DNA from: Gammaproteobacteria bacterium
GTDB taxonomy: Bacteria > Pseudomonadota > Gammaproteobacteria > SZUA-140
DNA: 64,000 nucleotides
Direction: 5' to 3'
Assembly: GCA_015488555.1 (NCBI GenBank)
Contig: WFNO01000122.1
Location: 12,300-76,299 of the forward strand
Part shown: positions 1 to 64,000 of the stretch, piece after piece
Position numbering within the stretch: position 1 is the first letter of the stretch
How the letters are laid out: every line of letters starts with the position of its first letter
Notes under the pieces: generated by a model
The model's input: only the letters and a program-made list of their open reading frames with translations
Database searches by the model: none
Told to the model about the DNA's origin: nothing
Translations under genes and position numbers: made by a program

Positions 1-92
1 GCGCGCCGACGAAGGCTATGCCGCCTATGTGCCCCTCGATCAGTAGATGTCCGCCACCATCACAGCATCGCTCCACTAGCACTAGCAGCAGA

Positions 93-232
93 CTGTTGAA
101 ATTCTACCCACGCGGCGCGATCCGGTGTTGAAAATGGCCTCGAAATGCACATTCACTGTTTGTAAGCTGCGATGATTTCTCGACCATTTTCGCCTTGTCT
201 CGCACTCGCCTGAGCGAATTTCAATAGCCTGC
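93..232. repeat. MITE-like palindromic intergenic repeat, copy 1 of 3 (~140 bp, terminal inverted repeat TGTTGAAATTC)
   Basis: About 85-90% identical to 15400..15539 and 57048..57184. It starts ctgttgaaattc and ends gaatttcaa(t/c)a(g/a)cctg. Internal segments gaaaatgg and ccattttc are complementary, so it can form a long hairpin. Confidence 0.8.
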
Positions 233-335
233 CACAGGGCAGCTCGCCCCTGCTCAGCTCATACTCGACCGTCATGTATTCCACTGGACAGCCATCCTGA
301 ACGCAGGGCGCTGTTCAGCGGCTGTCAGCACCTCT

Positions 336-2864
336 TCAATGGATCTTGCGCCCGATCCCCCAGGGGGAACTACGCAACCAAGCCATGAGGTCCTGCACAG
401 ACAAAGGCTCGCTGAAATAATAGCCCTGAGCGGCGTCGCAATGGAGCCCCACCAGGAGCCGGTGGGTATTCTCGTCCTCCACCCCCTCTGCCACAACCTT
501 GAGCCCGATGTTGTGGGCCAGATCAATGGTGGAACGAACGATGACCGCATCGTTGTTGTCCACCGACATGCCGATAACGAAGGATTTATCGATCTTGATC
601 TCATCCACCGGCAACTGTTTCAGATAGGTCAAAGAGGAATAACCAGTGCCGAAATCGTCGATGGAGATGCGCACCCCCTGGGCGCTGAGCCGGTTGAGGA
701 TATCCAGGGCCCCTCCGGAGCCGGACATGATGGCTGTCTCCGTGATTTCGAGGCGCAGGCGCGCCGGATGGCCGGCCACCGCATCCATGATGCGGGCGAT
801 GTGCTCGGGAAAGTGTGCATCGTGAAGATTGTGCACGGAGAGATTGACGGCGATGCGCAGTTCGAGCCCCAGATCGAGCCATTCCTGGCTCTGCCGGGCA
901 GCTTCCTCCAAACCCCACAGGGTCAAGGGCCGGATGAGGCCGGTTTGCTCCGCCAAGGGAATGAAATCGTCCGGATACAGCATACCGTGCCGCGGATGAG
1001 GCCAGCGGGCCAAGGCCTCCACCCCCGTCACCCGCCCGCACTGCAGGTCCACCACCGGTTGATAATACAGCAATAAGTCTTTACGACTGATGGCCTCGTG
1101 GAGTTCGCGTTTGAGAGCCAGGTATTCCACGCTGTGTTGGTCCTGGGCGGTCTCGTACAGAGCGTAGCCATGACGCTTGCGCTTGGCGCTGTACATGGCC
1201 ACGTCGGCACAACGCAACAAAGTAGGGCCATCGCTACCGTGCAGAGGATAGAGAGCGATACCCACGCTGGCACCGAGGACAAAGGTCTGGCCCTCCAGCT
1301 CAATGGGTTGCTCCACTGCCTGGACGATCTTCTCTGCGATTCTTTCCGCCTGGGTCTGATCAGCAGTGGGCAGGAGGATGGCAAACTCATCACCGCCCAG
1401 CCGCGCCACGGTGTCGGAACCGCGTACCAGGGTGCGCATGCGCCGTGCCATCTCTTTGAGGATGAGATCCCCACAGTGGTGACCCAGAGTGTCGTTGATC
1501 TCCTTGAAGTGATCAAGATCCATCAACAACAGAGCCAAGGGCCTGTGGTTGCGCTGTGCCGCGCGGATGGCTTGATCCACGCGGTCTGCCAGCAAGGCCC
1601 GGTTGGGAAGACCGGTAAGCGCATCGTGCAGGGCCTGATACTCCAGGGCCTTGATCTGAGCCTTGAGTTCGGTGATGTCACGGATGATACCGATGAAACG
1701 GCGCGTCTGTCCCACCTGCATTTCGCTCAGGGCAATATCGATTGGAAATACCGTGCCGTCCTTACGCCGGCCTTCCGCCTCCCAACCAAATCGTGAAGGA
1801 CGCGATTCTTGCGCCTCCCGGTAACGACGCAGGTATTCATCGTACTCACTGCGATAGGGTTCAGGCATGAGCATTTTGACGTTGCGCCCTAGTAACTCCT
1901 CCTCGCGATAACCGAATAGGCGCGTCACAGCCAGGTTGATGGATTCGATGACGCCTTCTTCGTCAGTGGTGATGATGCCATCCGCCACGTTGTCCATCAC
2001 CGCTCGCACACGCACCTCGCTGCGAAACAGGCGTTGCTCCATGTCCTTGAACACTCGGCTTACCTGCCCCAGTTCGTCATTACGCTGTACCGGCAGGTCG
2101 GCACCGGCCTCTCCCTTGCCCAAACGGGTGAGTGCGTTTCGTAACTGGATGATGGGACGCACTACACTGAAGCGCAGCGCCAACCACAATACCAGTGCCA
2201 GGGTCAACACCAACACCACAGCAGCGGTCCACAGGTTGTATCGCATCGCCACGATCTGTTCCTGTACATCAGCCGTGGACAGACTCAGCTTGAGCACTCC
2301 GCGCCGGGGTGAAGGATCGTAACCGTGACAAGCCAGACAACGGACATCGCCCTCAATGGGCATGTAGAGCGTGATGGCCATGGCATCCTGTAGCAACCCA
2401 ACGTCGCCCTGCAAGGCTGTTTCGAAGGCCCGGTTGCGCGATTCCCGGCGGGGTGGCAGGATGGGTGCACGTTGAAAGAAATCACCGTTGCCATTCGCTG
2501 GGGGTAAGAGGTCATCCAAACGAGCGGCGGCTCCGGGGCGGGTGCGCAGATAGGCATTCACCGCCTGGACTGTCTCCAGATCCATAAAGGCCTCGGTACC
2601 GTCACGCCGCAGCACAGCGATGTCAAGCACCCCTTCCTCCCGCCGCATGCTGTCCAGCCACTTGCGCGCCAAAGTACCCTGGCCGCTGAGCATCAAGGTC
2701 CTCAAGCTGGCAAGCAGAGAACGGGCATGGACCTCGGCGTGGGCGACGCTTTCTTCTTGGAAAGAGCGGCTAAGCTGGCGTTCGATGAGCATGCCGGCCA
2801 CCAGCATCATCACGAACAGAACCACGGAGATCACGAAGGCGATGCGAGTTCCGAGGCTCTTCAT
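336..2864 (-). CDS. membrane sensor diguanylate cyclase/phosphodiesterase (HAMP-PAS-GGDEF-EAL)
   Basis: 853-aa ORF. N-terminal TM segments, a GGDEF motif (RLGGDEFAILL) and an EAL motif (EALARW). The ORF's first codon at 2897 is GTG; the ATG start at 2864 (MKSLGTRIAFVISVV) is preferred. Confidence 0.85.
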   Translation of the reverse strand: MKSLGTRIAFVISVVLFVMMLVAGMLIERQLSRSFQEESVAHAEVHARSLLASLRTLMLSGQGTLARKWLDSMRREEGVLDIAVLRRDGTEAFMDLETVQAVNAYLRTRPGAAARLDDLLPPANGNGDFFQRAPILPPRRESRNRAFETALQGDVGLLQDAMAITLYMPIEGDVRCLACHGYDPSPRRGVLKLSLSTADVQEQIVAMRYNLWTAAVVLVLTLALVLWLALRFSVVRPIIQLRNALTRLGKGEAGADLPVQRNDELGQVSRVFKDMEQRLFRSEVRVRAVMDNVADGIITTDEEGVIESINLAVTRLFGYREEELLGRNVKMLMPEPYRSEYDEYLRRYREAQESRPSRFGWEAEGRRKDGTVFPIDIALSEMQVGQTRRFIGIIRDITELKAQIKALEYQALHDALTGLPNRALLADRVDQAIRAAQRNHRPLALLLMDLDHFKEINDTLGHHCGDLILKEMARRMRTLVRGSDTVARLGGDEFAILLPTADQTQAERIAEKIVQAVEQPIELEGQTFVLGASVGIALYPLHGSDGPTLLRCADVAMYSAKRKRHGYALYETAQDQHSVEYLALKRELHEAISRKDLLLYYQPVVDLQCGRVTGVEALARWPHPRHGMLYPDDFIPLAEQTGLIRPLTLWGLEEAARQSQEWLDLGLELRIAVNLSVHNLHDAHFPEHIARIMDAVAGHPARLRLEITETAIMSGSGGALDILNRLSAQGVRISIDDFGTGYSSLTYLKQLPVDEIKIDKSFVIGMSVDNNDAVIVRSTIDLAHNIGLKVVAEGVEDENTHRLLVGLHCDAAQGYYFSEPLSVQDLMAWLRSSPWGIGRKIH

Positions 2865-3133
2865 GATGACAGCCCCGCGGACATGGCAGGCATGCACTCC
2901 TCTTTAATTTAGGTTGTTGTTCTTGTTGTCGCATGCAGTATAACAATACGCGAAAAGGGTACCAATACGAATCCGCGAACACACACATCTGAGATCAGGG
3001 ATCACGAGTCAATAGAGGATTATACATTTGGAGTCGATGAAAAGTGTCGCCCTCTAAAGCACAGCAGGTCACTCGGAACGGCAAGCGCTTGGGCTGCACA
3101 ACACCAATGCCCAGCGCTGCAGCTGGAACCGAC

Positions 3134-4516
3134 TCAGGAGGAAGGTGTCATAGCCACCAGATCGGCACCCGGCAGCCAACCACTTTGCCGACTGACCTCG
3201 CGAACGGCGGCACCCGAAATGCGTGCCACACCACCGAAGCTCCCCACCCAAAGCGTCCCGTCGGGAGCCTTGGCCAGAGAAAACACGTTGTCGGCGAATA
3301 ACCCGTCGGCGGCGGTCAGCACGGTGAAGCGCCGGCCGTCTTCCTCCACCCGGGCCAGGCCCTTACTGGTACCCGCCCATAGCATACCGTCGCGGTCGAT
3401 GTGGAGCATGAAGATGTGGTTGGAAGGCAGGCCGTCGGCAGTGGTGAAGTTGCGCCAGTTGCGGCCATCGAAACGAGCCAACCCCGCTCCCCAGGTCCCG
3501 CACCATACCACTCCCCGGTGATCCACCGCCAGGGAAATGATGTAATTGGGGTTGTAGGCCACATCGATGTCCTGCATACCCTGCTCCGCCTTCAGGCGTG
3601 CATGATGTTGAGAGGCTCGAGCCGGATCGTTGGTAGATTGGATGTCGTCCTTCACCAATTCATAGGGCGCACCGAGGCCATCGCTGTGCTGCCAGTTCTG
3701 CCACTGGCCATCCTGGTAACGGGCCAGACCTTCTTCGGTGGCAAACCACACGGCCCCGTCCGGTCCCACCTCTACACCATAGACCCAGGGATTGGGCAGA
3801 CCGCCACCAGTGCTCTCCATCGTGAAGGTCTCCCAGTGCTCGGGATCGTCGAGCCGAGCGCCTCGGACCCGGTTGACCCCCGACCAGGTAGCGATCCACA
3901 AATCCCCTTCCGGCGTCAGAGCCGTGTCGTAGACGAACTGGTCGGCCAGCCCCTGGGGAATGTTGTAGTTACGCCAGCGATCCGTGTCGGGATCGTAAAC
4001 CGAAAGTCCACCTCCATAGGTCCCCACCAGGATCCGCCCGCCCACCTTACCGAGGTGAAAGATGCCATTGGAGAGGATGCCATCAAGGCGGTTGTCAAAG
4101 ACCTTGTGGGTGTCGTTGCGCGTGTCGTAGCGAATGACACCACCAGAGGTGGCAATCCACGTGTAGTCGCCATCCAGCAGAATGGCCTTGACATTGCGAT
4201 TCCCTACTCGGAAATGGGTGAAGGGATGACTTTCCCGCGCGGCAGGCAGACCGCGATCGATGGTAGCCGGCGTTCCAGGCAAGCGGGTAGCGGAGACGGG
4301 GGGACCGTCCAGGGGTGGATGATCGGGCGGCATTTGAGCTTGTAACTGTGTTGGGGCTCCAGCAACGGATGGGGTCGACACGGCCTCACCGCCACCTTGG
4401 GAAGCCTGCGCCGGCAAGGCCTCACGTGCCTGGCGCACACCCAATTGGTAACTGCCCACCACCAGGCCCGTGATCACCAGAATCAACAAGGCCCATCCCG
4501 TATGGCCGAGCTTCAT
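3134..4516 (-). CDS. secreted two-component-regulator-propeller (Reg_prop) beta-propeller protein, no kinase domain
   Basis: Repeated motifs LWIATxxGVxRxD and VWFATEEGLARYQDGQW, typical of Reg_prop/Y_Y_Y sensor propellers. Internal ATG at 4516 follows a GGAGG RBS and precedes a signal/TM segment (MKLGHTGWALLILVITGLVVG). Confidence 0.7.
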   Translation of the reverse strand: MKLGHTGWALLILVITGLVVGSYQLGVRQAREALPAQASQGGGEAVSTPSVAGAPTQLQAQMPPDHPPLDGPPVSATRLPGTPATIDRGLPAARESHPFTHFRVGNRNVKAILLDGDYTWIATSGGVIRYDTRNDTHKVFDNRLDGILSNGIFHLGKVGGRILVGTYGGGLSVYDPDTDRWRNYNIPQGLADQFVYDTALTPEGDLWIATWSGVNRVRGARLDDPEHWETFTMESTGGGLPNPWVYGVEVGPDGAVWFATEEGLARYQDGQWQNWQHSDGLGAPYELVKDDIQSTNDPARASQHHARLKAEQGMQDIDVAYNPNYIISLAVDHRGVVWCGTWGAGLARFDGRNWRNFTTADGLPSNHIFMLHIDRDGMLWAGTSKGLARVEEDGRRFTVLTAADGLFADNVFSLAKAPDGTLWVGSFGGVARISGAAVREVSRQSGWLPGADLVAMTPSS

Positions 4517-4535
4517 CACCGATCCTCCCTCATGA

Positions 4536-5789
4536 TTATTGCGGCATGGGATTTGCCTGATTCGATCCCCCCTCCGCTGCCCGCTCAGCAGATGGGGAGG
4601 GTGCTTGGCCCAGGCGCGCCACTTCCCCACGCGTACCGATCCACACCTCGCCTGCGGGCGCCACAGCGATGGCATAGATATTCTCATCCAATAGGCCGTC
4701 GCGCTGTCCGTAGGTATGCCAGCTGCGACCATCGTAGCGCGACAACCCAGCATTGGTACCAAACCACAGCACCCCAGCCTCGTCTTGGGCGATGCTGTAG
4801 ACGATGTTGCCTGCCAACCCGTCTGCCCGTGTCAGGTTGCGCCAGCGGCGCCCGTCGAAATGGCTGACGCCGCCTCCCCAGGTGCCTGCCCACACGGTAT
4901 CATCCTGCGCCACCAGGATGCAAAACACATAATTGGGGTTGTAGGTAGGACGCCCCTGCGCGAGCACACTGAGATCGTGACGGGTACGGGTTCCCAAACC
5001 GGTATTGGAACTCAGCGGCAATCCTTCCTCGTTGGGAGCACCCAAACCGTCTTCATGGGTCCAGGCATGCCAACGCTGGCCATCGAACATGGACACACCT
5101 CCTTCGGTGGCGAACCACACCCGCCCATGGCGATCGACGTCCACGCCGTACACCCACTCGTTTACCAATTCGTCATAGTAGGTCTCGAAATGGGCCTGCT
5201 CCACATCCAAGCGGTTGGCCCCCGCCCACGTCCCGATCCACAGGATGCCCGGCTCGGCTTCAGCCAGGGCATAAACCCAATAATCGGCCAAGCCGTGCAT
5301 GGGAAAGAAGGTCCGCCACTGACCATCCTTGTAGCGAGACACCCCGCCACCATTGGTGCCGAACCACTTGTATCCCCGACTGTCCACCAGGATAGCGAAA
5401 ACGTACTCGTTGGCCAGCCCCTCCTTGCGAGTGAGCGTCCCTCGCAGTTCCCGAGTGGCCAGATCCACCTCGTGTACTCCCAGCGAGGTGCCCACCCACA
5501 GTGCTCCGCCTACGGGATCAACGGCCAGAGAACGCACATAGACTTGGTCGCCCACGCGGAAGGTCTCTAGGATGCGAGGGGGAGGTGGTACCGTCGGTGT
5601 CTGCACTGCCTCGTCGTCTTGGGTGGAGGTAGGCGCGGGGGTGGTTTGCCCGACATCGCTGCAGCCTACCAGCAATCCAGCGAGTATCGTCCAGACTAAT
5701 ATCGCCCAAGCCAGTATCAACCACCCGCGCAGCCAACAGGCTACCCGGCCGTGGCCACGGGTCCTGCACCCACGGGTCCTGCGCCTCAT
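4536..5789 (-). CDS. Reg_prop beta-propeller protein (paralog of the neighbour), probable lipoprotein
   Basis: Seven repeats of the xWxGTxxGxxRxDGxxW type. N-terminus MRRRTRG...LLVGCS looks like a lipobox. The ORF's 5807 start is TTG; ATG at 5789 chosen. Confidence 0.65.
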   Translation of the reverse strand: MRRRTRGCRTRGHGRVACWLRGWLILAWAILVWTILAGLLVGCSDVGQTTPAPTSTQDDEAVQTPTVPPPPRILETFRVGDQVYVRSLAVDPVGGALWVGTSLGVHEVDLATRELRGTLTRKEGLANEYVFAILVDSRGYKWFGTNGGGVSRYKDGQWRTFFPMHGLADYWVYALAEAEPGILWIGTWAGANRLDVEQAHFETYYDELVNEWVYGVDVDRHGRVWFATEGGVSMFDGQRWHAWTHEDGLGAPNEEGLPLSSNTGLGTRTRHDLSVLAQGRPTYNPNYVFCILVAQDDTVWAGTWGGGVSHFDGRRWRNLTRADGLAGNIVYSIAQDEAGVLWFGTNAGLSRYDGRSWHTYGQRDGLLDENIYAIAVAPAGEVWIGTRGEVARLGQAPSPSAERAAEGGSNQANPMPQ

Positions 5790-5822
5790 GCCCGCCCCTA
5801 CCACCAAAAGCTACTCAAGTAC

Positions 5823-6122
5823 TCAGCGCCGTAAAGTACGCAGATAGGCGATCACATCCAGCAGTTCTCGGTTCTGGAGTTGGGCACGGAAAGCAGGCAT
5901 CATACCTTTGCCATTACGCAACACTTCCACCAGCCGACTGTCGGGCTGCATCAGGCTCTCGCCACGTGAGAAGTCCGGTACCCCCGGCAACTGACCTTGG
6001 CCATGCGCACCATGACAATTCTGGCAGTGCTTGGCGTAGATGCGCTTGCCGTTGTCGATGTCCGCGGCCCAACTCCCGCCATTCCAGAACAGGATCAAAG
6101 CAATGATAGCGGCGAACCACAT
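5823..6122 (-). CDS. class I monohaem cytochrome c
   Basis: One CQNCH haem motif, distal Met, signal peptide MWFAAIIALILFWNGGSWA. Internal ATG at 6122. Confidence 0.75.
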   Translation of the reverse strand: MWFAAIIALILFWNGGSWAADIDNGKRIYAKHCQNCHGAHGQGQLPGVPDFSRGESLMQPDSRLVEVLRNGKGMMPAFRAQLQNRELLDVIAYLRTLRR

Positions 6123-6262
6123 TCTGATCTTCCCATTGCTGTTCTTGAGATCGGTGTTCACGTCTTTCCCCCCTCGGTATGCATTATGCGCCGCCTTGCA
6201 AACAAACGTCTGGCGTTCCATAGCCGGGACACCGCGCGTTCAGGCCACTATACAAAATGCCC

Positions 6263-6838
6263 CTACAAACGCGACAAGGCCTGCAGGTCTCCGGCCCAAG
6301 CTGCCTCCAGGGCCGCCACCACTTCCGGGCGGTCCCACTCCCGCTCTCCCAGTATACGACGTAACAGCTTGCCATGGGGATCGATGATGAACGTAATGGG
6401 ATAGGCTCGTACCTGCAAAATCTCGCGACTGATGCGCTGATCCTGGTCGATGTACTCGAAACGGGCATGGCGTACCGCGCGTTCGGCGAGGAATTCACGG
6501 GCGATGTCGATCTCGCTATCCACGGACAAGCCCAACACTGCGAATCGCTCGGGATCCAAACGAGCTGCCAGACGATCCAGACTAGGCAGCTCCGCCCGGC
6601 AGGGCGCACACCAAGTAGCCCAAAGATTGAGGATCACCAGCTTGCCGCGCCATTCACGTAGCGCCGTATGGCCGCCGTCGAAGCGCGGCAAGGCCAGCGC
6701 CGGAAAGGCACCGCCCTCCAATAGGCGATCGGGGGCAGCACGTTGTTCACAGGCAACCAGCACCAGCAGGGCCACCACCCCAACCAGCCACTTTCCCTCC
6801 CCATGCCCGATGCACTTTCGAAGATCTCCGGCACTCAT
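6263..6838 (-). CDS. TlpA/ResA-like periplasmic thioredoxin (thiol:disulfide oxidoreductase)
   Basis: WATWCAPCRAELPSL thioredoxin CxxC motif. N-terminal hydrophobic/lipobox-like LVLVAC. Start uncertain; 6838 ATG chosen. Confidence 0.7.
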   Translation of the reverse strand: MSAGDLRKCIGHGEGKWLVGVVALLVLVACEQRAAPDRLLEGGAFPALALPRFDGGHTALREWRGKLVILNLWATWCAPCRAELPSLDRLAARLDPERFAVLGLSVDSEIDIAREFLAERAVRHARFEYIDQDQRISREILQVRAYPITFIIDPHGKLLRRILGEREWDRPEVVAALEAAWAGDLQALSRL

Positions 6839-6925
6839 TTCGGCATTCTCGAAAAGATCCGGTATCCGACAATGTGCCGCGCAACACTCTAACCTATCAA
6901 CACGCCTATCCAATACGGAGGACGC

Positions 6926-8215
6926 TCAGGGAATCACCTCGTCTATGACCACGCGCGCAGTCTGCGCCGCACTCACCACACCACTGCTGCCCTGGAGATC
7001 GCCGCTGCGGGGAATGGCATCGCCACTGCGAGAGATGCGGGCCACCACTTCCACTTGCGAGAACTGTGACAGGCTCATAGCAGGATCGATGGCATCTCCA
7101 TCGTCCAGGGTGAAATCGAGGGGCAGGTCCTTGACCTGAGCGCGAATCACCGCCAAGGGCATGGACGACCCGCCGAGGGCACGGGCGAAGACATAGACCG
7201 TGTCCTGCGGCGCGACTCGCTCCGCCAGCGCGGGATCCAGGGTCACCACTCCACTCACTTGCTGCAAGCCCATAGTAGTAGAGATCGGCGCACCATCCAT
7301 TCCTGCGCCCGGTGCCTGAGTAATCGCGCCGGTCGCGTTCGCAGCATCCTCACCTTCGCGGGCCGCCAACAAGGCCTTGGCCTCGGCGATATTGCGCTCC
7401 ATGCTGCGCGCCGCTTGGGAATTCGGGGGCACCAAGGCATAGAGTCGCTGCCAATATTCCAGGGCTTCCGGAAAATCAGCCCGCTCGTAGGCAGCGGTAC
7501 CTGCCAGCCACAGGGCCTTTTGGTTGTTGGGATCTAATTCCAATGCCCTGCGAATCAATTCCATGGGCCGCCCCTCCAAGGTCTCGCCGCTGGCCATGGC
7601 CAGCGCGTCGGCATAATCGGCCAACAACTGAGCGTCACTGCCATCCAGGCTCACGGCCTTCTCCATGGCGCGCAGCGCCTCGTCGAAACGCTGGAGGGCG
7701 ATATACGAGCGCCCCAACATCTTCCAACCCTCGGCATCGTTGGGATTCTCTTCCAGACGCCGGGCCAGTTGCGCCACCATGCCCTCGATCTGGGCAGCGA
7801 TGTCCTGCTGCGACATCTGACCGATCTGCTCGCGCACCGCTTGTTCTATATCCAGGGCACGCGGATTACCGATATAGAAATACAAACCACCGGCAAAGAG
7901 CGGCAGGAACAAGCCCAACAGCCAGGCAGTCTTGCGAGCGCCAGCGGTGGTCGGTGCTACTGTCATCCGTTCTTGTTCCGACACGTCCTCCAAGAGCCGG
8001 CTCTCCAGCTCCAAGCGTCCAGCCTCGTATTGATCGCGAGAGATGACATCGTTCTCCAGGTCGCGCTCCAACTCCACCATCTGGTCCCGATAGACCTGGA
8101 TGTTGAGTGCCTGCCGTTGGGGAGTATCATCGCTGCGACGCTGCAGTAGGGGGGGAATCACGAACACTAGGGCCGCCACCACCAGCAACACAACCACCAC
8201 CACGAAAAACGTCAT
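6926..8215 (-). CDS. ccmI: cytochrome c-type biogenesis protein CcmI (CycH), TPR
   Basis: Classic CcmI N-terminus (TM helix then QRRSDD...QALNIQVYRDQMVELERDLENDVISRDQYEAGRLELE), then TPR repeats. Its ATG overlaps the ccmH stop (ATGA). Confidence 0.85.
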   Translation of the reverse strand: MTFFVVVVVLLVVAALVFVIPPLLQRRSDDTPQRQALNIQVYRDQMVELERDLENDVISRDQYEAGRLELESRLLEDVSEQERMTVAPTTAGARKTAWLLGLFLPLFAGGLYFYIGNPRALDIEQAVREQIGQMSQQDIAAQIEGMVAQLARRLEENPNDAEGWKMLGRSYIALQRFDEALRAMEKAVSLDGSDAQLLADYADALAMASGETLEGRPMELIRRALELDPNNQKALWLAGTAAYERADFPEALEYWQRLYALVPPNSQAARSMERNIAEAKALLAAREGEDAANATGAITQAPGAGMDGAPISTTMGLQQVSGVVTLDPALAERVAPQDTVYVFARALGGSSMPLAVIRAQVKDLPLDFTLDDGDAIDPAMSLSQFSQVEVVARISRSGDAIPRSGDLQGSSGVVSAAQTARVVIDEVIP

Positions 8216-8763
8216 ACTTTGTCTCCCTCGTCTGTGTGCCGAGTGTGCCCGCGACCAGGCTCACCACTACTGGAGTTGCCATCTATGCTCCCATCTTTGC
8301 CGGCAAGCAAGGCCTCCGCCCGGCGAACCTCCTCGGGAGAAAGGGCCTCCGCAGCGGCCACTTGGCGCCGGCGCTGCAGCGTGCGCACGAGAATAGCAGC
8401 GGCGATCAGCAACAATAGGAAGGGACCCACCCACAACAGGGCAGTGGTACCCTTTACCGGAGGGCGAAAGAGAATGAAGTCCCCGTAGCGCTGGACGAGG
8501 AAGTCCATGATTTCCTGATCGCTGCGTCCTTGCTCCATCAAGGTACGCATCACCTTGCGCACGTCTTTGGCAAAATCAGAATCAGATTCAGCAATGGCTT
8601 GTCCCTGGCACACCAGACACCGCAGCTCTTTGGAGAGAGCGGCCATACGAGCTTCGATGACGGGATCAGCCACCAACGGTTCGGCCTCTCCTGCCAGGGC
8701 ACCCGCGGGCAACCACGGCAGCGCCCACAAGGATATCAACAGGGGTAGAAACACAGCCCGCAC
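8212..8763 (-). CDS. ccmH: cytochrome c-type biogenesis protein CcmH
   Basis: LRCLVCQ (LRCxxC) CcmH motif plus a C-terminal TM. The long ORF has an implausible N-terminus. A GTG at 8763 is preceded by GAGGAA and starts a signal peptide (VRAVFLPLLISLWALPW). Confidence 0.75.
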   Translation of the reverse strand: MRAVFLPLLISLWALPWLPAGALAGEAEPLVADPVIEARMAALSKELRCLVCQGQAIAESDSDFAKDVRKVMRTLMEQGRSDQEIMDFLVQRYGDFILFRPPVKGTTALLWVGPFLLLLIAAAILVRTLQRRRQVAAAEALSPEEVRRAEALLAGKDGSIDGNSSSGEPGRGHTRHTDEGDKV

Positions 8764-8812
8764 GTTCCTCTGAAAAAACGCTGCCTTCCCTAATAAACTC
8801 ACGCAAACAAAC

Positions 8813-9349
8813 TCACGAGGCCTGCAGCTCCCGCACCAGCGGGAGAATCCTGTTTTGCAGGGCATCGGGGGTGATAGGGCCAATCTGCTTGTAGCGGATG
8901 ATACCCTGCTTGTCGATGACATAGGTCTCCGGCACGCCGTACACGCCATAATCGAAGCCCACCTTACCATCCACGTCGTAGGCGCTGGCGACGTATGGGT
9001 CACCCAGCTCCTGCAACCAGCGGATGGCGTCCTCGCGGTGGTCTTTGTAGTTGAGGCCGTAGATGGGCACGATGCCCTGGCGCGACAGCTCTACCAGCAG
9101 GGGGTGCTCCTGGCGGCAGGCCACGCACCAGGAGGCCCAGACGTTCAACAGCCATACCTGTCCCCGCAAGTCGCGAGAAGAAAATTGTGCTGCAGCGTTG
9201 TGCAGGCGAGGCAGAGTGAACTCCGGCGCCGGTTTACCGATCAGCGGCGAAGGCACTTCCTGGGGATTGAGGAACAGGCCCCGCCCTAGAAACACCACCA
9301 GCACCCCGAAAACCACCAGGGGTACGAGATAGCGCAATGGCCGTTTCAT
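8813..9349 (-). CDS. ccmG: thiol:disulfide interchange protein CcmG/DsbE
   Basis: WASWCVACRQEHP thioredoxin motif and GVYGVPETYVIDKQGIIRYKQIGPIT DsbE signature. Confidence 0.9.
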   Translation of the reverse strand: MKRPLRYLVPLVVFGVLVVFLGRGLFLNPQEVPSPLIGKPAPEFTLPRLHNAAAQFSSRDLRGQVWLLNVWASWCVACRQEHPLLVELSRQGIVPIYGLNYKDHREDAIRWLQELGDPYVASAYDVDGKVGFDYGVYGVPETYVIDKQGIIRYKQIGPITPDALQNRILPLVRELQAS

Positions 9350-11379
9350 GGCGCCGATCCACTCTCCCGTGCCAGAGCGGAATCGCTCACCGGCACTGTA
9401 TCACCCGCCTGCACATCCCCCTTTGTGCGCTGGCGCCGTTTGTCCTTCAGTGCCAAGCGATAGCGCCGATCACTGATGGCCAACAACCCTCCCAATGCCA
9501 TGATCGCGCAACCGCCCCAGATCCACACCACGAAGGGCTTGTAATAGATGCGCACGATCCAGGCGCCACCCGGCAAGGGCTCCCCCAGGGAGACGTAGAT
9601 ATCGCGGAACAAGTTGGTATGGATGGCAGCCTCGGTCATGGGCATAGTCTGTACCCGATAGACGCGCTTCTCGGGATGCAAGACCACCAATTCACGGCCA
9701 TCTTTGCGCACGCTGAAGTAACCACGCGTGGCCTGGTAATTGGGACCGGGCACGTCCACCACGCCGTCGAAGCGGAAACTGTACCCAGCAATGGTAGCGG
9801 TATCTCCCAAATCCATGCGCACGTCCTTCTCGATCTCGTAACCACGCACCAAGGTCACGCCGATGATGAAGACCGCCACACCCAGGTGAGCCACCTGCAT
9901 GCCGTAATAGCTGCGGCTAATTCCCGCCAGGGCTCCTCGCCCCAGCTCGAGGTTACGGCGGATACGGCGAGCGAACCCCGTGACCACGGTGGCGATGATC
10001 CAAACGGCCAACAATATCCCCAAACTCACCAGTGGCGACCACTCTCCCCCCCTTATGAGGGGCACCAACACGGCTACCACAGCAGCACTGGCAAAGGCCC
10101 AGCGCAGGCGAACCGCCAACTCCGGCAAGGCGGCCTTCTTCCAGCGGGCCAGCGGGCCTACTCCCATCAGGAACACTAGCGGCACCATGAGAGGTAGAAA
10201 CACCGCCTCGAAATACGGTGGGCCCACCGAGATCTTGCCCAACCCCAGGGCATCCAGCACCAGGGGGTAGAGCGTACCCAACAACACGCTACCGGCAGCG
10301 ACGACCAGCAACACGTTGTTGGCAAGCAGCATGGATTCCCGAGAGACGAGATCGAAATGCCCGCCCTTGCCCACCTGCTGGGCACGCAAGGCATAGAGGA
10401 ACAGAGAACTCCCCACCACTACCACCAGGAAGGCAAGGATGAACACGCCGCGCTCGGGATCGGTGGCAAATGCATGTACCGAGGTCAACACTCCGGAGCG
10501 CACCAGGAAGGTCCCCAGCAGGCTCAAGGAGAAAGTCATGATGGCCAGCAACACCGTCCAGTTCTTGAAACTGCCGCGTTTTTCAGTCACTGCCAGAGAA
10601 TGGATGAGTGCCGTACCCACCAGCCAGGGCATGAAAGAGGCATTCTCTACTGGATCCCAGAACCACCAGCCGCCCCAACCCAGTTCGTAATAGGCCCACC
10701 AACTGCCCAAGGCGATACCCAAGGTAAGAAACACCCAGGCCACCGTCGTCCAGGGTCGCGACCAGCGAGCCCAGGTGGCATCCAGCCGCCCCCCTAAAAG
10801 GGCCGCAATGGCAAAAGCGAAAGCCACCGAAAATCCCACGTATCCCATATAAAGCAAGGGAGGATGGATCACCAAGCCGGGATCCTGCAACAACGGATTG
10901 AGGTCACGGCCATCAGGCGCCGGCGGGATGAGGCGCTCGAAAGGATTGGAAGTGAGCAGCGTAAACAAGAGGAAACCCACGGTGATCCAACCCAGCACGC
11001 CGATTACCCGAGCCACCATCTCCAGAGGCAGCCTGCGGCTGAACACGCTCACCGCCAGAGTCCATCCTGCGAGCATGAGCACCCACAGCAACAAGGAACC
11101 TTCATGCCCACCCCACACCCCAGCAATGCGGTATTGCAGGGGCAAGGCCGAATTGGAATGGGTAGCGGTATAGAGCACTGAGAAATCGTTGGTGACAAAG
11201 GCGTAGGTGAGGCAGGCATACGCAATGGCCACAAACACAAACAGGCCCTGTGCCAATGGCCGGGCCGCAGCCATCCAGGCCACGTTGCCACGGGCCGCTC
11301 CCACCAGAGGCAGAACACCCTGCACCAGGGCCAGTCCAAGTGCCAGGATCAAGGCAAAATGTCCAATTTCCGGGATCAT
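9346..11379 (-). CDS. ccmF: cytochrome c haem lyase subunit CcmF
   Basis: 677 aa, polytopic. N-terminus [14 protein letters not shown] and a [12 protein letters not shown] tryptophan-rich motif. Confidence 0.92.
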
Positions 11380-11840
11380 GGCAAATCTCCTCCGGTAGCC
11401 GAATCAGCACCACTGCGCTGCTTGGCCTTTTCCAAGGCCTCCGCCACTTCCGGAGGCATGTAGGTTTCATCGTGTTTGGCCAGCACTTCCTCAGCGTGAA
11501 ATACCCCGTCCTCGCCCAGCTTGCCTTGGGCCACTACGCCCTGTCCTTCGCGGAACAGGTCGGGCAGAATACCGCTGTAGACCACGGGAATGGTCTCCAC
11601 GTTGTCCGTCACCCGGAAATGCACCGTGATGCCATCGGGCTGGCGCTGCACACTGCCCTCCTCTACCAGTCCACCGATACGAAAACTGCGTCCCACCGGA
11701 GCCTCGTTGGCCATCACTTCACTGGGACTGAAGAAAAAGACCAAATTACTGCGAAAGGCATTGAGCACCAGCGCCGCCGCCACGCCGATGCCGGCCACCC
11801 CCAGGACGATAAAAACGAGTCGCTTGTGTCTAGGCTTCAT
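11376..11840 (-). CDS. ccmE: haem chaperone CcmE
   Basis: [15 protein letters not shown] anchor, FRIGGLV, and a C-terminal haem-binding region; internal ATG at 11840. Confidence 0.9.
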
Positions 11841-12012
11841 GTTCCACCCTTCTTCCGGACCTCCGCTGAATTCGACCCAAGCGATGAAGAATAGTTCGCC
11901 GTCGCTGGCGCACACGCCAGACTTCCATCAACATCAACAACAAGGCCACGCCATAGGAACCCCATACATAGGCGCCATAACCGCCCATGGCCCAGAATTC
12001 CGACCAACTCAT
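11830..12012 (-). CDS. ccmD: haem exporter protein CcmD
   Basis: 60-aa [27 protein letters not shown]... single-TM peptide. ATGA overlap with the ccmC stop. Confidence 0.8.
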
Positions 12013-12761
12013 CGTCTTTCTTCCTCCAACACTTCCAAAACCCATTCGCTGTGACGTTCGCGCTCGAGAATAATACAGCGCACCCGCGCCAGGACCACGG
12101 CGATGGCGTACATCCAACACGCAAAGGTCATCACCAGCAGGGCTGCCAGCATGCTGTCTGCCATCGTGGGAGCCTTGTCGAAACTGATGGACGCTCCCTG
12201 GTGCAAGGTATTCCACCACTCGACGGAATAATAGATGATAGGCACGTTGACCACGCCTACGATGGCCAGCAGGCCACTGGCACGAGAGGCACGCCGCGGA
12301 TCGTCAATTGCCGCCTCCAAGGACATGTAACCGATATACAGAAACAATAGAATCAATTCAGAGGTGAGACGAGCGTCCCATACCCACCAAGTGCCCCACA
12401 TAGGCTTGCCCCATAGGGCTCCCGTCCACAGGGCGAGAAAGGTGAACAGCGCGCCGGTAGGGGCCAAAGCGCTGGCCATCATGGCCGACAGACGGGTGTT
12501 GAAAATCAGGCCCAACGCGGCATAACCAGCCATGACAACGTAGATGAACATGGACATCCAAGCGGCCGGCACATGGATGAACATGATGCGGTAGGCATCT
12601 CCCTGCTGGTAGTCAGGCGGCGCCACGAAGAAGCCCAGATAGAGCCCTGCCACCGTAGCCACCGCCGCCAGACCGGCAAACCATGGAATCATCCTGCCGG
12701 CCAATGGATAGAAAGTGGCTGGTGAAGAATACTTGAACCAGTTGATTCCAGTGGTACTCAT
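12009..12761 (-). CDS. ccmC: haem exporter protein CcmC
   Basis: WGKPMWGTWWVWDARLT W-rich motif and conserved His residues; internal ATG at 12761. Confidence 0.9.
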   Translation of the reverse strand: MSTTGINWFKYSSPATFYPLAGRMIPWFAGLAAVATVAGLYLGFFVAPPDYQQGDAYRIMFIHVPAAWMSMFIYVVMAGYAALGLIFNTRLSAMMASALAPTGALFTFLALWTGALWGKPMWGTWWVWDARLTSELILLFLYIGYMSLEAAIDDPRRASRASGLLAIVGVVNVPIIYYSVEWWNTLHQGASISFDKAPTMADSMLAALLVMTFACWMYAIAVVLARVRCIILERERHSEWVLEVLEEERR

Positions 12762-12825
12762 GACCCGCGCGCGTCCCTCGATTCCATAGCTTCGATTTCC
12801 ATTTCTGCTACAATTCCTCCCCGTT

Positions 12826-13494
12826 TCAATCCAGCGAGATTCGTAGTGCCGCGGCCGCCGCCAGGGGAGCGAAGCACAAGGCCAACACCGCGATGGCACC
12901 CAACAGTGACAGATGGGCCGTGGCCCCCAAACCACTTACCTGTGCCTCCACCGCGCCCGCACCGAAGATGAGCACGGGAATGTAAAGAGGTAGCACCAGC
13001 AGGGATACCAGCACACTGCCACCCCGCAACCCCAGAGTCAGGGCCGCCCCCACCGCGCCGATGAGGCTGATGGCCGGTGTCCCCAACAACAGGGTCCACC
13101 AAAGGGTCCATAAAGCCTCTCCTTCCAGGCCGAATTGCAAACCCAACAAAGGCGCCATCAACACCAATGGCAGGCCAGTCACCAACCAGTGGGCCAGCAC
13201 CTTGGCCGCTACCAGCAGGGACAAGGGCTGCGGCGCGAGCAGGATCTGCTCCAGGGTACCATCACTGTAGTCGTTGCCGAACAAACGCCCCAGGGCCAGC
13301 ATGGAGGCCAGGATGGCCGCCACCCATACCACGCCTGGCGCGATAACGCGTAAGGTCTCCATTTCGGGCCCTACCCCCAGGGGAAACAGGCTCACCACGA
13401 TCACGAAGAAAAACAAAGTCGTCAATACATCCGCCACCCGCCGCACGGCCAAGGTGAGGTCGCGCATCACCATGCTGCGCAGGGCAGCCCACAT
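12826..13494 (-). CDS. ccmB: haem exporter permease CcmB
   Basis: 222-aa six-TM ABC permease following ccmA (CcmB by position and topology). Confidence 0.88.
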   Translation of the reverse strand: MWAALRSMVMRDLTLAVRRVADVLTTLFFFVIVVSLFPLGVGPEMETLRVIAPGVVWVAAILASMLALGRLFGNDYSDGTLEQILLAPQPLSLLVAAKVLAHWLVTGLPLVLMAPLLGLQFGLEGEALWTLWWTLLLGTPAISLIGAVGAALTLGLRGGSVLVSLLVLPLYIPVLIFGAGAVEAQVSGLGATAHLSLLGAIAVLALCFAPLAAAAALRISLD

Positions 13495-13497
13495 TCC

Positions 13498-14130
13498 TCA
13501 ATCCCCCCAGCTTCCCATGGCGATGGTCTTGGCTACCGCAGCGGTGAGCATCACCTCCTGATGTGTAGTGAGCACCACCAGTCCACCCCCCCGCAGATGA
13601 TTCGCCAAGGTCTGTTCCAGGCCAGCCACTGCCTTTTTATCCAAGGCGGTGAAGGGCTCGTCCAGGATCCATATGCGCACCGGCGTCAAGTATAGCCGCG
13701 CCAATGCCACCCGCCGTTTCTGTCCCTGCGAAAGTACCTGTACGGGCAGGTCAGCACAATCCTCCAATCCCAGAGCGTCCAGCGCCTCCAGGGCCTGCCG
13801 CTCGGAGACGGGCCGCCCTTGCAAGGCCGAGGCCACGCGCAGGTTCTCCAAGGCGGTCAATTCGTCCTTCAATGCCGCAGCGTGTCCCAAGTACAACAGC
13901 TCGCGCCTGTAGTCCTCTCCCAGTTTGCGGATGGAGTGGCCCTCCCAGCGCACCTCCCCGGCCTCCGGCAGCACCAAGCCGCAGAGCATGCGCAGCAGCG
14001 TGGTCTTACCGCTGCCGTTGGGTCCGTGTACGTACAGCAGTTCGCCGGCCGCCAGCGAGAATGCCAGCCCCGTGAAGAGGCGTCGGTCACCGCGCACGGC
14101 CGCCAGGCCCACGGCCTCCAGCATCAGCAC
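13498..14130 (-). CDS. ccmA: haem ABC exporter ATPase CcmA
   Basis: Walker A GPNGSGKTTLLR, ABC signature, 210 aa, first gene of the ccm operon. Confidence 0.9.
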   Translation of the reverse strand: MLMLEAVGLAAVRGDRRLFTGLAFSLAAGELLYVHGPNGSGKTTLLRMLCGLVLPEAGEVRWEGHSIRKLGEDYRRELLYLGHAAALKDELTALENLRVASALQGRPVSERQALEALDALGLEDCADLPVQVLSQGQKRRVALARLYLTPVRIWILDEPFTALDKKAVAGLEQTLANHLRGGGLVVLTTHQEVMLTAAVAKTIAMGSWGD

Positions 14131-14401
14131 CGCTCCCGGGCGCCACGGTTACCGCACCCCGGCAGTGCGTATGTTACCATATCCACAGACTGATTATCTG
14201 GAAAGTGCTTGAAAATCAAAATCTCAAACAACGTGGGGGGGAGGGCGGCCTCATACCGGAGCGCGACTATCCCGACTTCTTCACCAACACAGAGAACGTT
14301 CCCGAAACAAATATATGAAGCTTGAGATGATACCCCACTTGGTTCAAGTCTGGCCAGTCCAGTACTGGATCCGGTACTCGATCCGGCATCGGGCGACACG
14401 C

Positions 14402-14434
14402 CAGGAGAAACCTACCCACAGGAGAAACCTACCC
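14402..14434 (+). repeat. tandem duplication of a 16-mer containing the RBS (caggagaaacctaccc x2) immediately upstream of the moxR ATG
   Basis: Direct reading: caggagaaacctaccc a caggagaaacctaccc taa ATG. Confidence 0.6.
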
Positions 14435-14437
14435 TAA

Positions 14438-15394
14438 ATGAGTAATGAAGCACTGGCCATGCTCCGGAACCGGCTCGCCGTTCGTATCCTGGGTCAGGAG
14501 GATCTCATCGAACGCCTGCTGGTAGGTCTTCTGGGCAGGGGACACCTCTTGCTGGAAGGCGTTCCAGGGCTGGCCAAGACCACCCTCGTACGGGCGCTGG
14601 CCGAGGGCCTGGCCCTGCGCTTCAAACGCATCCAGTTCACGCCGGACCTCATTCCCGGTGACATCACCGGTAGCGAGATCTTCCTGCCCCAGGAGGGCCG
14701 CTTTCGCTTCGCAGAGGGCCCTCTGTTTCACGACATCGTACTGGCAGACGAAATCAACCGGGCGCCGCCCAAGGTGCAATCGGCTCTGCTCGAGGCCATG
14801 GAGGAACGCCAAGTGACGGTGGGAGACCGCACCCGCCCCCTCTCCCCGGTCTTCACCGTCATCGCCACCCAGAACCCCATCGAACAGGAAGGCACCTATC
14901 CCCTGCCGGAGGCCCAGCTGGACCGTTTCTTCATGAAACTGCACGTGGACTATCCCGACGAGGACACCGAATTGGCCATCCTCCGCCAGGAAGGCCGGCC
15001 GGGACTGGTGACCGATGCTGAATCGGATACCACACTGGACGCCGAAACCCTGATGGCGGCACGCGCCGAGGCCGCCGCGGTGTACATGGACGAAATGCTG
15101 GAGCGCTATGTGGTGGCCCTGGTGCAATGCAGCCGGCGGCCCGCTGAATGGGACGCGGAACTGGCGGAGTGGCTCACCCGCGGGGCCTCGCCCCGCGCCA
15201 CGCTGGCCCTGGCACTGGCCGCCCGTTGCCGCGCCTATCTGCGTGCGCGCGACTTCGTCACGCCGGAAGATATCCTGGCGGTGGCCGGCGACGTGCTCCA
15301 TCACCGCCTCGGTCTGAGCTTCGCCGCTCGCAGCGCCGGCGTCGACGGCCGCCAGGCGGTGGCCCGATTGCTGGAAGTGGTTCCCGCTCCCTGA
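14438..15394 (+). CDS. MoxR-family AAA+ ATPase
   Basis: EGVPGLAKTTLVRALAEGL Walker A and MoxR-type organisation. First gene of a Bat-like operon. Confidence 0.9.
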   Translation: MSNEALAMLRNRLAVRILGQEDLIERLLVGLLGRGHLLLEGVPGLAKTTLVRALAEGLALRFKRIQFTPDLIPGDITGSEIFLPQEGRFRFAEGPLFHDIVLADEINRAPPKVQSALLEAMEERQVTVGDRTRPLSPVFTVIATQNPIEQEGTYPLPEAQLDRFFMKLHVDYPDEDTELAILRQEGRPGLVTDAESDTTLDAETLMAARAEAAAVYMDEMLERYVVALVQCSRRPAEWDAELAEWLTRGASPRATLALALAARCRAYLRARDFVTPEDILAVAGDVLHHRLGLSFAARSAGVDGRQAVARLLEVVPAP

Positions 15395-15399
15395 CAAGG

Positions 15400-15539
15400 C
15401 TGTTGAGATTCTCCTCATGCGGCGCGATCCGGCGTTGAAAATGGCCTCGAAATGCTCTTTTGCAATAAACTTACGCTTTCTCGGCCATTTTCGCCTGGTC
15501 TCGCGCTCGCCCGAGCGAATTCCAAATTCCAACAGCCTG
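15400..15539. repeat. MITE-like palindromic repeat, copy 2 of 3, inserted between moxR and the DUF58 gene
   Basis: Aligns with 93..232 and 57048..57184. Carries a short internal insertion near its 3' end. Confidence 0.75.
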
Positions 15540-15546
15540 CTGAGCC

Positions 15547-16464
15547 ATGAAGACCTCGGCCGCCACTGATCCGCGCCGCGCGCCCCTGGTGGACACGGCC
15601 ACCCTGGAAGGGCTGCTGCTACAGGTACAGGCCCACTGGCAGGCGCAGCGCCGGAGCCATCGCTTCGCGCGCCCCTACGCCGGTCCCCTGCCCGCCCTGT
15701 TGCGCGGCCAGGGCCTGGAACTGCACGATCGCCGGCCCTATCAGGCGGGCGACGATCTGCGCCACCTGGACTGGCGGGCCATGGCCCGCAGCGGCCGCCC
15801 GCTCACCAAGGTCTATCTGGAAGAGGGCGGCCGGGAACTGTTCCTGCTGCTGGACCGCCGCGCCGGCATGCGATTCGGCAGCCGGCACGAACCGAAAGCA
15901 GCCTGCGCCGCCCGCACCGCAGCCATCCTCGCCTTCGCTGCCCTGTGCGCCGGCGAGCGGACCGGAGGGATGGTGGTGGAAGGCGAAGCGCGCCACTTCC
16001 CGGCCAGCGCCACCCTGGCCGGCCTCCATCCCCTGTTGCAAGCCGCCGCTGCACCCCTGCCGGAGCGGCCGCCGCCCCCCTGCGAGCTCGCGCACCTGTG
16101 GCCCCGAGTGGCCCAGCACTGTCAGCCGGGCGTGCAGCTGTGTCTGATCAGCGACTTCCGCCGACTCGAGGACTGGCCACAAGAGGCCCTGCAGGGCCTG
16201 GCCCGGCGCTGCGAGATCCACGCCTTTCAGATTTGCGACCGCGGCGAGGCCTCCCTGCCCAAGCGGGGCCGCTTGTGCCTGCACGACGAGCAAGGGCGGG
16301 AATACCTGGTGGACTGCCGAGACGCCGCCCTGCGCCGGGACTACGCCGCCGCCATCGAAGGCTGGCAACGGCGGCTGCAGGCCCGGTTGCACGCCGCTGG
16401 CATCCCCCTGACGGTGGTCTATAATCACCGGGACACCTTCCGGCAGTTGATTCAATCCCACTAG
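15547..16464 (+). CDS. DUF58 protein (MoxR partner, VWA-like)
   Basis: DLRHLDWRAMARSGRPLTKVYLEEGGRELFLLLDRRAGMRFG, the conserved DUF58 core. Confidence 0.8.
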   Translation: MKTSAATDPRRAPLVDTATLEGLLLQVQAHWQAQRRSHRFARPYAGPLPALLRGQGLELHDRRPYQAGDDLRHLDWRAMARSGRPLTKVYLEEGGRELFLLLDRRAGMRFGSRHEPKAACAARTAAILAFAALCAGERTGGMVVEGEARHFPASATLAGLHPLLQAAAAPLPERPPPPCELAHLWPRVAQHCQPGVQLCLISDFRRLEDWPQEALQGLARRCEIHAFQICDRGEASLPKRGRLCLHDEQGREYLVDCRDAALRRDYAAAIEGWQRRLQARLHAAGIPLTVVYNHRDTFRQLIQSH

Positions 16465-16486
16465 CAGGCCTGGCCCATCGCTGTTC

Positions 16487-17023
16487 ATGAACACCCTCGC
16501 CGATGCCGCACCCGCCTTGCCCCCAGAATGGCTCGCCCGGCTGGCGGACATCGAGCCGCCGCCGCCCGCAGGGCTGGCCTGGCTCTGGACCCTGATCGCC
16601 GTGCTGCTCCTGTCCGGCCTGCTGGGGGGGGTGTGGCTGCTGCGCTCGCGGCGCCGGGCCGGGGCGCCGGCCGATCATTCCCCTGCTCATCCGCTGCAGT
16701 CGGAGACGCCAGAGGATCTCCAAAACGAGGCCCTCCGGCGTCTGGACCGCCTGGAACACCGATGGCGCCAGGGCCACTGCTCCTCGCGGGAGGCGGCCTA
16801 TCACCTGGCCGCCATCCTGCGCCGCGGCGCCGCCATCCCGTCAGAACGGTCAGAAGCGTGGGCGTACCTGCAACGCCGGCTGGACGAATTGCGCTATCCA
16901 CGCCGTCCGGCAGGCGAACTGGAACCGGAGCTGTTCGCGCGGGCCCGGGCCTTCCTGGAACCGCGGGTGGAGGATGCGGCCCGCAGCCGCCGGGAACGGG
17001 AGGCGGAGCAACCGCCCGCCTGA
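16487..17023 (+). CDS. DUF4381-like single-TM protein of the Bat operon
   Basis: One TM helix (LAWLWTLIAVLLLSGLLGGVWLL), then a charged coiled region. Sits between the DUF58 and BatA genes. Confidence 0.55.
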   Translation: MNTLADAAPALPPEWLARLADIEPPPPAGLAWLWTLIAVLLLSGLLGGVWLLRSRRRAGAPADHSPAHPLQSETPEDLQNEALRRLDRLEHRWRQGHCSSREAAYHLAAILRRGAAIPSERSEAWAYLQRRLDELRYPRRPAGELEPELFARARAFLEPRVEDAARSRREREAEQPPA

Positions 17024-17035
17024 GGACGTGCCGCC

Positions 17036-18049
17036 GTGTGGATCCTCGACCAACCGTACTGGTTGTTCCTGTTCCCCCTCCCCCTGCTGCTCTGGTGGTT
17101 GCTGCACAGGCGCACCGGCAATGTGCGCGGGGCTTCCCTGTACCATCCCCACGCCGAACTGATCGCGGACCTGGCCGCCGCTCGCGGTGCCACCGTCCAT
17201 GGCAGGACGTCGCTCCTCCCGCTGTCCTATCTCCTGGCCAGCCTGCTGTTCCTCCTCGCCCTCGCCCGCCCGCAATGGCTGGACTTCGAGGCCCCCGAGG
17301 CACGCCAGGGACATGAGTTGATGGTGGCCTTGGACGTCTCGGGCTCCATGCGGGCTCTGGACTTCAGCGAGGCGGGTGAAACCGGCGCACCGACTGCCAG
17401 CCGGCTGGGCGTGGTCCGATCCGCCCTCGACGATTTCCTTGCCGGGCGCCGCCACGACCGCATCGGCCTGGTGCTCTTCGGCGACAGCGCCGCCCTCTAC
17501 GTCCCCCTCACCACCGATCACCAGCTCCTCCGGGAGCTGCTCGCCGAAGTGCGGCCCGGTATGCTGGGTGAACGGACCGCCCTGGGCGATGCCGTGGCCC
17601 TGGCCGTGGACCGCCTGCGCCGCCGGCCCGAACCGAGCCGTCTGTTGATCCTGTTCAGTGACGGCGCCCACACGGCCGGTGACATCACCCCGGAGGAGGC
17701 CCTGGACCTGGCACGCCGCCACGGCGTGCGCATCTTCACGGTGGCCGTGGGCCGCGCGGAGAAAGTGCTCTTCCCGCGCGGCCCCGTGCTCGCGCCGGAA
17801 GTGACCGTGCTGCCGCCGGACACCGCGCTGCTCCAGCGCCTGGCGCGCGAGAGCGGCGGGCACTTCTATCGGGCCGAGTCGGCGTCGGACATGCAGCGCA
17901 TCCTGGACGATCTGAACGCCCGCGCCCCCACCGTGATCCGCGACCCGGAACGGGCGGTGCGCCACCAATGGTTCTTCCTGCCCGTGTTGGCCGGGCTCGC
18001 CCTCCTGCTCGCCGCCCGCTATCGGCTACAGTGGAGGACCGCGCCGTGA
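17036..18049 (+). CDS. VWA domain membrane protein (BatA-like)
   Basis: N-terminal TM, then MVALDVSGSMRALDF, the VWA MIDAS DxSxS motif. Confidence 0.85.
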   Translation: MWILDQPYWLFLFPLPLLLWWLLHRRTGNVRGASLYHPHAELIADLAAARGATVHGRTSLLPLSYLLASLLFLLALARPQWLDFEAPEARQGHELMVALDVSGSMRALDFSEAGETGAPTASRLGVVRSALDDFLAGRRHDRIGLVLFGDSAALYVPLTTDHQLLRELLAEVRPGMLGERTALGDAVALAVDRLRRRPEPSRLLILFSDGAHTAGDITPEEALDLARRHGVRIFTVAVGRAEKVLFPRGPVLAPEVTVLPPDTALLQRLARESGGHFYRAESASDMQRILDDLNARAPTVIRDPERAVRHQWFFLPVLAGLALLLAARYRLQWRTAP

Positions 18050-18054
18050 GCGGT

Positions 18055-19881
18055 ATGGAAGCGGCCGCCTTCACTGGAACCCTCACCTGGTCCCAACCCT
18101 GGTGGCTGCTGCTCCTGCCCCTGCCCTGGTGGCTGTACCGCCACGCCCGCCGCCGGGCGCAGCGGGAGCTGCGCGCGCTGGCGGCGCCGGTTCTGTGGCC
18201 GCTGCTCGTCCACTCGGCGGCCGGCCGCGTCCAGGCCAGGATCTCGGCGGGGCTGTTCGCGGCGGCCTGGGTCCTGGCACTGGTGGCGGCCAGCGGCCCT
18301 CAGCTTAGCTCCGGTTCCGACCCCGCGCAGGCGGCACCGGGACTGGCCGTGGACGTGGCGCTGGTGGTGGACGTCTCTCCCTCCATGGCGGCGCGGGACC
18401 TGCCACCTTCCCGCCTGCAGCGGGCGAAATTCGAGTTGCGCGACTTCATCACCGATGCGCGCGGCCTGCGCCTGTCCCTGGTGGCCTTCTCGGCCCAGGC
18501 CTATCGACTCCTGCCCCTCACCGGGGACCTGGACACCGTGGCCTATTTCGTGGACGCCCTGGACAGCGGCCTCACCCGCCGCCACGGCTCCAATCTCACC
18601 ATGGCCCTGGAACTGGCCGCCCGCACCCTGGAACGCAGCCCGCCGGACAGCCGCGCCATCCTGGTGCTGAGCGACGGCGAGGCCATGGATCCCGCCGCCG
18701 TGCGGGCGGCCGGCGAACGCCTGGGACGCAGGGGCATACCCGTGCTCGCCCTGGGTATAGGCACGCGGGCGGGAGCGCCGGTACGCGACCCCCTGGGGCG
18801 TTTCCTGTCCCGGGAGAAAGGCCCGGTGATCTCCCGCCTCGACGCCGATCTCCTGGAGGCATTGGCCCGCGCCAGCGGCGGGCGCTATGTCTCCCTCGCC
18901 GACGACGACCGAGACTGGGATGCTGTTTGGGAGGCTCTGGCGGCCTTGCGTCCTGCCCTGCGCCCGGGTACGGGACCGCTTCCTCAAGACCAGCCTCTCT
19001 ATGCCTATTTCCTGGTACCGGCCCTGATCCTCTTCCTGCTCCACCTCCTGGTCCCCATGCTCATCCCCAAGAGGACCGCCGACCGGATGCCAGGGTCTTC
19101 CTCCCGCGTAACCGCCGGCCCTTCGCCGGCACAGGGAAGAGGCCTGCCGCGAGCGGCAGTGACGGCTTCGGCCCTGGCCTGTGCGGCGCTGCTCCTGCCC
19201 GCCAGCCTCACGGCCCAGGCGCCGCTGCCAGTCGCGAGTGAGGAAGCGCTGCCGCTTCCCTCGCGCAAGGCCCCGCCCTTCCCCCTGCAGTCCTTTCACG
19301 CCTATCTGGGCGAGCGTGCCCTGCGGCGTGGAGACGCCTTGGGCGCGGCCCGCCACTATGCCCGCGCCGGCGGCTACGCGGGCGCCCTGGGCCTAGGGAC
19401 GGCGGCCTACCGCCTGGGCCACCTGGCACGCGCCCGCGAGGCCTTTGCAGCCGCCCTGGAATGGGCAGTCGACGATGCACAGCGGGCCCGGGCCGCCTAC
19501 GACCTGGGCACCACATTGTTGCGCGCAGGAGAGTGGGGGGCGGCCCGGGAGGCCCTGGAAGCGGCCCTGCGCTGGCAGCCCCAGCACAAGGGCGCCTGGC
19601 GCAATCTGCAGCTCCTCTCCGAACTCCGCCTGGGGGGCGACCCGCAGGAAGGAGAGGATGCGGAAAGCCCGGAGGACCAGGGGACCTTGCCGGGCGGAGC
19701 GGATACGAACGCAACGGGCAGCGGCGGCCAGCGGGGTGGGCCAGCCTCACCGCTCTGGCCCGGCCGCGGCCGGCAGTCCATGCCTGCCGCAGCGGGCGAT
19801 GCGGGCCCCCTGCTGCTGCGCCTGCGCATGGAGGCCCAGGAAGCCGCCCTGGAGGCCCTGCCGGTGGAGCGCCCATGGTGA
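18055..19881 (+). CDS. VWA + TPR protein (BatB/BatC-like)
   Basis: VALVVDVSPSMAARDL MIDAS motif and C-terminal TPR-like helices. Internal ATG at 18055 follows the BatA stop. Confidence 0.8.
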   Translation: MEAAAFTGTLTWSQPWWLLLLPLPWWLYRHARRRAQRELRALAAPVLWPLLVHSAAGRVQARISAGLFAAAWVLALVAASGPQLSSGSDPAQAAPGLAVDVALVVDVSPSMAARDLPPSRLQRAKFELRDFITDARGLRLSLVAFSAQAYRLLPLTGDLDTVAYFVDALDSGLTRRHGSNLTMALELAARTLERSPPDSRAILVLSDGEAMDPAAVRAAGERLGRRGIPVLALGIGTRAGAPVRDPLGRFLSREKGPVISRLDADLLEALARASGGRYVSLADDDRDWDAVWEALAALRPALRPGTGPLPQDQPLYAYFLVPALILFLLHLLVPMLIPKRTADRMPGSSSRVTAGPSPAQGRGLPRAAVTASALACAALLLPASLTAQAPLPVASEEALPLPSRKAPPFPLQSFHAYLGERALRRGDALGAARHYARAGGYAGALGLGTAAYRLGHLARAREAFAAALEWAVDDAQRARAAYDLGTTLLRAGEWGAAREALEAALRWQPQHKGAWRNLQLLSELRLGGDPQEGEDAESPEDQGTLPGGADTNATGSGGQRGGPASPLWPGRGRQSMPAAAGDAGPLLLRLRMEAQEAALEALPVERPW

Positions 19882-21647
19882 ACCGCCGTCGTTTCGGCCG
19901 GTACGGCCTGCGGCCCGATCTCCGGTGTCTTCTCTCCCTGACCCTGCTGGCCCTCGCCGCCCTGGTCCAGGATCCCACTCGGGAACTGGCGGCGGCCACC
20001 CTCACGGCCGAGGTGGACCGCCGCCAGCTCTACGTCCACGAGCCCCTGCTGTTCACGCTGAGGCTCACCGACAGCGACACGCGCCTGCGGGCCGAAGGGC
20101 TGGACCCCAACGTGGATCTGAGCCGGCTCACCCGCGACTTCGAGCTGGGCGTGCCCCGCAGCAGCCACCGTTACAACATCCATCGCAACCGCGGCCGTTC
20201 CACCTCGGAACTCCAGGTGCTGTTGTTTCCCAAGCGCGAAGGGGAGCTGGAGATTCCCGCCTTCACCGTGGAGGGATTGCACACGGCCCCCATTCCCATC
20301 CGGGTACTGCCCGCTCCCCCAGATCCCGCTCCCGAGGTCTTCGCCCGCAGCGGCGCCACCAAACGTACAGTATGGGTGGGGGAGCGGACCGTGGCCTACC
20401 TGGATCTCTATTACCGGGTGGCGCTGCGCAATGCCCGTCTGGGCGGATCTCTGGACACGGAACCCAAACGCCTGCGCCTGCGCCCGCTGCCGGACGAGGA
20501 ACGCCGCGAGACCCATGCCGGCTTGGAATACCGGGTCACGCGCACGGCCTGGAGCATCACCCCGGTGACCGCGCAACCCATCACCCTCCTGTTCCCGGAC
20601 GTGTGGGTGGAAACGGAAGCCGGGAAAAAGATCCGCCTGCCGTTCACGGACGACCGCCTCGAGGTGCGGCCGCTGCCCCCCGGCATTCCGCCGGACTTGC
20701 TGGTGGGACGCCCGCGCCTGAGCCAGGCCCTCTCCTCCGGCACCGCCACGGTCCACACCCCTCTGACATGGACCATCACCCTGGAAGCGGCGGTGGATCT
20801 GCTGGCCCTGCCCGAAAGCCTGGCGCTGGCCGAGACCCCGGGGATCAAACTCTACAGCAACCGCCCACAGCGACAATGGCGCCCTTCTCCCGACCCGGAA
20901 ACCGGCACGCCCCTGGCCACCGCTCGCTATGACATCACCGTCATTCCCCTGCGCGCAGGCGAGCTGGCCCTGCCAGCTCCCGTCATCCCCTACTTCGACC
21001 CCCAGACCCGGCGCCTGGAACGGGCTACCCTGCCTCCCCTCACGCTAACCGTGGCCGCCCCCTCCACACCCGCCGTGCCGCCAGACGCCGTGGAGGAGGA
21101 AAGGACACCGGATAACCTGGCCCAAGATCGAGACGGGAAAGGAACGGAAGAACGGGGCGGAGACACAACGGAAGACCGGAGAGACGAACTGTGGGCTGGA
21201 TTGGCAGCGCTCTTCGCACTGCTGTGGTTGGCCACCCTGTGGCTGTGGTGGCGGGCGCGCCGACAGCGCCCATCCCATGGAGCCGGCGACCCGACGCCCC
21301 CCTGGAACACCGACCCCCACCCCGCGGGCGATGGATCACCCTATGCGCGGCGCCTGTGCGTCGCCCTCGGTTCCTCCACCCTGGAAACCGGGCTGCAGCG
21401 CTGGGAGGCCCGTCACGGTCCCGATCCCGCTCTACGACGGCTGGTCGCCCAGGTCCAGTCCTTCCATTACGGCCCTCGCAAGGAGGAGATGGATGCAACC
21501 GCCATCGAGGCCGGCTTGCAGGATCTGGAACGCCGGATCCAAAACCGCACGGAAAAAGAGACGAGACATCCTGCCAGCGAAGAAGCGGCATCCGATCCCT
21601 GGCGGCCGGATCATTTCGGCCGCCGAGCATCTCCCCCTAGGGACTGA
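19875..21647 (+). CDS. BatD-like oxygen-tolerance family protein
   Basis: ATG at 19875 overlaps the previous stop (ATGGTGA). Signal peptide, a large periplasmic beta-rich domain, and a C-terminal TM (LWAGLAALFALLWLATLWLWW). Confidence 0.65.
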   Translation: MVNRRRFGRYGLRPDLRCLLSLTLLALAALVQDPTRELAAATLTAEVDRRQLYVHEPLLFTLRLTDSDTRLRAEGLDPNVDLSRLTRDFELGVPRSSHRYNIHRNRGRSTSELQVLLFPKREGELEIPAFTVEGLHTAPIPIRVLPAPPDPAPEVFARSGATKRTVWVGERTVAYLDLYYRVALRNARLGGSLDTEPKRLRLRPLPDEERRETHAGLEYRVTRTAWSITPVTAQPITLLFPDVWVETEAGKKIRLPFTDDRLEVRPLPPGIPPDLLVGRPRLSQALSSGTATVHTPLTWTITLEAAVDLLALPESLALAETPGIKLYSNRPQRQWRPSPDPETGTPLATARYDITVIPLRAGELALPAPVIPYFDPQTRRLERATLPPLTLTVAAPSTPAVPPDAVEEERTPDNLAQDRDGKGTEERGGDTTEDRRDELWAGLAALFALLWLATLWLWWRARRQRPSHGAGDPTPPWNTDPHPAGDGSPYARRLCVALGSSTLETGLQRWEARHGPDPALRRLVAQVQSFHYGPRKEEMDATAIEAGLQDLERRIQNRTEKETRHPASEEAASDPWRPDHFGRRASPPRD

Positions 21648-21693
21648 GGAAAGGCCACCTCAGCAGGTATTCACGCGAAAACGGCAAAGCGGT

Positions 21694-22437
21694 TCAGCCG
21701 TCCAAATCTTCGTCACGGGCCTTTTTCCCCCGGCCGGAAGAGGAAGACGAAGAGGGCGGACGGTCTGCCTGCCTTGGATTGGGCCTGGGATTGGCCGTTG
21801 ACAGGGGTTTATCCACGAAACCGTGTTCCACGGCATAGCAGATGAGTTCAGCAAAGTTTTTCATGCCCATCTTCTCGAGAATGCGGTTGCGATGGGTGCT
21901 GATGGTCTTCTCGCTCAAGGACAGGCGCTTGCTGATCTCGGCGTTGCGCAGTCCGGAAGCCAACAAGCAAAAGATCTGAAATTCCCGGTCGCTGAGTCGC
22001 TCGTGCGGGGCCAGTTCCTCTTCCTCCTGGAAACTGCGCGCCAGTTTTTGAGCCACGGAGAGGGTGATATATTTCTCACCGCGCCCCACCTGTTGCAAGG
22101 CCTGCAGCAATTCTTCGGTCTTGCACCCCTTGGTAAGATAGCCTGCGGCGCCTGCCTTCAAGGCGCGCAGGGCATACTGGTCCTCGCTGTGCATGCTCAG
22201 CACCAGCACCGCCACCTCAGGCCAACGGCGCTTGATCTCCTGCAACACTTCCAGACCGTTCATGCCAGGCAAGGTGAGATCCAATAACACCACGTCCCAG
22301 TGGTTCCGTTCCAGACTGCGCAGGACTTCGGGACCGCTGGCGGCTTCACCCACAACCTCGAATGTGGAATAATCGGTGAGGATTTGGCGCAGACCGGTAC
22401 GCACGATGGCATGATCGTCTGCAATGAGAATATTCAT
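21694..22437 (-). CDS. NarL/FixJ (LuxR)-family response regulator
   Basis: Receiver domain (MNILIADDH...LDLTLPGMNG), LuxR HTH (EISKRLSLSEKTISTHRNRILEKM), and an unusual Pro/Ser-rich C-terminal tail. Confidence 0.88.
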   Translation of the reverse strand: MNILIADDHAIVRTGLRQILTDYSTFEVVGEAASGPEVLRSLERNHWDVVLLDLTLPGMNGLEVLQEIKRRWPEVAVLVLSMHSEDQYALRALKAGAAGYLTKGCKTEELLQALQQVGRGEKYITLSVAQKLARSFQEEEELAPHERLSDREFQIFCLLASGLRNAEISKRLSLSEKTISTHRNRILEKMGMKNFAELICYAVEHGFVDKPLSTANPRPNPRQADRPPSSSSSSGRGKKARDEDLDG

Positions 22438-22662
22438 CGGCGCACCGACCTCGCACTCTTTCCGTAGTTGGACAATCTCCCTTTCCCTTGCGGAACGTCG
22501 CCAGCAGGATGCGGGGAATCACAAGGGAATTGAGCAGTGTAGCCTAGCTTTCCGGAAAGAGATATCGGATTTTGGCCAATAGTTGTAGGCGAAATCCTAC
22601 TTTATATTCTGCTGCCACCGCCCTTTCTCGTTCCTGGCCTCACCTCCTTTCTCGGGCTTCCG

Positions 22663-23370
22663 TCAGGGTCGAGGTGAGACTTTTCCGTTTGGTGTCGCCT
22701 CGACCGCAGCCCTGAGTAGCAGAAAATCCAGCACCGCCATCATCTCACCCACATTGCGCACCATGCCAGGATCCACGCGATAGCGCCCCTCTACAATGAT
22801 GGTGGGCGCCCCTCGGATCCCGTAGCGTCGACTCATGATGCGGGCTTGGCGCACTTTGCGGGCGGTGAACGAACTGCGCATAGCGGTACGAAAGGCTTGG
22901 GGATCAACGCCCTGTTCAATGAGAAAATCGGCCAGGGCTTGCTCGTCGTCCAGGCGCCGATGTTGGCGGTGAATGGCGGTATAGAGGTCGTCGTGTATGT
23001 CATCCAGCACTCCCAGGGCCTGAGCTGCATAGAAAACCTGGGCAAAGAAAGTCATATCCTCGTTGGTGATAGCAGGCATACGCCGGTAATGGATGACTGC
23101 CTGATTGCGCTCCCGCCATCGCCGCAGTTGAGGCTGGATGGCCAAACAGGTGCGGCATCCGAACCAGAGCAATTCCACCACTTCCACGCGTTCTCCTCCG
23201 CGAGTGGGCTGAGGAGGGGTCACCAGCTGATAGTGCACCCCAGCCATAAAGCCACTTTGGGATCCACTGCGAAGATCGCCGGTCGCAGCGGCGCCCGTCT
23301 GCGACCACAGCAAGAGGAAGAAAGTCAGGAGCAGGAGGTTTCCGCCGGACGGGGTCAAACTTCCTTGCAT
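22663..23370 (-). CDS. DsbA-family periplasmic thiol:disulfide oxidoreductase (atypical CRTC active site)
   Basis: Signal peptide. WFGCRTC CxxC in a DsbA-like frame, ending ...YGIRGAPTIIVEGRYRV. GGAGG RBS. Confidence 0.7.
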   Translation of the reverse strand: MQGSLTPSGGNLLLLTFFLLLWSQTGAAATGDLRSGSQSGFMAGVHYQLVTPPQPTRGGERVEVVELLWFGCRTCLAIQPQLRRWRERNQAVIHYRRMPAITNEDMTFFAQVFYAAQALGVLDDIHDDLYTAIHRQHRRLDDEQALADFLIEQGVDPQAFRTAMRSSFTARKVRQARIMSRRYGIRGAPTIIVEGRYRVDPGMVRNVGEMMAVLDFLLLRAAVEATPNGKVSPRP

Positions 23371-23417
23371 GCCCCCCCTCCCCTGTCTCGTACCGTCACC
23401 ACAGCGGCCGGGGCAGT

Positions 23418-24131
23418 CTAGTGCAGTGATTGAACAGGCAGTTCCCGCTGGTCGGCAGCCGGAGCATCACGTGAGGGACTGTTACGCTCTTCCCAACGCT
23501 GTCCCTGTTCCGCCAGCCATTGTGCCTCTTCCGGTGGCCGCGGACCACGTTGTAGGCGATCCTCCCATTCCCATAGCGCGGCTCGAGCCCGCCGCACGTA
23601 GGGATCCCCGGGTGGTGCCAGATGGATGTAGGTGCGCATGGCCCCCAAGGCAGCCGGCAGATCGCCCTGGGCCTCGAACACCTCTGCCAGCCCCCAATAG
23701 GCATTACCCTTGTAAGGATCCAACTCGATGGCGTTGCGAAAAAAGGCTTCCGCCTCCTGGTAGCGCTGCAGGCCAAGCAATGCAAAGCCCATGTTGACAT
23801 GCGCATCGGTGAGCCGGGGCGAGAGGGCCAACACGCGGTGCAATGCAGTGGCGGCATATTCATAACGACCCGCGTGCAACATCATTACTGCCTGCTGAAA
23901 ACGCAGACGAATCTCGGCCATGCGCGGATCTTGGATCTCGTCGGCATCCATACCGCCTTCCAGCCTGCTCTCGGCGTTGACCTCCTGCCAGAGACCTTCG
24001 GGCATACGGCTGGACCACAAGGGGCTGTAATCCAACTTCATAGCCCCCGCAAGCATGCCAGTAGCCACGAGCATGACGGTCACCATGACCAAAGACAGGG
24101 CCGCCACGGTACGCTCGGGTAGCGCACTCAT
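23418..24131 (-). CDS. membrane-anchored TPR-repeat protein
   Basis: N-terminal TM, then TPR-like helices (AIELDPYKGNAYWGLAEVFEAQGDLPAAL). Its ATG overlaps the ccsA-like stop (ATGA). Confidence 0.7.
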   Translation of the reverse strand: MSALPERTVAALSLVMVTVMLVATGMLAGAMKLDYSPLWSSRMPEGLWQEVNAESRLEGGMDADEIQDPRMAEIRLRFQQAVMMLHAGRYEYAATALHRVLALSPRLTDAHVNMGFALLGLQRYQEAEAFFRNAIELDPYKGNAYWGLAEVFEAQGDLPAALGAMRTYIHLAPPGDPYVRRARAALWEWEDRLQRGPRPPEEAQWLAEQGQRWEERNSPSRDAPAADQRELPVQSLH

Positions 24132-25000
24132 CAGATCACCCCCTTGTGGGCTGCCTCACTGTAGAAAGGCGTGCCGAAATAAGTCAAAAAAGCAAAGACG
24201 AAGATGCCGATAATGGCCAACGCTCCCACGTGTATTGGAATGCGATAGCTGAGGCGGGCATGCAAGGCCGCCCCCAGGAACAACCAGTTGAGAAAGGATG
24301 AGGTCTCCAGTGCATCCCAGGCCCAGTAGCGGCCCCAGGCGTCCTGAGCCCATACGGCACCCGCGATGAGCATCAAACTGTCGAAGATAAGCGCCAACAA
24401 CATGAAACGCCAAGCCATATGGTCCAGCACCTTGTCCGGTGGCAAGTGACGGAAGAAAGGCGCCACCCTGGGAATACGCCTCAAGAGAATGACACCGGCC
24501 AACCCCGAGCCTATCAGGCAAAAGGCCAGAAAGAATTTGCCGAACCCCACGTGCGCCCAAAGCCATTCGTTGTAGTAGGTAGGGGGATAGTGACTGTCCG
24601 AAGGCTCCAAGAGTAACACCCAGGTGCCCAGCACCCAGAGCATGGGCAACACCACCACCGCCGTAGGACGCAGCACCGGCAGACGCCAGTAGGCGACAGC
24701 ATATATCAATCCCAGGCTGAACAACTGACTGATAAGCAATTCGAAGAGGTTGACGAAGGGTCCATGACCGAGGCGTAACCAGCGCTCTGCCAGGGACGCA
24801 GTAAGCAAGATCACCCCACCGGTAAGTAGGGCCAGGACCAAGGACTCGTGGCTGCGGTTCACGGCTGCCCCAGCATCCCCCCCGCGGGTGCGAACGAGGC
24901 CGTAGAAAGCAGACAAGGTCGCCAGTGCATAGGCCACCAGTCCCGTATAGAGCCAGGGAAGTTCAGTAAAAACCGTTGCTTCGCTCATTTCGTTCATCAT
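24131..25000 (-). CDS. System II cytochrome c biogenesis protein CcsA/ResC-like (haem-handling W-rich membrane protein)
   Basis: WAQDAWGRYWAWDALE tryptophan-rich motif, flanking His residues, multi-TM. The ORF's N-terminal extension is rejected. ATG at 25000 overlaps the ResB-like stop. Confidence 0.85.
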   Translation of the reverse strand: MMNEMSEATVFTELPWLYTGLVAYALATLSAFYGLVRTRGGDAGAAVNRSHESLVLALLTGGVILLTASLAERWLRLGHGPFVNLFELLISQLFSLGLIYAVAYWRLPVLRPTAVVVLPMLWVLGTWVLLLEPSDSHYPPTYYNEWLWAHVGFGKFFLAFCLIGSGLAGVILLRRIPRVAPFFRHLPPDKVLDHMAWRFMLLALIFDSLMLIAGAVWAQDAWGRYWAWDALETSSFLNWLFLGAALHARLSYRIPIHVGALAIIGIFVFAFLTYFGTPFYSEAAHKGVI

Positions 25001-26034
25001 AGCTTGCCTCCGCCCCATGGTGCCGTTTCCAGTTCCGGTTCCGCGCCCTTGCGTGAGACTTCCCCGGCCTGGGGCCAGGGATGAGTGGCAAACTTGTTCC
25101 AGAAATAGGCCGCCAAACCCAGCACCCCAATGACGGCCGTGAGGAACAGCCACTGGAGAGTGGGGTCGTAGAACAGTTTGTACCCCATCCAACTGCTCAA
25201 GCCCTCGTAACGCAGCACGCCACCTGGTAGAGCCGTTGCCTGCCCCGGTAGCAATTCCTCTCGCTGTTCTCCACTGCGTAACACCAATATTCCGTGTGCC
25301 TTGCTTGGATCCAGGGTCCAAGCTTGATCCGCCTTGAGACCGGTCTCCAATTGCAACCAGAACTTGACCTCCTCCCCACCGGGAGGAGTCCACCGATTGG
25401 CCTGGCGAAAGTCGAACAGGGGATAGGAAGGCATGTGGATGGTGCCGGTCACCGGCTCTCCAGTTTCCGGGATCCAGGTAAGCACCGCAGCAAAACCTTT
25501 ATTGAATGTGGTATAAAAACGATAGCCCTCCAGTACTAGAGGTGTGTCGTCCCCCACCACGCGTCGTTCCCATCCACCCTGACCGTCAGGCACCAGCACG
25601 TGACTACGGGTGGGTCCGCGCATCATGCCTGGTCCATAATCCACCGTGAAAGGCCCCTGCACGAAGACCACCTTCTCCAACTCGCCACGATGCCAGGGGC
25701 CTTTGCGCACGTTCATGAGTTCGGCCGGATCGAAAGTACTGCCTTCCACCATCTCGATATGCGCCTCCATGTGGGTGAGGCGACCAATGGCAGCCAATAT
25801 CACAATTCCCAACAAGGAAAGATGAAAGATCAAGAGTCCAGGACGGCGGTTGATCCGGGCATTGCTCATCACCGCCGCCAGCAGATTGACGGCCAGCAAG
25901 GCCATGGGAGCCACCAACGCCCAGACGGGGGTATCCACGGGATTGTCGTAGCTGAGGGCGGCCCCCACGGCCAGCAGGGCCATGCCCAGCAAGGTGAAAC
26001 GGGTGGAGGAAAGGCGCCTCAACAAAGCGGTCAT
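24997..26034 (-). CDS. ResB/CcsB-like cytochrome c biogenesis protein (short form)
   Basis: ResB-like N-terminus (LRRLSSTRFTLLGMALLAVGAALS), TM His (LIFHLSLLGIVIL), a periplasmic domain and a C-terminal TM. Lies immediately upstream of the ccsA-like gene. Confidence 0.7.
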   Translation of the reverse strand: MTALLRRLSSTRFTLLGMALLAVGAALSYDNPVDTPVWALVAPMALLAVNLLAAVMSNARINRRPGLLIFHLSLLGIVILAAIGRLTHMEAHIEMVEGSTFDPAELMNVRKGPWHRGELEKVVFVQGPFTVDYGPGMMRGPTRSHVLVPDGQGGWERRVVGDDTPLVLEGYRFYTTFNKGFAAVLTWIPETGEPVTGTIHMPSYPLFDFRQANRWTPPGGEEVKFWLQLETGLKADQAWTLDPSKAHGILVLRSGEQREELLPGQATALPGGVLRYEGLSSWMGYKLFYDPTLQWLFLTAVIGVLGLAAYFWNKFATHPWPQAGEVSRKGAEPELETAPWGGGKL

Positions 26035-28715
26035 GGTGGATTCACACAGGCTTCGGAACTACCCAACATCCAGGTGGCACCATTGAAACCATTGCCGGGT
26101 GCCCCAGCCGAACCGCAATTGGCCTGGGTCCATTCCCCGCTGCGGGCGAACTTGCGCACCTTGAGCACAGCACCGTTGTAATACGGACCATTGTAATAAC
26201 GCGCAGTGGTGTGATTGCGCACTTGCCGGCTGCTGGCATCCCCTGCTCCGGCTGGTTCACCAGCGAGCAGCGGCGCTTCCAACCCCACGTCGTTGAGATT
26301 GGCCAGGAACACTTTGTTCTTCCACCCATGGGGAATGGCGATGTGACAGAAGGTACAGCTGAAATCAGTCACCCTGCCGGCATGCCCCACGTGCAGATTG
26401 ATGTTCCTAAAATCAAGGCAGCCGACATTCACTCCAATGTTGGTGCTGAACCCGCTACTCAGCACAGAGGCATCAGGAAACGAGGCATCACCACGGCCAT
26501 ATTGATCGTATTCGTGGCATTTGAAACAGAGATGATTGAACGGTCCCGGGGGACGCGCCTCACCAGTCTTGTCGTCCCAGTCGCCCTTGAGCAAGAAGTT
26601 GTGGTCAGAACCGTGTGGCCCCCAGGGGTAACCGTTCTCGTCATTGGGCACCACTGTCTCCGGCGCGGTGGATGAGCCGTGACAGTCGGTACAATACATG
26701 GTCTGAGTACCCACCGCGACATTGAAGGGCGAAAGCCAGTCATCGGCATTCGCCTTGCGCACCTGGGGCGTGCGCCCGGTGGGTTTGACCACTGGATGCC
26801 AGGAGCGGTGATTGTCCGTCACCCAGTTCACACAATTGCCGTCCTTGTCCCGATAGGCCGGTACCGTACCGCCCGTCTCCACCGTGGAATCCGGCTCATT
26901 GGGATCGATGAGCATGGTACATTCGCCCACGCTGCCAGCGAAAGCTCCCGTCGGCGTAACAGGCGTGCCTTCTCCCATGTGGTCGTCGGGCGACTGGAAT
27001 TCCATGGCCTGGTTGGTGTACTGGAAGAGGGCGTTGGTACCTGGCGGCGTACCACCCACAAAGGAACCCAGCATGGGCGGTTGATCATAGGTGTAGTTGG
27101 AATGGCACTTGAAACAGAGTTGGTACTCGCGGGTGAGATAGGGTGCGCTGACATCGGTGCTGCCGCCCGTACCGGGATCGCCGCGTTTCACCTCGAAAGT
27201 CACCGGCTCGCTGCCGAATTCGGTGGAACCGTAGACAGGCTCCACGCCCCAGATGCCCCGCAATACCCCGGAAGCCAGATTGGTATGCGGCACGCCATCT
27301 TCGTGCAGATGGGTACCGGCGGGATCGGGCACGGTACTGTCCGCGTTGAACAGGCGGTTACGCGTCACCCGATGGGGATTGTGGCAATCGGTGCACTCGA
27401 CATGGCGATTGTTGAGATTGCCCTTACCCAAGTTCTCCGGCGCCTCGATGAAATCCTGCCCCCGCCGGTCTCCTTGGGTTGCCGTGCTGCCCGTACCGAT
27501 GCTGTGCACCTCGGTACCTGCGGGCTGATCCGAGCTGGCGATTGGCATTCGCCGCGCCATGGTGGTGAAATCGGTCTTAATGTCCGGCACCTCGAAAGAG
27601 AAATTAGTACTGGGATTGACCTGCCCCTGCAGTGTGTTGCCGTCGGCGGAATGGCAGGCATAACATACTTCTTCCACCGCTGGATTGCCGCCCTGTTTAT
27701 AGCGGGCGCCGTCCGCCGTGGTGAACACGGGGCCATCGGTACCCTCTCTGAGTAAGCGCCTTGCTCCCTGAACTGTGTGGGGATCGTGGCAGTTGAGACA
27801 AGCAGCCTGCCAAACGCGCAGATCACGGGGAAATTCGCGGAGATCGGCAGCGGCATCCGTATAACGTTCGTCGGCCACGGCGGGATGGGCGTGCGCCGAC
27901 CCCACCCAGCCGTCTTTATCGTGACAGGCCAGACAAATGATGTCGTTGTCACGATCGAAACGCCCATCCACCGGCTCTTGTTTCTGGAAGCGGTTGACGC
28001 GCAGGAACTTGATGTTCTCTCCGGGCACATCGGAACGCAGGTGCGGATCATGACATGTGATACATTCCACCTTGCCATCCTCCAAAGGCAGATAATCTCC
28101 CTGCGGAGCGGCCGGCGGGCTGCCACGGGTGCGCTCGTTGATGTGGGCCACCACTGCCGGATCGAACAATTCTCCATCCCGAGCCGCCTGACTGCTGTCA
28201 TAGGTAAAAGAAATAGGATGGTCGTTGCTCAGATCCACTCCCAGGCGACGCGTAAAGCCAGTGGTTTCCCCCAACCCTTCGGGAATGGTGCCATCGGCCT
28301 TGGTGCCGGTGAAGGGAATGTTGGGATTCTCGATACGATTGAGCACGTTGACCGCGCCCAGGGCAATGGTGCCGTCATGACAGGACAGGCACAGTTTGGA
28401 TTTTCCGCCTGGCTGCCCCAGATCCGTGGCATCCAGCGATGTAGAACTGAAGGGAATATAGGTGGCGGAAGACAGCTGGCGGTTCCACAGGGGTGCCGCC
28501 TGTTCCGGTGTGGCACCGTGGGGAGTGTGGCAAAAGGCACAGATCTGGGATTCACTGCTGGCGTGGGCCTGGCGTTCAACCCCTTGAGGAACGACGGTGG
28601 CGGAGAAATTGTGCTTGGTATTGCTGATGTCGGAGATGATGTCCGCCCAGACCACCCCAGGCCACGGCAACAACATCCACACTAAGCCCACCGCCAACAC
28701 CCACGGACGCTTCAT
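26031..28715 (-). CDS. secreted undecahaem c-type cytochrome (~895 aa) with an N-terminal doubled-CXXCH module
   Basis: Eleven CxxCH motifs counted (CAFCH, CLSCH, CITCH, CLACH, CLNCH, CYACH, CTDCH, CFKCH, CTDCH, CFKCH, CTFCH). Signal peptide MKRPWVLAVGLVWMLLPWPGVVWA. The N-terminus NTKHNFS...CAFCHTPHG...PLWN...CLSCHDGT is paralogous to the start of 37730..38566. Confidence 0.88.
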   Translation of the reverse strand: MKRPWVLAVGLVWMLLPWPGVVWADIISDISNTKHNFSATVVPQGVERQAHASSESQICAFCHTPHGATPEQAAPLWNRQLSSATYIPFSSTSLDATDLGQPGGKSKLCLSCHDGTIALGAVNVLNRIENPNIPFTGTKADGTIPEGLGETTGFTRRLGVDLSNDHPISFTYDSSQAARDGELFDPAVVAHINERTRGSPPAAPQGDYLPLEDGKVECITCHDPHLRSDVPGENIKFLRVNRFQKQEPVDGRFDRDNDIICLACHDKDGWVGSAHAHPAVADERYTDAAADLREFPRDLRVWQAACLNCHDPHTVQGARRLLREGTDGPVFTTADGARYKQGGNPAVEEVCYACHSADGNTLQGQVNPSTNFSFEVPDIKTDFTTMARRMPIASSDQPAGTEVHSIGTGSTATQGDRRGQDFIEAPENLGKGNLNNRHVECTDCHNPHRVTRNRLFNADSTVPDPAGTHLHEDGVPHTNLASGVLRGIWGVEPVYGSTEFGSEPVTFEVKRGDPGTGGSTDVSAPYLTREYQLCFKCHSNYTYDQPPMLGSFVGGTPPGTNALFQYTNQAMEFQSPDDHMGEGTPVTPTGAFAGSVGECTMLIDPNEPDSTVETGGTVPAYRDKDGNCVNWVTDNHRSWHPVVKPTGRTPQVRKANADDWLSPFNVAVGTQTMYCTDCHGSSTAPETVVPNDENGYPWGPHGSDHNFLLKGDWDDKTGEARPPGPFNHLCFKCHEYDQYGRGDASFPDASVLSSGFSTNIGVNVGCLDFRNINLHVGHAGRVTDFSCTFCHIAIPHGWKNKVFLANLNDVGLEAPLLAGEPAGAGDASSRQVRNHTTARYYNGPYYNGAVLKVRKFARSGEWTQANCGSAGAPGNGFNGATWMLGSSEACVNPP

Positions 28716-29794
28716 GATTCCCCCCAGTCCCTCAAGTACTCGAATATCATCACGCGACCGTTGAAGGCATCGGCCACATAGACCCACCCGCGGTGGTCGG
28801 TCCACACACCCGCAGGCAGATAAAACTGCCCAATGCCATTACCCGTCCCGCCGATCGGCAGCAGGAACTCCCCTTTCTCATTGAATATTAACAGATGATC
28901 GTAATAGGATTCCACCACGTACAGATTGCGGTCCTGATCAACGGCCACGCCCTTGGGACGCGGCAGATCGCCAAGATAGAGCCCGCGGCGACCTACACTA
29001 CGCACGAAACGCCCCTCACGATCGAAGACTTGCACCCGGGAATTGAGAGTGTCTGTCACATAGAGTCTTCCGTCGGCGAAGGTCAAGTAAGTAGGAGCAT
29101 TGAATTCTCCCGGCCCATGTCCTCGCCGCCCCCAAGTAGCCACCAAAACACCGTCCCGGTCGAAGACCTTCACGTCGTGGGCCTTGCTGTCCGCCACGTA
29201 GATGAGTCCACTCACCGGATCGCGGGCCACGCCCACGGGACGCTGCAGAACGCCTTCCCCCATGCTGCCCTGGGGCTTGCCCTGCTCGTTCAAGATCACC
29301 ACGCGCCGCAGGTCCGCGTCTGCGACAAGTATGTATCCCGGCTCACCCGCCGTCACACCCAAAGGCGTGAGAAAATGCAAATTTGCTCCGGCCTCCTCCC
29401 AGATCTGCAGACCGTCTTTCGGATCGAAGACGTATACCGCTGCTCGGCTCACATCACTGACATAGATCCGCCCACGCGCATCGGTATACCCCCCCTGCGG
29501 GCGCTGCAGGACACGCGGGCTATGCGGTCCTGTAGCCAAGCCCACCAGCCAAGCCAATACCTTGCGACCGACAGCGGTCCGTTGGCCACGGTAATTTTCC
29601 TCGCCGGTCAATTGTCCCATGTAGCGATAGCGAGGGCGCTCAGGTGGCGGTGGCCACACCGGCGGGGCATCGTCCAGCTCATCAAATCGCAAAGCAGAAC
29701 TGGGGCCGCCGGCACACCCTCCGGCCAATATCAGGACCACCACCATGAAACCGGCAGCCACACCCCGCGTCAGAGAGGCAAGACGGCAAGACAT
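28712..29794 (-). CDS. NHL-repeat six-bladed beta-propeller lipoprotein
   Basis: Lipobox LAGGC. Repeated blades of the form G-F-x-x-P-x-G-V-A-V-D-x-x-x-x-L/I-Y-V-x-D, with an NHL/N(S)R-V-Q-V-F motif recognisable in at least one blade. ATG overlaps the upstream stop (ATGA). Confidence 0.8.
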   Translation of the reverse strand: MSCRLASLTRGVAAGFMVVVLILAGGCAGGPSSALRFDELDDAPPVWPPPPERPRYRYMGQLTGEENYRGQRTAVGRKVLAWLVGLATGPHSPRVLQRPQGGYTDARGRIYVSDVSRAAVYVFDPKDGLQIWEEAGANLHFLTPLGVTAGEPGYILVADADLRRVVILNEQGKPQGSMGEGVLQRPVGVARDPVSGLIYVADSKAHDVKVFDRDGVLVATWGRRGHGPGEFNAPTYLTFADGRLYVTDTLNSRVQVFDREGRFVRSVGRRGLYLGDLPRPKGVAVDQDRNLYVVESYYDHLLIFNEKGEFLLPIGGTGNGIGQFYLPAGVWTDHRGWVYVADAFNGRVMIFEYLRDWGES

Positions 29795-30807
29795 CACTGC
29801 ACGCGTGGCGTTTCCGCCCGTTCTAGATTTTGGCGTGTAGCCTCTAGAACCTGGATGCGACCATTCATGGCATCGGCCACGTAGAGCAGGCCACCTTCCA
29901 GCCAAAGATCGGCAACGCGCTTGAACTGTCCGGGCGCAGTTCCGGAACGTCCCACAGAAAAACGGTAATGAGTGCCCTCGAAGACCCGGATGGTGTCGGT
30001 GAGATAATCGCCGACATAGGCCCAGCCGCGGGCATCCACGACGATGGAAGTGGGAAAAATCACCGTATCCTTCTCGAAAGACGCGAGAGGACCGCCGTCA
30101 GGCGCTATCACCTGAACCCGGGATTCTCCATAACGTGTGGCCACATAATAGCCTTCCGGCCCTAGGGCGAAGGCAGTGACGCCACGAAAACGCCCCGGGC
30201 CTTCTCCGCGCTCTCCGATGGCACCGCTGAGCAACCCCGCCCGGTTGTAGACCAGCACGTCGTCGTTGAAACCATCTGCGATGTACAAGGTACTGGTGGC
30301 CTCGTCCACCACCACGGCCACCGGCCGCCCCAGGTTGATGCGGTCCTCATAGACACGAATCAGGCGGTCGTCGCGGTCGAAATACAAGACCCGGCCACCG
30401 TCGAAATCGGCTAGATAATAGGAAAGATCGGAAGCCACGTAGATATCGGACACCGTACCGCTTACCAAGCGGCGCAAATCCTGAAGGATACGCAATTCTC
30501 CGCGGTCCCGACGATAGAGCAACACCTGTTCCAGGCCTTCGTCCACGATGTACACCGCAGGCCCGCGAGCAGCTACGGCCACGGGGCGGACGAGCCGCAC
30601 ATATTCCAATCCCGTGAGCAGATTACCGCCTCGCATTCCACCATCGATCACTTCCCATACCACAGGCTGTGTGCCAAGGGCACTTCCCGCGGCATCTCCG
30701 GAAGCGGGCACGGAACCCGGCTTCATAGCGCCGCAGCCGGCGGCAAACAGGAAAGCCGCTACGGCGATCAGCGCAACAATCTCGTTTCGTTGGGAACAGA
30801 ATGACAT
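29794..30807 (-). CDS. NHL-repeat beta-propeller lipoprotein (paralog)
   Basis: Lipobox LFAAGC. Blades YIADGFNDDVLVYN and LYVADAMNGRIQVL. Start 30807 overlaps the upstream cytochrome by about 40 nt, so it is somewhat uncertain. Confidence 0.72.
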   Translation of the reverse strand: MSFCSQRNEIVALIAVAAFLFAAGCGAMKPGSVPASGDAAGSALGTQPVVWEVIDGGMRGGNLLTGLEYVRLVRPVAVAARGPAVYIVDEGLEQVLLYRRDRGELRILQDLRRLVSGTVSDIYVASDLSYYLADFDGGRVLYFDRDDRLIRVYEDRINLGRPVAVVVDEATSTLYIADGFNDDVLVYNRAGLLSGAIGERGEGPGRFRGVTAFALGPEGYYVATRYGESRVQVIAPDGGPLASFEKDTVIFPTSIVVDARGWAYVGDYLTDTIRVFEGTHYRFSVGRSGTAPGQFKRVADLWLEGGLLYVADAMNGRIQVLEATRQNLERAETPRVQ

Positions 30808-31415
30808 CGGCCGCAATTCATGGTGGGGGGAAAGGCCACGTTCCCGTGACAGACTCCGCAATACTCTCCCTGGATGATGGCAGACATGGAAACGGGATTG
30901 GCGCCCTTCTGGGGAATAAAGATGAGCGGATGGCAATTGGCACAGGTCAGCCACTCGGTGTGCTGGCGGTGCGGGAAACGCACGTGCGGCATGGAGGCGG
31001 TGTCCTTGAAAATGATATCGAAGTCCACTGGAAACATATCTCCCTCACCGTCCACGGACTTGCGGGGATCAATGAGCCCCATCTCCAGAGTCTTGACCCA
31101 GTCGATGATACCCTGGGAATCACGTGGAAAATTGGCCATGGCTTCGTAGGGTTGCTGCAACACCGCCACTGCCTCACTCGCAGGATCGTGAATGCCATCC
31201 TCAGCGATGGGCACGATGTCGCCTGTCAACTGAAAGTGCTTGCCGCGCGACCAGAACGGCTTAGCCACATCGGCCGGATTCTGCAAGAGCTGCGGGGTCT
31301 TGGCTGGCGTGGCGGCCATGGCTATCGGCCATACCGGAAGGAAAATGGCGAGACACACGGCCCACAAGAGCCTCAAACCGCCGCTCACTCGTTTTCCACT
31401 TTGGCACCCGTTCAT
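30768..31415 (-). CDS. periplasmic trihaem c-type cytochrome (family A)
   Basis: CANCH, CGVCH and CGRCH, signal peptide. Paralog of 33399..34064, sharing DGIHD...FPHRQHTEWL.C.NCHP.IFIPQKGAN...CGVCHG.VAFP. Confidence 0.8.
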   Translation of the reverse strand: MNGCQSGKRVSGGLRLLWAVCLAIFLPVWPIAMAATPAKTPQLLQNPADVAKPFWSRGKHFQLTGDIVPIAEDGIHDPASEAVAVLQQPYEAMANFPRDSQGIIDWVKTLEMGLIDPRKSVDGEGDMFPVDFDIIFKDTASMPHVRFPHRQHTEWLTCANCHPLIFIPQKGANPVSMSAIIQGEYCGVCHGNVAFPPTMNCGRCHSVPNETRLLR

Positions 31416-31548
31416 GGTTCTGCCCCCGTCTCCCGATCTCGTATCCCCATCCCGTTGCTCAATCTCGTCGCCAGATCCTTTCGCTGAACTCTTGGGTGCA
31501 GGGGGCGGGCAAACCGAAACAGAGGTTCGATACCCCCACCCGCTGGCG

Positions 31549-33279
31549 CTAGCGGACTCCCGCCAGACGCAAGGCTCGCTGAATGTGGGTCGTCGCCCCT
31601 TGCAGCATGAGTATGGCCGTCTTGTAATCCCCCTTCGCTGCGGTGGGCAAGGCCTGCGCCTTGATGCCTTTTGCCTTTTCCACGAAACGGTTCATCAACT
31701 CCACCGTCTGCGGTGAAGGACGCCGCTGTTCGATGGCCAGCGGAATCAGTTCCTCGTAACTCTCGTAACGCGCCAGCTCGTATTCGTACTCTTCCTTCGG
31801 CGTCTCAAAGACCAACTCATAAGACATAGTCTCCTCGTGGAGCATATCGGTCAAGGCATTGTTGAGGTCCTCCTGGGCCCGCGAGAGGACTTGCACGGCT
31901 TCGGCGTAATCACCCTCCTCGGCCAGGCGCCGGGCCTCGGTCTTGGCGGCCTCGATGCGTGCTACGTCCAATTGCGGAATCTCCTTGCGGTGGCGCTGCT
32001 TGCTCAGGCGCTGGTAATTGCGCTGGTAAGAGGCCTGAAAGGTCTCTACGCCTTGGAGTAATTCTTTGAAGCGCTCCTGCAAGGCAGCCTGATCACTCTC
32101 GGCAGGCACGCGCCGGGAGGCTTCGCTCATAAGACGCAGGGATTCGTCTACCAACGCCAGGGCCTGTTCGAAATGTTGCTCGTCGAAAGCCGCACGTGAG
32201 GCCTGCAGCTTGTCCCGGGCATCGCGTAGAAATCCTTGCGCCACGGTATTTCCGCTGCCCTCGATACGACGGGCAGCGCTGGATTGATTGACGAACAGCT
32301 CGGCAAAGGCCAGTTTCTGCTGCACCTGCCCTTTACTCACACGAGGACGGTCTTCAAGGGCCGGAGCGGCAGCGACAGCCGGGTGTGCAGGGGTCGCCGC
32401 CAGTTTCACCTTCACATGGTCCTCCTCTCCCTCATCGACGATGTGGATGACACCGCCCATGTTCTTGTGATTGCGACACTGGTAATACAATACGTCAGGC
32501 GCGGAAGCATCTGGCGTAAAGGTGACCACACCGTTGTAGGTGAAATTACCCTCCACCCCTTTGGAATAGGTAGCTGCCCCCCAGCCGGTCTCACTCCGAG
32601 AGAGATAGAAGTCGTGCTGGACGTTGGTGTTCACTTTGAACGTATAAGTCTTGCCGCGCACCAGGATCAGAGACTTTCCTTGCACACCATCGACGATAAA
32701 ACCATATTTGTCGCCCACCCCATAGTAGGGATGCGAGGGATCCTTCAACCCCAGCGTCACCTGAAACACAAAGGGATTGACGTCCTCCTTCTGCACCACG
32801 GGTGCTGGTTGCCGTCCAACAGGTGCCGATGCCACGTCGCGATCGGCAGCAAGGACGGATGGAGACTCCCCAGATATCGATTTTTCAGATGCTGATTCTT
32901 CCTGCTCCGCAGCCTCCGCGACAGCGGATTGTGCAGCGGCCACCTCAGGCTCGGTGGCCGCCGGCACACCCGAATCCGCCTCAGGAATCGCGCGCCCCTG
33001 TCCAAGAGGCTCGAACCGTGCAGATTCCGGGACTGGAGCAGCCTCGACCACCGGCTGGGATTCCAGAACCAACTCCCGCTCCGGCTCGGACTGTATTTGT
33101 TGCGATGCGGGAGCAGATATCGGTGCAGCCGCGGGCGCGACCGTCTCCGCAGGTGGCGCCTGGTCAACAGGCGCTGGCATCTCCTTGCGCGTAGCACAGG
33201 ACACCAGCGCCAGGCCAAGCACAAGAGCAAGTGCAGGCACGACCACGTGCAAGTCTTGGGCTGCACCCCGACTACGCAT
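31549..33279 (-). CDS. lipoprotein with Ala/Pro/Glu-rich linker, cupredoxin-like (amicyanin-type Cu site) domain and C-terminal alpha-helical domain
   Basis: Lipobox LALVSC. A disordered low-complexity region of about 150 aa. Candidate type-1 Cu ligands: H in NVQHDFY, and C, H, M in YYQCRNHKNMGGVIHIV (compare the amicyanin C-x-P-H-x-x-M motif). Coiled/helical C-terminal half. Start is 33279 or 33291. Confidence 0.6.
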   Translation of the reverse strand: MRSRGAAQDLHVVVPALALVLGLALVSCATRKEMPAPVDQAPPAETVAPAAAPISAPASQQIQSEPERELVLESQPVVEAAPVPESARFEPLGQGRAIPEADSGVPAATEPEVAAAQSAVAEAAEQEESASEKSISGESPSVLAADRDVASAPVGRQPAPVVQKEDVNPFVFQVTLGLKDPSHPYYGVGDKYGFIVDGVQGKSLILVRGKTYTFKVNTNVQHDFYLSRSETGWGAATYSKGVEGNFTYNGVVTFTPDASAPDVLYYQCRNHKNMGGVIHIVDEGEEDHVKVKLAATPAHPAVAAAPALEDRPRVSKGQVQQKLAFAELFVNQSSAARRIEGSGNTVAQGFLRDARDKLQASRAAFDEQHFEQALALVDESLRLMSEASRRVPAESDQAALQERFKELLQGVETFQASYQRNYQRLSKQRHRKEIPQLDVARIEAAKTEARRLAEEGDYAEAVQVLSRAQEDLNNALTDMLHEETMSYELVFETPKEEYEYELARYESYEELIPLAIEQRRPSPQTVELMNRFVEKAKGIKAQALPTAAKGDYKTAILMLQGATTHIQRALRLAGVR

Positions 33280-33398
33280 GATCACTCTCATTAGTATCGA
33301 ATGCTACTGCCGCAGCCCTACTGCTGTCTCAATCCATACCCACACGCCGCTCGGCCTTTTATTTTGATCAAGACAAACGATGATGTTGCTCCCCAGGT

Positions 33399-34064
33399 TT
33401 ATTTCCAAGGATTCTTCAACGTCGCCTCACTGAGTGGCGGTTGCCAATCCGCTGGCTTGGGCTTGGAGTGGCACTTCTTGCATGTCTTGGTTTCGATAGG
33501 GAAGGCCACCTTGCCATGACAAACACCACATTTCTGCCCCAGGAGAATGGCCGACATGTTGATCTGGTTGGCCCCCTTCTGGGGAATGAAGATAGCCGGA
33601 TGGCAATTGGAACAGAGCAGCCATTCCGTGTGCTGGCGATGCGGAAATACCACGTCGGGTACAGAAGCCTTGACCGGCCGTACGATGTCCAAATCCATCA
33701 CGAAAGGCTCGGCATTAGAATCGAGCAAGTCCCAGCGTGGCTTGATCAGCCCCTCATCCAGGGCCTTGACCCAATCTACGTGGTTGCCAAAACTAGTCCT
33801 GGGCAATCCCTCGTATGCCTCCAAAGGAGGCTGCAGATTGAAAGTGGCCTCGTTGGTGGTATCGTGGATACCGTCTTCCCACGGTGGCGCATTCGGGTTT
33901 TTGGGTTTCTTCAGATTGAGGTTGAAGGTGTTGGCCGCCGATACCTCTCCCATCATCAACAACCCCTGAATCGCGTTACCGGCTGCCGGTACCGAAGTAC
34001 TCCAAACGGCGGCGATCAGCAGCACAGCGCTGGAAACGATGACGAACCCGTTCTTCAAACTCAT
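33399..34064 (-). CDS. periplasmic trihaem c-type cytochrome (family A paralog)
   Basis: CSNCH, CGVCH and CKKCH. Signal peptide. GGGGAGAG RBS. Confidence 0.82.
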   Translation of the reverse strand: MSLKNGFVIVSSAVLLIAAVWSTSVPAAGNAIQGLLMMGEVSAANTFNLNLKKPKNPNAPPWEDGIHDTTNEATFNLQPPLEAYEGLPRTSFGNHVDWVKALDEGLIKPRWDLLDSNAEPFVMDLDIVRPVKASVPDVVFPHRQHTEWLLCSNCHPAIFIPQKGANQINMSAILLGQKCGVCHGKVAFPIETKTCKKCHSKPKPADWQPPLSEATLKNPWK

Positions 34065-34088
34065 GGCACTCTCCCCAATCTATCTTTC

Positions 34089-34535
34089 TTATTTGTTGTC
34101 GGCGGTCTTCTTGGCAGGCAGGGGCTTGTAGGCCGGTGCTACCAGACGTTGTAGAGTGCTGCCATGGAAATGGGTAGGGGTACCCGGAATGCCCGAATGG
34201 CACATGGCACAGTTCTCCACCGACCAGGCCACCTCACCGTTGTGGCAGGCACCACAGAACTTGCCGTCGATGATCTTGGCCATGGTGATCTGATTGCCAC
34301 CAGCCTTGAATTTAAATCCGAGATCGGCATGACACACCTTACAGCGGAAACGGATGCGATGGAACCAATGAGGGAAAACCGCTGGGCGCATACCGGCGGC
34401 ATCGGAATAGTTGTTGATGACGACGTCTCCGTACTCGGCCTTCGAAGGTTGGGCCACCCCTGCGAACAATAAGACCGCGAAGGCTCCCAAAACGAACGGT
34501 TTCCATGCCCCCCTGTGCTTGATCTTCAGTGCCAT
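34089..34535 (-). CDS. small trihaem cytochrome c (cytochrome c3/c7-like)
   Basis: CKVCH, CGACH and CAMCH within 148 aa. FPHWFH...IDGKFCGACHNG pattern. GAGGAGAGG RBS at an internal ATG. Confidence 0.82.
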   Translation of the reverse strand: MALKIKHRGAWKPFVLGAFAVLLFAGVAQPSKAEYGDVVINNYSDAAGMRPAVFPHWFHRIRFRCKVCHADLGFKFKAGGNQITMAKIIDGKFCGACHNGEVAWSVENCAMCHSGIPGTPTHFHGSTLQRLVAPAYKPLPAKKTADNK

Positions 34536-34725
34536 AGCAGATCCTCTCCTCACGCTTTGTTCTTATAGATTATGGCCTTACTCGCCACTGCAGGCGTCAT
34601 TATACCTCGAATCCCGCACGCTGCCCATGCGCAGCGGCCGCCCCCGGGTCCATGCCGCCGTGCCTGCGAACGGCCTGCCCCACGTTTCCTCCCGCCCGGC
34701 ATCACAAGCAGGATTTTACATGGGG

Positions 34726-36543
34726 TCAAAACAGGCGGTTCACCTGGAAATAGATCAGGCTGAAACTCTGGTCCTCTCCTCCTCCTCCGGTCAGATCGAA
34801 ATAGCGCCAGCTCATTCTCAACCGGGTCAAACCAATGGTGTAGTCCAGGCGGTTCTCCCATTCGAGACGATCCATGTTGCCCGACACGTCCGTGCGGGAG
34901 AGGCGCAGATCCGACAGGAAACGCAATCGCGGTACACCAAACACCGCACTGTGGGTGTAATTCAACTGCCCCGTTCCCGTTACTCTATCATTAACCCCCT
35001 GGCGGTTGAAGTCCTGGCTCACGTACTGGATGGTGAGATTACCTGTCAGATTGCTGAGCCGGTCGAGATAGCGGGTCCGCTGAATCTGGAAATTGACAAA
35101 CTGTTGATTGCCTTCCTGATCCCCGAAGGAACGGCCATCGGAGAGGGTCACTTGCAAAAAGCTGGTGGCCTCCGGGGAAGAAGCGTCCCAGGACAAACTG
35201 CCCGAATTGTCCAAGCGTTGCACCGAGGTCTCTACATCACCCATCTGTTCGTCACCGCTCACTGTCTGACTGAGGCTCAGGCGGATATTGGAACGCCGGC
35301 CGATCACCCACAGGCGCTGAATATCGTGCCCCAGTTTGAGCAGAAAGGATTGATCCTGGCGCTGTGGTGCGTCTCGCGCACTGGCCGTACCCTGGGTATA
35401 CCACTGATAGTTGAACCCAGACCAGAGAGGGCGAATGTCCGACTGATAGAGAGCGCCGGCGCGGCCCCTAGAAATGAAATCTGCACCGTCGCCGTTGTCA
35501 CTGCTGAGCACATCGACGTTGGCATCGAAACGCAGGTTGCGGGTGTACTGATAGAACATTCCACCAGTAGCGCTGAAATTGGTGAGTTCTACCTCGTTGC
35601 CCACCGTATCGGCCTGTAGCCCATAGAAGCGCACCCCTCCACTCAGGGTCAACGGCCGATCCAAGGGCCGCCAAAACACAAAGCTGGACAATTGCGTCAG
35701 ATCGGTGTCGCTGTCGGGTTGATTGGTACTATTGAGCGGCTGTTTCGATTCGTAATCGGAATTGTAGATGTTGAACATGGTATCCAGCCGCAAGGCACGG
35801 TTGGGAAAGTAGAAATGATCCACATTGAGAATGAAGGTATCGGTCTTCTGATCGATCACGGAGCGTTCGCTGCTCTGGATGCTGCTCTTGGCAATCAAGG
35901 TCTGCTTGGGCATTTTCAGATCCGCCTCCACACCGAACAGCTGGTCCCGGTAATTCTCTCCGCCCGGTTGCTGCTGCTCCCAATCGTTGCGGTCATAACG
36001 CAATTGGAAGCGGTGTCCCTTCTGAGTGTAGAAGGATTGCTTCAGCGATAGGCGACTGGTACGGAACTCGGTGCTGCCCAGGGTATTCAAGGGACTGGAG
36101 CGGGCCACCAGGTCCACCCGACTGTCGCTGGCCTGGTAGGTAAGCAGGAAAGGGGTGCGACTACGGGGCAGTATGCTCAGGTTGAGGTTACCCGTGAGGA
36201 TGGAAGACTCGTTGGAGCTACTTCCTTCGAACTCGGATTTGTCCCAAGTGAAGCGCAAACCGGTATCGGCAGTGGCCAGCCAGGGCCTGCCGAGATAACC
36301 TTTGAGATTGAGGCCCCCCTGTAACTGATTGCTGACGGTATCTTCCTGGCCGGTGTTGTCCAAGGCGCGAAAGGTATATCCGAGGTTGCCGGAAACATCG
36401 GTAAGGGCAAAGGCCCACGCGCACACGGACCAAGCCCACAGGCAGCAACCGCAAGCCAAGCGCAGCAACTCTACCCCCGCTTCCGAACCTCGAAATCGCT
36501 GACCATTGCCCCCGGCACAGACCCGCGGGCTGCTCCATCTCAT
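34726..36543 (-). CDS. large outer-membrane beta-barrel protein (~600 aa, MtrB/PioB-like size class), no haem motif
   Basis: Signal peptide ...AWAFA. Alternating amphipathic beta-strand pattern throughout. C-terminal ...YFQVNRLF with a terminal Phe, typical of OMPs. Confidence 0.7.
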   Translation of the reverse strand: MRWSSPRVCAGGNGQRFRGSEAGVELLRLACGCCLWAWSVCAWAFALTDVSGNLGYTFRALDNTGQEDTVSNQLQGGLNLKGYLGRPWLATADTGLRFTWDKSEFEGSSSNESSILTGNLNLSILPRSRTPFLLTYQASDSRVDLVARSSPLNTLGSTEFRTSRLSLKQSFYTQKGHRFQLRYDRNDWEQQQPGGENYRDQLFGVEADLKMPKQTLIAKSSIQSSERSVIDQKTDTFILNVDHFYFPNRALRLDTMFNIYNSDYESKQPLNSTNQPDSDTDLTQLSSFVFWRPLDRPLTLSGGVRFYGLQADTVGNEVELTNFSATGGMFYQYTRNLRFDANVDVLSSDNGDGADFISRGRAGALYQSDIRPLWSGFNYQWYTQGTASARDAPQRQDQSFLLKLGHDIQRLWVIGRRSNIRLSLSQTVSGDEQMGDVETSVQRLDNSGSLSWDASSPEATSFLQVTLSDGRSFGDQEGNQQFVNFQIQRTRYLDRLSNLTGNLTIQYVSQDFNRQGVNDRVTGTGQLNYTHSAVFGVPRLRFLSDLRLSRTDVSGNMDRLEWENRLDYTIGLTRLRMSWRYFDLTGGGGEDQSFSLIYFQVNRLF

Positions 36544-36558
36544 CGAATCACCTTATTG

Positions 36559-37623
36559 TTATTCGGCCCCGACTAGCAGAGCTTCATTGATCGTTATCGG
36601 TGTTTTCCTGCGCAATTCCTCCAGCAGGCTTTGCCAAGCCTGTGCCTTGCGCTCCTCACTCAGCATCAGGCGAGCCCTGGCCTCACTGCGTGCGAAATCG
36701 TTGAGTTGTGGTGGCGTGCGTGCCTCCAACCGAAACAAGGCATATCCCTGCAAGAGACGAATGGGGGCCGACACCTCTCCCGGAGCCAGCCCATCTACCA
36801 CCTCTTGAGCCTCGGTAGACAACATGCCGGCATGGACATAGCCCAGATCTCCTCCCCGAGCCGCCGACTCGTCAGAGGAATGCGCGCGTGCCAGCTCAGC
36901 GAACGAAGCCCCTTCCGCAAGTCGCGCCAATAGCTCCTCCGCCTTCTGCCGGGCCGCTTCCCATTCCTGCGGTGGCGCCCAAGGCGGTACACGCAACAGG
37001 ATCAACGACAGATGCAGGCGTTGGGGAGTGGTGAACCGTTCGGGATGGGCTTCGTAATAGGCACGCACGGCCGCCCGATCAGGCTCCGGCAAGTCTTCCA
37101 CCTCGTCTTTCAAACGCTGGATGCGACTTTGGGCTTCCAGTTCCTCCCGCAAAGCCTGCAGCAACTCTTCGCGCCGCTCCTCCCAGTGAGGCAAGCGGCG
37201 GTAACGCTCCTGTACCATTTCCAACTGCGCCTTCACCCAACCTCCGTCGGGTTCGATGCCCCGGCGTTGTGCCTCTTGCAGGAGCAGGCGTCGATCGACG
37301 AGGCGCTCGGCTACTTCGCGGCGAAAAGCCAGACGCTGGTCCTCCGGCACTTTGCCGTGATAGAAGCGCTGCCGATAGGCCGCATGCACATTGACCCGGA
37401 ATTCTTCGGCGCTGATGATCTCCTCCCCTACGGTGGCCAGAATCCCGTCGCCGTCAAGAGCGGCCTGGGGTGCGGCTCCCTCGGCGGGCACCACCCACAG
37501 CAAAGTGCCAAGCCAGCATCCGACCACCACCGACCACACCCATCGTCCGGTTCGGCCCCTCCAACGGTCCAGACGGCCCCAGGATACTCGGGCCGCCCAC
37601 GGGAGTTGCAGCCCCCCATTCAT
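36559..37623 (-). CDS. SurA/PpiD-like periplasmic chaperone with PpiC (parvulin) PPIase domain
   Basis: GGDLGYVHAGMLSTEAQEVVDGLAPGEVSAPIRLLQGYALFRLE parvulin core. Strong AGGAGG RBS at the internal ATG 37623. Confidence 0.8.
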   Translation of the reverse strand: MNGGLQLPWAARVSWGRLDRWRGRTGRWVWSVVVGCWLGTLLWVVPAEGAAPQAALDGDGILATVGEEIISAEEFRVNVHAAYRQRFYHGKVPEDQRLAFRREVAERLVDRRLLLQEAQRRGIEPDGGWVKAQLEMVQERYRRLPHWEERREELLQALREELEAQSRIQRLKDEVEDLPEPDRAAVRAYYEAHPERFTTPQRLHLSLILLRVPPWAPPQEWEAARQKAEELLARLAEGASFAELARAHSSDESAARGGDLGYVHAGMLSTEAQEVVDGLAPGEVSAPIRLLQGYALFRLEARTPPQLNDFARSEARARLMLSEERKAQAWQSLLEELRRKTPITINEALLVGAE

Positions 37624-37729
37624 GTCTGTCCTCCTCTTCGCACATCCCACCGCCCACAGCAGTCCCTTCTGCTCAGATCCGATTCAGATCCGCCCCGTAA
37701 CCGCTCCAGTATCAGTCCCGGATCTGCGC

Positions 37730-38566
37730 TCACTTGTTGTGGCAGGTCAGGCACACTGCACTACCACTGGGATCGATGCGAAGGAAAGTGGGATTGTAGT
37801 CCACGTGTGGATCGTGACAGGAGGCACATTCCACGTAGGGCTGCGGCTCACCGGCAAAAGCCCCTTTGGTCCCCACCCGGGTATAAAGTTTCATGTCAGT
37901 ACGCTCGAAGTCTGAGGTACTACCTTCTACCTGGGTGTTGACCCACCATATCCGGCGTGTGCCGACAATCTTGGTCTCGGCTGGATTGAAATCCTTGTCG
38001 CGGCCCGGTCCCTGGGGATTGGATTCGGAATAGCCCCCGCCTGCATACTGCACGCTGATGGGATGGTCATCGGTAAGATCCTTGCCCAGATTGGTGATCA
38101 CCGTCACTGGCCCGATGCGGCCGTTCACTGCGGCGGCCTGGCCACTCCACACGCCGCTGGAAAAGGCATAATTGTCTGCGCCAGAACCCGGTTCGTTGAT
38201 CATGGCATCCATGGCTTGGGTGCCATCGTGACAGGAGAGACAAGCGATGGACACCGAACCGATAGGCTCGATCTGGGCATCCAGGGTGGTACTCCCGCCC
38301 TGGTCGTAGGTCTGGAATCCCGTAGGATCCAGGTAGCGGTTCCATAGCGGCACCGCCGCCGAGGCATCTCCTCCATGGGGGGTATGGCAGAATACACAGA
38401 TCTCAGTGGTACCGCTGAAATTACTGGCGGCATTGACGCCCATGCTGCCGAGATTGTGTTTGGTGTTGGCAATCCCCGCTCGCACCTCCTGAGCAACCCC
38501 TGACAGCATGAGTGCCAAGATGAAGGCCAAGGCCGTCATCCACGTTGGCCTGGCGGCTGGCCGCAT
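37730..38566 (-). CDS. tetrahaem c-type cytochrome with doubled-CXXCH module (paralog of the N-terminus of the 11-haem protein)
   Basis: CVFCHTPHG, CLSCHDG, CASCHDPH and CLTCHNK. NTKHNLG...PLWN motif. Signal peptide MRPAARPTWMTALAFILALMLSGVAQEVRA. Confidence 0.8.
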   Translation of the reverse strand: MRPAARPTWMTALAFILALMLSGVAQEVRAGIANTKHNLGSMGVNAASNFSGTTEICVFCHTPHGGDASAAVPLWNRYLDPTGFQTYDQGGSTTLDAQIEPIGSVSIACLSCHDGTQAMDAMINEPGSGADNYAFSSGVWSGQAAAVNGRIGPVTVITNLGKDLTDDHPISVQYAGGGYSESNPQGPGRDKDFNPAETKIVGTRRIWWVNTQVEGSTSDFERTDMKLYTRVGTKGAFAGEPQPYVECASCHDPHVDYNPTFLRIDPSGSAVCLTCHNK

Positions 38567-38948
38567 CCATAGTGCTTCACCGACAAGTGAAAACGATCCG
38601 CACGACCACTGGGGCCAGAACCTTCCCGCTACCGCCGCGCTCCTCCCCATACTCACTCTGGAAACCCTCCCCGAATATCCAGTGTTGGGTGATGTCGTCC
38701 CGCACGGACAGGGCATCATTATACCCACATCAGGCTGCCGCATGAGCCATTGGTTGATCTCTCCCGACAACCCTACCGGCCGCCCATTCCCTGTCATCGT
38801 TGCAGTGAATCTAGTTATACACTCTACCACAAGCGCCGTAGCACGGAAAAACGCATCGCGCACAGGGATTTCCTTCAGCGTACCGCCAATACCATCGCAA
38901 CCATCGTGCTCCTCCTGCACGCGGGTGCTGCACGAGCGGTGCTGCGCG

Positions 38949-40103
38949 TCAGATGCCGCGCTCGAATCGGAAACGCAGGCCCAGAGACAACAGGCGCAGG
39001 TCTTCACCGGCGGCGGGCAGCAAGGGAGCGGGATCGTCGGCATCGGCCACCAGGCCGTAGGCCGCCCCTTTTTCGTTGCGCACCGCCACATAGCGGGCAT
39101 ACCAGGCCAGGCGGGGTGAGAGGGCATGATCGAAGCCCAGGGCGCCGAATACCGCGCCGCTGTCGGGCAGGCCGTCCAGGGCCTCCAGGTAGGCCCCGGC
39201 CAGGCGCCAGGTCACATTGCCCAGGACCTGATCGAGGGCCAGGTGATAGGCGCGGCGGCCCACCGTCCGGCCGCTCAGGCGGGCGCCGTTGGTGGCCTCT
39301 TCCAAGAACAGGTCCAGGCGTGTGCCCTGGCCGAAATCCCAGCCCAGGACCAGCTTGCGCGCGGCGGCATTGCGATGGTCCGCCGCGGCGAATACCGCCA
39401 GGTTGGATTCGTAGCGCTGGAGTCGCTCGTAGGCCAGGGCCAGATACAAAGGCCCCCGATCCAGGATCAAGGCGGCGCTCGAAGCCCGGCGATCCGGCCC
39501 GTAGGCAGGCGTGGCGGCCAGGAGCAGCTGGACACCCTTGAGACGCGGCGTCTCGTAGCTCACCAGATGCGGCAGGCGGTTACCGAAGACGGGCTCGCCG
39601 TTCAGATTGCCCATCACCGCGTGGATGTCCGCCCGGGTGTCGGCGAACCCATCCAGGCGGTCACCGGCGCGGCGATAGGGCGTGGCCTGGCGCCCCACCC
39701 GCAAGGTGCCCAGCCGATGGCGCAGGCCTGCATAGGCCTCGCGCCCGCTGCTCCAGCCGCCCTCATCCAGATCCAGGTAGACCTCGGCACGCCACAGCAG
39801 ATCCAGATGCTCGCGCACGCCTTCGCGCCCGCGAAAGCCCAGCCAGGACCGATTGCCGTTCACCGCCAGCGGCTCGTCCTCGTCGGGTCCGGGATAATCC
39901 CGGGTATTCAGGCCGTCCAGAGATACCAAGGCCTGGCCGTAGAGTGCCATTTCCGCAGCCCGGCCGGCCAGCGGCACGCTCAAGACACAGGCGGCCAGTA
40001 CCCATCCCAGCACCCATCCGAACAGCACCCGCCAGCCCATTCGGGGGCGTTCTCCGCCGGGCATGCGCGGGCGGAAACCGTACTCAACTCGACACCACTC
40101 CAT
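38949..40103 (-). CDS. outer-membrane porin-like beta-barrel protein
   Basis: AAGGAG RBS, signal peptide, alternating beta-pattern, ends LRFRFERGI. Family assignment (general porin versus phosphate-selective porin O/P) is uncertain. Confidence 0.55.
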   Translation of the reverse strand: MEWCRVEYGFRPRMPGGERPRMGWRVLFGWVLGWVLAACVLSVPLAGRAAEMALYGQALVSLDGLNTRDYPGPDEDEPLAVNGNRSWLGFRGREGVREHLDLLWRAEVYLDLDEGGWSSGREAYAGLRHRLGTLRVGRQATPYRRAGDRLDGFADTRADIHAVMGNLNGEPVFGNRLPHLVSYETPRLKGVQLLLAATPAYGPDRRASSAALILDRGPLYLALAYERLQRYESNLAVFAAADHRNAAARKLVLGWDFGQGTRLDLFLEEATNGARLSGRTVGRRAYHLALDQVLGNVTWRLAGAYLEALDGLPDSGAVFGALGFDHALSPRLAWYARYVAVRNEKGAAYGLVADADDPAPLLPAAGEDLRLLSLGLRFRFERGI

Positions 40104-40374
40104 CCAGCACTCCTTTTTTCACCTCGACCACCCCGTGGCCATCGTCCCTCGCCCTCCGGTCAATACCGTCTGGCACTCCAATCCCCCTGGCCGAGCGCCA
40201 GGTGGAAGACGAATTCATCGGGAGGACGGATTCTAGAAGCCCGCAATGTACCTTGAGTGCGCGCGCAAGGCAAAACGCATAAAAAAGCCGGGCCCGAAGG
40301 CCCGGCATATGTTCAGGGCTGGATACCCGAGGTCTCTGGAATAAAACCCGGAATCAAAACCCGGGAATCGGGCC

Positions 40375-41334
40375 TCAGGGCAGCTCGGTGATGAACTGCG
40401 CCAGGAACTGCGTGCCATCCAGGCCGCCACCACCATCGGCATCACGATCCTTGTACTCCAGAGCGATTTGCAGATTGCTGCCGGCCTGCCAGGCGCCATA
40501 CAAGGTGATCGTGCTGGGCTCCACACCGCCATCGTAGGACTCGGCCTCGTAACGGCCGCGCACGACCACACCGTTGCCGAAATCATAGCCACCCCAGATG
40601 TTCCAGACGGCATCCACGATCTCGGCCGCCGCCAGGTAGTCGAAGCCCACTTCACCGCCACCGCCGAGGTTGGTCCAGGTACCGTTGATGTCCCAGACGT
40701 TGCCGGCACCCCCTAAAAGCGGATTGTCGTTGTCCTGGGTCACGTAACCAAACTCCAGATCCAGGTCCTGCATGGGCGTGACGTTGAGCACCACGGCCAG
40801 GGAGTTCTCCTCGGCCACACCGCCGATGTCGTTCAGGTAGGCCACGGTGCCGGTGACCATACCGGAACTGCCGGACAGCGCCACACCCGCCAGGTTGTTG
40901 CCATAGAGCGCGGTCTGATCATCGAGGATCTCGAATACCATGGAATGGGTGATGAAGCGGATCTCGTTGACGTCCTCTTCCTCGGCGCTCATGGGGTTGT
41001 TGAACACGCCGCCGATGAGGCTGAGCTGTTCCGTGAGCCCCCAGGAGAAGAAGGCCTGCTCAATACGGGCCGAATCACCACCCAGGGCATCATTGACACC
41101 GTCCAAGGCCAGATTCACATCCAGGTCGAGACGCGCCGTCACGCCATCGGCGGGGCTGGCGATGAAGTCCACTTCCCCGTTGGCCGAGAAGGACTTTTCG
41201 CTTGTAGGGGCCTCGTCGTCGGTCACGGTGTAGAGAATCTCGGCGAAGCCGTCCACCTTCACATCGTCCGCCTGCGCAGCCAGGGGCGCGGCAAAGGCGC
41301 CGGCGACGGCCAGTGCGATCAGTCTTTTTTTCAT
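40375..41334 (-). CDS. acidic Asp/Gly-rich outer-membrane porin-like protein
   Basis: GGGAGAG RBS. Signal peptide MKKRLIALAVAGAFAAPLAAQA. Amphipathic strands and numerous D/G-rich loops. Confidence 0.55.
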   Translation of the reverse strand: MKKRLIALAVAGAFAAPLAAQADDVKVDGFAEILYTVTDDEAPTSEKSFSANGEVDFIASPADGVTARLDLDVNLALDGVNDALGGDSARIEQAFFSWGLTEQLSLIGGVFNNPMSAEEEDVNEIRFITHSMVFEILDDQTALYGNNLAGVALSGSSGMVTGTVAYLNDIGGVAEENSLAVVLNVTPMQDLDLEFGYVTQDNDNPLLGGAGNVWDINGTWTNLGGGGEVGFDYLAAAEIVDAVWNIWGGYDFGNGVVVRGRYEAESYDGGVEPSTITLYGAWQAGSNLQIALEYKDRDADGGGGLDGTQFLAQFITELP

Positions 41335-41457
41335 CGTTTTCACTCTCCCTTTGTTGTGGTGTTGGTTAACGTTAAGCAACAGCGCGTTTATAGCCCAGCC
41401 ATGGCAGATTTGCAACATTTTTTTCGAGACAAACCAGGATTTTGTGACTTGTGTATC

Positions 41458-41483
41458 ATTTGCGCAACAGTTGGCGTGCGCAA
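41458..41483. promoter_or_regulatory. palindromic candidate operator TTTGCGCA-N10-TGCGCAAA upstream of the porin gene
   Basis: Perfect 8-bp inverted half-sites about 125-150 bp upstream of the 41334 start. Confidence 0.25.
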
Positions 41484-41634
41484 AGGAGCGGCGCTGCGCC
41501 CACCGAAGGCGCAAAATCGAGCTGTTCGATGAATTGAGACAGAAAGGTGCGACCTGCAGCCGCAGGAATCCATGCAGAATTCAAAGGAACAGGGAAGTCT
41601 GCCTGTGAAACGGCCGAAGAGAGTGCTGGAAAAA

Positions 41635-41708
41635 TGGCTGGGGAACCAGGATTCGAACCTGGATTAACGGAGTCAGAGTCCGCTGTCCTGCCGTTAGACG
41701 ATTCCCCA
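41635..41708 (-). tRNA. tRNA-Gln (anticodon CUG)
   Basis: Reverse complement reads TGGGGAATCGTCTAACGGCAGGACAGCGGACTCTGACTCCGTTAATCCAGGTTCGAATCCTGGTTCCCCAGCCA. The acceptor stem pairs over 7 bp. Anticodon loop CTCTGAC with CTG at positions 34-36. T-loop GGTTCGAATCC. CCA is encoded. Confidence 0.85.
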
Positions 41709-41710
41709 AT

Positions 41711-41745
41711 CAGATATCAGATGTCAGATATCAGACATCAGATGT
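41711..41745. repeat. 5 tandem copies of heptamer CAGAYRT (cagatat cagatgt cagatat cagacat cagatgt) abutting the tRNA-Gln 5' end
   Basis: Read directly from the sequence. Confidence 0.7.
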
Positions 41746-41873
41746 TGTGAAAAGATACCGGATGGTGGGGCGGAATGACAAGTATCGGCCGCTCCATGAG
41801 GGGCGTGGGCCGGGGTGCGAGGAGGGGACGTAAAGCGAGACAACGCTCCGCTCACCCCTCGCTTTAACAGGCT

Positions 41874-42263
41874 TTAACGCTTCGAGTACTGCGGCCGCTT
41901 GCGGGCCTTGTGCAGGCCAACCTTCTTGCGCTCCACCTCGCGGGCGTCCCGGGTCAGGAAGCCGGCACGGCGCAGGGGCTGGCGCAGGCTCTCGTCGTAG
42001 GCCAGCAGGGCACGGGCGATGCCATGGCGGATGGCGCCGGCCTGCCCGCTGCTGCCGCCGCCGCGCACAGTGATGGTGAGATCCACGCGCTCTGCCATCT
42101 GTGCCGTCTCCAGGGGCTGGCGTACGATCATGCGCGCCGTCTCGCGGCCGAAATAGTCGTCCAATGGGCGGTTGTTGACCAGGATCCTGCCGCTGCCCGG
42201 CTTGAGGAAGACCCGTGCCGTGGCGCTCTTGCGGCGTCCCGTTGCCAAGATCTGGTTCGTCAT
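41874..42263 (-). CDS. rpsI: 30S ribosomal protein S9
   Basis: [16 protein letters not shown]...C-terminal [11 protein letters not shown]; internal ATG at 42263. Confidence 0.95.
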
Positions 42264-42289
42264 GACTGTACTCGCTCCGAATTCGAGAC

Positions 42290-42718
42290 TCAAAGATCCA
42301 GCGGCTTGGGCTGCTGGGCCGCGTGGGCGTGTTCCGGACCGGCGTAGACCCGCAATTTGCGGAACATGGCCCTGCCCAGGGGATTCTTGGGCAGCATGCC
42401 CTTTACCGCCAGTTCGATGACCCGCTCGGGTTTGCTGGCCAGCAGCTTTTCGAAGGTGATGGACTTGAGATTGCCGATGTAGCCCGTGTGCCGGTAATAG
42501 ATCTTGTCGGTGGCCTTGCGCCCCGTCACCCGCACCTTGGCGGCATTGATCACCACGATGTAGTCACCGGTGTCCACGTGCGGGGTGTACTCCGGCTTGT
42601 GCTTGCCGCGCAAGCGGCGGGCGATCTCGCTGGCCAGCCGGCCCAGGGTCTTGCCGCTGGCATCCACCAGGTACCACTCGCGTTTCACTTCATGCGGTTT
42701 GGCGCTGAACGTCTTCAT
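42290..42718 (-). CDS. rplM: 50S ribosomal protein L13
   Basis: [33 protein letters not shown]..., 142 aa. Confidence 0.95.
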
Positions 42719-42722
42719 TTGC

Positions 42723-42760
42723 TTTTCATCAGGGGGTTTTTATCAGGGGCTTTTCATCAG
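42723..42760. repeat. three tandem ~14-nt repeats (TTTTCATCAGGGGG / TTTTTATCAGGGGC / TTTTCATCAG) in the rplM 5' leader
   Basis: Read directly; lies immediately 5' of the rplM ATG on the coding strand. Confidence 0.6.
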
Positions 42761-42928
42761 ACTGCTGTCGTCACGCTCCACGGCAGTGCCAGTGGTGCCT
42801 GCCGGATCAAAGAGCGGAAATTCTACAGAATTCCCCCACCCGATACAAGCGGGCCCGCGAACCATACCTGCAAGACCCGGGCTGCCTGCCGGGCGCGCGC
42901 TGCCCGCGCTCGAAATCGAATGCGCCGC

Positions 42929-43234
42929 TCAAATCTTCAGGCGTTCCACCACCTCGCCTTCCATCAGGTGGCGCTCGACGATCTCGTCCACGTCCGACCG
43001 ATCCCGGTAGCTGTACCACACGCCTTCCGGATAGACTACCAGCACCGGCCCCTCGGCACAGCGGTTCATGCAGCCGGCGCTGTTGATGCGCACTCCGCCG
43101 GGCCGTGCCAGGCCCAAGGCCTTGACCCGATCCTTGGCGTGGGCGCGCATGTCCGCCGCGCCATGGTCCTGGCAACAGGGACGGCCGTCTTCCCGCTGAT
43201 TGGTGCAGAAAAACACGTGATGGCGGTAAAACAT
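42929..43234 (-). CDS. thioredoxin-like (2Fe-2S) ferredoxin domain protein
   Basis: HHVFFCTNQR...CC...AGCMNRCAEGPVLVVYPEGVWY, a four-Cys pattern of the 2Fe-2S thioredoxin-like ferredoxin fold. Confidence 0.7.
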   Translation of the reverse strand: MFYRHHVFFCTNQREDGRPCCQDHGAADMRAHAKDRVKALGLARPGGVRINSAGCMNRCAEGPVLVVYPEGVWYSYRDRSDVDEIVERHLMEGEVVERLKI

Positions 43235-43423
43235 GGCGCAAAGATACAAGAGCACGTGCTGAAAGGCCAGCCCTCCGGCTAGCAGGCTAGGGAGCCAACG
43301 CCTGCCCACTGTCTTTCACCCACGGAGTGCGGGCAAACCCCGCTGCGCGGATCTGCCAGAGCACGACAATCCCCGGCTTTGCGACCAGGAACCACACAAC
43401 CTCAGGAGAATCCGGATACTGGA

Positions 43424-44665
43424 ATGCTCACGAAGTTGATCGAGACCGAGGCCGATCACTGCGTCAAATGCGGCCTGTGCCTGCCCCACTGCCCCACCTA
43501 CGGCAAGACCCGGAACGAGGCCGATTCGCCGCGCGGGCGCATCGCCCTCCTGCAGGGGCTGACCCGCGGCCGGCTGCAGGATTCACCCGTCCTGCGCCGC
43601 CACCTGGAAGGATGCCTGCACTGCCGGGCCTGCGAACGGGTCTGTCCTTCCCGCGTCCGCTACGGGCTCCTGTTGGACGCCGGGCGGGCCGTGCTGGCCC
43701 GGCAGGAAGGTTCGGTCCCCGCTCCGCGCCCCTGGGACCCGATATGGGACCGAATCCCGCTCGCCCCGCGCCGCACGGCGGCCCTGCTGCGCCTGCTCCG
43801 CTACAGCGGCCTGCTGGCCCTGGCCCGGGGACTGGGGTTGCCCCGGCGCCTCGGCCTGGCGCGTGCATTCCGTTATCTCCCCGCCGTGCCGCGGCGCCGG
43901 CTCTGGCGCCGCCACTACCCGGCCCGGGGTCCGGAGCGTGGCACGGTGGCGTTGTTCACTGGTTGCGCCGGCTGGGTCTTCGAACAAGATGCACTGGCGG
44001 CGGCGATGAAACTGCTCAATGCCTGCGGCTATGTGGTACTGATCCCCCCGGCACAGGCATGTTGCGGGGCGCTGCACCTGCACCGCGGCGACCTGCCGCA
44101 GGCCCTGGCCCTGGCCCGCCGCAATGCGGCCTGTTTCAATGCCCTGGATGCAGACGCAGTGGTCCATCTCGCCACCGGTTGTGGCGCCACGCTGTCAGAA
44201 TACGGTCAACTGCAGCGCCTGGAATCCGGCCCCGGCGCAGCATTGCGGCTCCCGGTGGTGGAGATCTGCCGCTTCCTGGCCGCACAGGAATGGCCGGAGG
44301 CGGCCTTCTCGCCGCTGCCGGCGGAGGTGTGGATCCACGAACCCTGCAGCCAGCGCTACGTGCTGCGGGACCCGGAGGCACCCCGCGAGCTGCTCGCCCG
44401 CATCCCCCAGGTGGCGCTGCGGGAACTGCCCGACAACCACCTGTGCTGTGGCGGCGCGGGGGAATATCCCTTGCGCCAGCCCGAACTGGCGGATGCCTTG
44501 CTGGCGGACAAGACGGCGATCCTGCGGCGGCATCGCCCGCGCTGGCTGGTGACCAGCAACAGCGGCTGCCGGCTGCAACTGCAACGGGGAATTCGCGAGG
44601 CGCAACTGCCCACCCGCGTCCTGCACCCGGTAGAGCTGCTGGTGCGCCAGCTGACCGCCCGCTGA
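43424..44665 (+). CDS. GlcF-like (Fe-S) cluster-binding oxidoreductase subunit (two 4Fe-4S motifs plus CCG-type Cys-rich domains)
   Basis: CVKCGLCLPHCP and CLHCRACERVCP ferredoxin motifs, and a cysteine-rich C-terminal half. Confidence 0.7.
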   Translation: MLTKLIETEADHCVKCGLCLPHCPTYGKTRNEADSPRGRIALLQGLTRGRLQDSPVLRRHLEGCLHCRACERVCPSRVRYGLLLDAGRAVLARQEGSVPAPRPWDPIWDRIPLAPRRTAALLRLLRYSGLLALARGLGLPRRLGLARAFRYLPAVPRRRLWRRHYPARGPERGTVALFTGCAGWVFEQDALAAAMKLLNACGYVVLIPPAQACCGALHLHRGDLPQALALARRNAACFNALDADAVVHLATGCGATLSEYGQLQRLESGPGAALRLPVVEICRFLAAQEWPEAAFSPLPAEVWIHEPCSQRYVLRDPEAPRELLARIPQVALRELPDNHLCCGGAGEYPLRQPELADALLADKTAILRRHRPRWLVTSNSGCRLQLQRGIREAQLPTRVLHPVELLVRQLTAR

Positions 44666-44687
44666 GCGCTGAGCGCCGGGCGGCGAC

Positions 44688-45356
44688 TCAGATCCAGTAG
44701 GCAGTACGGGTCATGACCCGCGAGGTGATGTGCATGAGGATCTTGACCGGCCCCGGCAGGGGGGCGCCGCCGGCGTTCAAGGCCGTGGTGGCGTGATGGG
44801 CCTCGTCCACTTTCATCTGCTCCAGGATGGCCCGGCTCTTGTGGTCCTGCGCCGGCAGGCGCGCGAGATGATCCTCCAGATGGCGTACCACTTGGTGCTC
44901 GGTCTCGACGATGAAGCCCAGACTCCATTTGTCACCGATGGCCCCCGCCAGCGCGCCGATGGCCAGGGAACCCGCATACCAGAAGGGATTGAGCAGGCTC
45001 ACGCGGCTGTCCAGTTCGCGCAGGCGCCGCTCGCACCACACCAGATGGTCGTTCTCCTCCAGAGCCGCGCGTTCCATCTTGTCGCGCACCTCGGGCAGGC
45101 GGGCGGTGAGGGCCTGGCCCTGGTACAAGGCCTGGGCGGAGACCTCGCCGGCGTGATTGACACGCATCAGCCCCGCCACGTGGCGCCGCTCGGCAGGGCT
45201 GAGTTCCGGCTCCTCCAGCCCGGCGGCCGGATCGGCGCGTTCCGAGACCGGTGGCCGGCCGAACACGGTGTGCAGGGCATTGTCCGCGGTCATCACCAGC
45301 CGATCGAGGAAGTCGTACGACCGGGACGGCTGTGCCGCCTGTTCGGCGCCTGCCAC
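44688..45356 (-). CDS. coq7: demethoxyubiquinone hydroxylase Coq7 (di-iron)
   Basis: RVNHAGEVSAQALYQGQ... and EENDHLVWCERRL...VETEHQVVRHLEDHL di-iron E..H motifs. Confidence 0.85.
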   Translation of the reverse strand: MAGAEQAAQPSRSYDFLDRLVMTADNALHTVFGRPPVSERADPAAGLEEPELSPAERRHVAGLMRVNHAGEVSAQALYQGQALTARLPEVRDKMERAALEENDHLVWCERRLRELDSRVSLLNPFWYAGSLAIGALAGAIGDKWSLGFIVETEHQVVRHLEDHLARLPAQDHKSRAILEQMKVDEAHHATTALNAGGAPLPGPVKILMHITSRVMTRTAYWI

Positions 45357-45360
45357 GGTC

Positions 45361-46182
45361 TCACACCTTGCGCATGTTGCGGCCGTAGAAGATCTCGGCC
45401 ATCTCCCGTTGCAATTGCCGGGTCACTTCCTTGCGCTCCTTGTCGCTGAGATCCGCCTTGCCCATGCCGAACAAGTAATCATCCAGATCGAAGCTCTTGA
45501 GCAGCATCTTGGTGTGAAAGATGTTCTCCTGATAGATGTTCACATCGATCATCTGGTAACGCTCTTTGGTGTCCCGCGACAAGAAATTCTGAATGGAATT
45601 GATCTTATGGTCGATGAAGTGTTTCTTGCCGCGAACGTCACGGGTGAAGCCGCGCACGCGGTAATCCATGATCACGATATCCGATTCGAAGCTGTGGATC
45701 AGGTAGTTCAAAGCGCGCAGGGGCGACACTCGCCCGCAGGTGGAGACATCGATGTCCACCCGGAAGGTGCTGATGCCGTTGTCCGGATGGCTCTCCGGAT
45801 AGGTGTGTACCGTGAGATGGCTCTTGTCCAGATGGGCCACCACAGCATCGGGCAGGGGACCAGGAGCCTCAGCATTGTGAATCTCCTCCGCGATCAGGGG
45901 CTCCTCGGAGATCATCATGGTAACACTGGCCCCCTGCGGATCATAGTCCTGGTGGGCCACATTGAGGATGGTGGCGCCGATAATGTCGGCCACGTCGGTG
46001 AGAATCTGCTTGAGGCGCTCGGCGTTGTAGGCCTCGTCGATGTACTCGATGTACTCGCGCCGGTGCTCGGCCGTCTTGGCGTAACAGATGTCGTAGATAT
46101 TGAAGCTCAGCGTCTTGGTCAGATTATTGAACCCGTGCAGCTTGAGCTTACGCTGTTTCAATATCCCCCGGGACTGTCTCAT
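45361..46182 (-). CDS. speD: S-adenosylmethionine decarboxylase proenzyme (E. coli type)
   Basis: [26 protein letters not shown] and [18 protein letters not shown] closely match enterobacterial SpeD. GGGGAGA RBS at internal ATG 46182. Confidence 0.88.
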
Positions 46183-46243
46183 CGTTCGCTCGATCTCCCC
46201 CTGCACGGCACGAATGTCTACCTGGTACGATCCTCGTCCGATC

Positions 46244-46666
46244 TCAACCCGCACACTTGTGCGCAATTGGTTCATGATAAATCATTTGCACCGTGTTGCC
46301 AGCGGGATCCTGGCAATAGAAACTGCGGGCCCCATCGCGGTGGGTGCGCGGTGCGGCCTTCACGGGTACCCCGTGCGCCACCAGAAAATCGTGCCAAGCA
46401 TCCACCTCCTCGGGCGTCCGCAGGATAAAACCGATGTGATCCAGGCGCTGCCCGGCCGCCGCCGGCGGCGCTTCGGTCCGGTGCAGGGCCAGATTGTCAC
46501 AACCGGAAGTGAGATAGACGTTATCGGGATCCGGGCGCCATTCCACGCGCATGCCCAGCAATTCCACGTAGAAGCGCTCGCAGGCCTCCAGATCGCCCAC
46601 GTAGAGAGCCACGTGCCGGAGACCCGCTACCGGCGGGGGGGAAGCACGCCTGTCCTTTTCGATCAT
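46244..46666 (-). CDS. VOC/glyoxalase-family protein
   Basis: [24 protein letters not shown]...HIGFIL...[14 protein letters not shown]. Confidence 0.75.
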
Positions 46667-47082
46667 GTCTCCTCCCGGATCTCGAAATCGTGGTGAATCT
46701 CCACCGCCCGACCCAGCATGATGGAAGCCGAACAATATTTCTCGGCGCTGAGAGACACCGCCCGCGCCACCGCCGTCTCACTCAACCCCCGGCCCATGAC
46801 GACGAAATGCACGTGGATGTGCGTGAAAACCTTGGGCACAGTCTCGGCCCGCTGCGCCGTCAGCTCTACCACGCAATCGCGCACGGGTTGCCGCCCCTTG
46901 CGCAGGATCTGCACCACGTCGTAGGCTGTACAGCCGCCCAGCCCCAGCAACAGGAGTTCCATGGGACGCATGCCCAGGTTGCGCCCGCCCCCTTCCGGCG
47001 GGCCGTCGATCACCACTGCATGACCGCTGCCACTCTCACCCAGGAAGAGGGCCTGTTCCACCCATTTGACGCGTGCCTTCAT
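46663..47082 (-). CDS. OsmC/Ohr-family peroxiredoxin-like protein
   Basis: LGLGGCTAYDV...EKYCSASIML, the two conserved Cys regions. Confidence 0.8.
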   Translation of the reverse strand: MKARVKWVEQALFLGESGSGHAVVIDGPPEGGGRNLGMRPMELLLLGLGGCTAYDVVQILRKGRQPVRDCVVELTAQRAETVPKVFTHIHVHFVVMGRGLSETAVARAVSLSAEKYCSASIMLGRAVEIHHDFEIREET

Positions 47083-47356
47083 CAATCTCGCCCCGTTCGT
47101 GACCGGTTTCACAGAACGCCCCATCCGGCTTGCACCTGTGGGATCGCTCTGGTATGAGTGAAAACGGCCGGGGATTGTAGCGCATTCCGCGCCCCCGTGC
47201 AGCGTCCGTTCATGCCGGTATGATCAAGCGGGCAGGAGGCGCCTGTACCGGCAGGCCCCCGGCGACAGGGAATTCTGGCACGGATTTGGCTTGATTTCCT
47301 TCGACCGAAGATCCCACCGGGTCCCCGACCCGAGCATCCAGAGACGAGGCAGTCAC

Positions 47357-47992
47357 ATGGCATACACCAAGAAACAGGTCGTCAACCCCGTCATTGAACG
47401 CTTTTTGCAGCACTGCCACCGCCGGCGCTACCCCGCCAAGAGCATCATCATCTACGCCGGTGACGCTCCGGATTCCCTATATTACATCATCGAGGGCTCC
47501 GTCACGGTGCTCATCGAGGACGACGACGGTCACGAGATCGTGCTGGCCTATCTCAACGCCGGCGACTTCTTCGGTGAGATGGGCCTGTTCGAACAGGGGG
47601 CCAGCCGCAGCGCCTGGATCCGGGCCCGCACCCAATGCGAACTGGCGGAGATCCACTACGAGAAATTCCGCGAACTGGCCGCCCGCAACAGTGACATCTT
47701 GTTCGAACTGGCGGGACAGATGGCGGTGCGCCTGCGGCGCACCAGCAGCATGGTGGGCCGCCTGGCCTTCATGGACGTGGCCGGACGAGTGGCCCGCACC
47801 CTGCTGGATCTGTGCAAGGAACCCGATGCCATGACCCACCCGGACGGCATGCAGATCCGCATCACGCGCCAAGAACTGGCGCGCATCGTGGGCTGCTCGC
47901 GGGAAATGGTGGGACGCGTGCTGAAGAACATGGAAGCCCAGAACCTGATCTCGGCCCGAGGCAAGACCATCGTGGTCTTCGGGGCCCGCTGA
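47357..47992 (+). CDS. crp: cAMP receptor protein (CRP/Vfr)
   Basis: cNMP-binding domain (FGEMGLFE...RSAWIRART). [44 protein letters not shown] is near-identical in pattern to E. coli CRP. Confidence 0.92.
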
Positions 47993-48179
47993 CCGCAGGC
48001 GGCCGAGCCGTTTCCGCGGCCGCCGTCCTGTTGCTATCTGGACATTTCCGAACGGGGCCCTGCATGAAATTCCCGCGTGAAAGCCCAGACGGCCAACCCG
48101 ACACGATGATTCTGGCAACGCCTTGCCCGGATCGACAGGGTGTTGCTAACCTTGCTCGGATGCAACCCGTCCGTCTCTG

Positions 48180-49271
48180 GTGACTCGTTTGCCCCGGCCC
48201 CTCGCACTTCTCCCCTCCTTTCTCCGCGCCTGTGCCTGCCTGCCCGCCCTCCTGTCCCCGCCACTGGTAGTGGTACTGGTGGCCGTTGGTGCAGGACCTC
48301 CTGCCCAGGCCGCGGATCAAGAAACCAGCGGGGCGCCTCCTTGTCGCGGGCAGGCATGCGATACGCCGCCACCTCCCCGCCTGCTGGCGCTGATCGACAA
48401 GACCCATGCCGGCATCTCGCGCGGCCTGTCCTCGGCGGTCACCCGGGTGGACCGATTCTTCGCCACGGAGAACGTGTTCGAGGAAATCAATACCAGCTAT
48501 GCCCGGGTGCCCCTGGACATGATCCTGGAAGAGAACGGCGAATACGTGTTCAAGGCACGGATCAAGGGTAAGCTCGACCTGCCTCACGCCAAGCGCCGCT
48601 TCAAGTTGATCATCGAAAGCACCGTGGTGGAAGACCTCTCCGAGACCGCCCCGCTGGCCGAGACACCACCCCAGGCGCTGGTAGAGAACGACTATTTCCT
48701 GTCCCTGGAAGTACAGCTCAAGAAAACCGGTCGCTGGAAGATCCGCCCCGCCACCGGCGTCGAATTCCGCTGGCCACCCGACCTCTTCGGGCGCCTGCGG
48801 GCCATCCGTTATTTCGCGCTCGGGCGGCGCTGGCTGGGGCGCTTCTCGTCCACCGCCGTCTATCTCCTGGAAGCCGGTGCGGAAGTCGAGGCCAACCAGC
48901 AATTCAGTCGGGCCCTGCACAAAAACTTCCTGTTTCGCAGCCAGTCCAGCCTGAAATGGACACAGGAGAAGACCTATACCGAAGCGGCACAGACCTTTTC
49001 CGTCTATCAGCACCTCTCTCGCCAGGCCAATCTCGCCTATCACTTCGGCATCTTTGCCAACGACCAGGCCGGGCACTGGCAGGTCTCGCAACACCGCTTG
49101 TGGATGCGTTACCGGCGCCTGATGTACAAGGACTGGCTGTTCATGGACCTGATCCCGGAACTGCGCTTCCCGCACGGGGAAGACTACCGGCCCACCTACT
49201 ACCTCACCTTGCGTATCGAGCCCGTGTTCGGCACCGCCCTGCCCGTGGAGAAACTACGGCGCAGCAACTAG
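48180..49271 (+). CDS. secreted hypothetical protein (beta-rich, possibly outer-membrane)
   Basis: GTG start. Signal-like N-terminus ending AQAAD. No recognisable catalytic motif. Confidence 0.45.
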   Translation: MTRLPRPLALLPSFLRACACLPALLSPPLVVVLVAVGAGPPAQAADQETSGAPPCRGQACDTPPPPRLLALIDKTHAGISRGLSSAVTRVDRFFATENVFEEINTSYARVPLDMILEENGEYVFKARIKGKLDLPHAKRRFKLIIESTVVEDLSETAPLAETPPQALVENDYFLSLEVQLKKTGRWKIRPATGVEFRWPPDLFGRLRAIRYFALGRRWLGRFSSTAVYLLEAGAEVEANQQFSRALHKNFLFRSQSSLKWTQEKTYTEAAQTFSVYQHLSRQANLAYHFGIFANDQAGHWQVSQHRLWMRYRRLMYKDWLFMDLIPELRFPHGEDYRPTYYLTLRIEPVFGTALPVEKLRRSN

Positions 49272-49330
49272 CACCTATCTCGAAAATCCCCATAGCCGCA
49301 CGGAATTTCGAGACAGATTCTAGAACACCG

Positions 49331-50416
49331 TCAACCTCCATTTTCGCCCGCCGCTCGTGGCGGCACCACCCGCGGCCCCAGCATGACAGAGATCCAACGG
49401 GTATCTTCGTGGCTGTCCAGGGCGATCTTCACGGCGATAGTGAGGGGCACCGACAGCAGCATGCCCACCGGTCCCAACACCCAGCCCCAGAACACCAAGG
49501 AAAGAAACACCACCAAGGTGGAGAGCCCCAGTCCCTGGCCCATGTAGCGCGGCTCCAGGATGGTGCCCACCACGACGTTCACCACCACATAGCCCAAAAT
49601 CACCAGCAGGCTGCTGCCCACCCCCAACTGCACCAGGGCCAGCAACACCGCTGGCACAGCAGCGATAATGGATCCGATGTTGGGCACGAAATTGAGTAGA
49701 AAGGCCAAAGTCCCCCACAACAAGGGATAGTCCACCCCCAGCATCCATAGCCACGCTGCCACCAGGACACCCGTGGCCAGACTGGTGAGGGCCTTGATGC
49801 CCATGTAATGGTTGATCTTGTCCATGATCACCCGCAATCGTTGCAGCGAGGCCTCGGGTTCCCGGAAAGCCACCCGCCACTTGTCCGGCAGACTGGCCCC
49901 CTCCATGAGCAGAAAGATCACCGTGATCAAGATCAGGAAACCGTTGGTGAGTATGCTGCCCATGCCACTGATGATGCCGGTGACCATCTTCATGGCCCCC
50001 GCGGGATCGAAAAAATTGCTGCTGAAATCCGCTGGCAAAACGATTCCCTGCCGCTCCATCCACTGCAGGACGGCTAGGCCGCTGTCGTGCAGGCGCTCCT
50101 GATAGCGCGGCAGATTACGCATGAAGTCGTCCACCGAGCTGCCCACCAGCAAGGCCAGCAACAGGACGAAGACCAGGGAACCGCTCACCACCGCCAGCAA
50201 GGCCAGCACGTTGTGCACCCCCCGCTGGCGCAGCCAGTTGAGGGGCTGGGCGATGATGATGGCGATGAACAGCGCCAACAGAAAAGGCACCAACAATGGC
50301 GCCGCCGCCCGCATGCCGGCAATGATCACCACGATGGCGGCGCAAACAATCAACACTCGTTCCGCCGCTGGTAAGGAAGAACGTACAGTCATGTCTTTGT
50401 TACACCCTTGCTCCAT
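49331..50416 (-). CDS. AI-2E family transporter (PerM/YhhT-like)
   Basis: 8-TM profile and an AI-2E/UPF0118-type central region. Confidence 0.8.
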   Translation of the reverse strand: MEQGCNKDMTVRSSLPAAERVLIVCAAIVVIIAGMRAAAPLLVPFLLALFIAIIIAQPLNWLRQRGVHNVLALLAVVSGSLVFVLLLALLVGSSVDDFMRNLPRYQERLHDSGLAVLQWMERQGIVLPADFSSNFFDPAGAMKMVTGIISGMGSILTNGFLILITVIFLLMEGASLPDKWRVAFREPEASLQRLRVIMDKINHYMGIKALTSLATGVLVAAWLWMLGVDYPLLWGTLAFLLNFVPNIGSIIAAVPAVLLALVQLGVGSSLLVILGYVVVNVVVGTILEPRYMGQGLGLSTLVVFLSLVFWGWVLGPVGMLLSVPLTIAVKIALDSHEDTRWISVMLGPRVVPPRAAGENGG

Positions 50417-51457
50417 TCAGCGAAAACGCCGCCGCAGATTACGCAAGGAGAAATCATGATCGTCGATCCCGGCGTTCACCTCCGGCTCCTGGATCTGATA
50501 GTGCACGAAGACCTGCACGGGCTTTTTCTTGCGCCGCAGATCGAAGAGCCGTTCGATGCGGCTTTCCAACACCACGTCCAGGGAGGCCAACAACCACACC
50601 TCGTCGATCTGCTGCCACTTGTAGTCGGCCTTCTTCACCACGCGTCCCTTGGCGTCGTAATAATCCCGGTAGGTGAGCCGACAGGTTCCCCAGTCACCGG
50701 TGCGGACGTAATAGGAGAGATATTTGACATATCCCGGCTGCGGCAGGCGGGGACGGCTCTCCACTTCGTAAGTGATCTGCCCGTGGGCCTGGCGCACGTC
50801 CAGCAAGGTATGCGCATCTTCCTCCGGGCGGCGCAGGGACAGATCTTCATTGATGAGTCCCCAGTGCATGTTGTCCTGCTCCCCCAGGGACAGGCGGCGC
50901 ACCCGCTGCAGGCGCTTGCTGTAGACCCACTGTTCCGGCAGTTTCCCCGAGTCCCAGGTATAGGTGATGCGCAGGTAGTTGTTGTCCCGATACTCCGGCG
51001 GCGCGACCGCGAAGAGCATGAGCTTGTCCCATACGTCGTTGCGCCCCCGGTATTGCTTCCATAAATAGACGAATTCCAGTTTGCGGGTCACGCGCCCCTT
51101 CTGGTTGCGGATGGTGAACACGAGGCGGCCGCGCTGATCCGTCCCCCGCTCCTTGTAATAACAGCCTTCCAGGATCTGCGCGAGATCCGGCCGCACCGGC
51201 TCGGTGGATCGATCGCTGGATCGATCGGGGGAAGATTCCGAGAACGGCTCCACACCCTCGTCCCCGGGTGAGGAGGCGAGAAGCGGCATGGCAGATCGCT
51301 CCTCTTCTTTGTCCCGAGCCGGAGGAGAAGACTGCTCGGCAGTGCGGGCAGGCGCGGGCAGGAGCAGAGAGAACAATAGTGCGCAGAGGATGATGAACTC
51401 CTGAAGGGCACACCGGATCTCGCCCGCCCCTGCCCCCTGCCGCCGGACAACGATCAC
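50417..51457 (-). CDS. secreted hypothetical protein, possibly LolA-like/outer-membrane lipoprotein-sorting fold
   Basis: Signal peptide, an acidic low-complexity segment, then a beta-rich domain. Immediately upstream of and contiguous with the AI-2E transporter gene. Confidence 0.4.
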   Translation of the reverse strand: MIVVRRQGAGAGEIRCALQEFIILCALLFSLLLPAPARTAEQSSPPARDKEEERSAMPLLASSPGDEGVEPFSESSPDRSSDRSTEPVRPDLAQILEGCYYKERGTDQRGRLVFTIRNQKGRVTRKLEFVYLWKQYRGRNDVWDKLMLFAVAPPEYRDNNYLRITYTWDSGKLPEQWVYSKRLQRVRRLSLGEQDNMHWGLINEDLSLRRPEEDAHTLLDVRQAHGQITYEVESRPRLPQPGYVKYLSYYVRTGDWGTCRLTYRDYYDAKGRVVKKADYKWQQIDEVWLLASLDVVLESRIERLFDLRRKKKPVQVFVHYQIQEPEVNAGIDDHDFSLRNLRRRFR

Positions 51458-51466
51458 GAGACCGGT

Positions 51467-52324
51467 TCAGGCGAACAACTCGCGCAGCCGCGCGCCCGGA
51501 TCGGGGGCGCGCATGAAGGCCTCTCCCACCAGGAAGGCGTGCACCCCGTGCGCGCGCATACGCGCCACGTCCGCGCGGGTCAGGATGCCGCTCTCGGTCA
51601 CCACCAGGCGGCCCGGCGGAATGGCGGGCAGCAGCTCCAGGGTGGTCTCCAGGCGGGTCTCGAAACTGCGCAGGTCGCGGTTGTTGATGCCCAGCAGCAC
51701 ATCGGGCAGGGACAGCACCCGCTCCAGCTCGCCGCAGTCGTGGACCTCCACCAGCACGTCCAATCCCAGCTCGCGCGCCAGGCGGGCCAATTCCTGCAAG
51801 CGGGAATCGTCCAGGGCGGCGGCGATGAGCAGGATACAATCCGCACCCAGCCAGCACGCCTCGTAGACCTGATAGGGATGGACGATGAAGTCCTTGCGCA
51901 ATACCGGCAGGCGGCAGGCCTCCCGGGCCTGCCGGAGATGGCCGGCCTCTCCCTGAAAGAAATCCCGGTCGGTGAGCACGGACAGGCAGGTGGCACCGCC
52001 CCGTTCATAGGCCGCCGCCAGGGCGGCCGGATCGAACTGGGCCCGCAACAATCCCTTGCTGGGCGAGGCGCGTTTGATCTCGGCGATCACCGCCGGCCGG
52101 CCGGCCGCCAACGCGGTCTGCAAGGCGGTGGCGAAACCGCGCACCGGCGGTGCCTGGGAAAGTTCCGCGCGCAAACGGGCCAGCGGCCGTAGGCGCTGGC
52201 ACTCGGCCACCTCTTCGGCCTTGCGCCGCAGGATCTTCTGCAGGATGTCCGGAGGATGCGCCGCTGCCGCCGTCCCGGTGCCGCCGGAAGTGGAATCGGA
52301 AGTGGAACCGAAAGTGGATGTCAT
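51467..52324 (-). CDS. trpC: indole-3-glycerol phosphate synthase
   Basis: [13 protein letters not shown]...[12 protein letters not shown]...VLRKDFIV. Confidence 0.92.
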
Positions 52325-53358
52325 CGCGCCCCCTGTCGCCCGCCCAGCGCCCGGGTCAGATCCACCAAGGAGTGGAGCTTGTCGGCCGCCGCGCCGCTGG
52401 CCAGCACGTCCCGGGCCTGTTCCACGCCGCTGGCCAGGCTCTCCGCCACGCCGGCGGCATAGAGCGCGGCACCGGCATTGAGGGCCACCACATCGGCCGC
52501 CGGCCCCTCGTCCCCGGACAGGACCTGGCGCATGCGCTCCAGGCTCTGGGTCGCATCCGCCACCACCAGGTCCCGCAGATCCCCGCGCATCAGGCCGAAC
52601 TGTTCGGGCGTGATGGTGTAGCGGCGTACCTCACCGTCGCACAGTTCCGCCACCTGCGTGGGGGCGGCGATGCTGATCTCGTCCAGGCCGTCTTCGGCAT
52701 GCACCACCAGCACATGGCGACTGCCCAGGCGCTCCAGCACCCGGGCCAGGGGCTCCAGCCAGCGGTCGTCGAACACTCCGACCACTTGATGGGGCGCACC
52801 GGCCGGATTGGTGAGCGGCCCCAGCAGATTGAAGATGGTCCGCACGCCCATCTCGCGCCGGGGGCCGATGGCGTGTTTCATGGCCCCGTGGTGCAGGGGC
52901 GCGAACATGAAACCCACGCCCACTTCCTCGATGCAGCGGGCCACCTGTTCCGGGCCCAGCTCCAGACACACCCCGGCGGCCTCCAGGACGTCGGCGCTGC
53001 CGGACCTGCTGGAGACGGAACGGTTGCCGTGTTTGGCCACCCGGGCCCCGCCGGCCGCAGCCACGAAGGCGCTGGCGGTGGAGATGTTGAAGGTCTCCGC
53101 CCCGTCACCACCGGTACCACAGGTGTCCACCAGGCGTTCCACGGACAACCGCACCGGGGTGGCCAGTTCGCGCATGACGCGGGCGGCGGCGGCGATCTCC
53201 TCCACGGTCTCGCCCTTCATGCGCAGGCCCACTAGGAAACCGCCGATCTGGGCTGGGGTGGCCTCGCCGCCCATGATGGCCCGCATCACCTCGGTCATCT
53301 CTGCCGCCGTGAGGTCGCGGCCCTCGGTCACGGCCCGTATGGCTTGTTGGACGTTCAT
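52321..53358 (-). CDS. trpD: anthranilate phosphoribosyltransferase
   Basis: [36 protein letters not shown]. Confidence 0.93.
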
Positions 53359-53981
53359 GCGCGTTGCTCGGGAGTGTGCGGGCCTTTGCCCGTATCTTCC
53401 GCATTATACTCCAAAAAATTTCTCAGCAGCGCGTGCCCGTATTGGGTGAGGATGGACTCCGGATGGAACTGCACCCCCTCCACCGCCAGTGTGCGGTGGC
53501 GTACGCCCATGATCTCGTCCAGGCCGCCGTCCTCGCGTTCCGTCCAGGCGGTGATCTCCAGGCATTCCGGCAGACTGTCCTGCTCCAGCACCAGGGAATG
53601 ATAGCGGGTCGCCTCGAAGGGACTGGGCAGGCCGCGGAACACTCCCCGTCCCTGGTGATGGATGAGGGAGGTCTTGCCGTGCATCACCTGCCGCGCGCGC
53701 ACCACACGGCCGCCGAAGGCCTGGCCGATGCTCTGATGTCCCAGGCACACGCCGAGGATGGGCACGCGGCCGGCGAACTCGCGAATCACCGCCAGTGAGA
53801 TTCCCGCCTCGTTGGGAGTACAGGGCCCGGGCGAGATGACGATGTGACGCGGCGCCAGGGCATGGATGTCCGGCAGGTCGATACGGTCGTTGCGATAGAC
53901 CTGCACCTCCACCCCCAGCTCGCCCAGATACTGGACCAGGTTGTAGGTAAAAGAATCGTAATTGTCGATCATGAGGACCAT
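53355..53981 (-). CDS. trpG: anthranilate synthase component II / aminodeoxychorismate synthase glutamine amidotransferase
   Basis: [19 protein letters not shown]...[15 protein letters not shown]. Internal ATG at 53981, 12 nt after the trpE stop. Confidence 0.9.
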
Positions 53982-53992
53982 GGCCCGATCGC

Positions 53993-55537
53993 TCACCCCC
54001 CCGTGCCTCCGTTGCCAGTGCCGGCCCCGCCGCTGGACGGCGCCGGGACGGTGTCCAACTCGAGCCCGGCGGCGGCCAGGGCCGCGGCCCGGAACATGGC
54101 ACGCCCCTTGTTCAGGGTCTCTTCCCATTCCCGCGCCGGGATGGAATCGGCGACGATACCGGCGCCGGCCTGGATGTGGAGCCAGCCGTCCTTGATCACG
54201 GCGGTGCGGATGGCGATGGCGGTGTCCATGTTACCGTGCCAGCCCAGATAACCCACGGCCCCGGCGTAGATGCCCCGCCTGACGGGTTCCAGTTCATCGA
54301 TGATCTCCATGGCGCGGATCTTGGGGGCGCCGCTCACAGTGCCGGCCGGGAAGGTGGCGCGCAGCACGTCCATGGCACTGAGGCCGGACCGCAGGCGACC
54401 GGTCACGTTGGAGACGATGTGCATGACGTGGGAATAGCGCTCGATGACCATCTGCTCGGTCACGGCCACACTGCCCACTTCCGCCACCCGGCCCACGTCG
54501 TTGCGCCCCAGATCGATGAGCATGAGGTGTTCGGCGCGCTCCTTGGGGTCGGCCAGCAATTCCTCCTCCAGCCGCCGGTCCTCGGCCTCGTCGCGGCCGC
54601 GTGGGCGGGTGCCGGCGATGGGGCGGACGGTCACCAGACCGTGTTCCAGGTGTACCAGGATCTCGGGCGAAGAACCCACCACGTGGCAATCTCCCAGGTG
54701 CAGATAATACATGTAGGGAGAAGGGTTGAGGCCGCGCAGGGCGCGGTACAGATCCAGGGGCGGGGCGGTGAAGGGCAGGCTCATGCGTTGGGCGAGCACC
54801 ACCTGCATGACGTCTCCCGCGGCGATGTAGTCGCGGATACGCTCAACGGCCGCCTCGAAATCGGGACGGCTGAATCCAGAGACGAAGTCGGACTCGCGCA
54901 CCTGCACCCGGGCGGCGGGCGGCGGGGCTTGCAGGGGGCGGGTCAAGGCCTCTTGCAAGGCATCCAGGCGGCTGCAGGCCTGTTCCCAGCCTTGCGGGTT
55001 GCGGGCGTCGGCATGGACGATGAGATAGAGCCGACCGCGCAGGTTGTCGAACACCGCCACCTCCTCGGACAGCAACAGCAGGATGTCCGGCGTCTCCAGG
55101 GGGTCGAGCTTGTCCGCGGACGCCAGCCGCGGTTCGATGTAACGTATGGTGTCGTAGGCGAAATACCCCACCAGTCCGCCGGAGAAGCGCGGCAGTTCGG
55201 GATAGGCCGCTACCCGGAACCCCGCCAGCCACTCCTCGATCCAGGCCAGGGGATCATCGTGCCGGAGGCGTTCCACCACGACCCCGTCCCGCTCCAGCTC
55301 GATCCGCGGGCCGCGCACCCGCAACACGGTGCGGGACGACAGACCGATGATGGAATAACGGCCCCATTTCTCCCCGCCCTGGACGGACTCCAGCAGATAG
55401 GAATACGGCCCCCCGGCGAGCTTGAGATAGACGCTCAGGGGGGTGTCCAGATCTGCCAGCACCTCGCGCATCACCGGCACGTGGGTATACCCTTGGCGTA
55501 CCAGCTCCTCGAAATGCGCCCGCGCCGGCAGGACCAT
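53993..55537 (-). CDS. trpE: anthranilate synthase component I
   Basis: [14 protein letters not shown]... and the C-terminal chorismate-binding [19 protein letters not shown]. Confidence 0.92.
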
Positions 55538-55539
55538 CT

Positions 55540-56271
55540 CTATCCACCCCGTTCCGCGACCCAGTCCGCATCCGCTGCATCCCGGGGGGCCAGCAGATTC
55601 GGCAGTTGCGCCAGAGAATCGACGACCGCATCGGGCCGTGCCTCGCGGATGTCCTGGCCGTGGTTGTAACCATAGGGCACGCAGACTACGCGGAAACCGG
55701 CGGCGCGCGCCGCCTGCACGTCGTTGATGGAATCACCCACCATGAGGGCGTGTTGCGGCGCCACGCCGAAGAAGCAGGCCGCATGGAGCAAGGGCGCCGG
55801 ATCCGGTTTCTTGCGCGGCAGGGTGTCTCCGCTGACCACGAGGCGAAAATAGCGGTCCAGGCCCAGTTGCTCCAGCAGCGGCTCCGTGAAACGCGCCGGT
55901 TTGTTGGTGACACAGGCCAGGGGATAACCCGCCGCCTCCAGTGCCTTCAGGCCCGCCTCGACACCCGGGAAAGGGCGGCTGCGCCGACATACGTTTTCCT
56001 GATAGGCTTGCAGGAATATGGGGTAACCCCGCTGGAACAGTTCTTCGGGCGGCTCGCCCTCGTAACGCCCCACCAGGGCCCGGCGCACCAGGCGCTCGGC
56101 ACCGTTGCCGATCCACTCCCGCACCCGCGCTTCCGGATGCGGTGGCATACCCAAGGCCCGCAGCATCGCATTGACGGCATCCGCCAGGTCAGGCACCGTG
56201 TCCACCAGCGTGCCGTCCAGGTCGATGAGGATCATCTCCGGCGCAGGCAGCCGGACAGACCCCCGGTTCAT
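55540..56271 (-). CDS. gph: phosphoglycolate phosphatase (HAD)
   Basis: [14 protein letters not shown] motif I and [16 protein letters not shown] motif IV. Confidence 0.82.
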
Positions 56272-56948
56272 CCCGCAGGCACCTTGGCCAGCTCCGCTCG
56301 CATAGCGGCGATGGTGGCCCGATAGTCGTCGGTGCCGAAAATGGCGGAACCGGCCACGAAGGTATCGGCACCGGCCTCGGCGATGGCCTGGATGTTGTCG
56401 ACCTTGACCCCGCCGTCGATCTCCAGCCGGATGTCCAGACCGCTGTCGTCGATGAGACGGCGCGCCTCGCGCAGTTTGTCCAGCGCCGAAGGGATGAAAC
56501 TCTGGCCGCCGAAACCGGGGTTCACCGACATCAGCAACACCATGTCCACCTTGTCCATCACGTAGCGCAGATAATCCAGGGGAGTGGCCGGATTGAACAC
56601 CAGGCCGGACTTGCAGCCACAGTCGCGGATGAGCTGCAGGGTGCGGTCGATGTGCTCGCTGGCCTCGGGATGAAATGTGATATACGTGGCCCCAGCCTTG
56701 GCGAAGTCGGGAATGATACGATCCACTGGCTTGACCATGAGATGTACGTCGATGTCAGCCTCTACTCCGTGCTTGCGCAGGGCCTCGCACACCAACGGCC
56801 CGATGGTGAGATTGGGCACGTAATGGTTGTCCATGACATCGAAGTGGATGATGTCGGCGCCCGCTTCCAGCACGGCGTTCACCTCCTCTCCCAGGCGGGC
56901 GAAATCCGCGGACAGAATGGACGGCGCAATGAGATAGTCTTTCTTCAT
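56268..56948 (-). CDS. rpe: ribulose-phosphate 3-epimerase
   Basis: [17 protein letters not shown]...[16 protein letters not shown]...[14 protein letters not shown]. Confidence 0.93.
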
Positions 56949-57047
56949 GTCAGCCCCCAGCGTCACTTTGGCGTCACTTTCGAGTTCGAAAACAAGCGGA
57001 TAACTTTAACCTATCGGACAGCGCTTTGCACGGCCGCCCTTAACCGG

Positions 57048-57184
57048 CTGTTGAAATTCTACTCACGCGACGCGATCCGGTGTTAAAAATGGCCTCGAAA
57101 TGCTCATTTACCATTTGTAAACTGCGCTTTTTCAGCCATTTTCGCCTTGTCTCGCACTCGCCTGAGCGAATTTCAACAAGCCTG
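57048..57184. repeat. MITE-like palindromic repeat, copy 3 of 3, in the divergent rpe / hydrolase intergenic region
   Basis: Aligns to copies 1 and 2 with the same TGTTGAAATTC...GAATTTCAAC termini. Confidence 0.8.
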
Positions 57185-57219
57185 TCAAGCGGGGCGGGGT
57201 TCATGCCGACAAACGGGAC

Positions 57220-58110
57220 ATGAAGTCGCGCCCGTACGTCTTGTTGTTGCTGTCGGCTGCGGCGGCCGGTTCGCTGCCGGCCGCCGCAGCCACACCAGCG
57301 CCACCCGCCACGGATCCGGCACCTGCGGCGACTCCCTCTTCCGAACGGCCACCTGCAACCGCACCGGAAGAAGTACTGGCAAGGCTGCTCGCAGGCCGGC
57401 TGGCGCCCGGTACGGAACTGCTGTGGCTGGAAGGGGACGGCGGCCGTCATCTGGCGCTGCTACGCCCAGCCGCCCGCGCCCGGCCGCAGGGCAACGTCCT
57501 GCTGCTGCCCGGCCGCAGCGGACAGCCGGCCTGGCCCGAAGTCGTGAGACCTCTACTATGGACGTTGTCCCGTTACGGCTGGAACGTGCTGGCCCCCTAT
57601 CTGCCCCTGCCGCCGGACGATCCCGAGGACCGCGAGGATTGGTTACTGGACATCGAGCAGCGCCTGGACGCCGCCCGCACCCATCTCGCCGGCCTCAGGG
57701 CCGACGGCCCTCTGGTGGCTGTGGGTTACGAACACGGTGCGGCCATCGCCCAGCACTACGCGCAGCGCCGCCCCCAGGCCCTGCACGCTTTGGCCGCCAT
57801 CAGCCCCATGCCGCTGCTGGGCGAGGACCATCTGCCCCTGCCCGTTCTACCCCTACTGGACATGCACGGCACACTCGAGTTACCTCACATCCAGGCCTTG
57901 GTGGCAAAGCGCGCCTTGCATGCCCGGCGCCAGGGACGTTTCTCGCCGGGCGCCCATCCCTCTTATCGGCTGATCACCATCGCCGGTGCGGAACACGGGT
58001 ACCGAGGCTTCGAGGCCGAGCTGGGCAAGCGCCTGCTGGGCTGGCTGCGCAGTCAGACGGAAGCGAACGGACCCATCACGCACTCGCCGATCACAGATCC
58101 AGGGCCTTAA
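57220..58110 (+). CDS. secreted alpha/beta-hydrolase-fold protein (DUF3530-like)
   Basis: Signal peptide MKSRPYVLLLLSAAAAGSLPAAAA, a Pro/Ala-rich linker and a hydrolase-like core. Confidence 0.55.
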   Translation: MKSRPYVLLLLSAAAAGSLPAAAATPAPPATDPAPAATPSSERPPATAPEEVLARLLAGRLAPGTELLWLEGDGGRHLALLRPAARARPQGNVLLLPGRSGQPAWPEVVRPLLWTLSRYGWNVLAPYLPLPPDDPEDREDWLLDIEQRLDAARTHLAGLRADGPLVAVGYEHGAAIAQHYAQRRPQALHALAAISPMPLLGEDHLPLPVLPLLDMHGTLELPHIQALVAKRALHARRQGRFSPGAHPSYRLITIAGAEHGYRGFEAELGKRLLGWLRSQTEANGPITHSPITDPGP

Positions 58111-58192
58111 GTCCTGCGAAAACCTGTCCCCATCCCGAAAAAGACAGAGGGGCCATCAGGGCCCCTCCATCAGCTTGGTCAGCCTTTTTTCT

Positions 58193-59239
58193 TCAGGCTT
58201 CTTTCTCGATCAGATTGAAACGCAACAGGGTCTTTTTCACAGCCCACCAGCTCACCCCAAAGACCACCAGGGTAACCACGATGTCAAACATGGAAGTCAT
58301 GGGATAGTGGTAATACTGCGGATCGATAGAACCAGCGATCCAGGTATAACGCTCAATCCAGGTCCCCAGGACGATGGAAAAAGCCACCATCGTAATGATC
58401 ACCGGATTGTGGCGGTTGGGCGTGATCACCAGAGTACAGAAGGGGATGATGAACTTGAGTGTCAGGAAGGTCCACCACAACGGACCGAAACCTTCGTACA
58501 TCATGTTGTCAAAACGATACATCTCCTCGGGCAGGCGGCCATACCACATAATGAGATACTGGGTGAAGTAGAGATAGGTCCAGAGAATGGTCATAGCCAG
58601 CATGAACTGGGCCATGTAATTGAAAATGTAGTGCTGGAAAGGCTTGGTCAACCTGCCAGAGCGGTGAAGAAAAAATAAGAATATGGTGAAGGCAGCCAAA
58701 AACATATGGAAATTGCTCTGAAAATGATAGGCGGCATAGCTGGCACTGTGCCAATTGGGCGTCATGGTCATCTCGAAGTCCCAAGCCACCATGGAACCAT
58801 AGATGAAATAGGCGAAGGGAATCAGCAGAGCGATGTTACGAAACCGGCGCTGCACCACTGGCGATGAATCCACTTCGCTCAAGTACTGGTACTTGATAAA
58901 CAAGCCATAAAGCACCGCGACGATGATGAAACCAATAATCTGGCGCCAAACCAGAAAGGTGTAGTTATGCCAGCCGGGCAGGTGGTGCTCGCCTTCACCG
59001 GAATGGGCATCGGCCAGCCACTGGAAAGTGGCTTCACCATTGGCGAGCAGAATCAACAGCAGGACTCCAGCGATGGGAAACAAGACCGCAAAAGAGCAGG
59101 CCAGATGACGCACTTGAAAACGCCATTTGCCGTTGACCAGATGGAGTACGGACGAAAAGGTCACCCCTCCCAAGGCCAGATACAGGATGATCAGGAAATT
59201 CGTCGTCAATACCGACCAACTACCGAAATTTTCTTCCAT
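58193..59239 (-). CDS. actF: alternative complex III subunit ActF (NrfD-like membrane subunit)
   Basis: Polytopic NrfD/PsrC-like protein, last gene after actE. Confidence 0.75.
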   Translation of the reverse strand: MEENFGSWSVLTTNFLIILYLALGGVTFSSVLHLVNGKWRFQVRHLACSFAVLFPIAGVLLLILLANGEATFQWLADAHSGEGEHHLPGWHNYTFLVWRQIIGFIIVAVLYGLFIKYQYLSEVDSSPVVQRRFRNIALLIPFAYFIYGSMVAWDFEMTMTPNWHSASYAAYHFQSNFHMFLAAFTIFLFFLHRSGRLTKPFQHYIFNYMAQFMLAMTILWTYLYFTQYLIMWYGRLPEEMYRFDNMMYEGFGPLWWTFLTLKFIIPFCTLVITPNRHNPVIITMVAFSIVLGTWIERYTWIAGSIDPQYYHYPMTSMFDIVVTLVVFGVSWWAVKKTLLRFNLIEKEA

Positions 59240-59333
59240 TGTTTCCCTCGCTGCTCTTCAATTCTGGAGTTTCATGGCAATTCGCACGCGGTCACCTGAT
59301 AAACTTGTCCGCTTTCCCGTTTCGATGCCCGCA

Positions 59334-59891
59334 TCACTCCGTTGCCGAAGCAGTGCGGGTAGCCGCCTGCGCATCTTTCACTAGCCCGTGCTTGACATAG
59401 TTGACCACGTGCCAGCGCTCCTCCACTGTCAGGTCGTTGCCACCACGCAAGTCTTCTCGCCCAGTAGGTTTACCGTAGGCGGGCATGACGAAGCTACCAA
59501 AAGTGATGGTGCCAAAGATCCAACCCTCGGTCAGGGTTTCCTGCACGTAACTATCTACCAAGCTGATGGCACCAATCTTACTAGCCACGGGCGAATCGGC
59601 CTTGCCGGTCAAGCCGTGACAGGCCGCACAATAGATCTTGTACAACACGCGGCCTTTGTCCAGAGACTCGGCGCTCACAGGAATGGGATTTTTCAAGTCC
59701 CGGGATTCTTCGCGATTGGAAACGGGGGTGGGGACACCCATTACCGGGATGGAACGCGCTGGGAAGGGTGCCATCTCCCCTTCCTGGGGTTTGATACTGG
59801 GCTGGTTCATCATGTCTGTAGACCACGGCCAGGCCAGCGCCAAACTGGGCACCCCCAGGGCCAACAACAACGATATGCACAGTTTTTTCAT
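59334..59891 (-). CDS. actE: alternative complex III monohaem cytochrome c subunit ActE
   Basis: Single CAACH. WPWSTDMMNQPSIKPQE ActE-type N-terminus. Lipoprotein-like signal. Confidence 0.8.
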   Translation of the reverse strand: MKKLCISLLLALGVPSLALAWPWSTDMMNQPSIKPQEGEMAPFPARSIPVMGVPTPVSNREESRDLKNPIPVSAESLDKGRVLYKIYCAACHGLTGKADSPVASKIGAISLVDSYVQETLTEGWIFGTITFGSFVMPAYGKPTGREDLRGGNDLTVEERWHVVNYVKHGLVKDAQAATRTASATE

Positions 59892-60418
59892 TATTTGATA
59901 ACCTCTTCCCGGATTTCCAAGGCCTGATGCTCGTTGAACAGCTCCTTCAGGGGCTCGATGTACTTTTCTTCCACCTCGAGTTCGATCCCCACTTGGTCCA
60001 GGGTCACCTTTTCACTGTACAGGCTCTTGCGTCGGCGAAACAGGCGGGCCCCCAAAATGAACCCCACCAGGGTGAACAGCACACCGAACAAGATGAGCAT
60101 CTCGTAGACGAGCACGAAATTGGTGGGCAGCGGCACTACCGGTTTGCCCCCCTGTGGCTGTACCAGGAAAGTCGCCTGGGCTGAGGTCAGGAACAGAAAA
60201 CCAAAGGTCATACCGAACAATGCACCGACCAGGGTGAATTTGGGCACATGGCATGGGCGCTCGCCCAGCACTTCTTCGATCTCTGGGTGTTCGATGGGCG
60301 AGATCACCGTTACATCGTCTACGGACACTCCCGGCACCTTGTAGTGGCGGATGTCCGAGACAGCAGCAAAGGCCTCGTCAAAATTGCTGAACAACGCCAG
60401 TATACGACCCTTTCTCAT
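59891..60418 (-). CDS. actD: alternative complex III membrane subunit ActD (DUF3341)
   Basis: 175 aa, two TM helices, SNFDEAFAAV start typical of DUF3341. Confidence 0.75.
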   Translation of the reverse strand: MRKGRILALFSNFDEAFAAVSDIRHYKVPGVSVDDVTVISPIEHPEIEEVLGERPCHVPKFTLVGALFGMTFGFLFLTSAQATFLVQPQGGKPVVPLPTNFVLVYEMLILFGVLFTLVGFILGARLFRRRKSLYSEKVTLDQVGIELEVEEKYIEPLKELFNEHQALEIREEVIK

Positions 60419-60420
60419 AA

Positions 60421-61872
60421 CTACGCTCCCTCCAATCCAGGCGTTCCGGGTGATCCTTGGCCGCCTGCCTGCCCGCTAGCAGGCTGAGCGGTCGGTTTGG
60501 GATCGGTGGCTCGGCGGTGCATGACCGCAGCAATCTCCTTGTTGGCGATGTGACGCCGGTGAAAGATCATTTCCTTCACTTCATACATGGAGACCGACGG
60601 GATCACCTTGACGAAGATCAGGAACAACAGACCAAACCAGCCGAAGCTGCCCAAGACGATGAACCACTGTACCCAGTTGGCCCACATGACGTCGAATGCG
60701 AAGGGATGATAGGCCATAGACAGGGTGGGGGCTACGATCATCCAACGCTCTAACCACATGCCCACGTTGAGCAATATGGAGACCACGAACATAACGGGGA
60801 TATTGGTGCGCATTTTCTCGAAGGCCATGACGAAAGGCAGCACCGATCCCAGGATCAACATCGCCCAAAAATATGGCGAATACGGTCCTGTGAACTTGGC
60901 GATGAGCAGCTCCTTGGCCACCGCATCGTGACCGTACCACACGGAAGCGAACTCGATTAGGTTCAGGTAGGTCCAGACCATGGCGATGGCAAAAGTCAGC
61001 TTGCAGGTCTTGTCCAAGATGGGCAAGGTCATGTAGTCCTCGAAGCGGAAGAAATACCGCAAGAGGATGAACAGGGTGATAATCGCAGCACAGCCTGAAT
61101 ACAAGGCACCAGCCACGAAGTACGGCGGGAAAGTGGTCACGTGCCAGCCAGGCATGATGGACATGGCGAAATCCGAGGAGACGATGGAATGCACGGACAC
61201 CGCCAGCGGAATCAGAAAACAGGCCATGATGAGATAGGTCTTGCGGAAATTGCGCCATTGCCGGTCATCTCCACGCCAGCCCAGCGACAAGATGGTATAG
61301 AGCTTCTTGCGCCAGCCAGTGGCGCTGTCACGGCAGATGGCCAGATCGGGAATAGAACCGATGTACAGAAACAATGCTGAAGAAGTGAGATAGGTAAAGA
61401 TGGCGAAGGCGTCCCACACCAGCGGTGAGCGGAAGTTGGGCCAGATTCCGCGATCGCTGAAATAGGGCAACACCCAATACATGTTCCACAACCGTCCCAG
61501 ATGGATGACCGGGAACAGTCCTGCGGTCATCAAGGTGAAGGTGGTCATGGCTTCGGCGAAGCGATAGATGGGTTTACGCCAGTCAGCCTGGGTAATGTGG
61601 AGAATGGCCGACAACAGGGTGCCAGAATGGCTCATGCCAATCCAGAAGATGAAGGTAGCGATATAGAGATCCCACATGTGGGGCCAGTTGAGCTTGCCCA
61701 CGCCCATGCCCACACGGTACTGATAGATTTCAGCGATGATGGCCAGAGCCAGCAACAACAAACAGACCCCTACGGCCAGCCAGTAGCCCATACGAGGATT
61801 CTCCATGGAGCGGAGCACGTCCTCGTTGATCTTCGCCCATCGTATATCTTCGTTGATGTCTTTGCTCTGCAT
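60421..61872 (-). CDS. actC: alternative complex III quinol-oxidising membrane subunit ActC (NrfD/PsrC family)
   Basis: 483 aa, about 10 TM, NrfD-like. Confidence 0.8.
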   Translation of the reverse strand: MQSKDINEDIRWAKINEDVLRSMENPRMGYWLAVGVCLLLLALAIIAEIYQYRVGMGVGKLNWPHMWDLYIATFIFWIGMSHSGTLLSAILHITQADWRKPIYRFAEAMTTFTLMTAGLFPVIHLGRLWNMYWVLPYFSDRGIWPNFRSPLVWDAFAIFTYLTSSALFLYIGSIPDLAICRDSATGWRKKLYTILSLGWRGDDRQWRNFRKTYLIMACFLIPLAVSVHSIVSSDFAMSIMPGWHVTTFPPYFVAGALYSGCAAIITLFILLRYFFRFEDYMTLPILDKTCKLTFAIAMVWTYLNLIEFASVWYGHDAVAKELLIAKFTGPYSPYFWAMLILGSVLPFVMAFEKMRTNIPVMFVVSILLNVGMWLERWMIVAPTLSMAYHPFAFDVMWANWVQWFIVLGSFGWFGLLFLIFVKVIPSVSMYEVKEMIFHRRHIANKEIAAVMHRRATDPKPTAQPASGQAGGQGSPGTPGLEGA

Positions 61873-61937
61873 CTTCTATCCCAAAAATGTTCGAAGTTCA
61901 GGAATTGTTGTAGTGTCAAACCCCAGATCGTGGTGCT

Positions 61938-62810
61938 TTAGACCTCCCGCACCCGTTCCAGATACATCACGCAGGGTTCAGTGTTCAGCTTCTCGAATAC
62001 ACGATAGCCCCGCAGCTCCGGATTCTGTTTGGTCTGCTTGGTCTTACCCAGCTCCACTTGATGGGCGCGCCACAGATTGGCTACTTCAGTCTCGCCCACA
62101 CCCCCTCCCGGTGTATGTAAGGTGAGCAAATCGCCAAAGACAATAGCTCCCGTGGGACAAGTCTGGGCGCAGGCGGGCAGGAACTCCCCGTCCCGCACCT
62201 TACGATTCTCGCGCCGCGCCTTGTCCTTGGCGGCACGGATGCGCTGCACGCAGAAGGTACATTTTTCCATCACCCCCTTGTCACGCACGGTGAGGTCCGG
62301 ATTCAACTGCATGTGCAAGGGCTCCGGCCAGGAAGATTCGTAATAGGAGAAGAAGTTGAAAAATCGTAGGCGATAAGGGCAGTTATTGGAACAGTAGCGA
62401 GAACCGATGCAGCGGTTGTAGACCTGGGCGTTGAGCCCGTCCGGCGTATGGTAGGTGGCTGCCACCGGACATACGGGTTCGCAGGTGGCGGCATTGCAAT
62501 TCTGGCACATGAACGGGATGAAACTGGCCCCATGATGATTGAATTCCTGCACCCGATCTTCGCCCAGATCGGGCTCGTCCCAATAACGCTCGATACGCAT
62601 CCAATGCATAGCCTGGCCATCGTAGAATTTCTGTTCTCCCACCACCGCCAAGTTGTTCTCAGCATAGCAGGCCACAGCGCAGGCATTACAGCCGATACAC
62701 TTGTTGAGATCGACCGCCATACCCCACATGTGCTCGTAGTCATGGAAACCGCCTTCTTCGATGCCCTTGCGGTACCTGGACCAGTCCGTGAAAAGATTCT
62801 TCAGCGACAT
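61938..62810 (-). CDS. actB: ActB2-like 4Fe-4S ferredoxin-type iron-sulfur subunit of ACIII
   Basis: CIGCNACAVAC, CQNCNAATCEPVCP, CIGSRYCSNNCP and CTFCVQR cluster motifs. ATG overlaps the upstream stop (ATGA). Confidence 0.8.
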   Translation of the reverse strand: MSLKNLFTDWSRYRKGIEEGGFHDYEHMWGMAVDLNKCIGCNACAVACYAENNLAVVGEQKFYDGQAMHWMRIERYWDEPDLGEDRVQEFNHHGASFIPFMCQNCNAATCEPVCPVAATYHTPDGLNAQVYNRCIGSRYCSNNCPYRLRFFNFFSYYESSWPEPLHMQLNPDLTVRDKGVMEKCTFCVQRIRAAKDKARRENRKVRDGEFLPACAQTCPTGAIVFGDLLTLHTPGGGVGETEVANLWRAHQVELGKTKQTKQNPELRGYRVFEKLNTEPCVMYLERVREV

Positions 62811-64000
62811 CACGCGCCTCCTTCTGTACGCTCAAAGACATCCGCCGTCACAGTAGCGACAATCTTGCGACCCAGCTGAGACTCGCTGCCGCCCAACTTG
62901 ACGAACAGCTCCTTGCGCTCGGTGCGAGCCACTTGAACCGACGTGGCCACCGCGGCCAATTCCCCGGTCTTGGCGTCCGTCACCGGCTTGATAATCTTCA
63001 AGGGATTGACGCCGCGCCCTTTGGCATAGCGCCCATAGGCCTCATGCCCCTGGCCCATGGGCACGGCAATCGCATCGGGATGGATGCCTTTATATACATA
63101 GACGTTGGCCTCGATGGTTCCTTCCGGTGAGGTGATGCGCACGGCATCACCGGTCTTGACGCCCAGCTTGCGGGCGGTTCGGGGGTGCAATTCAGCCCAA
63201 GAGTTCCACACCACTTTGGTGATCTGATCCGGAGCCTCCTGTAACCAGGGAATGTTGGCATGACGCCCGTCCCACATACCCAAGCGAGCGGCAGGTATGA
63301 GGCGCAGACCGGACTCACCGCCACCCTGTGGCACCTCGATGTCGGCCACTTTGACAGTGAGTCGTCCCTCACCCACAGGCACCTTGACCACGCCCTTCTG
63401 CAAGGCAGCGACCCAGAAGTCCTCGTCCCCAGCTCCATTCTTGAGCACGCTCGGCAGGGCAGTGAAAGCGGCGCGCAGATAAGCGTAGTAATCCGCATAG
63501 TCTTGATAGCCGGGCGCCTGGTACATCTTGAGCAGGCTCAGAAGGATGTCCCCGAAACCGCGGGTCTCCGGATAGAGCGGCTCCATGAGTGGCTGCTGGA
63601 TGCTGATCACAGCCTCTGTACCCTGATAAGCTGGCACGTGGGTACCCCAATCTTCCAGCGGCGAGCGTAGCGGCAGGACTAGATCAGCCGCCAACGTGGT
63701 CTCATCCTGGAACATGGACAGGGCCACCTTGAACCCGACACCCTTCAGCTTGCCGGCCAGATCCAATCCCTTGGGCGCGGCATAGACGGGATTGGCCCCA
63801 CGGAAGAACACCACGTCATACCGCTGCTCCTCCAAGGCCCGTGCAAAGTCCAACAGGGCGCGACTGTCGCCACTGCGCGCCACCAGCTGGGGGAAGGGAA
63901 AGTCGCCAGCCGATTCGATAGTCTCGCCCACATTGCCCAGGATGACGTTGAGCAACATGATGGCCGAGACGATCTCGTAGCCCTGCTCGTGTCCTTCGGC
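62810..64000 (-). CDS. actB: ActB1-like molybdopterin-oxidoreductase-fold subunit of ACIII (C-terminal part; gene continues beyond window)
   Basis: C-terminal molybdopterin dinucleotide-binding-like domain (RITSPEGTIEANVYVYKGIHPDAIAVPMGQGH). The ORF is open to the window edge. Confidence 0.7.
   Translation of the reverse strand, partial: AEGHEQGYEIVSAIMLLNVILGNVGETIESAGDFPFPQLVARSGDSRALLDFARALEEQRYDVVFFRGANPVYAAPKGLDLAGKLKGVGFKVALSMFQDETTLAADLVLPLRSPLEDWGTHVPAYQGTEAVISIQQPLMEPLYPETRGFGDILLSLLKMYQAPGYQDYADYYAYLRAAFTALPSVLKNGAGDEDFWVAALQKGVVKVPVGEGRLTVKVADIEVPQGGGESGLRLIPAARLGMWDGRHANIPWLQEAPDQITKVVWNSWAELHPRTARKLGVKTGDAVRITSPEGTIEANVYVYKGIHPDAIAVPMGQGHEAYGRYAKGRGVNPLKIIKPVTDAKTGELAAVATSVQVARTERKELFVKLGGSESQLGRKIVATVTADVFERTEGGA

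Follow-up and report, generated by a model that had tools for sequence, protein, structure and literature searches.

To our knowledge, the crossing of the outer membrane by electrons in electrode- or iron-oxidizing bacteria is known experimentally only for the Mtr/Mto and Cyc2 systems. A named multiheme cytochrome gene cluster of the Tenderiales, uet (undecaheme electron transfer), is the presumed outer-membrane electron route of uncultured electrode- or iron-oxidizing Gammaproteobacteria (Eddie et al. 2022, bioRxiv 10.1101/2022.05.06.490989). According to that paper, the gene order in "Candidatus Tenderia electrophaga" and other Tenderiales is uetABCDEFGHIJ-ccsBA-nrfG, UetF is a cupredoxin, and UetC is predicted by PRED-TMBB2 to be a barrel of 28 strands with a pore of approximately 5 nm. 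The cluster has also been reported in Gallionella (PMC10734462) and in Leptothrix (PMC13386937), and Leptothrix cholodnii is a uet carrier.

A second set of described systems comes from the cytochrome nanowires. The omcE clusters of Geobacter sulfurreducens and Desulfuromonas soudanensis encode a tetraheme subunit (Petersen et al. 2025, bioRxiv 10.1101/2025.10.22.684050; PDB 7TFS, 9YUQ), and the solved subunits are approximately 80% coil and turn. A large barrel is always present in OmcE clusters, for which a role in "secretion or anchor" has been proposed. Cytochrome wires are 4 to 6 nm wide, and OmcS wires are charged directly by periplasmic c7 trihemes. For the OmcS companion (osc) operon of G. 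sulfurreducens, the work of Shen et al. (Cell Chem Biol, 2025), as summarized in PMC13194489, reportedly proposes that OscH acts in the folding of OmcS and OscE, OscF, and OscG in its secretion.

Gene content and order of the locus

The window, i.e., the whole 64,000-nucleotide stretch of DNA analyzed, carries the following module, listed in the direction of reading.

UetA, 37730..38566, minus strand: 278-aa tetraheme cytochrome with 4 CXXCH motifs, homologue of the OmcE nanowire subunit
UetB, 36559..37623, minus strand: 354-aa protein with a SurA-type N domain and a single parvulin domain, both catalytic His replaced
UetC, 34726..36543, minus strand: 605-aa outer-membrane beta-barrel, heme free and predicted to have 28 strands; signal peptide and terminal Phe present
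UetD, 34089..34535, minus strand: small c7-type triheme cytochrome directly 3′ of the barrel gene (TIGR04257, 1.5e-18)
UetE, 33399..34064, minus strand: c7-type triheme cytochrome with an N-terminal extension and 3 CXXCH motifs (TIGR04257, 1.6e-17)
UetF, 31549..33291, minus strand: predicted lipoprotein of 580 aa (lipobox LVSC); C-x2-H-x2-M occurs in a cupredoxin-like segment
UetG, 30768..31415, minus strand: c7-type triheme cytochrome (TIGR04257, 2.7e-18)
UetH, 29794..30807, minus strand: NHL beta-propeller, predicted lipoprotein by its lipobox (Pfam NHL and DUF5128)
UetI, 28712..29797, minus strand: NHL beta-propeller lipoprotein (Pfam NHL, 4.8e-21)
UetJ, 26031..28715, minus strand: 11-heme cytochrome with 11 CXXCH motifs, whose N-terminal 270 aa or so form a complete OmcE-like tetraheme module
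ResB/CcsB, 24997-26034, minus strand: system II cytochrome c maturation protein (Pfam ResB), with start codon
CcsA, 24131-25000, minus strand: system II cytochrome c maturation protein (Pfam Cytochrom_C_asm), with start codon
TPR protein (NrfG-like), 23418..24131, minus strand: last gene of the conserved module (Pfam TPR families)

Domain scans and heme counts gave the order tetraheme cytochrome, PPIase, barrel, c7, c7, cupredoxin-like protein, c7, NHL, NHL, 11-heme cytochrome, ResB, CcsA, and TPR protein, which is identical in content and order to the published uet list from UetA through CcsAB and the TPR protein. The length of UetA with its start at 38566 equals that of a called orthologue, and a start codon and ribosome-binding site were assigned for UetD. 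No significant match to UetF was found in Pfam or the PDB. Just upstream of the module lie two ordinary porin genes.

This gene order is nearly invariant in 43 other loci, and it persists in relatives whose barrel is only 24 to 27% identical, in which UetD still shows 71 to 78% identity. The uetB-uetC pair is syntenic in 34 of the 42 informative loci of other genomes and homologues of the barrel abound, so that neither open reading frame is a chance one. By gene order and domain content, the minus-strand pair represents the uetB and uetC genes, of predicted function, within the uet cluster of an uncultured gammaproteobacterium. UetC was assigned by gene order and strand count relative to the reference of Ca. 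Tenderia electrophaga, ALP54624.1, an accession that none of the matches carried. Since the order is identical and UetC has already been described as a 28-strand MtrB-like barrel, the pair is an addition to the known uet type; the names of both proteins and this view of UetC belong to the earlier study (bioRxiv 10.1101/2022.05.06.490989). The window shares with the Tenderiales clusters gene content, order, the 28-strand barrel with the PPIase gene directly upstream, and the presence of bat genes nearby. However, it comes from a different gammaproteobacterial lineage, it has a DsbA gene and a LuxR-type response regulator inserted past the TPR gene, and its bat genes lie on the other strand.

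The UetC barrel

The original prediction described a heme-free barrel of roughly 600 residues with a signal peptide and a terminal Phe, and this description holds. UetC has 605 residues and no CXXCH motif, and it ends in ...FQVNRLF, with the terminal Phe shared by 90% or more of a set of 63 family members. In the AlphaFold2 model an N-terminal helix (residues 21 to 42) ends at an A-W-A cleavage motif, consistent with a signal peptide. The start codon, ATG at 36543, follows an AAGGTG sequence, and the stop codon of uetB lies 15 nt upstream. The model has a pLDDT of 86.6, with a pTM of only 0.65, and DSSP assigns 28 strands to it, which bears out the placement of the protein above the 16- to 18-strand porins and in the size class of MtrB. 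The barrel is the sole domain. Its strands are amphipathic, with a polar lumen-facing parity (of 210 residues, 50 charged and 108 polar) that is under stronger conservation than the parity facing the lipid (P = 0.005). The predicted backbone diameter is roughly 5 nm, and the lumen would measure roughly 3.5 to 4 nm. Because the loops are very short, mostly 2 to 8 residues, and a plug domain is absent, the lumen must hold a partner protein.

We found 81 homologues of UetC with E values down to 0, and an exhaustive HMMER search yielded 891 family clusters at 50% identity. No Pfam or NCBIfam model covers the window protein, nor did any of the 63 family members give a match at E ≤ 1. Among those 63 members, the models for LptD, FadL, TonB-dependent receptors, and MtrB_PioB gave zero matches at the same threshold, and the family profile matched no PDB sequence at E ≤ 10. 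Homology to LptD, FadL, or TonB-dependent receptors, which would have argued against a conduit barrel, was therefore not detected, in line with the plug-free model. Some UetC relatives are extended at the N terminus; we looked for fused cytochrome domains in 144 representatives and found no CXXCH motif, the extensions being Ala/Pro rich.

In a Foldseek search the best solved-structure match to the UetC model was MtrB (6r2q_B, E = 4e-9), but the TM-score was only 0.43, TonB-dependent receptors, FimD, and LptD followed closely, and the sequences gave no MtrB_PioB match. Like MtrB in the Shewanella MtrCAB complex (PDB 6R2Q), UetC is a very large heme-free barrel encoded amid multiheme cytochromes, and the two may share, by analogy, the principle of a cytochrome threaded through the barrel. 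On the other hand, UetC has 28 strands versus 26 for MtrB/PioB/MtoB and no detectable sequence homology to them; on this basis it is larger than MtrB and unrelated to it. We detected no MtrA/PioA-type decaheme gene beside uetC in the window, and a DmsE-family match on UetA reached 28.5 bits for a cutoff of 192.

UetB and the link to OmcE clusters

A parvulin PPIase gene directly upstream of the barrel, with a strong ribosome-binding site, had also been predicted, and this was confirmed. UetB matches Pfam Rotamase (PF00639; 1.4e-18, 68.1 bits) and SurA_N_3 (PF13624; 7.8e-08, 32.8 bits versus a cutoff of 27.2), and an AGGAGG sequence is found 6 nt ahead of its ATG. All its scores against NCBIfam equivalogs are far below cutoff. 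UetB orthologues have Sec-type signal peptides. The window protein contains a VVGC sequence, but the reading of UetB as a lipoprotein was dropped because this Cys varies among orthologues. A search of the uetA-uetB interval for an intrinsic terminator, of the kind of a pilin-like attenuator, gave only a weak hairpin lacking a U-tract.

Proteins of E. coli with a SurA-type N domain followed by a parvulin domain are classical chaperones of outer-membrane barrels. UetB shares this arrangement and Sec export with SurA, PpiD, and PrsA-type proteins, although it has one parvulin domain and SurA has two. The positions of the catalytic His residues were located with a Par10 reference sequence. This pair is replaced by Leu, Thr, or Met and by Ala or Val in the window protein and in 35 of 35 orthologues, substitutions that resemble those of the inactive parvulin domains SurA-P1 and PpiD. 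With both catalytic His lost, UetB probably serves as a chaperone or holdase and not as an isomerase. UetB is missing from 8 of the 42 informative loci, which form a single clade of eight species and have retained the barrel. This absence and that of the catalytic His lead us to regard UetB as probably accessory, helping module biogenesis.

The idea of dedicated folding assistance for the barrel is plausible only. The PPIase-barrel adjacency holds down to a barrel identity of 24 to 27%. In contrast, one clade dispenses with the PPIase, the catalytic His are replaced in all orthologues, a cytochrome client is equally possible, and a mirror-tree test revealed no specific coevolution of UetB with UetC: the divergence of UetB correlates with that of UetH (0.90), UetF (0.86), UetJ (0.81), and UetC (0.81).

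Searches of the PDB with UetA returned 7tfs (E = 2.7e-22) and 9yuq (E = 3.2e-24), and residues 26 to 231 of UetJ matched 7tfs (E = 4.5e-18). In an alignment of UetA, the N domain of UetJ, and OmcE, the 4 CXXCH motifs and 4 distal His are invariant (8 His and 8 Cys), and the His ligands of UetA include an N-terminal NTKH. UetI is 33% identical (E = 2e-54) to the propeller lipoprotein of the Geobacter omcE cluster (L045:8338-9423). On these alignments, UetA and the UetJ N domain are homologues of OmcE and UetI is a homologue of the omcE-cluster propeller, which is new here, as are the loss of the UetB catalytic His, the clade devoid of UetB, and the lack of a relationship, at a detectable level, between UetC and the Geobacter barrel.

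The uet and omcE clusters thus have in common an OmcE-family tetraheme protein, a homologous NHL propeller lipoprotein, more multiheme cytochromes, and ResB/CcsA alongside. In both, a very large barrel gene adjoins the subunit gene, but no homology between the barrels was detected. Orthology of UetC with the Geobacter omcE-linked barrel was rejected (probability of 0.5% for profile versus single sequence and of 3% for profile versus profile by hhalign), and the relation is treated as an analogy; the Geobacter barrel is also bigger, with approximately 34 to 36 strands. Furthermore, the Geobacter omcE cluster lacks the PPIase, the clustered c7 trio, and the cupredoxin-like protein, and it has additional glycosyltransferases. 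The osc operon similarly combines a nanowire subunit gene with companions proposed (PMC13194489) to serve folding and secretion, the subunit there being OmcS and not OmcE.

Proposed mechanism and significance

We consider it probable that UetC is a conduit barrel filled by a cytochrome and that UetB is a holdase or chaperone of module biogenesis. UetC would span the outer membrane as one barrel of 28 strands, and its lumen would be filled by at least one multiheme cytochrome encoded alongside, the most likely partner. A heme path across the membrane would then connect the extracellular OmcE-type UetA and UetJ with the periplasmic c7 proteins UetD, UetE, and UetG, following by analogy the principle of MtrA inside MtrB. 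UetB would be a secreted SurA-like protein with a single parvulin domain that assists in the biogenesis of the module. The analysis itself establishes the fold, the strand count, the lack of sequence relatives among known barrels, the synteny, the OmcE homology of UetA and UetJ, and the His substitutions, whereas the lumen-occupying cytochrome, the direction of electron flow, and the client of UetB are inferences.

It may be that UetC is mainly an usher-like export and anchoring port for a putative UetA filament of the OmcE type and not a static MtrB-like sheath. In that case the OmcE-like N domain of UetJ would be built into the polymer, with UetH and UetI as helpers at the membrane and UetB maintaining subunits in an assembly-competent state. 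We find this somewhat unlikely, although it agrees with the preservation of all eight His ligands in UetA, NTKH included, with the full OmcE-like module in UetJ, with the homology of UetI, with the constant barrel of OmcE clusters and its proposed role, and with the parallel between UetD, UetE, and UetG and the c7 trihemes that charge OmcS wires. Folding by OscH and secretion by OscEFG, as proposed for OmcS (PMC13194489), point the same way. Nevertheless, UetC is neither homologous to the Geobacter omcE-linked barrel nor as large, and wires of 4 to 6 nm are a tight fit for its lumen. A port and a cytochrome-filled conduit can both hold. A role for UetC as a large channel of the ordinary type, for diffusion or uptake of, e.g., Fe(II) or a solute, with the cytochrome genes as mere neighbors, seems in contrast very improbable. 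UetC has no heme site and no detectable homology to characterized conduit barrels, and the upstream genes are ordinary porins, but an unplugged 28-strand barrel with such short loops would amount to an unobstructed pore several nanometers wide. In addition, its lumen face is the better conserved one, and its position amid cytochrome genes is kept across 43 loci and distant relatives.

As for UetB, it might serve the cytochromes (UetA, UetJ, or the c7 proteins) instead of the barrel, in which case its gene would adjoin uetC simply by operon order. The high coil and turn content of the OmcE subunits, homologues of UetA, is consistent with such clients, uetB sits between uetA and uetC and adjoins both equally, and UetB diverges in step with UetH, UetF, and UetJ no less than with UetC. 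One Osc protein is also proposed to fold OmcS (PMC13194489). We hold this reading to be possible but doubtful, as SurA-type proteins classically serve outer-membrane barrels, uetB and uetC are separated by 15 nt only, and a PPIase gene is absent from the omcE cluster of Geobacter.

The likely conduit function could also be part of a broader scheme, which we put forward as speculative and unlikely as a whole, in which uet is an OmcE-type nanowire system that has been adapted, in Gammaproteobacteria and Betaproteobacteria, to the uptake of electrons. UetA would polymerize outside, with the N domain of UetJ docked on the polymer through the shared His-heme interface and its 7-heme C-terminal part plugging UetC. 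UetD, UetE, and UetG would gather electrons in the periplasm, and the catalytically degenerate UetB would keep the barrel or the subunits assembly competent.

The Uet module is widespread, with 891 barrel clusters, yet Pfam and NCBIfam have no model for the barrel. The "hypothetical proteins" of the locus can now be named, and a UetC family model is worth making. The homologies of UetA and UetJ with OmcE and of UetI with the omcE-cluster propeller join the Uet and OmcE literatures, treated apart in the papers considered here, and point to a small testable set of genes, uetA, uetB, uetC, uetD, and uetJ. The locus also touches on the question of the export of cytochrome nanowires and their anchoring. 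If the nanowire scheme were true, UetC would represent the first outer-membrane port for cytochrome wires that is both compact and assisted by a PPIase, having arisen independently of the Geobacter barrel.

The uet cluster in the window

On the minus strand, 34726-37623 is occupied by two closely packed genes, with uetC downstream of uetB. They are listed here in order with the genes around them on the same strand.

Genes of the uet cluster
37730-38566, -, UetA, 4-haem cytochrome
36559-37623, -, UetB, 354 aa, matching Pfam Rotamase (1.4e-18) and SurA_N_3 above cut-off
34726-36543, -, UetC, 605 aa
34089-34535, -, UetD, c7-type trihaem cytochrome
33399-34064, -, UetE, c7-type trihaem cytochrome
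31549-33291, -, UetF, 580-aa cupredoxin-like lipoprotein, between c7 genes
30768-31415, -, UetG, c7-type trihaem cytochrome
29794-30807, -, UetH, NHL propeller lipoprotein
28712-29797, -, UetI, NHL propeller lipoprotein
26031-28715, -, UetJ, 11-haem cytochrome
24131-26034, -, ResB and CcsA
23418-24131, -, TPR protein

Gene for gene, this order equals uetABCDEFGHIJ-ccsAB-nrfG, reported in 'Ca. Tenderia electrophaga' and other Tenderiales (Eddie et al. 2022, bioRxiv 10.1101/2022.05.06.490989). That preprint predicted 28 strands for UetC against 26 for MtrB, modelled a pore of ~5 nm and proposed that UetC may house an electron-transfer protein, as MtrB does MtrA. Given the identical order and the prior 28-strand prediction, the present finding correctly rediscovers UetB and UetC. 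Later papers on Gallionella (PMC10734462) and Leptothrix (PMC13386937) count Uet among predicted porin-cytochrome complexes.

A word-indexed search returned 81 UetC homologues, none of them named and each from an uncultured gammaproteobacterium. An exhaustive HMMER search extended the family to 891 clusters (50% identity), 597 of which had E<=1e-30. In GTDB species representatives, 43 loci showed a nearly invariant order of rpsI, two porin genes, uetA to J, resB and ccsA. Median identity to the window was 70-78% for UetA, UetD, UetE and UetG, 63% for UetJ, 47% for UetB and 44% for UetC, and the order OmcE-like cytochrome, PPIase, barrel, c7 was kept in relatives whose barrel is just 24-27% identical. 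In clusters with such barrels, UetD (34089-34535, -) is 71-78% identical (counterparts L047:4447-4782 and L048:3147-3554, two distant uet-like loci). Such constraint is unusually strong for a protein of ~115 aa and marks UetD out as a candidate to interact directly with the barrel or the wire.

Several other features of the window were recorded. General-porin-like genes at 38949-40103 (-) and 40375-41334 (-), one matching Porin_4 and the other without a Pfam match, lie between rpsI and uetA; most of the 43 related loci share this location, and three copies are present in some. A strong, terminator-like GC hairpin with a T-tract (40306-40287, -) follows the first. UetF has an LVSC lipobox and is a predicted lipoprotein, with a long Ala/Pro/Glu-rich linker, a short cupredoxin-like segment and a long helical C-terminal half. 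The segment contains ...QHDF... and YYQC-RN-H-KN-M, i.e., His...Cys-x2-His-x2-Met, which recalls type-1 copper sites; UetF gave no significant match in Pfam or the PDB. Both cytochrome c maturation systems are encoded, System I at ~7-13 kb (CcmC-like, CcmF, CcmH and CcmI/CycH; 6926-13500, -) and System II (ResB/CcsA; 24131-26034, -) within the end of the uet cluster. In Tenderia, batD, batB and batA directly follow nrfG (10.1101/2022.05.06.490989), whereas in the window the Bat-like genes (VWA+TPR, 17968-19881; BatD, 19461-21647) are on the plus strand, convergent with uet. Between them and the cluster are genes for a LuxR-type response regulator (21694-22437) and DsbA (22663-23370), and G+C is 0.72-0.73 at 16000-21650 versus ~0.60 elsewhere. 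The window also encodes a HAMP-PAS-GGDEF-EAL c-di-GMP protein (336-2897, -), a pair of 'Reg_prop' propeller proteins (3134-5807, -) and, at 60421-61872 (-), a membrane subunit of NrfD type, which may act as regulatory and quinone-linked partners in electron uptake.

Predicted structure of the UetC barrel

The original prediction described a barrel of about 600 aa with a signal peptide, a terminal Phe and no haem site, above the size of ordinary 16-18-strand porins, and all of this was borne out. UetC lacks CXXCH motifs, and its C-terminus is ...FQVNRLF, with the last Phe conserved in at least 90% of 63 relatives. AlphaFold2, run with a 63-sequence alignment, gave a model (mean pLDDT 86.6, pTM 0.65) with a signal-peptide helix at residues 21-42 followed by 28 consecutive strands, joined by loops mostly of 2-8 residues, and no further domain. 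Hydrophobic and polar faces alternate along nearly every strand. The lumen-facing parity comprises 50 charged and 108 polar residues out of 210. Its conservation exceeds that of the lipid face (column entropy averaging 1.45 versus 1.69; Mann-Whitney p=0.005).

UetC matched no Pfam or NCBIfam model, and its family profile matched no PDB sequence at E<=10. Homology to LptD, FadL or TonB-dependent receptors, which would have spoken against the predicted class, was absent from the 63 aligned members at E<=1. The MtrB_PioB model was likewise unmatched in these 63 members at E<=1. MtrB (6r2q_B) was the best Foldseek match in the PDB (E 4e-9, TM 0.43), closely followed by generic large barrels (TonB-dependent receptors, FimD, LptD). 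We infer barrel closure and lumen size from the model; the backbone radius of ~25 Å was calculated for n=28 and shear ~n+2 with standard barrel geometry, not from coordinates. Being wide, plugless and devoid of long loops, such a barrel could hardly stay open, and a protein partner filling the lumen is the natural inference.

UetB, a parvulin-type accessory

The parvulin gene expected immediately upstream was found as described, with AGGAGG 6 nt 5' of its ATG. Its stop codon is 15 nt from the uetC ATG, which is preceded by AAGGTG. In UetB orthologues the signal peptide is of the ordinary Sec type and a lipobox is not conserved, so that UetB is predicted to be soluble and periplasmic. Aligned to E. 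coli Par10, UetB of the window and 35/35 orthologues have the catalytic His pair replaced (His8 by L/T/M, His84 by A/V), while Asp is kept at the Cys40 position. The parvulin domains of SurA-P1 and PpiD are inactive and chaperone-type, and UetB resembles them in this respect.

uetB directly precedes uetC in 34 of 42 informative loci. The eight loci that lack it (L019, L024, L026, L028, L030, L031, L032 and L040, from other genomes) have a uetA-uetC gap of just 260-490 bp, keep all other uet genes and group as one clade in the UetC tree, pointing to loss on a single occasion. UetB divergence tracks that of UetH, UetF and UetJ as strongly as that of UetC. We therefore regard UetB as a long-standing, dispensable accessory, whose client may be the barrel or the coil-rich cytochromes. 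The uetB-less clade of eight species representatives is a natural experiment on the need for the PPIase.

Link to OmcE nanowires

The only solved proteins matched by UetA were OmcE of G. sulfurreducens (7tfs, E 2.7e-22) and the OmcE bundle of D. soudanensis (9yuq, E 3.2e-24). The N-terminal ~270 residues of UetJ matched both of these entries as well (7tfs, E 4.5e-18). All four CXXCH motifs and four further His are invariant when Geobacter OmcE, UetA, a distant UetA and UetJ-N are aligned. The UetJ N-terminal part (27816-28715, -) is a complete OmcE-like tetrahaem module with its four distal His conserved; the cluster is thus predicted to encode two OmcE-type modules, UetA and UetJ-N.

At its locus in Geobacter, omcE is accompanied by ppcA, resB, ccsA and genes for two multihaem cytochromes, for an NHL propeller (33% identical to UetI, E 2e-54) and for a 752-aa unannotated barrel. 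Petersen et al. (2025, bioRxiv 10.1101/2025.10.22.684050) described exactly this core in omcE clusters and proposed the barrel for 'secretion or anchor'; Tenderia and Uet are absent from their paper, as is OmcE from the uet preprint (10.1101/2022.05.06.490989). The Geobacter barrel, encoded downstream of omcE in G. sulfurreducens (L045:10863-13121), was modelled with ~34-36 strands (AlphaFold2 pLDDT 87.5), also with MtrB as top PDB match, and hhalign detected no homology between it and UetC (probability 0.5% and 3%). Its predicted size exceeds that of every barrel among its PDB matches, and its family has at least 262 homologues and no Pfam domain. The two systems therefore share a core of cytochrome subunit, propeller and maturation genes, but the uet cluster has a different, smaller barrel and, in addition, a PPIase, three c7 cytochromes and a cupredoxin-like protein. 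Two distant uet-like clusters (L049:5710-7557 and L050:1539-3386) carry an extra 226-aa OmcE-like cytochrome and NHL propeller just upstream of uetA, recalling the Geobacter NHL-omcE pairing.

In the best-supported reading, UetC is probably the sheath that encloses a cytochrome conduit in the outer membrane, linking extracellular OmcE-type cytochromes to the periplasmic c7 trihaems; as a holdase, UetB would assist biogenesis of the module. A less likely proposal, compatible with the conduit, is that UetC is mainly a port through which a UetA filament is exported and at which it is anchored, UetJ being its OmcE-like adaptor; at a width of 4-6 nm, cytochrome wires would be a tight fit for the UetC lumen. 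That UetC is an ordinary diffusion channel seems very improbable. In a UetA polymer, UetJ could form the base, the tip or an adaptor.
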